Virus record (IMG/VR): IMGVR_UViG_3300027908_000012
Location: 1-44,235 of that record
Source of the DNA: a virus
Length of the DNA stretch: 44,235 nucleotides
Strand: one strand, 5' to 3'
The translations under genes were made by a program, and so were the position numbers. This document shows positions 1 to 44,235 of the stretch, in pieces. How positions within the stretch are numbered: the stretch's first letter is position 1; each line of letters opens with the position of its first letter. A model generated the notes under the pieces. It did no database searches. It saw nothing but the letters and a program-made list of their open reading frames with translations, and was not told where the DNA came from.

Positions 1-99
1 AAGATTTGACGGGCCTGAATGAAAGTCAATTAACGCTAGCAGACATGAAGGCCGATCACTGGGTGCAAGCCCTCAGCGATGTAGCCAAAGCTCCACCTG
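1..99. repeat. Left copy of exact 99-bp terminal direct overlap (identical to 44137-44235)
   Basis: Compared base by base: 1-99 equals 44137-44235 with no mismatch, and the match runs to both window edges. An ORF reads through the join. This implies a circular or circularly permuted genome of 44,136 unique bp. Confidence 0.95.
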
Positions 100-1298
100 A
101 CCAACAGCCTGTTCTTTTGGAACAAGCCAAAGCAAATGCGGTACAGAAGGGATGGGCCACGCCACAGGAAGCGCAAGCGGTTACTTATCAGAATCCGCAG
201 CAACTGGATGCCCTTGTAAAGATGGCGATGGGCCACAAAGCCGCCATTGCAGCAGTCAAAACCCAAGCGGAGGCCGATGAAGCGACCAGCAAGGGACAGT
301 TAGCCCAAGCTCAGATCCCTGAAGCGCAAGCCAAAGGCGGAATAGAGCAAATCAAGCTCAACATGATGAAGGGCGGCAGCATCGCAGACGTGTCCTCCGC
401 TATTGACCAGATGGTGCCGCAGAGTGACCCAGTAAATTCTCGTTACAAGATAATGGCTCAACAAGCCATGAAGACCGGAGGGATTGAAGCAGCCTCGAAA
501 ATTGTAGACCAATTGGGCGCTTATCTTAGTTCGATTGACAAAGAAACAAATCCAAGAGTCATCGGCGCAAAAGCACAGGAAGCAGCTAACACCGCGCAAA
601 TCGGACAAAACATCACCCAAGCGAATCGGCCCTCGTTGGCATTCGATAAAGACAATCGAGCGCATTTGCTCTCGCAGGCCGATGCGGTCAAGGCAGGTTA
701 CACCGGAATTACTCAAGCGTCTGACAAGGACATTCAGGATTCGCGCACTCATAACGTTGTTTTGAACGACATGCAGACGAAGTTGAATGATGTGGTAACT
801 GCACGCAAGGCGTTGGATCAGGGAGCAGCACAGCGAGCGATTATCTCCAAGGTGCTATCTCATTCAGAGCCGGGAATGATAAACGATTTCATGAAAGCTG
901 GGGCATTGAAAGATGCCACTCAATTAACTAAAGACTACATCATAACCGTCCAATCCCTAAAGGAATCTGCGCTGGGATTGCCAAAAGAAATCACAGGGGG
1001 GGCACGTACCAGCGAAATTCAAGGCAATGCTCTCTTCCAGAATCTTCCTAGCGGCGCATCGGTTGATTCCAAATATGCCTTGGAACAAGCGCAGAAGTTT
1101 CAAGCCAACCTTGACCGTCTGCGGGATCGTGTTCCGCAGATACGTGGAATGCAGGCAACTCCCACACATCCTGATTTAGTGAGTAGCCCTTCTGGAGGGA
1201 CTAAAGATTTTAGCGTCAAAACTCCAAACGGGAAAACCTATACGTTCAAAGATCAGCAATCACTCAATAATTTCAAAGCTAAGGCGGGGATTCAGTGA
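1..1298 (+). CDS. Internal virion / DNA-ejection-like protein, 3' part of junction-spanning gene (continues from 43833-44136; about 533 aa in total)
   Basis: The frame is open from TTG 43833 across the overlap to the stop at 1298 (304+1298 nt = 534 codons). The product is Q/A/K-rich. It is one of three consecutive low-complexity proteins after the gp10-like hub, which is where P22 has ejection proteins gp7/gp20/gp16. Confidence 0.55.
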   Translation, partial: DLTGLNESQLTLADMKADHWVQALSDVAKAPPDQQPVLLEQAKANAVQKGWATPQEAQAVTYQNPQQLDALVKMAMGHKAAIAAVKTQAEADEATSKGQLAQAQIPEAQAKGGIEQIKLNMMKGGSIADVSSAIDQMVPQSDPVNSRYKIMAQQAMKTGGIEAASKIVDQLGAYLSSIDKETNPRVIGAKAQEAANTAQIGQNITQANRPSLAFDKDNRAHLLSQADAVKAGYTGITQASDKDIQDSRTHNVVLNDMQTKLNDVVTARKALDQGAAQRAIISKVLSHSEPGMINDFMKAGALKDATQLTKDYIITVQSLKESALGLPKEITGGARTSEIQGNALFQNLPSGASVDSKYALEQAQKFQANLDRLRDRVPQIRGMQATPTHPDLVSSPSGGTKDFSVKTPNGKTYTFKDQQSLNNFKAKAGIQ

Positions 1299-2728
1299 GC
1301 GCAGGTCCACAAATCGACTATGACGCGCTCGCTGCCCAACACGGTGGTACCGCAACCGTGGATTATGACGCTTTAGCTGCCCAGCATGGCGGGACAGCGC
1401 AAGAGGATACTTCTTCCCAAGCTGAACTTCCTGCGGTTCCGCGCCCAAGTTTTAGCGATTACGTGAACACATTTGGCAGTGAATTAAAGGGCATGGGTAA
1501 ATCGGCGCTTCAGCCTGTCGCACTTATTTCTAAGGGACTCAACAAAATTCCCGGTATCGGGGAAACTCTCGCGCCATCTAGCGGAGTTCAGGCATTTGAC
1601 CAAGGAATCCAGCCGCAAGGTATGGCGGAAAAGGTCGGGGCTGGTGTGGAAACTGCCGCAGAAATGGCCCTTGGAGAGGGGGCAATTAAAAATGCGTTAC
1701 TGAAGATTCCAGCCCTCGCGAAGTATGCCCCATTTGTGCGGATTATTTCTTCCGCTGGCGGGTCAGCAGCTCCCGCTGTGGCACGCGGAGAGAACCCTAC
1801 GGTTCCAGCGGCTATAGGGGCAGCGACGGCTGGTGCTAGCGAAGCTGTGCCGGGGCTTTCGGACTTCCTGAAGAAATCCGCAGCTAAAAACTACGAAGAT
1901 GTGCTCAACCCCACTAAGCAGGGCACGAAATTCCAGACGCAGAAAATCATGCCGCAATTGCTACAAGAGCGCCCGATAGCGGCTAGTCGCCAAGGATTGC
2001 AAACAAAGGCTGAAGGTATGGCCGACCAATACGGCCAACAGATTGAGCAACAGGTCCAATCTTTACAGGGAAACATGCGAGCACAACCTGTGCTCGATTC
2101 ATTGGACAAATTAAGGAATAAGTTTGTGGTTAATGGAGTGAATCTACGTCCTGAAGTTAGCTCCGCAATTGACACGGCACAAGATCAAATGAAGCAAATG
2201 GCACAGGGTGGACAGTTGTCCTTTCAAGATGCGGTTGCAGCTCGCCGCGTTCTCGACAACGCCGTGGCTGAATCGAAGGGTTGGGGTGGGTACAACATCT
2301 CCGATGCCAGCCTGACGAATGTACGCAAGGAATTTTCTAATTCTCTCCGAAATGAAATCAGCAAGGCCAATCCCGATTTAGCGGCCCTCAATGCCAAGTT
2401 TAGTTTCTGGAAGAATCTCAGCGACGTAATGGATGCAACAATTCAGAGAAAAACAGGACAGGTCGGTGCGTTCTCGAAGCTGCAAACCGTGGTTGCTGCT
2501 GGAGCGGGCATGGCTTCAGGAGGAGTCGAGGGCGCTGTGGAAGCTGGCGCGGCGATGAAAGTCTTGAACAATACGATCAATTCAACTGGCTGGAATACGG
2601 TCTCAGGAGCTACCAAAAGCGCGATTGCTGATGCACTTTCAGCGGGTAAATTTAAGAACGTGATTTCACTGCTCGGGAAGGCAGGCGCGGCAGCTTCAGT
2701 GCAATCTTCCGCGAATCCGACGCCATGA
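1295..2728 (+). CDS. Internal virion / ejection-like protein (477 aa, Ala/Gly-rich)
   Basis: The GTG start forms a GTGA overlap with the upstream stop. The N-terminus has a tandem DYDALAAQHGGTA repeat. Its position matches the ejection-protein block of P22-like phages. Function is inferred from position only. Confidence 0.55.
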   Translation: MSAGPQIDYDALAAQHGGTATVDYDALAAQHGGTAQEDTSSQAELPAVPRPSFSDYVNTFGSELKGMGKSALQPVALISKGLNKIPGIGETLAPSSGVQAFDQGIQPQGMAEKVGAGVETAAEMALGEGAIKNALLKIPALAKYAPFVRIISSAGGSAAPAVARGENPTVPAAIGAATAGASEAVPGLSDFLKKSAAKNYEDVLNPTKQGTKFQTQKIMPQLLQERPIAASRQGLQTKAEGMADQYGQQIEQQVQSLQGNMRAQPVLDSLDKLRNKFVVNGVNLRPEVSSAIDTAQDQMKQMAQGGQLSFQDAVAARRVLDNAVAESKGWGGYNISDASLTNVRKEFSNSLRNEISKANPDLAALNAKFSFWKNLSDVMDATIQRKTGQVGAFSKLQTVVAAGAGMASGGVEGAVEAGAAMKVLNNTINSTGWNTVSGATKSAIADALSAGKFKNVISLLGKAGAAASVQSSANPTP

Positions 2729-4080
2729 TAACCATTCTCCAATTTTTACGATCAGGAAAAAACCAGCGCATAGAACAAGCGTGGCCACAAAGATGTGAAG
2801 CGCGGAGACGCCAAGTGCCAAGAGCAGCAACACAACGCCAAGGACAAACCAAGTCATTTGCACTGACTCTATGCCTGAAAACGATGGGCTGTCTACTGTT
2901 ACTTAGTATGATTTTTGCGCTATCTGCCAATGCGCAAGTCTCGCCCTACCCGTTTATGCGCCCGCAATTCCTTGATAACAATGGGAAACCGCTGGCTGGA
3001 GGGAAACTCTTTACCTATCAGGCTGGTACAAGCGTCCAGCAGACCACTAATTGTGATGCGCTCGGCTCGGTACTCAATCAAAACCCTGTTTTACTTGATG
3101 CTGGAGGTAGGCCCAGCGGATCGGCAGGCTCAAGCAGCTGCGGAATCTTCCTTGGAGCCAATGCCTACAGATTCGTGCTGCAAAACTCGCTAGGTTCTCA
3201 GATATGGTCCATCGACAACATTACGGCTGGAAATTTGTCACTATTATCCTCAGCGAATACCTGGACTGGAGTAAATCAGTGGAATAACAGTTCAATCTTT
3301 AACGGCCCAACCAATTTCAATGTCGGATTTACCAGCACTGGCCCCAATTTCCTCGCTGGCGGTGGGAGTCTTACAGGTACTTGGGCTGGCGGACCTGTCT
3401 TCTCGGGCTCGCCAAACTTCTCTGGCGGGTTTATTGCTACGACCGGCTCGTTTTCAGGGCAGATCACCAGTACGGTAATTGCAGGAACAGCTCCATTCGT
3501 AGTCGCCAGCAACACCATGGTGGCCGCGCTTAACTCCAATTTCTTGGAAGGCTGTGACTGGGCCTCTCCCTGTCCTATCGGAACGACTGCGCCTAATACT
3601 GGAATATTTACCACCTTGACCGCTAACACCAGTTTTACACTTAACGGCGGAACAACACAGATAGGGACTCAAGGAAATGGCACCAAACTGCTCACGGCGA
3701 GCACGGTAACGGGTAACTCCAAATTTCTCTGTACCGACAATGTGGGCGGCGGATCGGCAACCACAGCAAATTGCCCTTCTATCCCGGTAAACGTCCAGAA
3801 CTTCACCTTCTGCGCTTCGGGCTGCAACATCGCTGGCACGCCTTGCTCCACCAGCGGAGCGTCTTATGCGAAGTGCTCCACCACGATTAATTTGCCAGCA
3901 CCATACACGGACGCTAACTATGCCGCGGTCTGCCAAGGCGTAACTTCAACCCAGTTTCCATACATCGACAGCATTTCTAAGACTTCTAGCTCCATAACGG
4001 TAGTGACCGCCAACGGCACATCAAATGGTGCAATGGTTTCTACGTGGGCCGAGATAGATTGCGTCACTTCGCACAATTGA
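2725..4080 (+). CDS. Tail fibre protein (alternative start ATG 2884)
   Basis: ATG 2725 forms an ATGA overlap with the upstream stop. Internal ATG 2884 would give the N-terminus MGCLLLLSMIFALSANA/QV. Directly after that comes FLDNNGKPLAGGKLFTYQAGT, a motif I recognise from phage fibre/tailspike N-terminal anchor domains. Later there is APFVVASNTMVAALNSNFLEG, also fibre-typical. Confidence 0.7.
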   Translation: MITILQFLRSGKNQRIEQAWPQRCEARRRQVPRAATQRQGQTKSFALTLCLKTMGCLLLLSMIFALSANAQVSPYPFMRPQFLDNNGKPLAGGKLFTYQAGTSVQQTTNCDALGSVLNQNPVLLDAGGRPSGSAGSSSCGIFLGANAYRFVLQNSLGSQIWSIDNITAGNLSLLSSANTWTGVNQWNNSSIFNGPTNFNVGFTSTGPNFLAGGGSLTGTWAGGPVFSGSPNFSGGFIATTGSFSGQITSTVIAGTAPFVVASNTMVAALNSNFLEGCDWASPCPIGTTAPNTGIFTTLTANTSFTLNGGTTQIGTQGNGTKLLTASTVTGNSKFLCTDNVGGGSATTANCPSIPVNVQNFTFCASGCNIAGTPCSTSGASYAKCSTTINLPAPYTDANYAAVCQGVTSTQFPYIDSISKTSSSITVVTANGTSNGAMVSTWAEIDCVTSHN

Positions 4081-4087
4081 GGATTTG

Positions 4088-4213
4088 ATGAGAAGAATCG
4101 GCGTGAGGGTTAATCCAAACGGGTTTTTCTATATGTTTCGCTGGTGGCCTTCGCCACTGAAGTACGATGGCGAGGTTTTTAGCTATTCATGGTTAGGATT
4201 TTGGTGGGGATAA
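4088..4213 (+). CDS. Possible 41-aa Trp-rich micro-ORF
   Basis: The ATG is preceded by GAGGA with a 4-nt spacer, and the ORF fills the 138-nt gap between fibre genes. It is below the ORF-track cutoff and has no recognisable homology. Confidence 0.2.
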   Translation: MRRIGVRVNPNGFFYMFRWWPSPLKYDGEVFSYSWLGFWWG

Positions 4214-4218
4214 ATGGA

Positions 4219-6450
4219 ATGAAACGACTGCTCTTATTGCTTTTGCTGGCCTCTCCCGCTTACGCGCAGAACGTAGCGGAGATGTTGGCAGGCACCAATC
4301 CTCAAACGGGCACCACTTATACCTTTGCGTCAACAGATGTGGTTTTCCTCACCACGTTCAACAATACCGGGGCGGTTTCTGTCACTTTGCCACCAGCGAG
4401 TACCCCCGGCTTCGGCTCAGGGCAGCGATTCCTAGCTAAGAATATCGGCACCGGTAACGTAACCATCACTTCCACTTCCACCATCAACAGCGCGGGCAAT
4501 TCCGTTCTGCTCACTACCGGCCAGAACGTCACTTTTATCAGCGATGGCATGAATTACACGACTACCGGGGGCGGGGGAAGCAGTTCCAGCGGCGGCGGCA
4601 ATGCTTCTTCTTTGAACGTCATCCCCAAAGGCACCGGGCCGGGGCTTCCGCTAGTTGATTCCACCTGCTCAGATGACGGTATTAACCCTTTTCGTTGTTC
4701 GCATGGATTCAACGCTGCCGGTGCCGGAATTGTGGCTGAACGCGCCAACAACGCCTCGACAGGTACAACTCTGAATCGGGCAGTCTGCAACGATGGCACC
4801 GGACTGGCGGTTATTTGCGCCAACAATGCCACTACCGGGATTCTAGGGTTTGCGCAAGCTGGAGCAGGAACTACTGGAAACGTTCTTATCTGCAAGCTCA
4901 TCACCTGTGCGGCGACTTTCGACAATCAGTCTGTAGTAAACGATTACGCGATTCTATCCACTAGCGGCCAATTGCACGACACGGGAAGCACTGCAATCAC
5001 TCCCGGCAACACCAATTTTCTGGTTATCGGCCCGGCCAATGCTGGACCGGGAACGGTTGGATACGTCTCGCCTCCCGGAGATTTAACCGGTGGCTCGGTA
5101 GCAAGCACTCCCGGCTTCGCCAATCCCATGACCATTTCTGGCGACACGATGTATGGAGCTGCTCTTGGCGCTGCTACGCGACTGGCAGGACCGACTTCTC
5201 CCAACAGTGTGCCCCAGGTCTACACAGAAACGCCTTCCGGTGGTGTAGCGCAACCTCCCGCATGGCAGCCTGTTGGAGTCATTCCCAGATTCGTTGCTGG
5301 CACCACTGACACGATTCTAAGCACTGACCGCGCCAACTTTGTCCAATACAAGAACGCTTCTCCTGTAGCCGTCACGGTTCCCCAAGCAGGTTCAGCCGGA
5401 TTTGCCAATAATTTCATGTTCTGCGCGGAGAATAGAGGAACCGGAACGGTTACGTTCACGCCTACGACTTCCACGGTCAACAGCGGTACTAATTATCAAT
5501 TGGCGATCAACAGCAGCGCCTGTTTCATCAGCGACAATTCCAACTATGTGACCAAAGATCAAGCGCCTGCCGCGGCGGGAACCGTCACCGTCACCGGAAC
5601 ACCAGCAGCCGGGAATCTTCCAGTGTTTTCCGGTCCTTCTTCCATCACCAATGGAAACATTTCAGGAGATTGCACGACTTCAGCAACTCTGGCGATTATC
5701 TGCCTAAAAACAAATGGGGTCTCTTTCGCTGCGAGTGCCACTACCGACACCACTAATGGAGCAAATATCGCTTCGGGCACGGTAGCCAAGGCTCGCCTGC
5801 CTGCAACCATCGTTTACACCGACGCTTCAGCCACTTTCGGCGCGAATACTTACGACTTCTCCGGTGTCACGCTGATGAAGGCTCGCGTGGGGGCAGGACT
5901 CACAACTTCTGCGAACGGTGATCACGGCTACGACACCACCAATAAAAACTGGCACGTCTGGGATAATGCGGCTGACAAATTGATGGGAGTGTGGGGTGCC
6001 ACGCCTACCGATCAGGACTGCGTGAAAGCGAGTGTTTCTTCTGGAACGGTTACGCTCTCCGATGCCGGTTTCCTGTGCGGGGGCGCTACTTCCAAGCATG
6101 GGCTATCGTTCGCCATCGGAGACCCAGGTGGCTCAACTCTCACAGCCGCTTCAACCACCACTGATTACATCACCGTGCCATTCGCCTGCACGATTACTTC
6201 TTACAACTTGGTCATTGATGCGGGAACGATCACCGTAAAGTTCTGGAAAGTAGCCACCGGAACGGCGATTCCCACCAGCGGAAACTCCATCTCCACCAGC
6301 GGAGTGAGCATCGCTTCAGGCACGGCGATTCACAGCACCACGCTATCGGACTTCACCACTACAACCATATCGGCCTATGACATTTTAGCGATGAACGTGA
6401 CTGCGGTTGCCACGGCCAAGTTTGTCAACGGGGTGCTGGAGTGCAATTGA
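4219..6450 (+). CDS. Tail fibre/spike-like protein with N-terminal signal-peptide-like segment (744 aa)
   Basis: ATG 4219 gives MKRLLLLLLLASPAYA/QNV. The protein is Thr/Ser/Gly/Asn-rich and looks beta-rich. It has an internal duplicated domain of about 85 aa (nt 4309-4563 and 5299-5553). It lies in the fibre cluster. Confidence 0.7.
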   Translation: MKRLLLLLLLASPAYAQNVAEMLAGTNPQTGTTYTFASTDVVFLTTFNNTGAVSVTLPPASTPGFGSGQRFLAKNIGTGNVTITSTSTINSAGNSVLLTTGQNVTFISDGMNYTTTGGGGSSSSGGGNASSLNVIPKGTGPGLPLVDSTCSDDGINPFRCSHGFNAAGAGIVAERANNASTGTTLNRAVCNDGTGLAVICANNATTGILGFAQAGAGTTGNVLICKLITCAATFDNQSVVNDYAILSTSGQLHDTGSTAITPGNTNFLVIGPANAGPGTVGYVSPPGDLTGGSVASTPGFANPMTISGDTMYGAALGAATRLAGPTSPNSVPQVYTETPSGGVAQPPAWQPVGVIPRFVAGTTDTILSTDRANFVQYKNASPVAVTVPQAGSAGFANNFMFCAENRGTGTVTFTPTTSTVNSGTNYQLAINSSACFISDNSNYVTKDQAPAAAGTVTVTGTPAAGNLPVFSGPSSITNGNISGDCTTSATLAIICLKTNGVSFAASATTDTTNGANIASGTVAKARLPATIVYTDASATFGANTYDFSGVTLMKARVGAGLTTSANGDHGYDTTNKNWHVWDNAADKLMGVWGATPTDQDCVKASVSSGTVTLSDAGFLCGGATSKHGLSFAIGDPGGSTLTAASTTTDYITVPFACTITSYNLVIDAGTITVKFWKVATGTAIPTSGNSISTSGVSIASGTAIHSTTLSDFTTTTISAYDILAMNVTAVATAKFVNGVLECN

Positions 6451-7193
6451 GAATCCTTCTGCCTGCGATTCTATTCTTGTGCTGGCCCAGTGGTTCCAAG
6501 GCTGCCCCGATTCAGTCATGCAATATCGCCTTCTTCTCTTCAGGTACCGTGCAATGCACCCTTAATGGCGTAGGCTCAAATCACGCTTTGATTCTCTCTG
6601 TCGTAACCTTCAGCTCGGCCTGCGATACCACCATTATCAGCGATACCTTTGGTTTCTCTTGGGGATCAGCAGAAGTTACTCATCAATGCACGCCGTTCTC
6701 AGGGAACCAGCTAACAATAAATATCTATTGCGCTAGAACTCAAGGCAGTAGCGGCAATGATACTTTCACGGAGACTGCAAGCGGAGCAGGCGGCTACCTA
6801 ATTGTCACAGAATATCCTAATGTGCTCGGGAGCGGTCTTACCTGTACCCCAGACGGATTCAACAGTGCTGGCAACACCACGGCTGGCCCAATCACGGAAG
6901 GCAGCATCACCACCACCAACGCCACGGATTTATTGATCGCTACCGGTTGGTATGTCGGGACGGCGAACGCTGGGTTGACTACTCCGGCCAGTTACACGCA
7001 GGAAGTCTATTACAACACCTGTTCAGGGTGCTCCAATCAGGTAGCACATATGTTTTCCGACCGCTCTCCCGGCAGCACCGGAACCTTTTCCCCGACATTC
7101 ACAATGGCGACTACCGGCACATGGCTGGGAATACAGGTGGCATTTACGCCCGCCAATCCTCCACCAGCGAAACATCGCTCGTCAATATTATGA
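6441..7193 (+). CDS. Secreted-type fibre-cluster protein with lectin/jelly-roll-like pattern (250 aa)
   Basis: The start (GTG 6441 or TTG 6447) overlaps the upstream stop. The N-terminus is (MQL)RILLPAILFLCWPSGSKA/AP. It shows weak paralogy to the C-terminal half of ORF 39845-41110. Confidence 0.6.
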   Translation: MQLRILLPAILFLCWPSGSKAAPIQSCNIAFFSSGTVQCTLNGVGSNHALILSVVTFSSACDTTIISDTFGFSWGSAEVTHQCTPFSGNQLTINIYCARTQGSSGNDTFTETASGAGGYLIVTEYPNVLGSGLTCTPDGFNSAGNTTAGPITEGSITTTNATDLLIATGWYVGTANAGLTTPASYTQEVYYNTCSGCSNQVAHMFSDRSPGSTGTFSPTFTMATTGTWLGIQVAFTPANPPPAKHRSSIL

Positions 7194-10100
7194 AGAAAAT
7201 CTTAATCATCTTCGGACTGTTAACCCTGTGGGGCGCGAAAGCGCAAGCCGCTGACATTTATTTCGCGCAAACATCGGCGGGAGGAAATACTGGAGCAAAC
7301 TGCGCCAACGCTCGCGCCCTCTCGACTCACGTCATTGGCGATGATGTGCCGGGAAACACCTCTCATCTCTGTGGAACGATCACTATCGCCGCTGGTGGAA
7401 CGGCCTTTACCTTCCTCGCCAGCGGCTCGGTCGGGAATCCCATCACTCTGAAATTTGAAACCGGAGCCAATCTGACCTCTCCAGCATGGTCTGGCTATAC
7501 CGGAGCCATCAACACCAACGGGCAAAGCAATGTGCTCATCGACGGAGGAACGACTTGCGGCTGGGTCAATAACGCTCAAGTCGCTTGCAACGGCGTCATT
7601 CATAACACTTCCGCGGGAACCAACTTTACGACGCCCTCAGGCCCGAACAATACCAATTGCAGCGGTGAAGCGGCGTTTTGCAGCGTAGGAATCTTGGCGG
7701 TAGGTGGAACCGGCATTGAAATTCGTAACCTGACCATCAAGAATCTTTACGTTCGGACTTCCTCGAGCGATCCTACCGCCGTCAATACCGGAGGGGTAGC
7801 GGGAATCACCGGGTACAGTTCAACCGGCATCCACGCTCACCACCTGATTCTCACCGATATGGGCTGGTGCATCCATGACGGAGAGACTGGAGACAATCCC
7901 GAATTTGACCATATCTATTATGCCAATATGGACCATGGCATCGCGGGAGGCAGCTTCAATCGGGCCATCACCGGCTACCTCTACCACGACAGCTTTGTCG
8001 GCTCGATGAAGAATTGGGACTCCAACAGCAATACCAATGTTCCCAATCACCATGATGGGTTTCATATCTGGGCGGCAGGAGGGACAGCTTCCCCGCAAAT
8101 CATCAATGCCTCGATTTACAACAATACCTTCAGCGCCGATCCGGGCCTGTTTGGATTTGGCTTCAACGCCTTTCTGTACATCGAAAGCTCCACGCAAAAT
8201 CTGCACGTATTCAACAACGTTTTCATTGGGGACCCGACCAATGTCGATTATGGCCGGATGCTGTGGCTGTTCGTAAATGCCTGCAACAACAATGTGGTTC
8301 CAGCGGTCTGCACCAATTCCACCGGCGCAGTCATCGTCAACAACACCCTGATCTATGCTTCAGGGACGTTTAACCTTCAGGCTTTCAGCCCCAACAGCGG
8401 CAGCCTGTATGAGAACAACGTCTTCTCCAATGCCAACACCTTTGTCAGTCTTACGCCTTCCACGACTCCGACCATAGACCACAACTATTATGAATTGGCT
8501 ATCGCCGGGCCAAATTCTTCCTGGAACTGGAATGGTGTCACGACGAACAGCTTCTCGGCGTGGCAAGGAACGGGCTCGGATACGCACGGCTTCTACAGCG
8601 CCTCTACAGGCTTCGTGAATAGCGATGGAACGCTGAAAGTCAATTCCCCGGCTATAAATCTGGGAGCTAATCTTACCTCACTGGGCATTACGGCTCTAAA
8701 CTCCGACAGAAACGGCAATCCCCGGCCTGCTACCGGTCCTTGGACTTCCGGGGCTATCAACTTTGGCACTGCCCCGCCAACGCCGGGGCTCTCGATTAGC
8801 TCTCCACCATCCTTCGGCTCGGTAAATGTTGGTTCCAGCAGCTCGCCAATAACTCTGACCGTGACGAGCAACGGAACTGCGACCGCTACGCTCGGTAATC
8901 CGATTGCCACTTTCAGCGACCCTGAATTTGCCCTGACTGGAGGAACTTGCAGTATCAATGAATCTTTGCCGTCAGGCTCAACTTGTACGCTAATCATTGT
9001 TTTTACGCCCACTTCTGCCGGCGTCAAGAACGCGACCGTTACGGTAGGGGCCAATGCTACAGCCTCAGCGGGACTTTCTGGCACCGGTTCGGCGGGAACC
9101 GCTTCCATGAGCGTTGCGCCGACAAGCTGGAACTTCGGCAACGTGACTCAAGGAACAGCCAGCACGGTTGAGACTTTCCTCATCACCAATACTGGCTCAA
9201 CCAGCATCACCATGTCCAGCCCGGTAACTACTTTCTCAGGCACCAACGCGGGAGACTTTTCGCTCTCGGGCACGCCCGCGAATAATTGCACTTCTGGCCT
9301 GATTCTCGCTCCCGGTGGAACTTGCCAGAAATCCATTATCGTTACGCCCTCCATCATTGGTGCTGAATCGGCTACAGCGACATTCTCGGCCACGACAGCA
9401 AGCACGTCAGCGAGTTTGACCGCCACTGGTACACCAGTCTCCAATCCCAGCCTGCTCGTCACACCCCGACCGCTAATTTTATCCAGCACCATTCAAGGGC
9501 AGACCAGCCCCACTGTTACAGGAACTGTTACAAACAACGGTAACGTCTCGGTAACATTAGGAAGCACCCCCATAACGATCAGCGGTACCTTGGCCGCGGA
9601 CTTCTCGCTTAGTTCCAATGCCTGCACGCCAGCTTTGGTGTTGATAGTCGGCGGTACTTGCACCTTCAACGTCAGCGCGGTGCCCTCAGGCATAACTTTG
9701 GAGCAAGTCAACCTGACTGCTACGGCTACGAATACCACCAACACCGTGGCTTTGCAGATTCAGGGCTTGCCGATCGCTCCTATCCCCGCTCCGTCTCCGG
9801 CTTTAATCATTTCCACCCAGATAGACCTGTTCCCCATGCCCAAAGTAACCATCACAGGTCAGAATTTCGTGGTTGGCAAAACGCAAATTACGATAGATGG
9901 AACACCGCAGGCTACGGTCTGCTCTGCGACTAGCTGCACGACGCAATCAGCGTCTTGGGGGTTACTTCCCCGGTTTTGGGGTAATTTCTCACGCTATTGG
10001 TGTCAAATGACGGCGGCTCTGGCGTGCGGCTCAATTCATGCCATTCCTGCCGCAACACCTCGTAAGGCACCAGACCGCCATCAAGCCAGATATATTCAAT

Positions 10101-10366
10101 TATTCCCAGGGGAGTCTTCAGAAATCTTCGGTGGACGCTCATCGAACCCTCCCTTTCTTGGGCCGGATGAGTTCTTTATAGCACAAATGCTGGTTAAAAC
10201 GCGGCTGTGGCTACCCAGCGCTCACCACCCACGCAATTCTGAGCCTTCGCAGTGCAGAATCCCATCCCGGTCAGCCCAACAAGGAAGAAGGGGATTAGTC
10301 TGTATCGTCGGCCCAGAGGGTTTGATATCAAGTGGCATCACCTCGCTTTCTGGAGAGGGAGTCTAG
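7190..10366 (+). CDS. Right-handed beta-helix tailspike/depolymerase-like protein with three Ig-like repeats and an IPT-like domain; true 3' end uncertain
   Basis: ATG 7190 forms an ATGA overlap with the upstream stop. The signal-like N-terminus is MKKILIIFGLLTLWGAKAQA/AD. Parallel beta-helix repeat signatures are present (NLTIKNLYV, IYNNTF, VFNNVFIG, IVNNTLIY, YENNVFSN). Three repeats of about 105 aa span nt 8786-9766 and resemble choice-of-anchor-D/ASH-type Ig folds. The last roughly 137 codons (9953-10366) have an unrelated R/W/P/C-rich composition. Confidence 0.7.
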   Translation: MKKILIIFGLLTLWGAKAQAADIYFAQTSAGGNTGANCANARALSTHVIGDDVPGNTSHLCGTITIAAGGTAFTFLASGSVGNPITLKFETGANLTSPAWSGYTGAINTNGQSNVLIDGGTTCGWVNNAQVACNGVIHNTSAGTNFTTPSGPNNTNCSGEAAFCSVGILAVGGTGIEIRNLTIKNLYVRTSSSDPTAVNTGGVAGITGYSSTGIHAHHLILTDMGWCIHDGETGDNPEFDHIYYANMDHGIAGGSFNRAITGYLYHDSFVGSMKNWDSNSNTNVPNHHDGFHIWAAGGTASPQIINASIYNNTFSADPGLFGFGFNAFLYIESSTQNLHVFNNVFIGDPTNVDYGRMLWLFVNACNNNVVPAVCTNSTGAVIVNNTLIYASGTFNLQAFSPNSGSLYENNVFSNANTFVSLTPSTTPTIDHNYYELAIAGPNSSWNWNGVTTNSFSAWQGTGSDTHGFYSASTGFVNSDGTLKVNSPAINLGANLTSLGITALNSDRNGNPRPATGPWTSGAINFGTAPPTPGLSISSPPSFGSVNVGSSSSPITLTVTSNGTATATLGNPIATFSDPEFALTGGTCSINESLPSGSTCTLIIVFTPTSAGVKNATVTVGANATASAGLSGTGSAGTASMSVAPTSWNFGNVTQGTASTVETFLITNTGSTSITMSSPVTTFSGTNAGDFSLSGTPANNCTSGLILAPGGTCQKSIIVTPSIIGAESATATFSATTASTSASLTATGTPVSNPSLLVTPRPLILSSTIQGQTSPTVTGTVTNNGNVSVTLGSTPITISGTLAADFSLSSNACTPALVLIVGGTCTFNVSAVPSGITLEQVNLTATATNTTNTVALQIQGLPIAPIPAPSPALIISTQIDLFPMPKVTITGQNFVVGKTQITIDGTPQATVCSATSCTTQSASWGLLPRFWGNFSRYWCQMTAALACGSIHAIPAATPRKAPDRHQARYIQLFPGESSEIFGGRSSNPPFLGPDEFFIAQMLVKTRLWLPSAHHPRNSEPSQCRIPSRSAQQGRRGLVCIVGPEGLISSGITSLSGEGV
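9930..10142 (-). CDS. Small antisense gene (70 aa) embedded in the 3' tail of the spike ORF
   Basis: The ATG is preceded by GGGAGGG (5-nt spacer) and by an extended -10 element TGcTATAAA about 32 nt upstream. The first roughly 40 residues (MSVHRRFLKTPLGIIEYIWLDGGLVPYEVLRQEWHEL) look globular. Confidence 0.4.
   Translation of the reverse strand: MSVHRRFLKTPLGIIEYIWLDGGLVPYEVLRQEWHELSRTPEPPSFDTNSVRNYPKTGEVTPKTLIASCS
10175..10183 (-). promoter_or_regulatory. Extended -10 promoter element (TGcTATAAA) for the antisense gene 9930-10142
   Basis: The reverse complement of 10175-10183 reads TGCTATAAA, and the distance to the ATG is plausible. There is no good -35 hexamer. Confidence 0.35.
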
Positions 10367-10367
10367 C

Positions 10368-10577
10368 ATGGAAGGTAAAGCTGTAGGGGTAGTTCAATGC
10401 ATGAGCAAGAATCAACTCCATGAGCGGTTCATCTTGTCTTTTAAAACGGGAACCAACGGGCGCGGCGGCAGCATCGTGATGCAGATGGAAAACGATCCGG
10501 CAGACTATTTTGAGGTAGGTGGCGAATATGTTCTTAGCTTCGAGCGGGCGGTCAAGACTTTATCGGCAGGAAAATAA
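10368..10577 (+). CDS. Hypothetical protein (69 aa)
   Basis: ATG 10368 is preceded by GAGGGAG and sits 1 nt after the spike ORF stop. It is the first gene of the plus-strand lysis/accessory cluster. Confidence 0.55.
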   Translation: MEGKAVGVVQCMSKNQLHERFILSFKTGTNGRGGSIVMQMENDPADYFEVGGEYVLSFERAVKTLSAGK

Positions 10578-10609
10578 TTTGTTGTCATTCTCAGCTACGA
10601 GGTTGAGTC

Positions 10610-11005
10610 TTGGGCGTCCCAAAACTCACAGATGTAAAGGAGTATGCGTCCATCGTCGCGCTAGCCTGGTCCATGGGCCTGACCGCCTGGGCCAAACTTT
10701 ATACCTGGAAGGAGAAGCGCCGGCGTGAGCGCGAAAGAATACAGGCCCAGATCATAGATGTAGCGGTCAAGAAACGACTGGAGCAGGAGCAGGAAGAAAA
10801 GAAGCAAATCTTGACCGGCATCCTGCACGTATCGAACGGGAAATATGCCGCCTTGCAACGGAAACTGGAAGTCGCGGAAGCGAAGAACGTTGAATTGCAG
10901 GTAAAGATGTTGGAGCAGCAAACCGAGATTTCAGTGCTAAATAAATTGCTAGAGATTCGCAGGAAAGAGCGGAAAGAAAAAAGTGAATCTTCTGGTGGAA
11001 CGTGA
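10610..11005 (+). CDS. N-terminally membrane-anchored coiled-coil protein (i-spanin-like architecture)
   Basis: The TTG start follows GAGG. It has one TM helix (YASIVALAWSMGLTAWAKLY) followed by an E/K/R/Q-rich heptad-like region. It lies directly upstream of the DUF5675-like gene. Confidence 0.5.
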   Translation: MGVPKLTDVKEYASIVALAWSMGLTAWAKLYTWKEKRRRERERIQAQIIDVAVKKRLEQEQEEKKQILTGILHVSNGKYAALQRKLEVAEAKNVELQVKMLEQQTEISVLNKLLEIRRKERKEKSESSGGT

Positions 11006-11393
11006 CACTTACAGAAGCTACTCGACGGAAGGAAAACTCTCGATTGATGGAGTCTTTGAATGCTTTACTTTGGAGCTTCCGTTGGGAGATGGGATGCCGG
11101 GGAGCGCTGTGCCTGAAGGGACATATGCCGTGATTGTTTATCCCTCGCCGCATTTTGGACGGTTGATGCCGCTCTTGAGCGGAGTGCCGGGGCGCAGCGA
11201 TATCGAAATTCATTTTGGGAATTACCCCGATAACACACGAGGCTGCATTCTGTTGGGCGAATCTCGGGGATTGAACTTTGTCAGCGACAGCCGGCAAGCC
11301 TTTGACGATTTCTGGGCCAAAACGCAAGGAGCGATGGAAGCGGGAGATTGTACTATCCAGATTAAAAATCTACCAGAGGAAACCACTATATGA
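10983..11393 (+). CDS. DUF5675-family protein (candidate cell-wall-acting enzyme)
   Basis: Motifs STEGKLSIDG..C.TLE, VPEGTYAV..YPSPHFGR..PLL..VPGRS.IEIH.GN...NT.GCILLG match my recollection of DUF5675. The functional guess rests only on its position in the lysis cluster. Confidence 0.6.
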   Translation: MNLLVERDTYRSYSTEGKLSIDGVFECFTLELPLGDGMPGSAVPEGTYAVIVYPSPHFGRLMPLLSGVPGRSDIEIHFGNYPDNTRGCILLGESRGLNFVSDSRQAFDDFWAKTQGAMEAGDCTIQIKNLPEETTI

Positions 11394-11722
11394 CCTATAT
11401 GATGAGCGTAAACGCAGCGCGATATGATTGGAAAACCTGGATGCTCGGGGTTATGCGCTCATTTCTCTCTGGCGGGGCAGTGGCCTTGACCACCGGAACT
11501 GGAGGCGCGTTGCTGGGCATCCCCGGCAAGCAGGTCTGGACGCTTATGGGCATCAATTTCGTGATATTGGGACTTTACCGCATGGGCGAGTTTTTGCAGC
11601 TTCACGGAGCGCCAGATCAGTTACAGGCTACGCTTGACGCGGCCGCCGTGGCCACCAAGGAAGCAGCCAAACAGGTTGCCAAAGCTCAAGAAATTGCGCC
11701 GGAGGCCCCAAAGCATGATTGA
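11390..11722 (+). CDS. Holin-like small membrane protein (110 aa, about 2 TM)
   Basis: The start forms an ATGA overlap with the upstream gene. There are two hydrophobic helices followed by a charged, Ala-rich tail. Confidence 0.5.
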   Translation: MTYMMSVNAARYDWKTWMLGVMRSFLSGGAVALTTGTGGALLGIPGKQVWTLMGINFVILGLYRMGEFLQLHGAPDQLQATLDAAAVATKEAAKQVAKAQEIAPEAPKHD

Positions 11723-12080
11723 CCCATCACCCAGCACGATCCCGCTAATTATCGCTGCGGTGGGATCGGGAATAGCAGCCATCTTGAGCAGCGTGGCGGT
11801 AATTATCGGATCCTTGAACAAGTCTACCATTGAAAGCGTGAAGAAGACCGGCGAGGCCACCCATACACTCAGCAATTCGGCCATGGGAGCGCAGTTACTT
11901 TCCTCCATCGCGGATAAAGAAGCTTTGGCGGTTGTGCTGCATTCCGTCGCCACTAAGAGTGGGGTGTTATCCGATCTGGAAGCCGCCGCAGCCATGGACG
12001 TGCGTGTGGAAGCTGCCAAGAAGCTCTATCAGGAACATGTGCGGAATCAGGCGGTGGTGGACGCTAAATTATCAAATTGA
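11715..12080 (+). CDS. Membrane-anchored helical protein (121 aa)
   Basis: ATG 11715 overlaps the upstream stop by 8 nt. It has an N-terminal TM helix (IPLIIAAVGSGIAAILSSVAVIIG) followed by an amphipathic helical region. The longer 11634 start lies inside the upstream gene. Confidence 0.5.
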   Translation: MIDPSPSTIPLIIAAVGSGIAAILSSVAVIIGSLNKSTIESVKKTGEATHTLSNSAMGAQLLSSIADKEALAVVLHSVATKSGVLSDLEAAAAMDVRVEAAKKLYQEHVRNQAVVDAKLSN

Positions 12081-12150
12081 AAGGGCGGTCGCTAAAGAAC
12101 GGGTTGCCATCCCGCTACCGCCCTCTCCTCTGATGTTGGCTAAACAATCG

Positions 12151-12474
12151 TTACGGAGTTGCCGGAGGAGCTGCTGGCGTGTTAGCGGCCACGGCTGCAG
12201 CCAAAGCATCATCGGACTGTTGCAAAGAAGCCTGCAAAGCCGCGAGCGCTGCCGGATCGGTGCCAGCCGCAGCCAGTTGCGCTGCAAAGCCCTGAATCAG
12301 GGTCAGAGCGGAACTGATTACGGAAGTGTTCTGTGCTACTTGCGCGGTAAGCGCATCCATCGCTGCGGACATGGTTCCTCCTTGAGATTGTATCGCTTGA
12401 AGCATGGAAACAATTTGGTCGAGCTTTCCCGTTGGATCGGCGTTGTGAATGAAAATGTCGATGCGTTGAGCCAC
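12151..12474 (-). CDS. Stand-alone antisense-oriented gene, Ala/Gln-rich helical protein (107 aa)
   Basis: GTG 12474 is preceded by AGGAG (6-nt spacer), with TAGAAT about 20 nt further upstream. The overlapping plus-strand 209-aa ORF is C/R/W-rich and implausible. Confidence 0.45.
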   Translation of the reverse strand: MAQRIDIFIHNADPTGKLDQIVSMLQAIQSQGGTMSAAMDALTAQVAQNTSVISSALTLIQGFAAQLAAAGTDPAALAALQASLQQSDDALAAAVAANTPAAPPATP

Positions 12475-12620
12475 AAGCAACTCCTGCTGCGGGGATTCTA
12501 CACTACGTTGTCAAGCAAGTGTCCACAAAAGTGCACACAACGTGGTAAAACGGCAAATTAATCTGTTTTTTCACCTAAAATGATGTATCCTCGCCGCATT
12601 CTTGTGGTAAAAGGAACACC

Positions 12621-13217
12621 ATGAACCGCAGACAATTCACGGGCCACTTGGTTGCTGGTGCTGCGATTGTCGCAGCGGGAGTCTCTATTGAAGGCTGCGC
12701 GGTGCCCAATTGGGTCAACACCGCAATTGCCGACCTTCCCACCATCCTGAATATCGCTACCACCGTGGCCACCATCGTCGCTGACGCGGCCACTGGTGGC
12801 GCTCTGACGCCCGCCATTGCTGCAATCATCGCCACAGCTACCGGAGCCATCAATGTAGCGATTCCGGTCATCCAGAAGCTTATAGGCGATTACCAGGCCA
12901 ATCCCACAGCCAGCCTGGTGGACCAGATCAAGACTTCCCTGATCGACGTGCAGAACCAGTTAGGGCAAATCCTCACCGCGGCGCACATCCTTAACCCCAC
13001 CTTGCGAGGCGTCATCACCACCAGCATGGGATTAGGAATCGGCGTAATAACCGCCATCCTGTCGCTCCTACCTGCTCCTGTGGCCGTTGCCGGGGCTCTC
13101 AAGGCGCAACAGGCTGCGCAATCGGGCTGGGTGAACAAGCCCACCGCTCCCGCAACGATCAATGCCCAGTTTAATGCTTTCTTGCAGTCCAACGGGTTTG
13201 GGAAGTACGCGCACTAA
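12621..13217 (+). CDS. Exported protein with twin-arginine-type signal and possible lipobox
   Basis: The N-terminus is MNRRQFTGHLVAGAAIVAAGVSIEGC: an RRxF motif, a hydrophobic core and a Cys at position 26. The RBS is AAAGGAA. The mature part is Ala/Thr/Ile-rich and helical. Confidence 0.6.
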   Translation: MNRRQFTGHLVAGAAIVAAGVSIEGCAVPNWVNTAIADLPTILNIATTVATIVADAATGGALTPAIAAIIATATGAINVAIPVIQKLIGDYQANPTASLVDQIKTSLIDVQNQLGQILTAAHILNPTLRGVITTSMGLGIGVITAILSLLPAPVAVAGALKAQQAAQSGWVNKPTAPATINAQFNAFLQSNGFGKYAH

Positions 13218-13966
13218 TGGACCGAATGCTCGGAAAACTCGCGCCGAAGTTCAATCCCAAGACACTGGACTTTGCCCGCTACCTAAAACCCAAGGCTATC
13301 GCTCCACCGCCGACTAAATCCTATTGGGAATACAAGATTCCTGAGCCGACCTGGGGCATGTATGCGAACGACACTATAGGCGACTGCACCTGTGCTGCGG
13401 CAGCCCATTTACTGATGAACTGGACCGCGCACACCGGAAGCATGGTCACGCCGGCCCTAGAGGAAGTTCTGGGCATGTATTCAGCAATATCCGGCTATGA
13501 TCCCATCTCTGGCGCCAACGACAACGGAGCAGCCATCACCGATGTACTCGACTACCTGCAAAAGACCGGACTGGCCGGCCACAAGATTGACGGCTGGGCT
13601 CAGATTGACCATACCAACCTCAACCATGCAAAAACGGCTATCTACCTCTTTGGGGGCATAAATATCGGCGTTCAGGTTCCTCAATCCATAATGGACCAGA
13701 CCGACCAGCATGAAACCTGGGACGTGGTGCCTAATGACGGCGGCATCGACGGCGGGCACAGCATTCCTAACTTTGGCTATGGCGCAACCGGCACAACTTG
13801 CGTTACCTGGGGAGCGTTGCAGCCTATGACCTGGGAATGGTTCAAGAAATACTGCGATGAGGCTTACTGCCTGCTGTCTCTTGATTGGCTGGCGAGTTCC
13901 GGGCTTGCACCTTCGCATCTGGATGTAGCTTCCCTGCGAGCGGATTTGCAGGAATTGCGGGTCTGA
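13217..13966 (+). CDS. Papain-fold cysteine peptidase-like protein (249 aa)
   Basis: The start forms a TAATG overlap with the upstream gene. A candidate catalytic Cys lies in NDTIGDCTCAAAAH and a candidate His in DGGIDGGHS. No signal peptide is present. The fold assignment is from motif memory and is unverified. Confidence 0.6.
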   Translation: MDRMLGKLAPKFNPKTLDFARYLKPKAIAPPPTKSYWEYKIPEPTWGMYANDTIGDCTCAAAAHLLMNWTAHTGSMVTPALEEVLGMYSAISGYDPISGANDNGAAITDVLDYLQKTGLAGHKIDGWAQIDHTNLNHAKTAIYLFGGINIGVQVPQSIMDQTDQHETWDVVPNDGGIDGGHSIPNFGYGATGTTCVTWGALQPMTWEWFKKYCDEAYCLLSLDWLASSGLAPSHLDVASLRADLQELRV

Positions 13967-13969
13967 ACT

Positions 13970-14194
13970 TTAGGTGGCTTTTGTACGCAATTCCTCTATT
14001 TGCCAAGTCAGTTCTTTGAGCAGGTCTTCAAAGCTATCGCCATGGCCGGTTGAGAAACTGTGCGCGGTCATCCAGGCTGCTAGTTGCTCTCTGGCTGCGG
14101 TCTTCGCGGCGTCCCAGGCATCTTTCGCGATTTTATCGGGCTGCGTGATAGTGCCTAGTAGGGGGTAATTTTTCTTCCACTGTTCGAAGGTCAT
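13970..14194 (-). CDS. Hypothetical protein (74 aa), last gene of leftward early operon
   Basis: ATGA overlap with the upstream gene. It is convergent with the plus-strand cluster that ends at 13966. Confidence 0.5.
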   Translation of the reverse strand: MTFEQWKKNYPLLGTITQPDKIAKDAWDAAKTAAREQLAAWMTAHSFSTGHGDSFEDLLKELTWQIEELRTKAT

Positions 14195-14427
14195 CGCTCG
14201 TTCTCCTCAAAGCCCCGTGGGGGTGTTTTTAGGGGTAAATCGGGTGTTGCCGTCGAGCGTTGGGAGCTATCGCCATGGGCGGGGTTGCCAGCAAAACACC
14301 CTTTAAATCCGTGCTCCCACTGACAGTTATTAGTGCCACAGAAATGACCGATGTAGTCTTTTTTGCGTCGCGCTCCGCAATACTTACAATGTGTGGGACA
14401 GTTGCATTTGACCTTTACCCGCCTCAT
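14191..14427 (-). CDS. Cys/His-rich small protein (78 aa)
   Basis: CNCPTHCKYCG...HFCGTNNC looks like a zinc-binding pattern. There are ATGA overlaps on both sides. Confidence 0.5.
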   Translation of the reverse strand: MRRVKVKCNCPTHCKYCGARRKKDYIGHFCGTNNCQWEHGFKGCFAGNPAHGDSSQRSTATPDLPLKTPPRGFEENER

Positions 14428-14567
14428 TCCCTTGACTCCTTATCTCGCGCCTTTTCTACAACATTGCCGGGCTGGTGTTCGATAGCTAACGCAGCTTCAC
14501 GCACCGCCTGACACCGCCTGATTTTCTCAGTCACGTTGTCGGGATCGCGCCAATTCCTAACGCTCAT
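14424..14567 (-). CDS. Hypothetical 47-aa ORF (below track cutoff)
   Basis: I translated it by hand: MSVRNWRDPDNVTEKIRRCQAVREAALAIEHQPGNVVEKARDKESRE. It fills an otherwise empty gap exactly, with a TGATG overlap upstream and an ATGA overlap downstream. Confidence 0.4.
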   Translation of the reverse strand: MSVRNWRDPDNVTEKIRRCQAVREAALAIEHQPGNVVEKARDKESRE

Positions 14568-14860
14568 CAGTCCATCTCCAGCATGTGCTCGCAATACCAC
14601 GTTTTGGGAGGTTGTGTCTGCGGAATATCGCCGATTGCCTCAGCGCAAGCCGCCACTGATTCAGGACTGGCTAACCACAATCTTCCATCGCAAAACATCG
14701 CCTGCGTAAGCGAGGTTGTGTAAATCCGAACGACGGTTCCGGGCATTCGCGAATAATCTAATTCTGGGAATCGCTCTTGTTTTCCAAGCATGTACGGACA
14801 CCAATGTTCCATTGGTGCGATGCGAACTTTGGCGACACTCAATCTTGCGTTAGCTATCAT
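14567..14860 (-). CDS. Hypothetical protein (97 aa)
   Basis: ORF-track entry, coupled to its neighbours by overlapping stop/start codons. Confidence 0.5.
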   Translation of the reverse strand: MIANARLSVAKVRIAPMEHWCPYMLGKQERFPELDYSRMPGTVVRIYTTSLTQAMFCDGRLWLASPESVAACAEAIGDIPQTQPPKTWYCEHMLEMD

Positions 14861-15090
14861 CTCTTGTCCTCCGCTGTTGCAGAAACGCTCTGGGATGGGT
14901 GGGCTAGGGCTGCACGGGCTTTGTTAAATCTATTTTCAGCCGCTTGCTGCAATAACCTTTCAACGTCTCTTCTAGCAAGCATCGGATTCTTAGAGTCTCC
15001 CGCTACCAGTCCGTAACTCGGAAGGCTTTGGAGTTCCGACCAAAGGCTGTAGTCGCGTTCATCCCAGCCGTTTATTCGGATATTTTTCAT
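14857..15090 (-). CDS. Hypothetical protein (77 aa from ATG 15090)
   Basis: ATG 15090 is preceded by GGAGGAG. The 88-aa version starting at 15123 lacks an RBS. Confidence 0.5.
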   Translation of the reverse strand: MKNIRINGWDERDYSLWSELQSLPSYGLVAGDSKNPMLARRDVERLLQQAAENRFNKARAALAHPSQSVSATAEDKR

Positions 15091-15229
15091 TCCACTCCTC
15101 CCAAACTTCGCCCAAGAACCCACCGATGAACCACTTGTCTCGCTTCTTAATCTTCAAAGCAAAGTCAAGGAACTTTTCAATTGCTTTAACTTCAACGGAC
15201 TTACGTGGCGACTTTTTCTTATTGCTCAT
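15059..15229 (-). CDS. Hypothetical 56-aa ORF (below track cutoff)
   Basis: Hand translation: MSNKKKSPRKSVEVKAIEKFLDFALKIKKRDKWFIGGFLGEVWEEWNEKYPNKRLG. The ATG directly abuts the upstream stop. It overlaps the next gene by 32 nt. Confidence 0.35.
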   Translation of the reverse strand: MSNKKKSPRKSVEVKAIEKFLDFALKIKKRDKWFIGGFLGEVWEEWNEKYPNKRLG

Positions 15230-15427
15230 TCACCCCTCGCTTTCTAGGGCTGCGGCGGCTACGTTTGTTGCTTTCACAAGGGCCTCGCGTATCACTTTTA
15301 CAACTTCTTCCACATCGGCATCGCAGACCATGATTTGCCGGGAGGTATTCTTGCCCTTGGCGTCAGGCCCGTCTATTCTCACTTTCACGCTGGAACGTTT
15401 TACGAGTTGGGCTATGTACACTTTCAC
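15230..15427 (-). CDS. Hypothetical protein (65 aa)
   Basis: ORF-track entry with a 4-nt overlap with the upstream gene. Confidence 0.5.
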   Translation of the reverse strand: MKVYIAQLVKRSSVKVRIDGPDAKGKNTSRQIMVCDADVEEVVKVIREALVKATNVAAAALESEG

Positions 15428-15867
15428 CCCTCGCTTTCTTCGGGGGTGGGCTTTGGGGCAGCGAGAGCATCAATAATCCGAAGCAGGTTCTTGCAGTCCA
15501 CCCAATCCACACGCTCTTTGCTCGCTACCCGTTCGCGAATGTCTGCAATGATTTCGGCGTAGTCAGTCAACAATTTCCTGACCCGCTCCCCGCTCGGTGC
15601 TGGGGTGGAGGCTGAGGTATCGGGGGCGAACTCATCAAGATAGTAGCCGATGATGTTTCTCACATCGTTGAGTAATGCTTCATCGCGTAGAATGTGGTGA
15701 CGCTCAATCAAGACGCTATTTATCTTGCTGGCTTGGCGTATCGCAGCCGCACTCGGCTCCCCACCCTCCTCTCGGCTTATTTGTGTTGGGGAAGGCTGCG
15801 GGACTATGTCAGTTTTACGAGTACGCTCATAATATTCAATGAGAGCAATAGCTTCTTCTTTATTCAT
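15424..15867 (-). CDS. Hypothetical protein (147 aa)
   Basis: The ATG is preceded by GGGAGG. It is the first gene after the structured 115-nt spacer. Confidence 0.55.
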   Translation of the reverse strand: MNKEEAIALIEYYERTRKTDIVPQPSPTQISREEGGEPSAAAIRQASKINSVLIERHHILRDEALLNDVRNIIGYYLDEFAPDTSASTPAPSGERVRKLLTDYAEIIADIRERVASKERVDWVDCKNLLRIIDALAAPKPTPEESEG

Positions 15868-15884
15868 TTGACCTCCCGTTAAAA

Positions 15885-15959
15885 TGGTGACGGCATTTAC
15901 TACGCTGGGTATCTAATCCAGCTTGGACGGACGCGCTAGGCATCACGCTGCCGTCACCA
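15885..15959 (-). other. Structured intergenic element: 11-bp long-range stem enclosing about 53 nt with an inner 5-bp hairpin
   Basis: tggtgacggca (15885-15895) pairs with tgccgtcacca (15949-15959). The inner hairpin is gctgg/ccagc (15904-15908 / 15918-15922). On the transcribed strand it is followed by ATTTTAA and then the RBS of the next gene. Confidence 0.35.
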
Positions 15960-15982
15960 ACTTGTGCTTCTTAATTTCCAAT

Positions 15983-16129
15983 TCAGTTTTCTTTTTTAGG
16001 TCGTCCACCGAGTTTTCCGTTCTGGCGAGATGCCTTTGCCTTGGCCTTACTCTTAACGCTACCTCGCTCTGCCGCTGTACAAACAGGGCAGATCAACCGT
16101 GTGGAACATTTAGGACAGCGAGCACTCAT
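15983..16129 (-). CDS. Zinc-ribbon micro-protein (48 aa, below track cutoff)
   Basis: Hand translation: MSARCPKCSTRLICPVCTAAERGSVKSKAKAKASRQNGKLGGRPKKEN. It has CxxC...CxxC followed by a basic tail, and an ATGA overlap with the upstream gene. Confidence 0.45.
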   Translation of the reverse strand: MSARCPKCSTRLICPVCTAAERGSVKSKAKAKASRQNGKLGGRPKKEN

Positions 16130-16362
16130 AGGGAGTGCCTATGAACACCCAGTCCATCCCCGGGTTCCGCTTCTATCGCCGCTTGATACGCAAAAGCACT
16201 GAGCACTTGCAGGTAAAGTGCCTCTCCCGTCATGCGGTCAGTCTCATCACTGGACCTACGCAAACGTGCCGCCTCTGACAAAATTGCCCCGAGTTGATCT
16301 GACCTCATTGCGTTCAGTCTTCGTTGAATGTCTCGGATCGGTTTCGTGTTGGGAAGTTCCAT
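16126..16362 (-). CDS. Hypothetical protein (78 aa from ATG 16362)
   Basis: ATG 16362 is preceded by GGAGG. The track start at 16380 abuts the -10 box (16381-16386), so it cannot be on a transcript from that promoter. Confidence 0.55.
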   Translation of the reverse strand: MELPNTKPIRDIQRRLNAMRSDQLGAILSEAARLRRSSDETDRMTGEALYLQVLSAFAYQAAIEAEPGDGLGVHRHSL

Positions 16363-16380
16363 ATAGCCTCCAATGCACAC

Positions 16381-16420
16381 ACTATAAACCTAACACGTTG
16401 GGTTGTCAAGCACTATTTTG
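16381..16420 (-). promoter_or_regulatory. Sigma70-type promoter AAAATAGTGCTTGACA-N17-TATAGT
   Basis: In reverse complement, TTGACA is at 16404-16409 and TATAGT at 16381-16386, with a 17-nt spacer. The 16-nt upstream block is identical to the one at 25411-25425. Confidence 0.6.
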
Positions 16421-16437
16421 AAACGACTAATTCCCAT

Positions 16438-17070
16438 TCATCCCGGTATATTTGGGTCATCAATCTTGTGACGCTTCCCATCGCTGCCAATCACAAACTC
16501 ATCTGGTGCGATAGCCGAAGACTGAGACGGCCCCGAGCTGGTCGCAAAACTCTGTCCAGAGAGTCCAGTAACAGGGGGTTGAGGGGGAGCTGCGCTTTGA
16601 ACAATTCGTGCGCCTTTATACTCGCTCAACATTTTGTCGAGTTCCTCTTCCGCGTTGCAATGCGTGCAGGCTTTGCGCTCTCGTGGCTCACAGAGACCAT
16701 GCGGCATCTTCGTATTGCGAAGGAGGCTCATCACGCGATTGTAAAGAGCTTCGTAGCGCGTCACTGCCGCAGGCTCAATCCCTGAACCGCAGCAACGGTC
16801 GCAGATTGGTACGCAGTTCCCTAGTCCGTGCCATTCGGTATCATCAGCAGACTCAATCTGCCCCGGGCATAATCCGCACGGCATTGGATACTTCGGCCCC
16901 GCCTCAACTCTCACTGGGTGTGCGGCGAGGGCGGCTTCGAGTTCGTCAGCGCATTCCCTGAATGCCCTCGTAGCCCCATTTATCCAGTTCGGATCGCCTA
17001 TAGGTTTATTTTTGTGCCACTTCGCCGCCAACCCCTCCAGTGCTTCTCTCAGCGTGTTTTCAGTGGTCAC
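16438..17070 (-). CDS. Cys-rich hypothetical protein (210 aa)
   Basis: GTG start. There are multiple CxxC/CC clusters (PCGLCPG, CVPICDRCCGSG, CTHC). No family was recognised. Confidence 0.55.
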   Translation of the reverse strand: MTTENTLREALEGLAAKWHKNKPIGDPNWINGATRAFRECADELEAALAAHPVRVEAGPKYPMPCGLCPGQIESADDTEWHGLGNCVPICDRCCGSGIEPAAVTRYEALYNRVMSLLRNTKMPHGLCEPRERKACTHCNAEEELDKMLSEYKGARIVQSAAPPQPPVTGLSGQSFATSSGPSQSSAIAPDEFVIGSDGKRHKIDDPNIPG

Positions 17071-17159
17071 AAGAAAAATTACTCCTTTTTCACAAAGACC
17101 GCTTGATACGTTCGTTCGATGGCATTTCGCAGCTTTTGGCCTGAGTGGTGCTGGCAGTT

Positions 17160-17630
17160 TTACTCACAGGCTTTCATCTTGTCGGCAATTCCGCCTTCAC
17201 CGTCAACGTATCTGCGCCACGGCATGAACTTTCCATCGTGCCAAAATCCCCACTCGCGCACAGGTTTGAGGACAGCCACGAGGGTCCAGCAATTCTTAGA
17301 AGGAACCGTTATGCGGTGAATGTGATTCGCTGGAAATGTGCGAATCCAAGGCGCTTGGTATTTCGTGATGCGCGTCTCTGGGTGATGCTGAATTAATCCC
17401 ATCGGCGTCTCTTCGAGGTACCAGCCCTTCAAACCAATTGAGATGAAACGCTTCGGATGGTCATGCAAGTCGAGGCTCCAATCGTCGCCAACGAAGTGAT
17501 GCAGGTAGAGTGAGATGTGACCTTTCCACTGGAAGATCGTCCAGCGCCACAGATATGTCGGGCAGCGGTGACCTCCATTGATTTCCTCAGGAACTCCGAA
17601 TAACCGCGTAAGCAACCACGTAACTTTCAT
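17160..17630 (-). CDS. Hypothetical protein with HDHP motif (156 aa)
   Basis: ATG 17630 has GGGAGG 10 nt upstream. The motifs LDLHDHP...IGLKGWY and WGFW recall a conserved phage family of unknown function. Confidence 0.55.
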   Translation of the reverse strand: MKVTWLLTRLFGVPEEINGGHRCPTYLWRWTIFQWKGHISLYLHHFVGDDWSLDLHDHPKRFISIGLKGWYLEETPMGLIQHHPETRITKYQAPWIRTFPANHIHRITVPSKNCWTLVAVLKPVREWGFWHDGKFMPWRRYVDGEGGIADKMKACE

Positions 17631-17755
17631 GGTGCAATAGCCTCCCAAACACCTGCGTTACCTCGCTGTGTCATAAAACCCCGTGTCCCGAATGCCTGTT
17701 TTCACAAAGCTTGCCGGTCTATAAGCTGCGAGCTAGCGCCCTTAGTAATCCATCC

Positions 17756-18001
17756 TCATGTCTTCCGTTTCACATAAACTTCGATACCCTTCCCTTTATG
17801 CCTAAGAAGTTTGAATGCGTTGCCAAGTGATGTGGCGAACTCATCTGCAAGTTCTAGCGTAGTGAAACCCTCAACTTCATCTCGAACGTCAGAACTATAT
17901 TCACCATGGCGGGAGCGCCATCGGACTTCCCATAGATAAGCGGCTTGCACGTCTTTTGTTTCATTACTCTTTGGCATTGTTAGCCATCTGAAAATGTTCA
18001 T
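17756..18001 (-). CDS. Hypothetical protein (81 aa)
   Basis: ORF-track entry with an ATGA overlap with rusA upstream. Confidence 0.5.
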   Translation of the reverse strand: MNIFRWLTMPKSNETKDVQAAYLWEVRWRSRHGEYSSDVRDEVEGFTTLELADEFATSLGNAFKLLRHKGKGIEVYVKRKT

Positions 18002-18387
18002 GCTGGTTCCACCTCGATAACCGTGCGTTTGTCTTTTTTCCCCAAACTTCGTTCCTGTTTAACTGTCAGATCGCAATAGGAAGCCGCGTCATCCACGATC
18101 ATTCTGAGAGCCTTCATCGCATCCAGAATCGGCTTTACGCTCGCCCAAGCGTTATCTTCGTCATACCTGCGTATGTTGTAGATGGTGACCGTGACCCGTT
18201 TCTTGTACTGCGCGATTAGTTCCCAACTCTCAAACTGGGAACCTGCCGCCCACAACTCCTTCTCCCACGCCTTCTTTTCCTTGGCCTTGGCGCTCCAGTG
18301 CTTCCCTAGGAGCCTATTAGGCGACAGCGGCACCCTGGGGATACTGAGGCGATAGCCACGCAACACTGGAGTTTGCTCGGTGGTCAC
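17998..18387 (-). CDS. rusA: RusA-family Holliday junction resolvase
   Basis: GTG 18387 forms a GTGA overlap with the upstream stop. The motifs IPRVPLSPNRLLGKHW, YDEDNAWASVKPILDAM and IVDDA match the RusA pattern. The part of the 196-aa track ORF upstream of this start is basic, low-complexity sequence. Confidence 0.7.
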   Translation of the reverse strand: MTTEQTPVLRGYRLSIPRVPLSPNRLLGKHWSAKAKEKKAWEKELWAAGSQFESWELIAQYKKRVTVTIYNIRRYDEDNAWASVKPILDAMKALRMIVDDAASYCDLTVKQERSLGKKDKRTVIEVEPA

Positions 18388-18593
18388 AAAGGCACCCGGC
18401 TGCGGCGTATGTCTTCTTTGAGCATTACTTCCAATTCTTTCTCCACTAATCTGCTGTGCGTCTTCGATAGCCAATTCACAATGAACCTTTTTACGTTCTT
18501 TTTTGCGCGAAGCGGATTGGCGTCCAGCCATACCTGCATCTTTGCTATCTCCCCTTCGATATTCACTCCTGGATATGCTTTCTTCCATGACAA
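18384..18593 (-). CDS. Hypothetical protein (69 aa from TTG 18593; frame open up to about 18674)
   Basis: The frame stays open upstream to an AGGAGG box that is followed only by ATT. The sequence LQEIWKFEKN...SWKKAYPG...MQVWL resembles a W..YP...A..W motif common in phage early proteins. Confidence 0.45.
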   Translation of the reverse strand: MSWKKAYPGVNIEGEIAKMQVWLDANPLRAKKNVKRFIVNWLSKTHSRLVEKELEVMLKEDIRRSRVPL

Positions 18594-18908
18594 GTAGTCC
18601 AGTTCAGAAATTGAGAATTCGGCGTTTTTCTCAAATTTCCAGATTTCTTGCAGTTTCGGAATTTCCTTGTCAAGCGAAATATTGCCTCCTAACCCCTTTA
18701 TTTACCGAAAACTTAGCTATTTCTTCCGTAAATGTTTGGCAAAAGCCGTGCTAAAAGCTTCTACTAGGTTTGCGTAAGTTAAGTACCTCCTCGATTCGCC
18801 TCTCGCTTGACTTTGACTTGTCTTGATTCGCTCCTAAAAGGTGTAGGTGAGGAAGGAAAGCACCGCGACCCCAAAGGTTAATTTAGGAAAACATATTCGC
18901 CGCCGCGC

Positions 18909-19169
18909 TCATTGCGCCACCACTTTCCAGTCGCGGCATTGCAACGTCCAATTCCCCTCTCCTCTTGCGTGTCTCACATCTCCGTTATGAGAAATGGTTT
19001 TGGCTAAGATTGACTCTTCGCCGATAGCAGTTATCTCAATCACTGTAGGACCGTAACCTTCATCTCCCACTAACTGCGTTCCTACAGTCCAACCATTAAC
19101 CTTGCATCTCTCGGCGTCGGACTGCCCACGAGGAGCTTCAAATCTAATCCGTACCGTTTCGGCCTTCAT
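18909..19169 (-). CDS. Hypothetical protein (86 aa)
   Basis: ORF-track entry with an ATGA overlap upstream. The pattern GWTVGT...ITAIGEESILAK recurs in phage proteins of unknown function. Confidence 0.5.
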   Translation of the reverse strand: MKAETVRIRFEAPRGQSDAERCKVNGWTVGTQLVGDEGYGPTVIEITAIGEESILAKTISHNGDVRHARGEGNWTLQCRDWKVVAQ

Positions 19170-19351
19170 CTGCGCTCCTTTTTGCGTAGCAAGCGTGTCG
19201 CTTTTTCATCCCTATAAGCCTTGAATTGCGCACGGCCTTTGTAGACACGAAAATGCATCGAATGCACTAATCCGCAATCACAACACGCCAATTTGTAAGC
19301 TCGACGCAATGGCTGCACCCATTCCCCGGACTTGGGTTTCCTAAACCTCAC
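19166..19351 (-). CDS. Small basic protein with CCDCG motif (61 aa)
   Basis: ORF-track entry with overlapping stop/start codons on both sides. Confidence 0.5.
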   Translation of the reverse strand: MRFRKPKSGEWVQPLRRAYKLACCDCGLVHSMHFRVYKGRAQFKAYRDEKATRLLRKKERR

Positions 19352-19647
19352 GCGTGAACCTCAAACAAAGATGGCTGCGCTTCTTTCGGCGCTGGCTTGC
19401 GAACCTGATACTCAAACAGGCCGGCTTTAGGGTTGCCGCGCCTCCGCTTGTCTACTTGGTACCCCATCCTCCTCAAGTCTCGCAGCCGAGCGGATATACT
19501 GGCCTCGGGGAAGAATATTGCTCTGGAAATCTCTTGCAGCGTGAACCAGCTTCCTGTGGCGCCCCACATCAACATCCAAGTACGCACTCGGCCTAGCTGC
19601 TTGCCGAGTCGCTCACCGTCAAGCTTTGCGTTGAAGGTTTCGCTCAT
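19348..19647 (-). CDS. Winged-helix-like DNA-binding protein (99 aa)
   Basis: FTLQEISRAIFFPEASISARLRDLRRMGYQV resembles a wHTH recognition segment. The RBS is AGGAAGGG. Confidence 0.45.
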   Translation of the reverse strand: MSETFNAKLDGERLGKQLGRVRTWMLMWGATGSWFTLQEISRAIFFPEASISARLRDLRRMGYQVDKRRRGNPKAGLFEYQVRKPAPKEAQPSLFEVHA

Positions 19648-19712
19648 TTTCGCCCTTCCTAAATTGTTCCAATAGCGCTAATGCTTCGCCTGCTTCTTTT
19701 GGCGATAGAGGC

Positions 19713-19832
19713 TCAGCTTTGCCTAGCGGCCGCATAATCCATTTCGACTTCTTGGTGCGCCCTAACACCCTCAGCAGCACGATCATCAAGCGTCTCCAAG
19801 GCTCTCTGAAAAGTTTTGGGAATTATATACAT
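19713..19832 (-). CDS. Possible 39-aa ORF
   Basis: It has a TAATG overlap with the upstream stop. It competes with a 55-aa ORF (19619-19786) in another frame. Confidence 0.25.
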   Translation of the reverse strand: MYIIPKTFQRALETLDDRAAEGVRAHQEVEMDYAAARQS

Positions 19833-20014
19833 TAGTACCTTTTCTTTTTTCGCTTCTTTCGTCGCGCACGTTTTTTGGCAGCTTTCGTTTTGGGCTTAGG
19901 ACGGTATGCGAGTACACGGTCAGTCACGCGGTCTAAGAGATGGCATGAACAATTACACTGATTCCATCCACATTCATCGTGTTTTCCGGCAATGCAAAGC
20001 TCGCTGCGAATCAT
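19832..20014 (-). CDS. Cys-rich small protein with poly-basic tail (60 aa)
   Basis: ATGA overlap with the transposase stop. The sequence is CIAGKHDECGWNQCNCSCH followed by KAAKKRARRKKRKKKRY. Confidence 0.45.
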   Translation of the reverse strand: MIRSELCIAGKHDECGWNQCNCSCHLLDRVTDRVLAYRPKPKTKAAKKRARRKKRKKKRY

Positions 20015-20929
20015 GCGATGAGCCTCTCGTGAGTGAGCCGTTTGCCTGCAACCGCGTCCACGAAGGAATCGAGCCGTTCCGTGGTATGCCGCGCAACGTT
20101 GCCTTCATTCAGACGAAACGCAAACTCATTGACGTAGCGACCGAGATGCTTTTTGCTGACTTGATGGTAGACACCGTGCAATCCGCGTTTCAGGACTGCC
20201 CAAACACTCTCGATGCTGTTTGTGGTAGCCATCCCGCGCACGTATTCGCCCGCAGAATGGTATAACGCGCTCTTGCTTGAAGAACAGGCCGTCCAAGTCG
20301 TTATAGGCTCCGTGTTCGTCTGTGAACAGCGTAGAGCCGACTTCAATGTTGCGGTGAATGGCGTTCTGGACTTCCTCGATGCTCACGCTCTTGAGAGGCA
20401 TCGCCTTGGTGCGACCGCCGCGCTCCCGCATTCCGAGTACCGGAGTTTTGCCGACCGAGCCACGCCCCTGTTTCAGTTTGTCGCCTTCGTGTTTGTTGCT
20501 CTCCAATCCGCCAACGAAAGTCTCATCAATCTCGACAGAGCCGCGCAACTTAGCCAAGTCCTTACCACACGCCTCCCGGAGACGGTGAAGAACGAACCAA
20601 GCCGACTTTTGAGTGATTCCAATCTCTTTGGCGAGTTGCATAGAAGAGATGCCCTTGCGAGCCGTGACAAGCAAATACATAGCATAGAGCCACTTGTGCA
20701 GCGGAACGTGCGACCGCTCGAAGATAGTCCCCGTTCGCACGGTGAAGTCCAGTTTGCAGGCGTTGCAGCGGTAGTAGCCATCCTTGCGGACGGTGATTCG
20801 CTCCATGCTCTTGCACTCCGGGCAGGTGACGCCATTAGGCCAGAGCCGCGATTCGAGGTACACGCGAGCCGAGGCTTCGTCGGGATACATCTCGAAGAGT
20901 TTGAAGGTGCTGATCGTGGAGCGGCTCAT
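20011..20929 (-). pseudogene. IS1595-family (ISXO2-like) DDE transposase, reading frame broken by a single extra nucleotide near 20261-20264
   Basis: The N-terminal frame (20126-20929) carries the zinc-ribbon CPECKS...CNACK, an HTH (SSMQLAKEIGITQKSAWF) and EIDETFVGG...LFTDEHGAYNDL. The family motif HSAGEYVRG..TNSIES.WAVLKRG..GVYHQVSKKHLGRYVNEFAFR continues in the +1 frame (20011-20346). Deleting one base in GTTATACC restores ..ERV(N/Y)HSAGEYVRG. Confidence 0.8.
20899..20929 (-). repeat. Direct repeat copy B: transposase start (MSRSTISTFK)
   Basis: It is 28/31 nt identical to 21067-21097. The three differences are all synonymous third-position changes. Confidence 0.9.
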
Positions 20930-21051
20930 AATTCTAATTCCTCCGACTCGACTTCCTCATCTGTGGCTGCTTCGTTTTCCGTCCTACAAGTGCAACACTG
21001 CCAACACGTATTGCACCAACAGCATTCAACGCAGGCTCCGCATTCACACAT
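20926..21051 (-). CDS. 41-aa Cys-rich / acidic-tailed micro-ORF (below track cutoff)
   Basis: Hand translation: MCECGACVECCWCNTCWQCCTCRTENEAATDEEVESEELEL. There are 10 Cys in the first 22 residues. GAGG lies 6 nt upstream, and the stop forms an ATGA overlap with the transposase start. Confidence 0.35.
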   Translation of the reverse strand: MCECGACVECCWCNTCWQCCTCRTENEAATDEEVESEELEL

Positions 21052-21066
21052 CGCCAACCTCGTTCG

Positions 21067-21097
21067 GTTTGAAGGTGCTGATAGTCGAACGGCTCAT
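21067..21097 (-). repeat. Direct repeat copy A: orphan copy of transposase start, heads a 17-codon ORF (MSRSTISTFKPNEVGDV)
   Basis: The ATG at 21097 forms an ATGA overlap with the stop of gene 21094-21291. The copy lies 168 nt (56 codons) upstream of copy B. Confidence 0.9.
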
Positions 21098-21291
21098 CGG
21101 CTCACCTGTGCAGCAGCTGCATTTCTTCGCATTATGTCCTGTGCGCGGCAAAGTCCACAGGTTTTGTGTCCGCTAGGCTTGGTCTTTTGCGTAACCCACA
21201 ATTCGTGGCCGCAGGCGAATGACACGAACCACTGGCGCGAATTCAAGGGAGATTGTTTCGCTTGGAGAATTAATCGTCTAAAGAGTCTCAT
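21094..21291 (-). CDS. Small zinc-ribbon-like protein (65 aa)
   Basis: ORF-track entry with a CGH...CGLC pattern. Confidence 0.45.
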   Translation of the reverse strand: MRLFRRLILQAKQSPLNSRQWFVSFACGHELWVTQKTKPSGHKTCGLCRAQDIMRRNAAAAQVSR

Positions 21292-21481
21292 TGGTTACCC
21301 ATCCTTCTGGCCGAAAGCCCCAAAAGTACCACGCCAACCGATAATCAGATTTTCCTGTCAACTTATGGAGATGATTGCAGTTATTGGCGTCGGCTACATG
21401 ATTGTTCGAGTGCGAGCAAATAGGACATACACTCGTCTTTGTTTCTGGATTCATTTGGACCTTGTAAAATTTGTTTGCCAT
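21278..21481 (-). CDS. Small Cys/His-rich protein (67 aa from ATG 21481)
   Basis: ATG 21481 is preceded by GGAG (9-nt spacer) and lies downstream of a TTGACA-N17-TACACT promoter. The pattern is CPICSH...NNCNH. Confidence 0.45.
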   Translation of the reverse strand: MANKFYKVQMNPETKTSVCPICSHSNNHVADANNCNHLHKLTGKSDYRLAWYFWGFRPEGWVTNETL

Positions 21482-21503
21482 GCGAGGTGTCTCCATGTCC
21501 ACC

Positions 21504-21532
21504 AGTGTACTTAACTCCCTTGCCGTTGTCAA
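21504..21532 (-). promoter_or_regulatory. Sigma70-type promoter TTGACA-N17-TACACT
   Basis: In reverse complement, TTGACA is at 21527-21532 and TACACT at 21504-21509. It overlaps the HNH stop codon. Confidence 0.45.
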
Positions 21533-21867
21533 GGGTTATTTGGGGAGTCATGTATATAAGTCCCAAAGTTTTTACTCGTGCGGAATTGCGGGTTGCGGTT
21601 GCCGTGGAAGCGTTTATGGCAGGGGGCACAACTAGCCACTAAATTTCCCATGGATTCGTCGCCGCCCTTGCTTCGTTCTTTGTCGTGGTGCATATGCATG
21701 GTTTCTTCGGTGATTGGCCTATTGCAGCCGTTCATTTCACAGAAGCCTCCGCAACGCTCCCAAACTTCATGCCTTCTGACGCTGGTGTCCTCGCCATACA
21801 GGAATTGCCGGCCATCCCTGCTTATGAATGAGCGGGGATCAAGGAAACCTCTTCGGATAGTCTCCAT
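21529..21867 (-). CDS. HNH endonuclease (112 aa from ATG 21867)
   Basis: CEMNGC...HMHHDKERSKGGDESMGNLVASCAPCHKRFH is a classical HNH motif. The upstream part of the 158-aa track ORF overlaps the exonuclease gene. Confidence 0.8.
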   Translation of the reverse strand: METIRRGFLDPRSFISRDGRQFLYGEDTSVRRHEVWERCGGFCEMNGCNRPITEETMHMHHDKERSKGGDESMGNLVASCAPCHKRFHGNRNPQFRTSKNFGTYIHDSPNNP

Positions 21868-21887
21868 TGGGTCTTTTTTAGCGGCTC

Positions 21888-22751
21888 TCAAAGGCTTGCG
21901 CCTTCCTGTTGTGCGATGGATTCCGTTAAAGCCTTCTCGATGTTTTGCTCGGTGGGTTTCTGTTTGGCCTGATATTCCGCATCCATTTCTTGCGCCCAGG
22001 TCCATACACTTTTGGCGTCAAGGAACTTTGGAAACATCAGTTCTTCGGGTTTCGCTTCCACCACTTCAAAGTTAGGGTCGGTTTCTACTTTAGGGAGGCG
22101 AACGATTAATCCCTTCTTGGGATCACCGTGGCCCATTTCGCGCACGGCATGACGGTAAGCGGCGTTCTGCAAGTGCGATTCGCTATAGATTGCTTTGCCA
22201 GTCTTCCAGTCGATTACGGTGAGCACTCCATCCACTTCGGCAAGCAAATCAAGCGTGCCGGCGTAATGGTGTGTGCGGCTGTAAACCACCTGTTCGATGG
22301 CAATGGGTTTCAGTTTTGCGGCTTGCCGCCAATCCTGCCACGCCATAAAAGCCCACTGAGCAGCGTCAGAAATCCTCGGGGAAGGTCCCGCTTCGTACAT
22401 CAGTTCGCCCTTCAGCGTCCATTCGATCAGTTCGTGGCACTGCGTCCCAATGTCGCCGGCTTTCCTCAACTCTTTGGCGCTGGCTTTCTCTTTTCCAAGC
22501 CTCGCGTTCATCGTCAAGAGCCATGCGGCCCTGCTCATCGGTTCGGTTCTTGAGCAATCGGCGTACAGGTCGGCTGAGACGCTCAGTACCATCTCCCGCT
22601 CGACCTTCCCGGCCCAGTTCATCAATGCAGGCTTGCCAATCACGTCCAAGATCGTCGTTACTGAGGGAAACAATTCCCCGTCGATAGGATAGAAACGGCT
22701 GGAGCCCTTCTTTACCCGGTCCTTCGTCGTGAAGGTCAAAACGGCACCCAT
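21888..22751 (-). CDS. PD-(D/E)XK (RecB/Cas4-like) phage exonuclease
   Basis: The motifs are SVTTILD, GTQCHELIE, YAGTLDLL, VIDWKTGK and QNAAY, which match nuclease motifs I-III plus QxxxY. Confidence 0.75.
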   Translation of the reverse strand: MGAVLTFTTKDRVKKGSSRFYPIDGELFPSVTTILDVIGKPALMNWAGKVEREMVLSVSADLYADCSRTEPMSRAAWLLTMNARLGKEKASAKELRKAGDIGTQCHELIEWTLKGELMYEAGPSPRISDAAQWAFMAWQDWRQAAKLKPIAIEQVVYSRTHHYAGTLDLLAEVDGVLTVIDWKTGKAIYSESHLQNAAYRHAVREMGHGDPKKGLIVRLPKVETDPNFEVVEAKPEELMFPKFLDAKSVWTWAQEMDAEYQAKQKPTEQNIEKALTESIAQQEGASL

Positions 22752-23257
22752 TCGGTTTCTTGTCCATGATTCGTCAGGCTCCCGTTTACTTTTCCGTGCG
22801 TGTATTCCTTGGGACGGTTCACTACGCGAACGTAATCTTCGCTGGGACGGAGCGTTGCGGCGTTTCTGGGCGCAGGTACGACTGCCTGGACGTTGGCGAA
22901 CACCCGCCCTTCATCCTTGATGTTGTGGATCACCTGAAGCTGACAGTTCGCTCCAAGCAGCTTCTCAATATCAAACTGCTTCTGTTCTTCGGCGGTGAAC
23001 TTACGACCGCGCCATGCCTCGAGCATCGGCTTCAGGCGTGATTTGTCGTGCAGGCTGGGCGTGTAGCGTTGGACAATCAGGAACGGACGGCCCTTGCTGT
23101 CCTTTTCCTCGAGCTGCCAGCGAATCTCAATCTTCTCCTGTGGCCCGAACTTGCTTTCGACGATTCCGAGGTCCACGACATCGACACATACGGCGTGCCA
23201 TAGACCTTCCGGCGCTACCTCGTAATCAGATTCTTTGGTTCTCGCGTAGATCGGCAT
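22736..23257 (-). CDS. DUF669-like protein (possible single-strand-DNA-binding recombination accessory)
   Basis: ATG 23257 is preceded by AAGGAGG. The pattern PEGLWHAV...KFGP..KIEIRWQL..GRPF...SLHDKSRLKPMLEAW resembles DUF669. It is adjacent to the exonuclease gene. Confidence 0.5.
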   Translation of the reverse strand: MPIYARTKESDYEVAPEGLWHAVCVDVVDLGIVESKFGPQEKIEIRWQLEEKDSKGRPFLIVQRYTPSLHDKSRLKPMLEAWRGRKFTAEEQKQFDIEKLLGANCQLQVIHNIKDEGRVFANVQAVVPAPRNAATLRPSEDYVRVVNRPKEYTHGKVNGSLTNHGQETEWVPF

Positions 23258-23441
23258 TGGCTTCCTCCTTTTGAATGACTGCTGAAACTCTTGCGCCACA
23301 GTGTGTGCATTTCCACCAATCGCTCCATGCGCGTTCATTCGGATTCCAGGTGCGGGTCAGGTCCAGGTGGTAGCAGGCTCTCTCTCGTCTTGCTGCGATA
23401 GCCTCGCTGAAATCCGCGCTGCGGTGGGTGCGAAGGGTCAT
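23226..23441 (-). CDS. Hypothetical protein (71 aa from ATG 23441)
   Basis: ATGA overlap with the 59-aa ORF upstream. It overlaps the next gene by 32 nt. Confidence 0.4.
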   Translation of the reverse strand: MTLRTHRSADFSEAIAARRERACYHLDLTRTWNPNERAWSDWWKCTHCGARVSAVIQKEEANADLRENQRI

Positions 23442-23617
23442 GGCTGCAATTCTCCAACCTCGTGCGCACTGACGATTGCCCACCCTGTTCTAAATTCGGG
23501 ATCGGATTTACGCCGACGTTCTGACTTTTCTACCGCCTTAGCCAAATTGATGGCGTTTATCAGCCAACGTTCCTTTGCTAGTGACGCCCTTTCCGCAACT
23601 ACGATTTCGTAAATCAC
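23438..23617 (-). CDS. Hypothetical 59-aa ORF (below track cutoff)
   Basis: Hand translation: (GTG)IYEIVVAERASLAKERWLINAINLAKAVEKSERRRKSDPEFRTGWAIVSAHEVGELQP. It has a GTGA overlap upstream and an ATGA overlap downstream, and it fills the gap exactly. Confidence 0.4.
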   Translation of the reverse strand: MIYEIVVAERASLAKERWLINAINLAKAVEKSERRRKSDPEFRTGWAIVSAHEVGELQP

Positions 23618-23937
23618 GGCCGCAAATCCTTCAGAATCGCCACCAGTGCCAGCACTGCTCCAGTAACCAGAACCGAGCCAATCAGCAGCAGCACTTTCCA
23701 GTTCAGCACCAGCACCGGCTTGCGAAAGTCCTGCCGCAAACGGTCCATAACGTCATGGTGGCTAGGTCCTTGATAGATGTTCACCGCGCGGTTCACCAAG
23801 TCGTTTTCGGTTACGTATGGTCTGGGCAGGGTGTAGATTTTGTTTCTGAGCATGGCTCGAAACTCCTTTTCGCTGATCTCATTGCCTGAATCGGATACGG
23901 CAGCTTCGTTTGCAAGGTCTTCGTAGAAATCGCTCAT
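23614..23937 (-). CDS. Tail-anchored membrane protein (107 aa)
   Basis: C-terminal TM helix WKVLLLIGSVLVTGAVLALVAIL. ATGA overlap upstream. Confidence 0.5.
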   Translation of the reverse strand: MSDFYEDLANEAAVSDSGNEISEKEFRAMLRNKIYTLPRPYVTENDLVNRAVNIYQGPSHHDVMDRLRQDFRKPVLVLNWKVLLLIGSVLVTGAVLALVAILKDLRP

Positions 23938-24185
23938 GCTGCCTCTAGTTTTTTGCGACCTTTGGCAGTTTTGCTTTCTGAAAATTCAATTACGTCATAG
24001 GGAACCGGACGGTTGGTTTGTCCGCTTACTAGCAGTTGCATTTTGACTGTTCGCAGGATTTCCCGTGCCTGAGAAGCTATGGCATCGGCGTGACCGGGCA
24101 GTAGTTTCTTGGATTTAACCTTATTCAAGACTTCCCACAGTGAGTTTTTAAGATTAACCGCTGAAAGATTCGTCGAACCGTTCAT
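23934..24185 (-). CDS. Hypothetical protein (83 aa)
   Basis: ORF-track entry within the coupled operon. Confidence 0.5.
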   Translation of the reverse strand: MNGSTNLSAVNLKNSLWEVLNKVKSKKLLPGHADAIASQAREILRTVKMQLLVSGQTNRPVPYDVIEFSESKTAKGRKKLEAA

Positions 24186-24552
24186 AGTTCTTTCTCCTTC
24201 TTCTCTCTTGATTTATGGGGTTCCACTGCTGCCTGCCAGCTTGGGCATATCGGTCAAATCGGTCAGGCATTTGTTTCCTGATTTCCTTCTGCAACATCAA
24301 TAAAACTGTATAGGCTTCAGTGAACCCTCCGAATCTGTTCGCACGTCGCCTCTTGTCGTAAGCACGCTTCCACGCTCTGTACCAAGGCTGGCGACAATAC
24401 TTCACGTGGTAAGGCATTCGTTTTTTGCGCTGCTTGGCCGCTTCCACTGGGTCATAAGTGCGCTGAAAATAAGCAGCGTGGTTGGCCCGTATGCGGGCAC
24501 GATTCAACTTGCGGTATTGTTTGTCATAAGCGGCCTTCTGCCTTTTAGTCAT
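24154..24552 (-). CDS. Highly basic Arg/Tyr-rich protein (132 aa)
   Basis: ORF-track entry with an ATGA overlap upstream. The K/R/Y-rich composition suggests nucleic-acid binding, which is inference only. Confidence 0.5.
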   Translation of the reverse strand: MTKRQKAAYDKQYRKLNRARIRANHAAYFQRTYDPVEAAKQRKKRMPYHVKYCRQPWYRAWKRAYDKRRRANRFGGFTEAYTVLLMLQKEIRKQMPDRFDRYAQAGRQQWNPINQERRRRKNYERFDESFSG

Positions 24553-24812
24553 GCACGATTCCTTGATGCGCTAGCCGGGAGAGTCTTGGCCTCCACGCTG
24601 GTAGAAAATCTCACTGCGCTACCTCCATTTGAACTTTGTCGCTGTACACTGATTCGCGAGCGGATTCCGCTTGCAAGTTCGAGAGCTGCACGGCCAGCCA
24701 ACCAAAGCAAATAATCGCCAGCATGGAAGGCACATAAAGATTCAGCGCCCGCCAATCGACGTTCCAGGTCCGCGCCCAGAGCGAGTGCGAGGATGCCCAA
24801 GGTGAGTCTCAT
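24549..24812 (-). CDS. Hypothetical protein (87 aa from ATG 24812)
   Basis: ATG 24812 forms an ATGA overlap with the 57-aa ORF upstream. The N-terminus MRLTLGILALALGA is hydrophobic. Confidence 0.45.
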   Translation of the reverse strand: MRLTLGILALALGADLERRLAGAESLCAFHAGDYLLWLAGRAALELASGIRSRISVQRQSSNGGSAVRFSTSVEAKTLPASASRNRA

Positions 24813-24982
24813 ATGTTTTCCAGCTCCCATAATTCTTTTTTGCAGGCTTCCGCATATTCGCGGGTAGGTTCAGAGAAAATTATTACTCGCACAATCGCTG
24901 AGGCCAGCAGCAATAGCCAGTATCGGGTGACAGGTTTTTCCTTTGGAAGGGCTACTACGCCGTCTTGAGGTTTTGGAGCCAT
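24809..24982 (-). CDS. Small membrane protein (57 aa, below track cutoff)
   Basis: Hand translation: MAPKPQDGVVALPKEKPVTRYWLLLLASAIVRVIIFSEPTREYAEACKKELWELENI. It has a TGATG overlap upstream and an ATGA overlap downstream. Confidence 0.4.
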   Translation of the reverse strand: MAPKPQDGVVALPKEKPVTRYWLLLLASAIVRVIIFSEPTREYAEACKKELWELENI

Positions 24983-25110
24983 CACGCTGCCTCGCTCTTC
25001 TTCCCTGCCCGCCAGTAGCGCGTCTGGCAGTTAGGGCACTTCTTCGGCGCAAGCACTTTGGGCTGCCAAGGCACTTTACACTTCGCGCACGTGATGGTGT
25101 AAATTTTCAT
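24982..25110 (-). CDS. Zinc-ribbon micro-protein (42 aa, below track cutoff)
   Basis: Hand translation: MKIYTITCAKCKVPWQPKVLAPKKCPNCQTRYWRAGKKSEAA. ATGA overlap with the first early gene. Confidence 0.45.
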   Translation of the reverse strand: MKIYTITCAKCKVPWQPKVLAPKKCPNCQTRYWRAGKKSEAA

Positions 25111-25364
25111 GCCTGCTCCGAAACTCGCGCACCAGGGTCTTGATAAGATTCCCAGAACTTCTTGGCATCGCCTGCGGCAGCGATGTACTTGTCGATTCCG
25201 TCTTTAGCTTCCTCAACCGTGAGAAACCAAGTGGCTCCCGGCATAGGATTGCAGAAGTCCTTTACTGCGACAAAGCCTTCGCGCACCATCTTGCCGTTGA
25301 CCCTATATCCGTATTTCCCGAAGTCTCGCTTTGGCTCTATAGTGAACCCTCGGTAGGTTTCCAT
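25107..25364 (-). CDS. First leftward early gene (85 aa from ATG 25364)
   Basis: The third in-frame ATG has GGAG 9 nt upstream. The first ATG (25379) lies only 7 nt from the -10 box, so it would require a leaderless transcript. Confidence 0.55.
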   Translation of the reverse strand: METYRGFTIEPKRDFGKYGYRVNGKMVREGFVAVKDFCNPMPGATWFLTVEEAKDGIDKYIAAAGDAKKFWESYQDPGARVSEQA

Positions 25365-25386
25365 GTTCATGATCTCCATGCGCGAA

Positions 25387-25425
25387 CACTACTACCGGTG
25401 GTAGTAAGCTGTCAAGCACTATTTT
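25387..25425 (-). promoter_or_regulatory. Leftward early promoter AAAATAGTGCTTGACA-N18-TAGTGT
   Basis: In reverse complement, TTGACA is at 25411-25416. The upstream block is identical to the promoter at 16404-16420. Confidence 0.5.
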
Positions 25426-25524
25426 CACTTTTCCACAAAATAATTGAGGGCGATAGCCGGGATGCAGCCCACGCCGCTGTTGTGTCAAAAATGACGCATC
25501 GAAGCTAAAACGAAGCTTTTGCCC

Positions 25525-25553
25525 TTGACAGACTGCGGGAGTAGTGTCAAATA
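25525..25553 (+). promoter_or_regulatory. Candidate rightward promoter TTGACA-N17-(TGt)CAAATA, overlapped by inverted repeat TTGACA-N14-TGTCAA
   Basis: TTGACA is at 25525-25530 and TGTCAA at 25545-25550. The -10 hexamer is weak but preceded by TG. GGAGG and the ATG at 25578 follow. Confidence 0.4.
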
Positions 25554-25577
25554 GGGCACAGCGCCCCACGGAGGATC

Positions 25578-25817
25578 ATGTTCGCACTCGCGCAAGTCGT
25601 TTTAACTCATCATCATTACGGGTTTCTCGGCATTGACGGGTTGGTGGGGCTGTTCCTCGGTTTGTTCATCCTGGTAGTCATTTGCGTGATTCTGTTCAAG
25701 ATATTCCGGCTGCTGATGGTGGCGCTGGGCGTTCCCAGCCCTTGGAGTGAGATTCTGTACTGGATCGCGGTGCTGATCATCTTCCTGATTTTCCTGCACT
25801 TTTTCGGGCTGTACTGA
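25578..25817 (+). CDS. Small polytopic membrane protein (79 aa)
   Basis: GGAGGA RBS. There are two to three hydrophobic helices. Confidence 0.55.
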   Translation: MFALAQVVLTHHHYGFLGIDGLVGLFLGLFILVVICVILFKIFRLLMVALGVPSPWSEILYWIAVLIIFLIFLHFFGLY

Positions 25818-25999
25818 TGTCTTTTGAAATTCATGTACCGGCAGATGAGAAGCGGCAAGTGATCGGGATTATCCATTGGAATCCCACTACGAATGAGTTG
25901 CAGGTATCAGTAGTCGATAGCATCCCATGCGAGGAAGCGCTCGCGCTTTTGAAGAAATACAACTTTCATGATGCGAAAGTGACAGCCAAGAAATGCTGA
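25817..25999 (+). CDS. Hypothetical protein (60 aa)
   Basis: TGATG overlap with the upstream gene. Confidence 0.5.
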   Translation: MSFEIHVPADEKRQVIGIIHWNPTTNELQVSVVDSIPCEEALALLKKYNFHDAKVTAKKC

Positions 26000-26253
26000 C
26001 CGCTTGCCAGGCTGAAGTCTTGACGCTCATCCGCAAAGGCAAGAGCAATAAAGAGATAGCGCAGGAGCTGAACATTTCATTGCGAGCGGCAAAAGCTAGA
26101 GTAACCACGATTTACGAGCGAATGGGCATTCCCGGCGAGGGCCGCAGCAAGATAGCGCTGGACTCAACAGATCGGCTTAAAGACATAGAAATGAACTGTT
26201 TACTGGCATTTGCTTCCCTTTCACAGCGCATGGACAGACTGGAGCATGGGTAA
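25993..26253 (+). CDS. LuxR/GerE-type helix-turn-helix transcription regulator (86 aa)
   Basis: LTACQAEVLTLIRKGKSNKEIAQELNISLRAAKARVTTIYERMG matches the LuxR C-terminal HTH pattern. Confidence 0.7.
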   Translation: MLTACQAEVLTLIRKGKSNKEIAQELNISLRAAKARVTTIYERMGIPGEGRSKIALDSTDRLKDIEMNCLLAFASLSQRMDRLEHG

Positions 26254-26659
26254 ACTGGCCCTAATTTTTCTCTTAGCAGCGAGCACCGTAAATGCAAAGC
26301 CCCACCATTGGTATCAATCGAAAATGAACTGGACCCTGATAGGCGCCGCGGCAGGGTCAACGCTATTCGCCACCAAAGAGATTCACGACTGCCGGCTGAG
26401 AAACGATCTAATCCATTGCCCTGACGGTGGATACGGACCTTTTCACGCGAGAGAAGGGTTACGGGGTGGCATCAGCATCGTAACAGCGGCAATGACCATT
26501 TACGGGCGCGAGCACTGGACGCAAGGCTGGAGAAACGAACTAATCAACGATTCCCCGGTAGCCGTGTGGTCGAGCTGGAACGTAGCCGTAGGGCTCAGCG
26601 ACAGAAGCGTAGCCAATTATCCCAGGGAAGATGAGACGCGATTCCGTGTTAAGCACTAG
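26246..26659 (+). CDS. Secreted protein (137 aa from ATG 26246)
   Basis: GGAGC precedes the ATG. The signal peptide is MGKLALIFLLAASTVNA/KP. Confidence 0.55.
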   Translation: MGKLALIFLLAASTVNAKPHHWYQSKMNWTLIGAAAGSTLFATKEIHDCRLRNDLIHCPDGGYGPFHAREGLRGGISIVTAAMTIYGREHWTQGWRNELINDSPVAVWSSWNVAVGLSDRSVANYPREDETRFRVKH

Positions 26660-26885
26660 CGGATTCAGAGGCTATTGCTTCGATGAGAACCACCAGCCTC
26701 AATTCGTCATCGAGTGGCAGCCAGCCGGCACCGGAACACGCTACCAGCTATTCAGACGTGGGCAGATCGGCCCGGCAATGAGCTTCACCATCAGCAGAAC
26801 CGGGCAAAAACTGGAGCAAGACCTGACGCCGCGAAGCTGGGTCACACATTTGTACCCAAACTATCCCAAAATTAGAGTATTCTAG
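26631..26885 (+). CDS. Hypothetical protein (84 aa)
   Basis: ORF-track entry with a 29-nt overlap with the upstream gene. Confidence 0.45.
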   Translation: MRRDSVLSTSGFRGYCFDENHQPQFVIEWQPAGTGTRYQLFRRGQIGPAMSFTISRTGQKLEQDLTPRSWVTHLYPNYPKIRVF

Positions 26886-26890
26886 CGGCC

Positions 26891-27286
26891 ATGGAACGGC
26901 GTTCTTTCCTTAGTTCACTGATTGGCGGTGTCGCTGCTACTGCGGCCCTGAGGACCTTCCCATTTCGGGTATATAGCTTTCCCAGCGATATAGCGACCCC
27001 GCAATTACTGTTTAACTTAGGCGATATTGTTGAATTTGAGGGAGTTTTCCAAATCAACCCGCTCACCAGGCAAGAGCTCCCTATACTTAAGAAATTTGTG
27101 ATTGTTGAGAATGTTTATCGCCGTGGCACGATGACAATTGCTCCGATTTCTCCACATCTGCATTTGTCTGGGCCTTGGCAAAATGTGGCTGCCCCTGTAG
27201 GTTTTCAGCCAACACTCGAACGAGCAAAGCGCCTATCGTTTCCGCCCATAGAGACTCAGGTTAGCGGAATCTGGAGTGAGGGCTAA
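26891..27286 (+). CDS. Tat-signal protein paralogous to a segment of the coat protein (131 aa)
   Basis: The N-terminus is MERRSFLSSLIGGVAATAAL, a twin-arginine motif. Residues FNLGDIVEFEGVFQINPLTR...KKFVIV...GTMTIAPISPHLHLSGPWQNVAAP align with coat residues LNKGDVIQLAGVFAVNPQNR...RNFVVT...GTINISPSIITSGPFQNVTVAP (nt about 36739-36940). Confidence 0.6.
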   Translation: MERRSFLSSLIGGVAATAALRTFPFRVYSFPSDIATPQLLFNLGDIVEFEGVFQINPLTRQELPILKKFVIVENVYRRGTMTIAPISPHLHLSGPWQNVAAPVGFQPTLERAKRLSFPPIETQVSGIWSEG

Positions 27287-27288
27287 CC

Positions 27289-27414
27289 ATGGACCCCAGT
27301 AGCGTAGCCTATTACTGCCACAACTTCAACATCCCGCTCAAATGGCGTATCTATCACTGGGTGCGGAGAATGCGTAACATTGTGCTTTATCCGTACATTT
27401 CAGGCTGGAAATAG
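27289..27414 (+). CDS. Possible 41-aa ORF
   Basis: It fills the gap before terS. There is no clear RBS. Confidence 0.2.
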   Translation: MDPSSVAYYCHNFNIPLKWRIYHWVRRMRNIVLYPYISGWK

Positions 27415-27422
27415 CCCCGAAA

Positions 27423-27980
27423 ATGGCCAGAAAGACCTCCCTACGGCAACAAAAGTTCGCACAAAACTACGTTATTGACCTGAATGGCACAAGAGCAGCT
27501 ATTGCAGCGGGTTACAGTTCCAAAGGTGCGGACGTTCGCGCCTCGCAGCTATTAGGCAACAGTAAGGTTAAGAAGCTAATCGACAAATTGAACTCGGCCC
27601 GCGCTGATAAACTTGAACTTAGAGCCGAAAAGATAGACGAGGAAGTGGCTCGCCTAGCATTTAGCAACATGGCCAATTATGTGCGCGTGGATGAGCACGG
27701 AAAGCCGCAAGGCATTTCATTATCAGAACTTAGCCGGGACGACTGGGCAGCGGTGCAGGAAATACGAGAGGATACGACTGGCGGCTCCGGCGATGGCGAG
27801 CGCAAAGCCATTCTGCGCACCACGTTAAAGTTGAGCGATAAGACCAAGAACCTCGAGTTGCTGTATAGGCGATTGGGCCTATTGAAAGACAATATCAAAG
27901 TAACTGGCATGGAAGGTCTGGCAGAGCAGGTAGAAGAAATACGGAAACGCAAGCATGGCCCTAGCACTCCCCAGTCTTGA
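27423..27980 (+). CDS. terS: Terminase small subunit (Terminase_2 type)
   Basis: QQKFAQNYVIDLNGTRAAIAAGYSSKGADVRASQLLGNSKVKKLI is the characteristic N-terminal HTH of this family. It lies directly upstream of terL. Confidence 0.85.
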   Translation: MARKTSLRQQKFAQNYVIDLNGTRAAIAAGYSSKGADVRASQLLGNSKVKKLIDKLNSARADKLELRAEKIDEEVARLAFSNMANYVRVDEHGKPQGISLSELSRDDWAAVQEIREDTTGGSGDGERKAILRTTLKLSDKTKNLELLYRRLGLLKDNIKVTGMEGLAEQVEEIRKRKHGPSTPQS

Positions 27981-29427
27981 GCAGCAACTTATCGAGGAAG
28001 TTGGAGAGTGTACCGACGATCCACTGAAGTTCGCAGAGCGGTTCTTCCCTTGGGGCGTAAAGGAATTAGCTAGTTCGCACGGCCCTCGTAAATGGCAGCG
28101 CGAAATCCTCGGTCATATTCGCGATCATCTCCAGAATCCCAATACTCGTTTCCAGCTCTGTCAGCTAGCCGTCGCCTCGGGTAAGGGCATCGGCAAATCA
28201 GCTCTAATCGCCATGATCATAAATTGGGCTATGAGCACTTGCGGTGACTGCAAAGTAGTCGTTACGGCTAATACTGGTACCCAGTTAGCGACCAAAACAG
28301 TCCCAGAAGTATCCAAATGGACGCGCTTGGCCTTCAATCGGCACTGGTGGGAAGCCAAAGCTACGAGCATCACCAGCCGTCAGCCTGGCCATGAGCGGGA
28401 ATGGCGAACAGACTTTACCCCCTGGTCAGCCGAGAATCAGGAAGCCTTCTCAGGACTGCATAACAAAGACAAGCGCATGGTGGTCATCTTCGATGAAGCC
28501 AGCGGCATTGACGACATCATCTGGAACAACACCCAAAGTACCTTTACGGATGACAATACGGAAATGCTGTGGATAGCATTCGGGAATCCGACTCAGGCAA
28601 CTGGGGGGTTCCGCGAATGTTTTGGTAAGAACGCTAACCTATGGAAGACCTATCGAATTGATTCCAGGTCGGTTGAGGGAACAAATCACGAAGCATTAAA
28701 CAAGCAAGTGCAGCAATATGGCGAGGATAGCTGGTATGTGCGCATCTGGATCAGGGGCGAGTTCCCCTTAGTAGGAACTGATCAGTTTATCCAGCCTGAT
28801 CATGTGGAAGCATCTCGACGCAATACGGCGGTAGGTTATGAGCGATTGCCAAAGATTCTATCATGTGATGTGGCCAGATATGGGGCTGATCAGACAGTCA
28901 TTGGCTGGCGGCAAGGCCGTAAATCAGCCATTCTTGAGAAGCTAAGAGGCAAGAGCACAGTATTTACCGCTGAACGGGTCATTTACTGGCAAAAGGAGAT
29001 TAGCGCAGACGCCACGGTAATCGACGGAGATGGTTTGGGTTCAGGAACCGTTGACCATATCAAGGCCCGCGGCTATAAATGTTTCGAGTTCCACGGTGGC
29101 GAGACTGCGAACGATGCCAACAAATATCGCAACCGGCGCTCCGAAATATGGGGATTGATGCGCGACTGGCTAGCGGCTGGTCCGGAGATACCCAATGACC
29201 CGGAACTATGCGATCAGTTGACGGCTCCGCTATATTCCTACAATTCCAAAGGGCAAATTGAGGTTGAGAGCAAGGACGATATGAAGGAGCGCGTGCCCTC
29301 GCTTGGCAGTCCTGATTGTGCTGATCAACTCGCAATGACCTTCAGTGTCACGATAGCGCCCCCACCAGCACCCGAACCTATCCGCATGTACACGCCCGGC
29401 GAACAATCTACGAACTGGATGTCCTGA
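27955..29427 (+). CDS. terL: Terminase large subunit
   Basis: It has a Walker A motif (VASGKGIGKSAL), a Walker B motif (MVVIFDEASGI), the coupling motif FGNPT, and the nuclease aspartate region DVARYGADQTV. Confidence 0.9.
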   Translation: MALALPSLEQQLIEEVGECTDDPLKFAERFFPWGVKELASSHGPRKWQREILGHIRDHLQNPNTRFQLCQLAVASGKGIGKSALIAMIINWAMSTCGDCKVVVTANTGTQLATKTVPEVSKWTRLAFNRHWWEAKATSITSRQPGHEREWRTDFTPWSAENQEAFSGLHNKDKRMVVIFDEASGIDDIIWNNTQSTFTDDNTEMLWIAFGNPTQATGGFRECFGKNANLWKTYRIDSRSVEGTNHEALNKQVQQYGEDSWYVRIWIRGEFPLVGTDQFIQPDHVEASRRNTAVGYERLPKILSCDVARYGADQTVIGWRQGRKSAILEKLRGKSTVFTAERVIYWQKEISADATVIDGDGLGSGTVDHIKARGYKCFEFHGGETANDANKYRNRRSEIWGLMRDWLAAGPEIPNDPELCDQLTAPLYSYNSKGQIEVESKDDMKERVPSLGSPDCADQLAMTFSVTIAPPPAPEPIRMYTPGEQSTNWMS

Positions 29428-29498
29428 TTTGCTAGTTTGTGTCTAAAAGTTCACTATTTCTCTTGCTAACCTGCCTCGAATAACGTAAAAGTCACACA

Positions 29499-29518
29499 TT
29501 GTGGCTCTTTAGCCACAA
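29499..29518. terminator. Hairpin (8-bp stem ttgtggct/agccacaa, loop cttt) after terL
   Basis: Read directly from the sequence. There is no clear U-tract on the plus strand, so terminator function is uncertain. Confidence 0.3.
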
Positions 29519-29670
29519 ATTCATCCATCGGAAGAACTGACTGTGCAGGCGCAGGCAGCGGAAGCGGGAAATCATGCCCGCGCTGGCTTAGAGCGGCTGG
29601 CCTTCCTAAGCCCCTTGCTCGGGGTGCAGAAGCGCACGATGGAGCGGATCGCCTGCAAGTTTGAGGTGTT

Positions 29671-29841
29671 ATGCCCTGGAAATCGATCAAGCAGGAGCGC
29701 TGGGGAAACTCTCCAGCCGGAAAACAGGCTTTAGGCGCTGCCGGCGTCAAGGAATGGAACCAAGCCTCTAAAGGCAAGAAGTTGCCGCTGCGCAAGCCCG
29801 GCAAGAACATCAGTCTGCACTCGCTGATGAGGGCGAAGTGA
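29671..29841 (+). CDS. Small basic protein (56 aa, below track cutoff)
   Basis: Hand translation: MPWKSIKQERWGNSPAGKQALGAAGVKEWNQASKGKKLPLRKPGKNISLHSLMRAK. A GAGG RBS is present, and the stop forms a GTGA overlap with the next gene. It competes with ORF 29543-29734. Confidence 0.35.
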   Translation: MPWKSIKQERWGNSPAGKQALGAAGVKEWNQASKGKKLPLRKPGKNISLHSLMRAK

Positions 29842-30263
29842 ACAACATCTCAAAAGAAATTTTACGCTCGCTTAAAAACGAAGTTACGCCTCACTGGTTG
29901 AAATCCAGTACTTTCATTCAGCCCCGCAATGATCGCGTCTTAATCCGTCGCATCGACGAGCAAAAAGGACTCATCACGCTCACTGACGCACCTAAAGGCT
30001 TAAAAGGGACGGTATTAGCGGTGGGACCGGGAAAGTGGCATGAAGGTGACTGGGAATATGCATGGAGTATGCAATTAGCGAGTTTTGTGTTGGAGTGGCA
30101 GTCCGGCTGGCGACAAGAGCCCGCGGTCAAGCCCGGCGACACGGTATTTTTCAACTCTAAATGGAACGACTTCGCCAAAGACTATTACGACGATTTGCCG
30201 CTAGAGGCTGAGTCTACCCTGCATCTTGTGCAGGAAGCGGACATTTTTGGGATTTATGGATGA
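29838..30263 (+). CDS. GroES-like co-chaperonin (Cpn10 fold) with N-terminal extension and internal insertion
   Basis: It aligns by eye to E. coli GroES. IQPRNDRVLIRRIDEQKGLITL...LKGTVLAVGPGKW matches IRPLHDRVIVKR..GGIVL...TRGEVLAVGNGR. VKPGDTVFFNSKW matches VKVGDIVIFNDGY. LHLVQEADIFGI matches VLIMSESDILAI. Confidence 0.6.
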   Translation: MNNISKEILRSLKNEVTPHWLKSSTFIQPRNDRVLIRRIDEQKGLITLTDAPKGLKGTVLAVGPGKWHEGDWEYAWSMQLASFVLEWQSGWRQEPAVKPGDTVFFNSKWNDFAKDYYDDLPLEAESTLHLVQEADIFGIYG

Positions 30264-30460
30264 ACGACCGAGCCACTACGGATGTGGAATACGAAGAGGC
30301 GGTAATTGCCGAGCTTTCCTCAAAGATTAAGGATGAGAAAGAGCTTCGCCGCATTTTGCTGAGTGCCACGCTTGGGCTACGCAAGGGCGTCTACAACAAT
30401 ATTCTCCCTCACCTGACATTTAAGCCAAGGTCATTCAGAAAGCTGATGCGGGATGCCTGA
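30260..30460 (+). CDS. Hypothetical protein (66 aa)
   Basis: ATGA overlap upstream, and an 8-nt overlap with the portal gene. Confidence 0.5.
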   Translation: MNDRATTDVEYEEAVIAELSSKIKDEKELRRILLSATLGLRKGVYNNILPHLTFKPRSFRKLMRDA

Positions 30461-32588
30461 GCTTGCCGAGCTAAAGAAGAAATCCGACGACACCAGCGTA
30501 GTTGAGCTGGCCATGAAGCGCTGGCAGCAAGCCCAGGAAGCGGAATACGAGACCCGCGAGAAATGCCTGGACGATCTGAAGTTCTCCACCGGCGACCAGT
30601 GGCCCGCCAACATCAAAGCCGACCGCGAAAAAGACAATCTGCCCTGCCTGACGATGGACCAGACGCAGCAGTCTGTCCGAATCGTAACCAATGAATACCG
30701 AGCCAAGCGGCCCAGCGGCAACATTACCCCGGTAGGCGATGGCGCCGACGTGGATTCCGCTGAAATTATTCAAGGGATGGTCAGGCACATCGAAGTGCAG
30801 TCAGATTCAGAGATTGCCTACGACAATGCCCATGAAGCGGTAACGCGCATAGGTTTTGGCTCTTGGCGATTCCTGACCGAATACATCGACGATGAGAGCG
30901 ACGATCAGGAAGTCTATATCCGGGCGATTCGCAATCAGTTTTCAGTCTATTGGCAGCCGGGAGTGCCCACCAAAGACGCTAAATGGGCATTTATCGTTGA
31001 GGACGTACCCCGCGACAATTACGAGGATGAATATCCCGACTCCAAATACTCACAGAGCAACGATACGCTGACAGAGTTCATGGGACGCGGCAACGCTTCG
31101 CCTGAATGGGTAATGAATGATGTTGTCCGGGTAGCAGAATACTTTGAAATCGTGGAACGTGAGGGAAAGGGCAAGCGCAAGAAAAAGCAGGTAGTTTGGC
31201 GCAAGATCAACGCTACTGAAATATTGGACGGTCCCAAGGATTTGCCGGGTAAATCCATACCCATCTTTACTGCGGTAGGCGATGATTTTGACGTAGACGG
31301 TAAACGTTATCTGGCCGGATTGATTCGCAACGCCAAAGACCCACAACGGATGTACAACTTCTGGACCTCTGCGGCTACAGAGAAGATAGCCCTCAGCAAG
31401 ACCGCTCCTTATATTGCCGTGGCCGGTTCCCTTGTGAATCCCGAGCAATGGTCTAACCCCAAAAACACCAAAGTATTGTTCTATACCCAGGTGGATGTTG
31501 CTGGTAAGCCTGCACCTCGCCCAGAGCGCGACCTACTAGAGCCGCAAATTGACTCCATGGCGCACATGACCCAGCAAGCAGCGATGGACGTGAAAGCTTC
31601 GATGGGTGTTTACGATCCCAGTTTGGGCCAGCGCAAAGGCGACGAATCAGGCAAGGCGATCCAGCATTTGCAGGAGCAAGGTTCGCTAGCTACCTCGAAT
31701 TTCTCGGACAACGTCGCGCGGGAGATGCGCAGAAGCTACTACGAACTCATTGAGTGGATACGCTTTTACTACGATACCCCGCGAATCCAGCGAATCATCA
31801 TGCCGGATGGCACCAATAAGCAAATCGTCATCCATAACGGGCCAGAGCAGGCCGATGAAGCGCAGAAAATGCTCACCGATCAGATTACCAAGGCTTTTGA
31901 CATCAGCGTGGGCCGCTATGATGTGACAGTTTCGATAGGTCCCAGCTACCAGACAAAGAGGCAGGAAGCGGTAGCCACAGAAATGGACCTTCTGAAGGTC
32001 CTAGGGCCCGCCGCGCAGAACATTCTCGATCTCGTAGTGGGCGAAATGGACATTCCCCAGGCCAAAGAGATAGCCAAGCGCCTGAAAATGATGCTTCCCC
32101 CGCAATTGCAAGGCGACGATGAATCCGATCCGCAGGTAAAGCTCTATAAAATGCAGTCCACGCTCCAGCAGATGAGCCAACAGCATGAACTCCTGACCAA
32201 AGCCCTGCAAGACGCCCAGAAAGTCGTGGAAACCAAGCAAATCGAGCAGCAAGGCAAGATGCAGATAGCGCAGATGCAGGAACAGACTAAAGCGGCCATC
32301 GTGAAGATGCAGGAAGCCACTAAATTAGCGGTAGCACAGATCAATGCCAGCAAGGATTTGCACGAAACCATCGCAGACAACGAAATCAAGCAATACGACT
32401 TGCTGCACAGCGCCGCTCACGACCTAGCTCTCCAGAAAGACCAGCAAGAGCACGAAAAAGGACTCGCCGCGCAGCAAACCGCCGCCGATCAGCAAAGCCA
32501 AGCCAGCGACCAATCCCACGAAGCCGACATGACCGCCGCAAATCAGGCCCATGAAGCAGATATGCAGCAACAGGAGCCCCAAGAATGA
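30453..32588 (+). CDS. Portal protein (P22-like) with long C-terminal Gln-rich helical extension
   Basis: It is 711 aa and lies downstream of terL. The N-terminal motif CLDDLKFSTGDQWPANIKADREKDNLPCLTMDQ is typical of this portal family. The C-terminal roughly 150 aa is Q/E/A/K-rich and coiled-coil-like, as in the P22 portal barrel. Confidence 0.8.
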   Translation: MPELAELKKKSDDTSVVELAMKRWQQAQEAEYETREKCLDDLKFSTGDQWPANIKADREKDNLPCLTMDQTQQSVRIVTNEYRAKRPSGNITPVGDGADVDSAEIIQGMVRHIEVQSDSEIAYDNAHEAVTRIGFGSWRFLTEYIDDESDDQEVYIRAIRNQFSVYWQPGVPTKDAKWAFIVEDVPRDNYEDEYPDSKYSQSNDTLTEFMGRGNASPEWVMNDVVRVAEYFEIVEREGKGKRKKKQVVWRKINATEILDGPKDLPGKSIPIFTAVGDDFDVDGKRYLAGLIRNAKDPQRMYNFWTSAATEKIALSKTAPYIAVAGSLVNPEQWSNPKNTKVLFYTQVDVAGKPAPRPERDLLEPQIDSMAHMTQQAAMDVKASMGVYDPSLGQRKGDESGKAIQHLQEQGSLATSNFSDNVAREMRRSYYELIEWIRFYYDTPRIQRIIMPDGTNKQIVIHNGPEQADEAQKMLTDQITKAFDISVGRYDVTVSIGPSYQTKRQEAVATEMDLLKVLGPAAQNILDLVVGEMDIPQAKEIAKRLKMMLPPQLQGDDESDPQVKLYKMQSTLQQMSQQHELLTKALQDAQKVVETKQIEQQGKMQIAQMQEQTKAAIVKMQEATKLAVAQINASKDLHETIADNEIKQYDLLHSAAHDLALQKDQQEHEKGLAAQQTAADQQSQASDQSHEADMTAANQAHEADMQQQEPQE

Positions 32589-34639
32589 GGAAAATCATCC
32601 TACTTTTACTGTTTTGCGCGACGAGTTTATATGCGCAGAATCCGCTAACCTATCAATCCAGCGCAACAGGCAATATCACCGCGACCGGCTCGACGTGCGC
32701 GACCACCAACGCTTGCATATCCGTCCATTTGCCTCCCGGCAGCACCAGCGTGGCCGTAACCATTACTGGAACATGGTCGGCAACTTTAGTCGTGGAAATG
32801 GCTGCGGATAATGGCGTCACTTGGGTTTCAGCGGGAACTGGACCTTCAGCGAATGGGCAAACTACTTACACGCTCACCGCCCAAACAGACTTTCGGGTGC
32901 GAGCTTCAGCTTTCACCAGCGGAACAGTGGGAGTTTTCATCAATGTGGCTCCCCCGACCATCGTAAATTTAGGGCCAGTCACGGTAACGGGCGCAGCCAA
33001 CGGCGTCGGCACTGGCGCAGCTCCCAAAACATCCATTTATTTCGGGCCAGATTGCAATGCAGGTGATTCTCGATGTTTCTTCACCTTCGCGGACACTCAG
33101 CAAGCCAATGATGCTTCATGGACGGCTGGCATCCCCACCGTCAACAGTGCCACTGCTCATTTTTGTAATGGAACTACTGTTCCATGCGCGAGTGGGCAAA
33201 CCTCGGATGTGGGTAAGCGCATCGCTGGGTATGCTACCTGTGCGGCTTTCACTTCCACCATCGCCACTCAAGCTTCATCCACTCCATTAGGGATAGTGTC
33301 CGGTGGCCCTCTGACCATTACGGCGGTTGTTAGTTCCACACAAGTAACGCTGAACGGCAACGCGCAAATTACCGCCACTGGCAATTCTCACTGTGTTTTC
33401 TGGGGGCATCCCGATGATGCCAACGCAGTGATTGCCGACGCTGCGATTCAGGCTCTAGGTACTTGCGCCCGGCTAACTTTCTCAGGAGTGAACTACTGGT
33501 TTGGCGATCCACATTTTTACATCAATCCCCCAGCTTGTGTCGCTCTTGGCTCTATCTTTGGTAATAGCGGCATTGGTTCCTTCGCCAATATTTACTACGC
33601 GGCTGGCTTAGAGTGGGAAGGACGCGGGCGTGGTGTCACAAATGTGTTTTTGCCCTACACATTTCCCGAAACATCCCCCTGCACCAATGGCTCCGGGAAC
33701 GCCTGCTTCGTGCGACAGATTGAGGGGCGTATAGCGGATATTACCTTTACCGGTGGTGGAGACTCCACATCTAATATGGGCAACGGCAAGCAACTCTTCG
33801 AATTGCGCGGACCTGGCTCGACCGACAACTTCCTATGCACGAATTTTGATGCCTCTAACATCAATAATTACGGATTTTTCATCAACGGTTGGGAGTCACT
33901 TCGCCAGTTCGACAATTCCGGCTGCGGGTACAACGGGATCAATATTGCTTCAGGAGCACAAGTCACGGCTATCCAGCTTGCCGTCGAGAACAATCCGGTG
34001 AACCTCAACGTTTCAGGTCCAGGTACCGGGACCAGCGATTCACTCATGTGCTACGAATGCCACTTGCTGGGAGCACAGTGGACTGGATCAGGGAACAATA
34101 TAACTATCCTCAGCAACGGCGCGACCCTCACGTTCACGCATTTACTGACTGGGAATTCAATTGCTGGTGGAACAATATATAAGAACCAAGCATCAGGCGG
34201 GATTCTGAGACTGTTTGTCAACAGCGCTCTGAATATCGGCACAACTACTACCAACGGCATCGTGTTGACGGCGGCTGGCAAAGTCTACGTAGAAAACTCG
34301 ACTGTCAACGGCGGTGCTTCGGCATTTGCTTACACCGACGTGGCGGGTAGTAATTTATTCGACCAAGGCGCGAATACCTTTACCGGGCCGCTCAACATTC
34401 TAGGAACCAATCATCACTCCGAAACCGGCACTTGCACTTTCGCAGCGGCGACAACTTGTGTCGTGACTTTCGCTCGGTCTTTTGGAGTCAGCACCGCTAT
34501 CCCTAGTTTCACGATTCCACCCAACATCCCAGCGACAGCTACAACGCTAACCGTGAGTGCCTTGAGCGCGACAGGCGCGACGATCACAGCCAGCGCTTCA
34601 AATTCGGCGGCAGTGCAATGGGCGGCAACCCTACAATGA
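32585..34639 (+). CDS. Signal-peptide-bearing beta-helix-like protein (684 aa) between portal and scaffold genes
   Basis: ATGA overlap with the portal stop. The N-terminus is MRKIILLLLFCATSLYA/QNP. The protein is Thr/Gly/Asn/Ala-rich with repeated turns (ITFTGGGDS, NGINIASGAQV, NITILSNGATL) suggestive of a parallel beta-helix. Confidence 0.65.
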   Translation: MRKIILLLLFCATSLYAQNPLTYQSSATGNITATGSTCATTNACISVHLPPGSTSVAVTITGTWSATLVVEMAADNGVTWVSAGTGPSANGQTTYTLTAQTDFRVRASAFTSGTVGVFINVAPPTIVNLGPVTVTGAANGVGTGAAPKTSIYFGPDCNAGDSRCFFTFADTQQANDASWTAGIPTVNSATAHFCNGTTVPCASGQTSDVGKRIAGYATCAAFTSTIATQASSTPLGIVSGGPLTITAVVSSTQVTLNGNAQITATGNSHCVFWGHPDDANAVIADAAIQALGTCARLTFSGVNYWFGDPHFYINPPACVALGSIFGNSGIGSFANIYYAAGLEWEGRGRGVTNVFLPYTFPETSPCTNGSGNACFVRQIEGRIADITFTGGGDSTSNMGNGKQLFELRGPGSTDNFLCTNFDASNINNYGFFINGWESLRQFDNSGCGYNGINIASGAQVTAIQLAVENNPVNLNVSGPGTGTSDSLMCYECHLLGAQWTGSGNNITILSNGATLTFTHLLTGNSIAGGTIYKNQASGGILRLFVNSALNIGTTTTNGIVLTAAGKVYVENSTVNGGASAFAYTDVAGSNLFDQGANTFTGPLNILGTNHHSETGTCTFAAATTCVVTFARSFGVSTAIPSFTIPPNIPATATTLTVSALSATGATITASASNSAAVQWAATLQ

Positions 34640-34645
34640 TTCTAA

Positions 34646-34837
34646 ATGCTAGAATATCGCGCCTATGCCATTCAACTGGCTTCGCCGGAAACCGGTCTAT
34701 CCTTGCCCGGCAATACGTTCCCGACGACGATCGCCAATGGAGCGACAAGCGCCACCTCCGTAGTATTCAATCTAACCTTTGCCGTGGCCCCAACCGTGGG
34801 GAATACCGATATTTTCATATGGAATTGTTCAAACTAG
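34646..34837 (+). CDS. Hypothetical protein (63 aa)
   Basis: ORF-track entry with a weak RBS. Confidence 0.35.
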   Translation: MLEYRAYAIQLASPETGLSLPGNTFPTTIANGATSATSVVFNLTFAVAPTVGNTDIFIWNCSN

Positions 34838-34863
34838 GAACCCGATGAAAAGGAGCATAAAAT

Positions 34864-35787
34864 ATGCCAGAAGAGCAACAAACAGTAGAAGAAGTCAGCA
34901 TCGACACGCTGCCGGCCAAAGAATACAACGAGGCTCGCGATAAAGGTCTCACCAGCGTGCCCAAAGCGCCCGTAGTGGAAGAAAAAGAAGAGCAAAAGAC
35001 TGAGGAAACCGAGGAAAAAGAAGAAGAGAAGCCCAAACAGCGTGGCTGGAACGGCGCACAGAAGAAAATAGACCGGCTAATCAAGCACAATGCCGAATTG
35101 GAGAAAGCCAAGGAAGCCGCCGAGAAACGCGCTCAGGAACTGGAAGCGAAGACCGGCAAAACCGAAGAAAAGACGGTTAAGGCCGACGATGAGCCCAAAG
35201 AGGAAGACTTTAACGGCGATGTAAGAGCCTTTTTCAAAGCTCAGGCCCGTTGGGAAGCTCGCCAAGAGATTAAAGCCCAAGAGGAAGCGCGGGAACGTGC
35301 TACGCAGGAAGCGCAGACCAAGGAAATCTTCGACAATCACAACCGGACAATCTCGGAAGCTCGCGCCAAGTATGACGATTTTGAGGAAGTGGTCAAAGCC
35401 ACTGACACGCCTTGGAAAGAGGGCAGCAAAGCTGATGTTATGGCTTCTCAGGCCTTTGCCGTGGCTATGTATGAGTCGGGAATGGGCGGCGAACTTCTTT
35501 ACTATCTGGGCAAGCATCCCGACGAACTCGCCAAAATGGAAGGATTGTCGCCGGCTAGGATACAGATGGCCGTTGGGCGAATCGTAGACAAACTGGAAGC
35601 GGCCAGCGATGAGGAAGAAACAGAAGAGGTAGAAAAAGAGGAAGTGAAGGAAAAGACTAAAATAGTCAGCAAAGCACCGGCCCCGATTAAGCCAGTGGGC
35701 GGATCGAGCACCAAATCCACAGTCCCATTAGATCGCATGTCAATGGCTGACTACGAAAAGGCTAGAGCGGCTGGCCGAATACGCTAA
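34864..35787 (+). CDS. Scaffolding protein
   Basis: AAAGGAG RBS. It is 307 aa, strongly E/K-rich and helical, and lies immediately upstream of the coat gene. Confidence 0.7.
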   Translation: MPEEQQTVEEVSIDTLPAKEYNEARDKGLTSVPKAPVVEEKEEQKTEETEEKEEEKPKQRGWNGAQKKIDRLIKHNAELEKAKEAAEKRAQELEAKTGKTEEKTVKADDEPKEEDFNGDVRAFFKAQARWEARQEIKAQEEARERATQEAQTKEIFDNHNRTISEARAKYDDFEEVVKATDTPWKEGSKADVMASQAFAVAMYESGMGGELLYYLGKHPDELAKMEGLSPARIQMAVGRIVDKLEAASDEEETEEVEKEEVKEKTKIVSKAPAPIKPVGGSSTKSTVPLDRMSMADYEKARAAGRIR

Positions 35788-35805
35788 TTGTGGCAAAACG
35801 GACAC

Positions 35806-35842
35806 AAAAGTGCTTGACACACCACAAATACGAGTTTACAAG
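35806..35842 (+). promoter_or_regulatory. Candidate promoter AAAAGTGCTTGACA-N17-TACAAG upstream of coat gene
   Basis: TTGACA is at 35814-35819. It shares the GTGCTTGACA core with the early promoters. It would give a leader of about 150 nt. Confidence 0.45.
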
Positions 35843-35998
35843 TCAATACAGCAAAATACGTAAGCCCTCTGGGAAGGCTAAACTCCCTGTGATGTAGAGG
35901 TAAAGCTCTCCGCGACCGCCGCAAGGTTGGTCAGAAACTCCTGCCGAATCGGAAACGGCAAAGGCTACACGTTTCCAATTCTTCGACAGGAGCCCTCC

Positions 35999-37210
35999 TT
36001 GGCAAATACAGAACTTACGATAGGAATGATCACCCGCGAGACCTCTCGCGTCCTCAAAAACAACGTAGTTTTCACCAAATATGTGAATCGCGAGTACGAC
36101 GATTACTTCGCCAAATCCGGCGCGAAGATCGGCGTAGTACTGAACATCAGGAAGCCGGTTCGCTCGATTTACTCTTCCGGCCAAGGCTTGATTCTTCAGG
36201 ATTTGACCGAAACAAGCGTGCCGGTTGCGCTGACCACGCAGTATCAGCGGTCTTTTGCGGTCACTTCTCAAGACCTTCTGCTAAATATTGACGATTTCAC
36301 GACTCGCTTTGTGTCGAAGCACGTCACTTCGCTGGCCAACCAAGTGGATGATGACGGACTCTCGCAATACATCAACGTCTACAACGAAGTAGGCACTCCG
36401 GGAACTCCTCCGACCACCATCGACACTTATCTGGCTGCCGGCGAGCTCCTCAACAACGAAGCGGCCCCTATGGACCCCCGCAGAATCGTTATGGGGCCGA
36501 CCATGAACCGCAAGATTGTGGGCGCTTTGGCTGGCTTGCTCAACCCGCAGCGGAAGATCAGCGAGCAATATGCCAAGGGCATGATGGCTGCCGACACTCT
36601 GGGCTTTGACTGGTACATGGACCAGAACGTAGGCCTACAAGTCGTAGGGCCTCAGGGTGGAACTCCTACCGTCAACGCCACCGCGGGGCAGACCGGATCA
36701 AGCATCGTTACTACTGGTTGGACCGCTGCTGTTGGTCTCCGTTTGAATAAGGGCGACGTTATCCAGTTGGCTGGCGTATTTGCCGTCAATCCCCAGAACA
36801 GGCGTTCCACCGGATATCTCCGCAACTTTGTCGTAACCAGCGCATTCAGCTCAGACGGTTCCGGCAATGGAACCATCAACATTTCGCCTTCCATCATCAC
36901 CAGCGGGCCTTTCCAGAACGTAACCGTAGCTCCCGCAGCTAACGCAGCCATTACCGTTAACGGCGCTGCCAACACCTCTTCTGTGCGAGGGTTGGCGTTC
37001 CATCCCGACGCTTTCATCTTTGTCACCGCCGACTTGCCGCTGTTCCAGGGCTTGGACAAGGCCGACCGCGTAACTGACCCAGACCTGAAGATAAGCATTC
37101 GTTCCATTAGGGACTACGACATTAATACAGATCGCGCTCCCCTCCGTCTCGACTTCCTTGGCGGCTGGGCAACGTTCTATCCCGAATTGGCAGTAAGAAT
37201 CGCAAGTTAG
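35999..37210 (+). CDS. Major capsid (coat) protein, P22 coat family
   Basis: TTG 35999 is preceded by CAGGAG (6-nt spacer). ITRETSRVLKNNVVFTKYVNREYDDYFAKSGAKIGVVLNIRKP matches the family N-terminus as I recall it. The KGDVIQLAGV...ISPSII..GPFQNV region matches P22 gp5 RGDKISFAGV...ITPKPV. Confidence 0.85.
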   Translation: MANTELTIGMITRETSRVLKNNVVFTKYVNREYDDYFAKSGAKIGVVLNIRKPVRSIYSSGQGLILQDLTETSVPVALTTQYQRSFAVTSQDLLLNIDDFTTRFVSKHVTSLANQVDDDGLSQYINVYNEVGTPGTPPTTIDTYLAAGELLNNEAAPMDPRRIVMGPTMNRKIVGALAGLLNPQRKISEQYAKGMMAADTLGFDWYMDQNVGLQVVGPQGGTPTVNATAGQTGSSIVTTGWTAAVGLRLNKGDVIQLAGVFAVNPQNRRSTGYLRNFVVTSAFSSDGSGNGTINISPSIITSGPFQNVTVAPAANAAITVNGAANTSSVRGLAFHPDAFIFVTADLPLFQGLDKADRVTDPDLKISIRSIRDYDINTDRAPLRLDFLGGWATFYPELAVRIAS

Positions 37211-37215
37211 TAAAT

Positions 37216-37235
37216 GGGGAGAGACCACTCTCCCC
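37216..37235 (+). terminator. Hairpin ggggagag-acca-ctctcccc directly after coat gene
   Basis: It is an 8-bp GC-rich stem 6 nt after the stop. No U-tract follows, so it may be a partial terminator or an mRNA stabiliser. Confidence 0.4.
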
Positions 37236-37276
37236 TATTCCCATCGACCGTACCGCTCGGAACAAAGGAGAAGTAA

Positions 37277-37936
37277 ATGGCAATTACCGCAACAACGCTT
37301 TCTGGGGCAATTACCTCGACGCAGACCAGCTTTGGTGTGGCTAGCGTAACCGGCATTACTGGCCCAAATCAGCAGACTGGTACTGGCATCACCATCCTCA
37401 AGATTGATCAGGAATTTATTTATGTGGCTGCTGCTCCGGTAGGCACTACGCTGCCTATTGTTTTGCGTGGCTATAACGGCTCGGCTGCGGCGGCCCACGT
37501 ATCGGGCGCACAAGTGCAGATCGGCGCTACCCCGGCTGACTTCCCTACCGATCAGGCAGAACTCACTGGCGGGAACACCACTTTACAGCAGGTTACTTAT
37601 GGCGCGAGAAATCAGCAGGCCATTTTCCTGTCTGGTACCGCTGACGCGCTGGCCGCTGGTGTGGCGGCTTTCTACGTAGTCAAGACTGGATCGGCTGATG
37701 CCATGACTTTGGCTGCTCCAACTGCCGGGCAAGAAGGCAATATCATCGAGGTTTGGTCGGATACCGCTTTCGCTCACACCATCACCGCCACAACTTTGCT
37801 GGCCAACGGCACTGCCTTGAAAACGACTGTAACTTTCCCGGCGTTTCGTGGCGCTGGCATCGTTCTCCGCGTTTGCAATTTGGTTTACCACGTCATGAGC
37901 CAAGGACCTTCTGCCGGAGCCGTTGTTCTTACCTAG
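37277..37936 (+). CDS. Capsid-associated protein (219 aa), paralog A
   Basis: GGAGAAG RBS. Its C-terminal roughly 105 aa is paralogous to ORF 37994-38386. The N-terminal region contains ILKIDQEFIYV...VLRGYNGSAAAAHVSGAQV. A decoration or head-fibre role is inferred from position only. Confidence 0.6.
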   Translation: MAITATTLSGAITSTQTSFGVASVTGITGPNQQTGTGITILKIDQEFIYVAAAPVGTTLPIVLRGYNGSAAAAHVSGAQVQIGATPADFPTDQAELTGGNTTLQQVTYGARNQQAIFLSGTADALAAGVAAFYVVKTGSADAMTLAAPTAGQEGNIIEVWSDTAFAHTITATTLLANGTALKTTVTFPAFRGAGIVLRVCNLVYHVMSQGPSAGAVVLT

Positions 37937-37944
37937 TCCCAACT

Positions 37945-37971
37945 GAAGGGGGAGTTCTCAGCTCCCCCTTC
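37945..37971 (+). terminator. Hairpin gaagggggag-ttctcag-ctcccccttc between the two paralogs
   Basis: It is a 10-bp perfect stem read directly from the sequence. No U-tract follows. Confidence 0.4.
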
Positions 37972-37993
37972 ACCCCAACTTTAAGGAGCAACG

Positions 37994-38386
37994 ATGGCGA
38001 GAGGACTTACAAACTTAGGCGCAGTAACCAACGATGTGATCAATCAGGTATGCGACGGCGATGCCATGCAGGGCGTCCCGGTTCTACTTACCGGAACGGC
38101 GGATGTTATCCCTGCGCACGTCAACGGCAATTACATCGTTAAAACCGGTTCAGCCGATGCCATGACTCTAGCGGCTCCCACGGTAGGCGCCGACGATAAT
38201 TTGAGCATCGCGATTTTCTCAGACACCCTTTTCGCCCACACCATCACCGCGACTGCGCTTTTCGCCAACGGCACGGCGCTAAAAACCACCGCTACTTTCG
38301 CTGCTTTTCGTGGGGCGGGGATTATTTTGCGGGCCTACAACGGAGTTTGGCAGGTAGTCAGCACTTCCGCAGTCACATTAACGTGA
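37994..38386 (+). CDS. Capsid-associated protein (130 aa), paralog B
   Basis: AAGGAG RBS. It shares VKTGSADAMTLAAPT.G....I..SDT.FAHTITAT.L.ANGTALKTT.TF.AFRGAGI.LR with paralog A. Confidence 0.6.
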   Translation: MARGLTNLGAVTNDVINQVCDGDAMQGVPVLLTGTADVIPAHVNGNYIVKTGSADAMTLAAPTVGADDNLSIAIFSDTLFAHTITATALFANGTALKTTATFAAFRGAGIILRAYNGVWQVVSTSAVTLT

Positions 38387-38743
38387 TTTTTTAATATGGG
38401 CAATCTTATGACAGGGAACACAAAGCCAAACTACGTCAAGTATATGGGTCTTATCGTAGCCATTGTGATGGTGTGCTTCGATTGGTCTTTCTTGATTGCA
38501 GCTAGAACATGTGGTTGGTTTTATAAGCTTTCCTGTCTTAATCGCATTGTGAACTGTAACGCTGGCGAGAGTAAGTTTTCTAGCCCAATCAGGGTTTTTT
38601 GCTCTCCATTTTTTGACTCCTCGACTACGCCAAAGTCTTTTTTGTCAGGATTTTTGGCTTCATATCGCCTAATTTTTGCAACCCGTCGAGTTTTGGATTC
38701 GTCAGCGGAGAGCATGATTCATTTTAACTTGTAAAGGAGCTTT

Positions 38744-39094
38744 ATGGCTAATCAAGAATATCCGAAGTGGCTGTATCACGCGACCGAAGGCTCCAGGCTG
38801 GTGGAGACGGCTGCGGAAGAAAAAGAACTGGGGCCGGGCTGGGAGATTCATCCCGAAAAAGCCAAGGCCGAGCACATCAAGAAAGTCAACGAGCTGAACG
38901 CCAAGGCCGCTGAAGATCAGAAAAAGGCCGAGGAAAAAGCTGCGCAGGACAAAGCTAAAGCGGAAGCCGACCTTGCCAAACAGTTAGCGGCCCAGAATCC
39001 CAAAAATGCTGCTGCTGCCAAAGCTGCCGCCGACAAAAAGGTTGCTGAAGATAAGGCCGCCGCAGAAAAGAAAGCCGCTGAAGCAAAAGAATAA
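38744..39094 (+). CDS. Small protein with YPKWLYH N-terminal motif and Ala/Lys/Glu-rich tail (116 aa)
   Basis: AAAGGAG RBS. The N-terminal roughly 40 aa look globular, and the remainder is AKAEA/KKAAE low-complexity sequence. Confidence 0.6.
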   Translation: MANQEYPKWLYHATEGSRLVETAAEEKELGPGWEIHPEKAKAEHIKKVNELNAKAAEDQKKAEEKAAQDKAKAEADLAKQLAAQNPKNAAAAKAAADKKVAEDKAAAEKKAAEAKE

Positions 39095-39104
39095 GGGCTA
39101 ACTG

Positions 39105-39848
39105 ATGACCGGTCTCGATTTGATTTCCAGCGCCATGCGCCTTATTGGAGCTTTGGCGAGTGGCGAGACCCCTACCGCTGCTGAAGCCAACGACGGACTA
39201 TCTTGCCTCAACGACATGTTGGATTCATGGCAAGCCGAGCGGTTGATGATTTTCACCATTTCGATTCAGGAATTTCCGCTCGTTCCCGGACAGCAAGTCT
39301 ACACCATGGGACCAGGAGGCAATTTCAACACCGCACGTCCAGCGAAAATCGAGCGCATGAGCATCGTTTCGCTGCAAAACCCCACGCAACCCCTGGAACT
39401 GCCGATCACCATGTACACCGACCGCGACTGGCAGCACGTTCCGGTAAAAGTCGGGATTACCAGCACTCTTCCGCTGAACGTTTACGATGACGGAGCGTAC
39501 CCACTAAGAAATCTAAGTTTCTGGGTGATTCCCAACATCGTCAATAACGTGCGGATTTATTCCTGGAACGCGCTGAACAATTTTCCCGACCTCGTAACCG
39601 ACATTACCTTTCCTCCAGCCTACAAAGAAGCGATTCGCTACAACCTTGCCGCTCGACTGATAGCCGAAATGCCGGGAGAGTACGCGCAAATCACGGTTCA
39701 AGCGGTTATCGGGCTGGCCACCGAGTCATTGGCTCGCGTAAGAATCATGAACCTTCCTACTATTCAGGCATTTGTTCCTCCGCTGCCGGGAGATTCCAAG
39801 GGCGGGCACTACGACTACCGCTCTGACTCGATTGTAGGCAGCAATTGA
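39105..39848 (+). CDS. Head-to-tail adaptor, P22 gp4-like
   Basis: LISSAMRLIGALASGETPTAAEANDGLSCLNDMLDSW aligns with P22 gp4 [39 protein letters not shown] as I recall it. It precedes the gp10-like gene. Confidence 0.65.
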   Translation: MTGLDLISSAMRLIGALASGETPTAAEANDGLSCLNDMLDSWQAERLMIFTISIQEFPLVPGQQVYTMGPGGNFNTARPAKIERMSIVSLQNPTQPLELPITMYTDRDWQHVPVKVGITSTLPLNVYDDGAYPLRNLSFWVIPNIVNNVRIYSWNALNNFPDLVTDITFPPAYKEAIRYNLAARLIAEMPGEYAQITVQAVIGLATESLARVRIMNLPTIQAFVPPLPGDSKGGHYDYRSDSIVGSN

Positions 39849-41110
39849 CTCGCGTGAAATTAGCTGGCGGCAGCTACACCAGTCAATCGGTTAACGCCGA
39901 TGCGCAGAGAACTGTCAATCTCTATCCCGAGCAGATTGAATCGGGCGACGGCACGACTGATATTGCACTTTACCCGACTCCTGGGCTCAAAAAGTTTGCT
40001 GTCTTTGTGGCGCCGGGAGCTTGTCTCTCTATCGCCAAAACTCCCAATGGAACATTCACTCAGGGGCAAAACGGAGCGACGTATTCAGTGGTAGTCACGA
40101 ACGACACGAGCTCCGCAAGCCTGGGGCTGGTGACTGTTACCGAAAATGTGCCCACTGGACTGACTTTCGTTTCCATGGCGGGAGCTGGTTGGACCGTCGT
40201 TGGCAATGTAGCAACACGCAGCGATGCTCTTGCGCCGGGAGCGAGTTATCCAACTCTGACCGTCACCGTAAATGTAGCCTCCAACGCTCCATCCATGGTG
40301 AATAACAATGTCTCCATAGCCGGTGGGGGCTGCACGCAAATCAATAATGCGCAAAACGCTACAGCGATTGTGGCTTCTGGCGGTGGCGGGTCAATCATCA
40401 GTGTAGCTAGTCCGATTATCGGCTCACCGTTTACCAGCAGTACGGTAATGCTTCTTGAAGCTGGAGCCAGTTTTCCGCTGCCCTTGGCCGGTCCGGTTGT
40501 AGTTCTTCTGCCCCTGTTTTATAGCCAGATTACCGACCCTTCCACGCAGCCTGTGCCGGTTGTGAACAGCATCTCGGATACCACCGGAGCTACTTGGACG
40601 GCAATAAAATCTCCGGTAAGTTTTCTGCCCGAACACACCACTGGCTTCGGTGTTTGCACTTATCAGCTTTATTCTGCCTCCTTCCCTGCGGGCATTCCGG
40701 TCAACTGGCAAGTCACTATCAATCTGGCCGGTCCCAGCAGCATAGGATTTGTTCCCCACACATTGCTCATGGTTTTCACGGCTTGCACCGGCGTGGATGC
40801 CAGCGCGTTTAATCTGATCGCTCAGCCGGGCGCCGTCACCGGCGCACCGATCACCACTTCCGCGCCAAGAGTAATCGTTACCATCGCCAGCGGACCTGTC
40901 TCTGCCCCTTCTGGAGTACCGCTTTATTGCCAATCGGGAAGCGATCAGGGACTGGGAGCAGCGATCTACAGTTCCACGGGATTTTTCCCCAACAGTTCAA
41001 CTCTTGAGCATGTCGATCTGCAACCGGCTGGAACTTATAACCCTACCTGGGGCGGAACGGCAACTAACGGAAGCATCGCTTTAAGCACTGTCGCGGTGGT
41101 GCCGGCATGA
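39845..41110 (+). CDS. Chimeric protein: gp10-like N-terminal segment + DUF11-type Ig-like repeat + lectin-like C-terminal domain (421 aa)
   Basis: The start overlaps the upstream gene's stop by 4 nt. Residues 1-60 (NADAQRTVNLYPEQ...IALYPTPGLKKF) resemble the P22 gp10 N-terminus. ATYSVVVTN...VTVTENVPTGLTFVSMAGAGWT...LAPGASYPTLTVTVNV matches the conserved repeat domain (DUF11). The C-terminal half resembles ORF 6441-7193. Confidence 0.6.
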   Translation: MTRVKLAGGSYTSQSVNADAQRTVNLYPEQIESGDGTTDIALYPTPGLKKFAVFVAPGACLSIAKTPNGTFTQGQNGATYSVVVTNDTSSASLGLVTVTENVPTGLTFVSMAGAGWTVVGNVATRSDALAPGASYPTLTVTVNVASNAPSMVNNNVSIAGGGCTQINNAQNATAIVASGGGGSIISVASPIIGSPFTSSTVMLLEAGASFPLPLAGPVVVLLPLFYSQITDPSTQPVPVVNSISDTTGATWTAIKSPVSFLPEHTTGFGVCTYQLYSASFPAGIPVNWQVTINLAGPSSIGFVPHTLLMVFTACTGVDASAFNLIAQPGAVTGAPITTSAPRVIVTIASGPVSAPSGVPLYCQSGSDQGLGAAIYSSTGFFPNSSTLEHVDLQPAGTYNPTWGGTATNGSIALSTVAVVPA

Positions 41111-42702
41111 GCGTGCGCGGCGAATTCCGCATTGATACGCCCAACGGCACGCGAGCCTTTGCCGTGGCCAGTTCCAATTTATTTGAAATCTTCGCCAACG
41201 GAACATCGAACTTCTTAGGCGCGGTGGGCAATGACGGATTTTTAGTGTCCTTTGCCGGCAGCGCCCAGCAAGTCCTGATTGCCTCGGCAGGAACGGCTTA
41301 TGTCTTTGATTTGACGCTCAACACTTTGACCACGATTCCCGGGGCAACGTTCTCTGGCGCGGTATCTGTCGTGGGCTATTGCGATGGGTTCTTTCTGGCT
41401 CTCATTGCCAGCTCCAACACTTTTTACGTTTCCGGGCCTCTCGATGCTACGGACTGGACCACCAATGGAGCCTCTCTCGTTTCTGTTTTTCCAGACAACT
41501 TATTGGGAATGCTGGTTGACCATCGGGAAGTGTGGTTCTGGTCAGCAACCCGAGCTGTTGTTTACTATGACTCCGGCAACATCTTCCCCTTCGACGTGGT
41601 TCCCGGTGGGTTTATCGAGCAAGGGCTGGGAGCCCGATTATCTCCATCTCAATTAGACAACACGATTTTCTGGCTGGGGGCTGATTCTCGCGGATCAGCA
41701 GTTGTTTGGCGGGCGCAAGGCTATACACCCAGCAGAGTCAGTAACCATGCTATCGAATACGCCATGCAAGGCTACGCAAGAATTGATGACGCCATCGGCT
41801 TCAGCTTCCAGATGGATGGGCACTATTTCTATCAATTGTACTTCCCGACTGCCAATGCGACATGGCGCTACGACGTGGCAACCAATATGTGGCACGAAGT
41901 CGGTTACTGGAACCTTGCTACGGGAACTTTCATCGCGCACAAAAGTCAGGTACATGTCTTTGTTTTCGGCAAGCATCTGGTGGGCGATTGGGGCAGCGAC
42001 ACGATTTATGAAATGGCGATTCCCTTCTATTCCAATGGAGTCTGGAAGTTTGCCGATGATGACGGCAACCCCATTCGCAGAGTCCGAAGGATGCCGCATT
42101 TATCGAAGGATCAGAAATTACAAGCGCATCACCAGTTGCAGGTGTATATCGAGAGCGGTTTGGGGCCGACGCCTCCCTTACCTGCGACAGAAGCGCCTAC
42201 CACACTATTTCTAGCCGATCCAAATGGAGTGGTCTGGGCTGTAGGGGTTACGGATGCGGGAGACCTTGAAACCAGTCTGGGACTTGGAACCGCGGGAACC
42301 ATTTTTATCAACGATCCCAGCGGCCTTACTTCCTGGCAATTACAGGTGGATGTAGTGGGCGTGCTTTCCACCACTGCTGTTGGACTCGGAAATTATCCGC
42401 AAAGTTACACGCTTTCTTCTGGGGCGGTTCGCTGGATTCTGCAAGTCGATAACGTGGGAGTACTAGAAACCAATTTCAAGGAACCGGTGACCCGCGCTCC
42501 GCAGATCAATCTGCGCTGGAGCGATGACGGAGCGCATTCCTTCAGCAATGAATATTCCATGAGCATGGGCAAGACCGGAGAGTTTTCCAAGCGGGTGATG
42601 TGGCGAAGGCTCGGACGTTCGAGAGACCGCGTGTATGAAGTGAATGGCAGCGATCCCGTTCCCTATCGCTTAATCAGTGCGTTTCTGGAAGTGGGGGCCT
42701 GA
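41107..42702 (+). CDS. Tail hub / packaged-DNA stabilisation protein, P22 gp10-like, apparently lacking the N-terminal ~57 residues
   Basis: ATGA overlap upstream. MSVRGEFR aligns with P22 gp10 around VSRGVEY. The C-terminus FSKRVMWRRLGRSRDRVYEV aligns with gp10 YDKRVLWKRVGRIRRLIGFKL. Both alignments are from memory. Confidence 0.6.
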   Translation: MSVRGEFRIDTPNGTRAFAVASSNLFEIFANGTSNFLGAVGNDGFLVSFAGSAQQVLIASAGTAYVFDLTLNTLTTIPGATFSGAVSVVGYCDGFFLALIASSNTFYVSGPLDATDWTTNGASLVSVFPDNLLGMLVDHREVWFWSATRAVVYYDSGNIFPFDVVPGGFIEQGLGARLSPSQLDNTIFWLGADSRGSAVVWRAQGYTPSRVSNHAIEYAMQGYARIDDAIGFSFQMDGHYFYQLYFPTANATWRYDVATNMWHEVGYWNLATGTFIAHKSQVHVFVFGKHLVGDWGSDTIYEMAIPFYSNGVWKFADDDGNPIRRVRRMPHLSKDQKLQAHHQLQVYIESGLGPTPPLPATEAPTTLFLADPNGVVWAVGVTDAGDLETSLGLGTAGTIFINDPSGLTSWQLQVDVVGVLSTTAVGLGNYPQSYTLSSGAVRWILQVDNVGVLETNFKEPVTRAPQINLRWSDDGAHSFSNEYSMSMGKTGEFSKRVMWRRLGRSRDRVYEVNGSDPVPYRLISAFLEVGA

Positions 42703-42959
42703 TGGCGAAAAACGCTCGCATATCGCCGTTCGATACCCGCACCAAGTTCATTGAACAGTCAGAACACGGCAGCGGAATCGCCAAACCGCACACTCAATGG
42801 TTGCAGAAAGCTGGAGTCCTGCTCAATGGCTCTGCCCAAATAGTAGATGTTCCGGCAACTTTAACTTCTCCCGGTATCTATGGCGACATGGCTTTTGACG
42901 CTGCCTTTAAGTATTTCTGCATCGCTCCGAACACTTGGAAGAAAGAAGCGTGGTCGTGA
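42702..42959 (+). CDS. Hypothetical tail-module protein (85 aa)
   Basis: TGATG overlap with the hub gene. Confidence 0.5.
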   Translation: MAKNARISPFDTRTKFIEQSEHGSGIAKPHTQWLQKAGVLLNGSAQIVDVPATLTSPGIYGDMAFDAAFKYFCIAPNTWKKEAWS

Positions 42960-43831
42960 GTTTCCTTGCTCCACTGATCGGATTAGGCGGCGGGATTCTT
43001 AGCGGAATCCTCGGCAGTGGCGCGGCCAAGGACGCTGCACAGGCTCAAGCTGGTGCCGCTGGCCAAGCGGCCAATAACGCCTCGAATCAAGCAGCGGCTT
43101 CCAACACTTACCAGAAAGGAATTGCCTCTCAGCAGACTGGATTACTCAGTCCGTATGCCACAGCAGGGCAAGGGGCGGTATCGAATCTCGGACAACTCCT
43201 CGCTCCAGGCGGTCAACTCACCCAAGGCTATGGAAGCTTCACCGCGCCTACAGGAGTCACGGAACAGAACGATCCCGGCTATCAGTTCAGACTTACGCAG
43301 GGACTCAATGCCTTGCAGAACTCCGCAGCGGCTCGGGGAGGCTTGCTCTCCACCGGCACAGCGAAAAACATCAACGATTATGCGCAAAATTCAGCTTCCA
43401 ACGAGTACAGCAATGTCTATAACAGAGCCTTGGGCACGTATCAGACGAATCAGGCCAACTTTAATCAGAATAACAACAATCTTTATAGCCGTCTGTCTGG
43501 GCTTTCGGGGCAAGGGTTACAAGCGGGAAGTTCACTAGGCGGAATGCTGCAATCGGGAGCGCAAAACGTCGCAGGCATCAACGCCAACGAAGCGCAGCAG
43601 TACGGTTCAGCGATTCAGAACCAAGGGGCGGCACAAGCCAGCGGAATCATCGGCGCGAACAACGCATGGCAAGGTGCGCTCGGTGGAGCAGTAAACAATT
43701 TAGGCGGATTCCTGTCTGCGCAATTCCCGATGAATAGCAGCGGTTACGGCGGTGGAGGCGGAAATAGCGGCACGCCTTGGTATAACGCCAGCGGCTACGG
43801 CAACGCGGCCATCGGAAGCGGGGGAAGCTAA
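42956..43831 (+). CDS. Internal virion / ejection-like protein (291 aa) with N-terminal hydrophobic Gly-rich segment
   Basis: GTG 42956 forms a GTGA overlap with the upstream stop. The N-terminus is SFLAPLIGLGGGILSGILG. The protein is G/A/Q/N-rich and contains DPGYQFRLTQGLNAL..SAAARGGLLS, a motif common in podophage internal proteins. Confidence 0.55.
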   Translation: MSFLAPLIGLGGGILSGILGSGAAKDAAQAQAGAAGQAANNASNQAAASNTYQKGIASQQTGLLSPYATAGQGAVSNLGQLLAPGGQLTQGYGSFTAPTGVTEQNDPGYQFRLTQGLNALQNSAAARGGLLSTGTAKNINDYAQNSASNEYSNVYNRALGTYQTNQANFNQNNNNLYSRLSGLSGQGLQAGSSLGGMLQSGAQNVAGINANEAQQYGSAIQNQGAAQASGIIGANNAWQGALGGAVNNLGGFLSAQFPMNSSGYGGGGGNSGTPWYNASGYGNAAIGSGGS

Positions 43832-43832
43832 A

Positions 43833-44235
43833 TTGGGCATACCTCTAGTCGCGCTCGCAGGCCAGCAAGCACCAATCCAAAATTATCAGCAGTGGCAAGC
43901 CCAAGCTGCGGGCATCCAGAACATGCAAGGGCAGAACGCCCTCCAGCCCGGCCAATTAGTGCAGCAGCAACAGCAAATCGAGCAAACCAAACGTGATTTA
44001 GCAGACCAAGATGCTATGACCAAGTCCATGCAGGAATGGGATGGCAATTACGACACTTTGCCCGGTCTGGTAATGAAGCATGGCGGCTCGGCAAAAGCGG
44101 TAATGCAACTGAGATCAGCTCTAGTCAATCAACAGAAAGATTTGACGGGCCTGAATGAAAGTCAATTAACGCTAGCAGACATGAAGGCCGATCACTGGGT
44201 GCAAGCCCTCAGCGATGTAGCCAAAGCTCCACCTG
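43833..44235 (+). CDS. 5' part of junction-spanning ejection-like gene (continues at position 1 by circularity)
   Basis: TTG 43833 lies 1 nt after the upstream stop. I hand-translated it with no stop through to the window end, in frame with ORF 6-1298. Confidence 0.55.
   Translation, partial: MGIPLVALAGQQAPIQNYQQWQAQAAGIQNMQGQNALQPGQLVQQQQQIEQTKRDLADQDAMTKSMQEWDGNYDTLPGLVMKHGGSAKAVMQLRSALVNQQKDLTGLNESQLTLADMKADHWVQALSDVAKAPP
44137..44235. repeat. Right copy of exact 99-bp terminal direct overlap
   Basis: Identical to 1-99. Confidence 0.95.

Follow-up and report, generated by a model that had tools for sequence, protein, structure and literature searches.

A second transposase start in a passenger-carrying IS1595-family element of a P22-like phage: a probable scar of recombination between sister elements

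How does a transposase gene come to be preceded by a second copy of its own start, with a small gene lodged between the two? The question is raised by a virus genome of 44,235 nt (the window). On its minus strand, nucleotides 21097-21067 and 20929-20899 are identical at 28 of 31 positions, with a start-to-start spacing of 168; the chance expectation of such a repeat pair anywhere in 44 kb is about 3e-5. The differences fall at positions 9, 12, and 15, and all three are synonymous third-position changes. A preliminary description had reported this duplicated transposase 5′ end with only synonymous differences, and had stated that the upstream copy is ATGA-coupled to the preceding gene (the 65-aa ORF at 21291-21094) and stops after 17 codons (21097-21044); all of this is confirmed. 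It had also spoken of a 168-bp insert. The figure is correct as a spacing, but the unique DNA between the copies is only 137 bp, and one repeat copy makes up the rest. The junction contains the following features.

21067..21097, minus strand: relic transposase 5′ end, 31 nt, of sister-element type, assigned from the repeat and from sister comparison
21044..21097, minus strand: 17-codon chimeric bridge ORF, 10 transposase codons followed by 7 codons of presumed incoming DNA
20926..21051, minus strand: gene for a 41-aa Cys-rich, acidic-tailed micro-protein, with homologues P0001 and L208:1194-1337 and under purifying selection
20011..20929, minus strand: IS1595 transposase (Zn ribbon and DDE), frameshifted, identified by PF12760 and PF12762 above cut-off and by sister comparison

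The repeat and the micro-ORF were thus correctly seen in the preliminary description, but the insertion sequence that encloses them, with its inverted repeats and 8-bp duplication, was missed. The parts of this element are listed below.

19818..21564, minus strand: IS1595-family element with passenger genes, 1,747 bp, delimited by inverted arms, an 8-bp target duplication, and the transposase domains
21543..21564, minus strand: left terminal inverted repeat, a 21/22 match to the consensus of related elements
19818..19839, minus strand: right terminal inverted repeat, which includes the basic ORF's stop codon and, within TAATG, an ATG that reads outward
21565..21572, minus strand: left copy of the target-site duplication, AAAACTTT, within the 3′ end of an HNH gene
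19810..19817, minus strand: right copy of the target-site duplication, a perfect 8-bp match to the left copy
21504..21532, minus strand: sigma-70-like promoter TTGACA-17-TACACT in the constant left end, a consensus match only, kept in close sisters
21278..21481, minus strand: cargo ORF 1, 67 aa, from the ORF call
21094..21291, minus strand: cargo ORF 2, 65 aa, with a four-ligand Cys/His pattern and homologues in L206 and L024
19832..20014, minus strand: basic ORF, 60 aa, with a variable N-terminus and a constant Lys/Arg-rich C-terminus

By all the criteria tested, the element belongs to the IS1595 family and is a transporter IS (tIS). It has terminal inverted repeats and an 8-bp target duplication, and most of the viral loci in the comparison set (80 viral and 80 genome loci plus 11 close sisters) show the same ends and an 8-bp duplication. 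Its end motif may fit the ISNwi1 subgroup. The transposase matches PF12762 (DDE_Tnp_IS1595) in two frames, at 78.6 and 58.2 bits (cut-off 27), and PF12760, the N-terminal Zn ribbon present in all IS1595 groups except IS1016 (PMC8101967), at 49.5 bits (cut-off 25.4). Transporter IS are defined by passenger genes unrelated to transposition within their ends (PMC11891212), and here three cargo ORFs lie between the left end and the transposase. The intact transposase frame of an active IS is absent: relative to five sisters, one extra T at ~20262 causes the frameshift, reflecting either recent inactivation or an assembly error. Frameshifted or truncated transposases also occur in several close sisters (L206:2301-2355, L296:766-1128, L297:1289-1705). 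The score of the promoter match is not above shuffle expectation. Within its spacer and -10 box (21504-21520) lies an inward copy similar to the terminal repeat's reverse complement; this copy is conserved in sisters and may be a transposase site for autoregulation.

The virus is a complete P22-like phage: the 44-kb record is complete, with terminal repeats, and its portal and coat proteins are P22-like. The six chromosomal relatives that stand closest all come from Acidobacteriota MAGs (6/6), and therefore the phage host is probably a member of Acidobacteriota. Also encoded, among 42 further phage ORFs, are a GroES-like co-chaperonin and a protein whose PHROG match bears the annotation cysteine dioxygenase. 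The insertion site is in the last codons of the HNH gene, and the target octamer has just two occurrences in the whole phage genome. The interrupted HNH frame receives its stop from the left end of the element (21529-21564). The right inverted repeat (19818-19839) contributes an ATG that reads outward and shares bases with the stop of the basic ORF; translation coupling within the host operon may thus have survived the insertion. Among related elements, this outward ATG is present in close sisters only.

The gene between the two transposase starts is a real one. Its first 22 residues hold 10 Cys and 2 Trp, and 9 of the last 19 are Asp/Glu; GAGG at 21061-21058 stands 6 nt before the ATG, and the stop overlaps the transposase ATG, in agreement with the preliminary description. 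Only one homologue, P0001 (41 aa, E 5.6e-6), emerged when 1.84 billion proteins were scanned in full with HMMER; it comes from a phage-like small-gene cluster on a 1.2-kb contig without a transposase. A second homologue, not annotated as a gene, is L208:1194-1337 (47 aa, GTG start). It is carried as cargo by the sister IS L208; over the 220 residues compared, the transposase of this IS shows 96.8% identity. All three members keep the same start residue, 8 Cys, Trp12, and the acidic tail, and pS is saturated (0.85-1.05) versus a pN of 0.28-0.33: the Cys ORF is under purifying selection. With start and Cys residues kept and pN far below pS, the region is neither non-coding nor interrupted in its relatives, and the early reading of it as a coding gene and a movable cassette stands. 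The gene is rare and mobile between contexts, having been found in three different gene neighborhoods. Conservation of the two other sense frames is poor (9-10/40 residues), and an antisense frame mirroring the conservation was ruled out by a stop in a homologue.

The family remains at three members. No new one appeared in word-index searches, and back-translated searches of viral contigs with two- and three-member alignments gave no match; related DNA was not found in GenBank phages. A stricter DNA pattern matched the P0001 contig alone among metagenomes and had zero matches in GTDB genomes. A Cys-only DNA pattern was abandoned in viral contigs, where antisense poly-Gln repeats swamped its matches. 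The preliminary description could not place the peptide in a family, and neither could we: none of the three members matches Pfam or NCBIfam at E up to 10, and the micro-protein has no PHROG match, no significant PDB sequence match, and no usable ESM Atlas match. Two AlphaFold models (mean pLDDT 59 and 50) disagree, one giving a hairpin and the other a helix, and are unreliable.

Bacterial metallothioneins (SmtA/BmtA) and Cys-rich zinc micro-proteins have <60 aa and are Cys-dense, with CxC, CxxC, and CC motifs. The peptide shares this size, density, and set of motifs, with 8-10 Cys in 22 residues, and had been called metallothionein-like or RiPP-precursor-like. However, it has no profile match in Pfam or NCBIfam, its Cys spacing, CxC-x5-CxxCxxCxxCCxC, is different, and its invariant Trp, long acidic tail, and phage and IS context also set it apart. 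No metal-responsive regulator, no radical-SAM or other RiPP enzyme, and no RiPP-type protease or transporter was found among the 42 further phage ORFs or the annotated neighbors of the homologues. We reject a RiPP precursor because there is neither a nearby modifying enzyme nor a leader peptide, the Cys-rich part starting at residue 2 in all three members; a RiPP enzyme of the host acting in trans is still conceivable. The likeness to metallothioneins is a loose analogy at most. Judging from composition, the micro-protein is quite likely a cytoplasmic Zn-thiolate protein with a flexible acidic tail, metal binding being suggested because the 8 invariant Cys would be enough for two Zn sites. Its role can only be guessed at on the same grounds: tentatively, it may be an accessory effector whose acidic tail binds a basic host or phage protein, and a role as a metal buffer ranks below this as a doubtful alternative.

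Comparison of the element with its sisters demonstrates rapid exchange of passenger genes. Sisters with 80-88% identical transposase DNA have a common left end of about 60-95 bp that comprises the inverted repeat, the promoter, and the ribosome site. Past this end, close sisters diverge completely, and homology resumes at the transposase start codon or a few bases from it. Cargo DNA is common to only 2 of the 120 pairs formed by 16 close elements. At the protein level, some cargo genes recur at different positions, and the Cys-gene homologue in L208 likewise occupies a different position. Of 94 cargo-bearing elements, 81 have an ORF whose end lies no more than ~10 nt from the transposase start, a raw count with no background rate. 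L008 and L009 are ~95% identical in cargo and 82% identical in transposases, the switch lying within the first ~40 nt of the transposase; this is direct evidence that crossovers occur there. In one Nitrospirales genome, a relative (L284-L292) is present in seven copies at different sites with identical 642-bp left arms, so transposition itself leaves the cargo unaltered, and another process must be responsible for its replacement. Our literature search found no paper on fast cargo turnover in phage-associated IS1595 elements, which is weak evidence, the primary papers on the family lying outside that search. In L081, a 130-bp stretch ~2.1 kb upstream of the transposase is 68% similar to the transposase 5′ region and is probably a Zn-ribbon-only paralogue.

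Cargo ORF 1 has no Pfam match above cut-off and no PHROG match, and a homologue is absent from the fetched loci. Cargo ORF 2 has a homologue in sister L206 (32% identity), where it is directly coupled to the transposase, and another in L024, outside any IS. In nearly all related elements, the last gene is a short basic ORF, coupled to the stop of the transposase. The N-terminus of this ORF is hypervariable across elements, sometimes with a Cys/His cluster, and the ORF is a second variable slot of these elements.

The two copies of the transposase start can be placed against this background. The upstream copy matches L004 and L296 at 30/31 nt each, versus 28/31 for its own downstream neighbor, and each of its codon variants occurs in working sister transposases. 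From the downstream start, close sisters differ at 2-7 of 31 nt. Under neutral decay, three changes would all be synonymous with P of about 0.6-1.1%. Because of the synonymous-only differences, the sister codon variants, and the 30/31 sister match, each copy appears to be the start of a different sister element and to have been functional until recently.

The preliminary description had explained the repeat by insertion of a small cassette at the transposase start with duplication of the target. Such an event, with a 31-nt duplication and later divergence of the copies (e.g., by synonymous drift of the working copy or conversion from a sister), would leave unique DNA bracketed by a direct repeat and a preserved working gene, which is what we observe, and later conversion is possible, since crossovers near transposase starts occur. 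Yet all changes must then have been synonymous, at about 1% if neutral, or confined to the live copy, and the upstream copy is closer to other sisters than to its supposed twin. Moreover, the element's own transposition makes 8-bp duplications, and none like the 31-nt one is seen where cargo is joined elsewhere. We consider a target duplication an unlikely origin of the repeat. Integrative elements such as e14 and phage 21 offer a partial parallel: at icd, a site-specific integrase inserts them at a fixed site in many strains, and a part of the target gene is duplicated in the process. As at our locus, a diverged synonymous gene-end repeat brackets the incoming DNA, and an intact gene is restored; unlike them, our case is single and lacks an integrase.

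The extreme cargo turnover, with its breakpoints at the start codon (the 81/94 count, for which there is no background rate), could also suggest a dedicated, integron-like insertion of cassettes at the transposase start, our locus being a captured intermediate. This is very unlikely: no integrase or other recombinase was recognized in the element, and neither a conserved attachment-like sequence nor a recurrent repeat was found at cargo junctions. The precision of the breakpoints is explicable by selection for coupling. Across the 152 distinct elements, repeats of the transposase start of at least 7 nt are not enriched (2 observed vs 0.9 expected), and recurrent micro-duplication of the start was rejected on the same count. 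A 7-nt tandem echo of the transposase start stands just before the relic copy (21090-21104), and a similar one precedes the L296 transposase start (L296:753-773).

An artifact is less probable still. An assembler might have fused two sister elements from one sample, given that sisters have short near-identical starts and that the transposase also has an extra base. However, the genome is complete and has terminal repeats, the target duplication remains intact on either side of the composite element, at nt 31-32 the junction shows no evident homology by which an assembler could be misled, and coupling is kept at both joints. We regard an assembly chimera as highly improbable.

The most probable explanation, to which we assign a probability of about 0.68, is that the repeat is the scar of recombination between two sister elements, inside a cargo-carrying IS1595 element. 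In one of them, A, cargo ORF 2 would have been coupled straight to the transposase. An illegitimate crossover 31 nt into A's transposase would then have attached DNA of the other, B: its Cys gene with 15 nt of the preceding sequence, and the start of its transposase. This DNA would have arrived either in linear form or as a 168-bp circle integrating by homology. The joint probably survived because the leftover 17-codon ORF keeps the translational coupling from ORF 2 through the Cys gene to the transposase. The stop of this bridge ORF overlaps the Cys ORF start by 8 nt, and an 8-nt overlap of the upstream gene with the Cys-gene start is also seen in L208. The composite element would have subsequently transposed into the phage, with the transposase frameshifted afterward, unless the extra base is an assembly error, and the Cys gene would be expressed from the element's putative promoter. 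A hairpin pairing the relic copy with the Cys-gene ribosome site was rejected (z about 0 to 0.3), and Rfam gave no match.

The arrangement predicted for A, ORF 2 coupled directly to the transposase, exists in L206, though at 32% identity only. A search of metagenome contigs for the junction pattern gave 0 matches, and neither direct parent was found. Against the two-sister recombination, the scar is unique among the 152 distinct elements, no other of which has a second copy of its own transposase start, and the pathway rests on one case. A broader interpretation makes the clade an expression-and-shuffling platform, with a slot for small phage effector genes between the constant promoter end and the constant transposase start and possibly element-directed exchange that far outpaces transposase divergence; the scar would be a rare captured intermediate, and the product a Zn-binding acidic micro-protein of a new class acting on host or anti-phage machinery. 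Taken as a whole, this combination is improbable.

Two known systems are close to the element. One is the tIS of the IS1595 family (Siguier, Gagnevin and Chandler 2009, as cited in PMC11891212 and PMC8101967). These tIS share with our element the Zn-ribbon and DDE transposase, ends beginning with GG, the 8-bp duplication, and passengers inside the ends. Unlike in tIS, the passengers here are tiny and phage-type, form one operon translationally coupled with the transposase, and have almost nothing in common from one sister to the next, even though these sisters are 80-90% identical; this copy is further peculiar in its relic second transposase start. The other system is the PeSL regulatory cassettes of the T4-type phages RB49 and phi1, where small circles can carry ORFs and recombination anchored in conserved promoter-bearing DNA shuffles small non-essential ORFs, as in our elements, but PeSLs are dispersed promoter-terminator repeats with no transposase (PMC2839356). 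Here the anchors are the IS end and the transposase 5′ end, and the whole unit also transposes.

In summary, the duplication by itself represents a single accident rather than a new system, but it illustrates cargo exchange. To our knowledge, there is little direct evidence on how insertion sequences acquire passenger genes. The scar and the sister elements together show one concrete route: sisters cross over at the 5′ end of the transposase, and translational coupling acts as the filter. The 41-aa Cys-rich, acidic-tailed protein represents a new, unplaced micro-protein family, with three verified members and of no known type, and the clade as a whole is a natural library of real, expressed-looking micro-genes that are often missed by annotation.

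Follow-up and report, generated by a model that had tools for sequence, protein, structure and literature searches.

How might a phage complete its tail hub when the hub gene is broken into two consecutive open reading frames, and what is the role of the extra module carried between the two pieces? This question arises from the window, the whole 44,235-nt stretch of viral DNA analysed here (record IMGVR_UViG_3300027908_000012), whose source is a P22-like soil podophage that probably infects Acidobacteriota. The gene order in the window is P22-like, with adaptor, hub, small gene and ejection protein following one another on the plus strand. Specifically, the head-to-tail adaptor gene (39105..39848, 247 aa, P22 gp4-like) matches phrog_12985 (E 4e-40) and phrog_637 'head-tail adaptor Ad3' (E 4e-5), and its TGA stop overlaps the TTG start codon of ORF1 (39845-41110, 421 aa). 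ORF1 is followed by ORF2 (41107-42702, 531 aa), a tail hub without its N-terminus that comprises a six-bladed β-propeller, a repeat insert and a C-terminal extension. Downstream lie a small gene of 85 aa (42702..42959), which matches phrog_17312 'tail protein' over residues 38-83 (E 5.5e-8) and whose C-terminus is similar to those of phage tail proteins, and a DNA-ejection protein gene (42935..43831, 298 aa, phrog_598 'DNA ejection', E 5.8e-20). In Rhodoferax phage P26218 and in MW202483, the gene that precedes the hub occupies the position of this adaptor gene, and the former also has a gene annotated 'DNA ejection' downstream of its hub. G+C content is fairly even across the locus (0.51-0.57). 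Further large candidate fibre genes lie elsewhere in the window (4189-6450 and 6947-10366), and the main receptor-binding protein could therefore be a product other than that of ORF1.

A preliminary description of this DNA had claimed that a P22 gp10-like hub gene is split over ORF1 and ORF2, and the sequence features on which it drew are all present where it placed them. When the two ORFs are searched separately, as it had suggested, both match PHROG 578 ('head closure Hc3', the P22 gp10 family, 486 profile positions), and they do so consecutively. In particular, residues 2-57 of ORF1 match positions 4-58 (E 9e-7) and residues 3-378 of ORF2 match positions 60-419 (E 1.9e-76), and thus the two ORFs cover adjacent, non-overlapping parts of one family profile. 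The family, which includes P22 gp10 and Sf6 gp8, corresponds to Pfam PF11134 (Phage_stabilise) and to structures 8eap, 8u10, 7sg7, 7eeq and 9vyg; no hmmscan match to PF11134 was recovered. Alignment to the hub of Rhodoferax phage P26218, which is unsplit, places ORF1 over the first ~56 residues and the start of ORF2 right after them. ORF2 is not extendable upstream, because its frame contains no start codon between the preceding stop and 41107. Neither of the two outcomes that had been named as speaking against the split was found: full-length hub homologs are not contained in ORF2, their first ~57 residues aligning to ORF1, and ORF1 residues 1-57 are clearly similar to the hub-family profile. 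The split of the hub family over ORF1 and ORF2 is real and far above chance, and the two ORFs jointly represent a single member of that family, in which the cut falls where the N-terminal extension meets blade 1; a literature search found no published account of a split hub. The N-terminal hub fragment (N-fragment), delimited by PHROG 578 and by alignment to the N-termini of unsplit hubs, comprises residues 1-58 of ORF1 (39845..40018, plus strand). It is under purifying selection (dN/dS 0.21 at dS 0.75, compared with the related locus L007), and the N-fragments of split hubs keep most of the positions conserved in unsplit hubs, including G8, Y11, N25, Y27, E29, E32, P44, P46 and G47.

For structure prediction, the N-fragment and ORF2 were joined in silico into a covalent, single-chain fusion (AF2). 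The fusion model has a mean pLDDT of 92.1 and a pTM of 0.83, and within it the N-fragment is predicted to form five β strands at pLDDT 82-95; when ORF1 is modelled alone, residues 1-57 stay below pLDDT 50 and form no strands, and the gain in confidence upon fusion may partly stem from a deeper alignment (49 vs 12 sequences). The comparison with P22 gp10 that had been proposed gives a superposition of the covalent fusion model (8eap_D, TM 0.85), that with Sf6 gp8 gives TM 0.82 (7sg7_S), and across the P22 gp10, Sf6 gp8, Pam1 and Pan3 hubs the target-normalised TM scores lie between 0.82 and 0.85. Additionally, a PDB profile search with ORF2 matches the hub chains 9vyg_M and 7eeq_1, the C-terminal 70 aa included. 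In Sf6, the hub has an apical lamin-like domain that is built jointly by its N-terminal and C-terminal extensions, which emanate from blades 1 and 6, and that docks between two head-to-tail adaptor subunits (PMC9728967). This architecture implies that the break sits at a domain connector and that ORF2 alone would lack half of the docking domain. By analogy with the Sf6 structure (PMC9728967), the N-fragment is the counterpart of the N-terminal extension that contributes to the apical, adaptor-docking domain.

The break recurs at the same hub site in 12 independent metagenomic loci, which stem from assemblies that differ in sample and pipeline; the two halves lie 734-1980 nt apart. The truncated hub starts that were read directly align at one point (9 of 9), 31 of the 120 closest hub homologs begin M-[SA]-[VI]-R-G, and, wherever the contig reaches far enough, an N-fragment gene lies upstream of the truncated hub in the 12 split loci. 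This arrangement has been kept while the split hubs diverged to about 50% identity. Varied cargo is fused to the first hub piece in some loci, and in others this piece forms a separate small protein; the latter is the case in L014 (167 aa), L060 (72 aa) and L061 (57 aa), where one to three whole genes lie between the N-fragment and the hub. In these loci, therefore, the halves must work as separate chains, and such stand-alone N-fragments mean that the split does not by itself need attached cargo. The search for unsplit hub genes in relatives, also proposed beforehand, was successful, as exemplified by Rhodoferax phage P26218; in some relatives the hub is uninterrupted with no insert at the site, and the unsplit hubs examined keep the N-terminal segment in all cases where contig or gene call extends that far. 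Of the 120 homologs, 26 have in-frame inserts at the site of the break (most ~210-240 aa, four ~55 aa), so the site tolerates bulky domains. Many relatives have thus independently been found to carry a cut at this hub position, and it is preserved among them. The preliminary description had read the locus as a module inserted into the hub gene; an extra module does lie between the halves, but a single insertion into this genome is rejected, because the hub tree mixes split hubs with uninterrupted ones and with ones that have in-frame inserts, and because cargo varies widely. Error-like breaks were seen in some related contigs, as frameshifts in the ORF1-type gene of L006 and as a stop plus a frameshift in the nanopore contig L062.

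Behind the N-fragment, ORF1 carries a DUF11/CLIPPER Ig-like domain (residues ~59-176; 40019..40372, plus strand). Residues 61-172 match PF01345 (DUF11, now CLIPPER; E 9e-8, 32.9 bits, cutoff 24.6), bearing out the DUF11-type Ig-like repeat described earlier, and Foldseek matches the domain to 9ifr, the structure of a CLIPPER domain, with a target-normalised TM of 0.70 at 28% identity. CLIPPER is a CnaA-like stalk domain of fibrillar adhesins (bioRxiv 10.1101/2025.04.25.650565). The residues K65, E100 and N154 represent a candidate isopeptide triad: all three are conserved in the 11-12 homologs that cover those columns, except that one sequence has D in place of E100. The stalk is followed by an all-β C-terminal domain, a putative binding tip (residues ~177-421 plus stop; 40373..41110, plus strand). 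This domain of ~240 aa is predicted by AF2 to contain β strands throughout, with pLDDT about 51-87 per 10-residue block, yet the label 'lectin-like' that it had been given is not borne out by any match: Pfam, PHROG and NCBIfam yielded no match to it, and its structure matches are generic only, with no recognisable receptor-binding or enzymatic fold among them. Across 12 ORF1-type proteins, pairwise identity averages 0.65 in the N-fragment, 0.61 in CLIPPER and 0.20 in the C-domain. At L007, the hub is 87% identical, but the C-domain of its ORF1-type protein, P0031, has no evident similarity to that of ORF1 in alignment. Cargoes in relatives also include LamG (P0066) and DUF2793, which we take to be families of phage fibres and lectin-like binding proteins. 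The cargo behind the N-fragment is swapped between close relatives, and the identity gradient together with the swap beside an 87%-identical hub fits the conserved-anchor, variable-tip pattern of receptor-binding proteins.

At the ORF1/ORF2 junction (41095..41110, plus strand, read from the sequence), a Shine-Dalgarno-like GGTGG (41095-41099) lies 7 nt upstream of the ORF2 ATG, and the ORF1 stop and the ORF2 start overlap as ATGA (41107-41110). Junctions in relatives are equally tight, reading TAAATG in L003 and L060 and GTGA in L004, and in L012, L014 and L015 the gene coordinates overlap by 4 nt. No terminator-like or promoter-like site was found at the junction, regional counts of such sites being at or below shuffled expectation; likewise, no intron-like RNA family was found at the locus, and no direct or inverted repeats at the nucleotide level were found flanking the insert. 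The peptide TPNGT occurs twice on the plus strand, in the first strand region of the CLIPPER domain (40040-40054) and in a length-variable loop of the first hairpin of hub blade 1 (41137-41151). As had been reported, four of its five codons differ, all four synonymously, but its reading as a junction duplication left by an insertion is rejected: one or more common 5-mers arise in 26% of composition-preserving shuffles of the ORF1 and ORF2 proteins (the real pair has two, TPNGT and QGLGA), and the match is missing from other split pairs, which read FTINGRSFAV or FSITGRTFSV at the hub side. Additionally, the K-T before the first copy is part of 'IAKT..G.F', the conserved DUF11 start in ORF1-type and cellular repeats, and the second copy is confined to the closest hubs (P0123, P0124), with ING, ITG, KVGG and so on elsewhere in split hubs. 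The recurrence of TPNGT is best explained by chance.

We consider it likely that the hub consists of the products of two coupled genes, and that the N-fragment of ORF1 completes the hub in trans and tethers adhesin-like host-recognition fibres. An exchangeable fibre, for which we infer a role in host binding, is thus probably attached to the tail by a piece of the hub. Indirect support for the notion, already put forward in the preliminary description, of an N-terminal hub fragment that serves as anchor for a displayed module comes from the dN/dS of 0.21 in the N-fragment, its retained conserved positions and its predicted folding when joined to ORF2, as well as from the split in 12 loci with tight junctions and the pairing within the Sf6 apical domain (PMC9728967). 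We propose that ORF1 and ORF2 are translationally coupled, and that the stop/start overlap would hold the two halves near 1:1. During tail assembly, the ORF1 N-fragment would pair with the C-terminal extension of ORF2, and the paired extensions would rebuild, from two chains, the apical β-sandwich that in Sf6 docks between adaptor subunits. One ORF1 molecule would be held per hub subunit, six in all, by a tether that is non-covalent but integral. A rigid, possibly isopeptide-locked CLIPPER stalk would push the variable tip outward, and ORF1 would act as a monomeric adhesin-like fibre with a part in host recognition. The gene split would leave the cargo C-terminus free, and recombination could swap stalk-plus-tip modules or whole genes in the interval bounded by the conserved N-fragment and the hub core; cargo exchange would then need no reading frame kept through the hub.

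The hub split could also be real, and the N-fragment could complete the hub, while CLIPPER and the variable domain form something other than a host-recognition fibre, such as a structural decoration that, for instance, stiffens the tail against the capsid or other fibres, a protective shield, or a domain that binds soil particles or polymers in the environment. The absence of an identifiable receptor-binding or enzymatic fold in the C-domain, the other large candidate fibre genes in the window and the N-fragments without cargo in some relatives would be in keeping with this, but we regard it as rather improbable: the 0.20 identity and the cargo exchange at 87%-identical hubs resemble diversifying host-range modules rather than braces, CLIPPER followed by a distal domain is an adhesin architecture, and the alternative cargoes LamG and DUF2793 are presumably phage-fibre and lectin-like binding families. 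As for a single chain of N-fragment, CLIPPER, tip and hub, produced by a -1 frameshift or stop bypass at ATGA, relatives with in-frame-insert hubs do exist, and ORF2 lies in the -1 frame relative to ORF1, as with any ATGA overlap. Such recoding is nevertheless very unlikely, given that the junction contains no slippery heptamer, that no intron-like RNA family was found and that junction types vary among relatives (TAAATG in frame 0; GTGA or ATGA in frame -1); in L014, L060 and L061, moreover, recoding could not join halves that are parted by complete genes.

Equally hard to credit is that ORF2 alone constitutes a shortened working hub and the N-fragment is a relic heading a separate, otherwise attached fibre gene, since the N-fragment is under purifying selection with most family-conserved residues kept, its gene precedes the truncated hub in the 12 split loci wherever the contig allows, and the segment is retained in the examined unsplit hubs and makes up half of the adaptor-docking domain in Sf6. 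The breaks in L006 and L062 could be taken to suggest an assembly or sequencing error, or a defective phage whose gene was inactivated recently by mutation; against this, the same architecture appears in 12 independent assemblies, where the stop/start junctions are clean and the ORFs to either side intact, and it has been kept though the split hubs diverged to about 50% identity, which leaves such an artefact with almost no likelihood.

The two-gene hub resembles P22 gp10 and Sf6 gp8 in its sequence profile, its predicted propeller and apical domain, and its place between the adaptor and ejection-protein genes. Unlike these single polypeptides (~440-470 aa), it has its first ~57 residues on a separate protein with ~360 aa of cargo, and ORF2 has a ~100-aa repeat insert ahead of the C-terminal extension. 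Phage 'genes in pieces' include those for T4 topoisomerase gp39/gp60, the split DNA polymerase genes of some T4-like phages and the ribonucleotide reductase gene of phage Aeh1, which is split by a homing endonuclease gene. As in these cases, one ancestral gene is present as two neighbours whose products are expected to reassemble into one fold. However, those genes encode enzymes and are interrupted by a short spacer or a selfish endonuclease gene, whereas here a virion structural hub is split by structural or adhesin-type cargo that is often fused in frame to the first fragment, and the split-hub state is widespread with variable cargo.

A conserved N-terminal anchor followed by a variable C-terminal domain is a general principle of podophage receptor-binding proteins (PMC10386132). 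Like proteins with the P22/Sf6 tailspike head-binding domain or the T7 gp17 N-terminal domain, ORF1 combines a conserved N-terminus with a hypervariable, swapped distal part. Known podophage anchors are dedicated domains on the surface of a complete hub or adaptor, whereas the anchor here would be a piece of the hub fold, and, unlike trimeric spikes, the ORF1 fibre is probably monomeric (Ig stalk) and would be present in six copies. In line with bacterial fibrillar adhesins, the ORF1 CLIPPER domain is ~50-60% identical to repeats of cell-surface proteins, including those of Acidobacteriota MAGs, keeps the expected isopeptide Lys/Glu/Asn positions and is followed by a distal non-stalk domain. 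Distinct from those adhesins, which have tandem arrays and reside on the cell surface, ORF1 has one stalk domain, no signal peptide and no cell-wall anchor, and its CLIPPER domain would be attached to a phage tail; it also lacks the cysteine pair (GWTC....CTRSD) of cellular CLIPPER repeats. The in-frame-insert hubs P0185, P0195, P0147 and that of the L019 prophage likewise carry a β-rich accessory domain at the same site, but each is a single chain in which hub sequence flanks the insert on both sides, whereas in the window the insert ends at a stop and the hub restarts.

The repeat insert of ORF2 is a second variable site of the hub. It consists of three ~30-aa β repeats (residues ~358-462; 42178..42492, plus strand; consensus L.D..G..W...V.D.G.L.T), which sit between the propeller and the C-terminal extension and are predicted in the AF2 fusion model as three groups of three strands (block-mean pLDDT 80-96). 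Such repeats are missing from 434-aa hubs such as that of L004 and are present and conserved in hubs of 530-600 aa; some relatives of 700-900 aa are alignable to ORF2 only over the propeller.

The tail hub of this phage is encoded by two adjacent genes, ORF1 (39845–41110, 421 aa) and ORF2 (41107–42702, 531 aa), which jointly cover one ancestral hub protein without overlap. Specifically, the P22 gp10 family profile PHROG 578 ("head closure Hc3", 486 positions) matches ORF1 residues 2–57 with its positions 4–58 (E 9e-7) and ORF2 residues 3–378 with its positions 60–419 (E 1.9e-76), which bears out the resemblance of the ORF1 N-terminus to gp10 noted in the preliminary description. The gene order of the window is P22-like, running from coat (35927–37210) through adaptor and hub to ejection. 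The head-to-tail adaptor gene (39105–39848) lies directly upstream of ORF1, and ORF2 is followed by a small tail-protein-like gene and then by a DNA-ejection gene; the hub thus sits directly 3' of the adaptor and 5' of the needle and ejection genes, as does the P22 gp10-type tail hub. ORF1 starts with a TTG overlapping the adaptor TGA, and the ATG of ORF2, with GGTGG 7 nt upstream, overlaps the ORF1 TGA (ATGA). Judged from the sequence, these tight stop/start junctions would fit coupled translation. Because the ORF1 stop codon (41108–41110) separates the halves and ORF2 lies in a different frame that allows no upstream extension, the window hub is a split variant and not a canonical member of the family. 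The G+C content is fairly even across the locus, in which no promoter, terminator, transposon-like ends or compositional anomaly were found.

Comparison with unsplit hubs locates the break. Against the Rhodoferax phage hub P26218, ORF1 supplies "GGSYT..NLYPE..TPGLKKF" and ORF2 resumes at "VRGEF..AFAV..", and in two metagenomic hubs, P0125 and P0126 (67–69% identical to ORF2), the N-terminal fragment directly precedes the same sequence. The unsplit genes that the preliminary description had proposed to seek in related genomes therefore exist, and their N-termini align to ORF1, so that full-length hubs would not fit within 41107–42702 alone, as it had held. Additionally, a profile of the relatives matches the solved hubs 9vyg_M (cyanophage Pan3) and 7eeq_1 (Pam1) in the N-terminal part and in the last ~70 residues. 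A hmmscan search with the Pfam copy used returned no PF11134 match for ORF2, for the fusion described below, for P0125 or for the hubs of L001 and L004, nor for the annotated Rhodoferax phage hub, and hub assignment therefore relies on PHROG 578 and structure. Precomputed database annotation does give PF11134 for P0121, a protein identical to ORF2, and for neighbouring hubs, a disagreement on the same proteins that matters to users of either source.

An AlphaFold2 (AF2) model was built for an artificial single chain joining ORF1 residues 1–58 to ORF2 residues 2–531, not for the two natural chains. This fusion model (pLDDT 92.1, pTM 0.83) matches P22 gp10 (8eap_D) with a Foldseek TM of 0.85 and an rmsd of 3.8, the Pam1 and Pan3 hubs with a TM of 0.85, and Sf6 gp8 (7sg7_S) with a TM of 0.82, all target-normalised. 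For this artificial chain, the predicted fold is a six-bladed β-propeller with an apical domain that the N- and C-terminal extensions make up together. The N-terminal fragment is unstructured in the model of ORF1 alone (pLDDT below 50) and forms five confident strands in the fusion model, the alignments behind the two AF2 models differing in depth.

Between the propeller and the C-terminal extension, ORF2 residues ~358–462 (42178–42492) comprise three β repeats of ~30 aa each with the pattern L.D..G..W...V.D.G.L.T, a segment absent from 434-aa relatives. Some relatives that match ORF2 over the propeller only are 700–900 aa long; if their extra length sits at the repeat site, each of the two connectors leading to the apical domain would be a hot spot for insertions.

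Downstream of the hub fragment, ORF1 carries a cargo of two parts. Residues 61–172 match DUF11/CLIPPER (PF01345) over profile positions 2–112 of 114 with 32.9 bits (gathering cutoff 24.6; E 9e-8). DUF11 has lately been renamed CLIPPER, a CnaA-like Ig domain with an intramolecular Lys–Asn isopeptide bond that builds the stalks of fibrillar adhesins (bioRxiv 10.1101/2025.04.25.650565). The AF2 model of this domain (block-mean pLDDT 75–85) matches the CLIPPER crystal structure 9ifr with a target-normalised Foldseek TM of 0.70 at 28% identity, and the domain is accordingly predicted to adopt the CnaA-like Ig fold. In the 11–12 homologs covering these columns, the candidate triad K65, E100 (replaced by D in one sequence) and N154 is conserved, with a spacing close to that of K715/D748/N806 in 9IFR; a sequence comparison of the ORF1 domain with 9IFR gave no match and hence no residue-level alignment. 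The remainder of ORF1 (residues ~177–421) is predicted by AF2, with moderate confidence, to be all-β. It has no match in Pfam, PHROG or NCBIfam, and Foldseek against PDB and BFVD returned only generic Ig/β-sandwich matches and uncharacterised phage proteins; "lectin-like" is therefore a guess for this domain. With the in-frame inserts of unsplit relatives, ORF1-type C-terminal domains share a weak hhalign match (E 9e-4, probability 23%).

In sequence, the ORF1 CLIPPER domain is closest to repeats of bacterial repeat proteins; of those that are named, two come from Acidobacteriota metagenome-assembled genomes (MAGs) of Bryobacteraceae and Pyrinomonadaceae. The cellular repeats P0063 and P0106 contain a conserved cysteine pair, GWTC....CTRSD, that is lost in all ORF1-type phage copies (GWTVVGNVATRSD; compared with window 40019–40372) and retained in a 583-aa phage protein of L009. 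This loss could be an adaptation to cytoplasmic folding.

The two-gene arrangement is not peculiar to the window. ORF1-type proteins, in which the N-terminal fragment is followed by CLIPPER and then by an unrelated C-terminal domain, recur in many metagenomic contigs (P0017, P0024, P0031, P0046, P0052, P0057, P0066–68, P0105 and P0111). Wherever the neighbourhood is readable (L003, L004, L007 and L008), a truncated hub starting M-[SA]-[VI]-R-G directly follows, with TAAATG or GTGA at the boundary. Other loci carry other cargo. The N-terminal fragment is fused directly to other β domains without CLIPPER in L012, L013 and L015; in L014 it is joined to a small domain and separated from the hub by three further genes; in L059 and L060 it stands alone as a 72-aa protein followed by a 500-aa DUF2793 gene and the hub; and in L061, from a more distant lineage, a 57-aa fragment precedes three genes and then the hub. 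The identical 72-aa mini-protein is found on eight contigs. Altogether, 12 loci are broken at this hub site, with 734–1980 nt between the halves.

Of the 120 hub homologs closest to ORF2, 60 have no interruption; a further 31 begin at the split point, and another 26 contain an in-frame insert there, in most cases of ~210–240 aa and in four of ~55 aa. A neighbour-joining tree of the hub core, drawn without support values, interleaves split, insert and plain states and places the uninterrupted P0125 and P0126 as the nearest non-split relatives of the window hub. Going by this interleaving, the state seems to have changed repeatedly, or cassettes to have been exchanged through recombination between conserved flanks; a single origin of the split is not supported by the same unsupported tree. 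A nucleotide search of the phage collection gave no match, and a protein search returned distant hubs only; the one among them for which a full alignment was made, that of Rhodoferax phage P26218, is unsplit.

Conservation falls along ORF1-type proteins. Across 12 of them, mean identity is 0.65 in the N-terminal fragment, 0.61 in CLIPPER and 0.20 in the C-terminal domain. In L007 the hub is 87% identical to ORF2, and the C-terminal domain of its ORF1-type protein P0031 has no evident similarity to that of ORF1. A conserved N-terminal part with a variable distal part exchanged between relatives is the pattern of receptor-binding fibres.

Among the ORF1-type genes with DNA sequence at hand, the closest (67% identity) lies in L006 (1679–2937; IMGVR_UViG_3300043673_000028) and is broken into three overlapping frames, which reflects either a set of sequencing errors or a decaying cargo gene; the hub 3' of it is intact up to where the contig ends. 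The stand-alone mini-proteins P0241 (L060 1498–1716) and P0242 have Trp/Gly-rich ends, PFGWGINWGGAAWGDGH and PFGWGTNWGGNWGAGFNP, and such a tail might serve as the peptide on which the DUF2793 fibre, encoded separately 3' of the mini-protein, docks. A further candidate stand-alone fragment, in L062, was discarded as belonging to an error-ridden nanopore contig. Between the hub halves of L014 (1347–3504) lie the N-terminal fragment fused to a ~110-aa domain, a 112-aa gene apparently paralogous to that domain, a gene whose 84-aa product contains VTQTGNEIPAQL-type repeats, and one for a 350-aa β protein, which together make up a whole multi-gene cassette inside a split hub. In the unsplit relative L002 (MW202483.1), an opposite-strand endonuclease gene (2280–2768) lies between the hub gene and an upstream gene that is probably the adaptor, though the record says "portal protein", and the annotated hub start omits the first ~22 family residues.

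In the window the hub is split at the connector that leads from the N-terminal extension to blade 1. Because the break falls there, ORF2 comprises the whole propeller but, of the docking domain, just the C-terminal half; the first 57 residues of ORF1 provide the other one. The two chains would assemble by fold complementation, which would bring one ORF1 molecule to each hub subunit. The CLIPPER stalk would leave the hub at a surface-exposed point, since relatives tolerate in-frame domains of up to ~330 aa there; one such case is a prophage in a 532-kb Acidobacteriota contig (L019), whose hub has a 331-aa in-frame insert at the split site. A plausible advantage of the break is that it frees the C-terminus of the cargo, so that adjacent termini would not be needed and modules or whole genes could be exchanged without a reading frame being kept through the hub. 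A putative role of the ORF1 cargo in host adhesion is suggested by the gradient from conserved anchor to variable tip, by a stalk of the adhesin type and by what other cargoes consist of (LamG, DUF2793), the main alternative being that the cargo is decorative and does not bind the host. More broadly, we see an even chance that the connector is a general plug-in site within a large clade of P22-like podophages from soil that are associated with Acidobacteriota. Their hubs would routinely be broken there into a ~57-aa "key" peptide and a body, and what lies in between would range from one domain to a cassette of three genes; the key would act as a universal strand-complementing adaptor through which cargo becomes part of the tail at six copies.

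Other explanations of the broken gene fare less well than a two-chain hub. Recoding is unlikely to join the halves into a single chain: the junction lacks a slippery site, junction types vary among relatives, and in some of them whole genes separate the hub halves. An artefact or a dead gene is excluded by the recurrence of the split and by an arrangement kept at divergence down to about 50% identity. That the N-terminal fragment is a relic is contradicted by its structural role and by purifying selection, with a dN/dS of 0.21 at a dS of 0.75 against L007; in line with this, the fragment retains most of the positions that unsplit hubs conserve (G8, Y11, N25, Y27, E29, E32, P44, P46 and G47).

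How the insert arrived is a separate matter. The preliminary description took the peptide TPNGT, encoded at 40040–40054 and 41137–41151 with four of five codons differing, all synonymously, as a duplication marking the insertion junctions. This does not hold up: at least one common 5-mer occurs in 26% of shuffled ORF1/ORF2 pairs (the real pair has two), other split pairs contain no TPNGT-like match, and no nucleotide repeats flank the insert. Moreover, the first copy belongs to the conserved CLIPPER start ("IAKTHSGNF" in relatives) and the second to a length-variable hub hairpin, and TPNGT was therefore rejected as an insertion footprint. A homing endonuclease or intron between the halves likewise found no backing, as the insert consists of CLIPPER and the β domain, with no endonuclease family match in Pfam, PHROG or NCBIfam and no intron RNA; an Rfam E-value scan of 39000–43000 returned no intron or other relevant RNA element.

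The nearest hubs in reference genomes come almost all from Acidobacteriota MAGs, including Ca. Sulfotelmatobacter, Ca. Angelobacter, Terriglobales, Acidiferrales and Bryobacteraceae, and some lie inside contigs of 150–530 kb, which fits integrated prophages. At these reference loci the N-terminal fragment could be located in 38 of 43 cases, and in those 38 the hubs are unsplit except for the in-frame insert of L019 and the uncertain L058; the split form occurs mainly in metagenomic phage contigs of ~40 kb. Acidobacteriota are an abundant soil phylum, and to our knowledge their phages have seen little experimental study.

The P22-like tail hub is viewed as a conserved structural core of one chain that separate spikes bind via dedicated head-binding domains. 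Its components, namely the gp10-type hub, the CLIPPER domain, fibres with an anchor and a variable tip, and split genes of phages, are all known; we know of no earlier case that combines them, with an essential structural fold cut where domains connect, the small piece of it anchoring exchangeable cargo, and the split form coexisting with in-frame-insert and uninterrupted states. No description of a split hub was found in the full-text literature on the hub, on splits and on Acidobacteriota phages, although absence from the library searched is not proof. A naturally two-chain hub whose small chain anchors a swappable adhesin-like fibre would be a new attachment route for host-recognition modules on a short tail, and would show how a single structural connector ties together the insertion of domains, the fission of genes and the exchange of cassettes. 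Should the connector really be a general plug-in site, it would give phages a hitherto unnoticed means of attaching and exchanging host-range modules, with a fragment of an essential structural fold as the anchor in place of a dedicated binding domain, and split-protein display on phage tails would have a precedent in nature. The split hub would offer phage structural and evolutionary biologists, to whom it should be of considerable interest, a concrete, testable example of fold complementation in virion assembly, and its split site may be a permissive one for engineering display or host-range changes in podophages.

Several other genes of the window deserve mention. The 753-aa ORF at 4189–6450 shows weak similarity to the C-terminal domain of a phage depolymerase, and the 1139-aa ORF at 6947–10366 has choice-of-anchor D and Ig-like domains and a "hydrolase" PHROG match. 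As main fibres, the two have weak family hints only and no solved relatives; their products could be further fibres or spikes. Just 3' of the coat gene, two adjacent genes (37277–37936 and 37994–38386), neither with a firm family match, share a clearly paralogous C-terminal domain of ~90 aa (..KTGSADAMTLAAPT..FAHTITAT.L.ANGTALKTT.TF.AFRGAGI.LR..). The 219-aa protein of this pair has weak PHROG matches only, to a family of unknown function and to a tail protein; the pair may encode head decoration or head-completion proteins. Upstream of the adaptor, a 116-aa ORF (38744–39094) has a Lys/Ala/Glu-rich, low-complexity C-terminal half (..AEDQKKAEEKAAQDKAKAEADLAKQ..).
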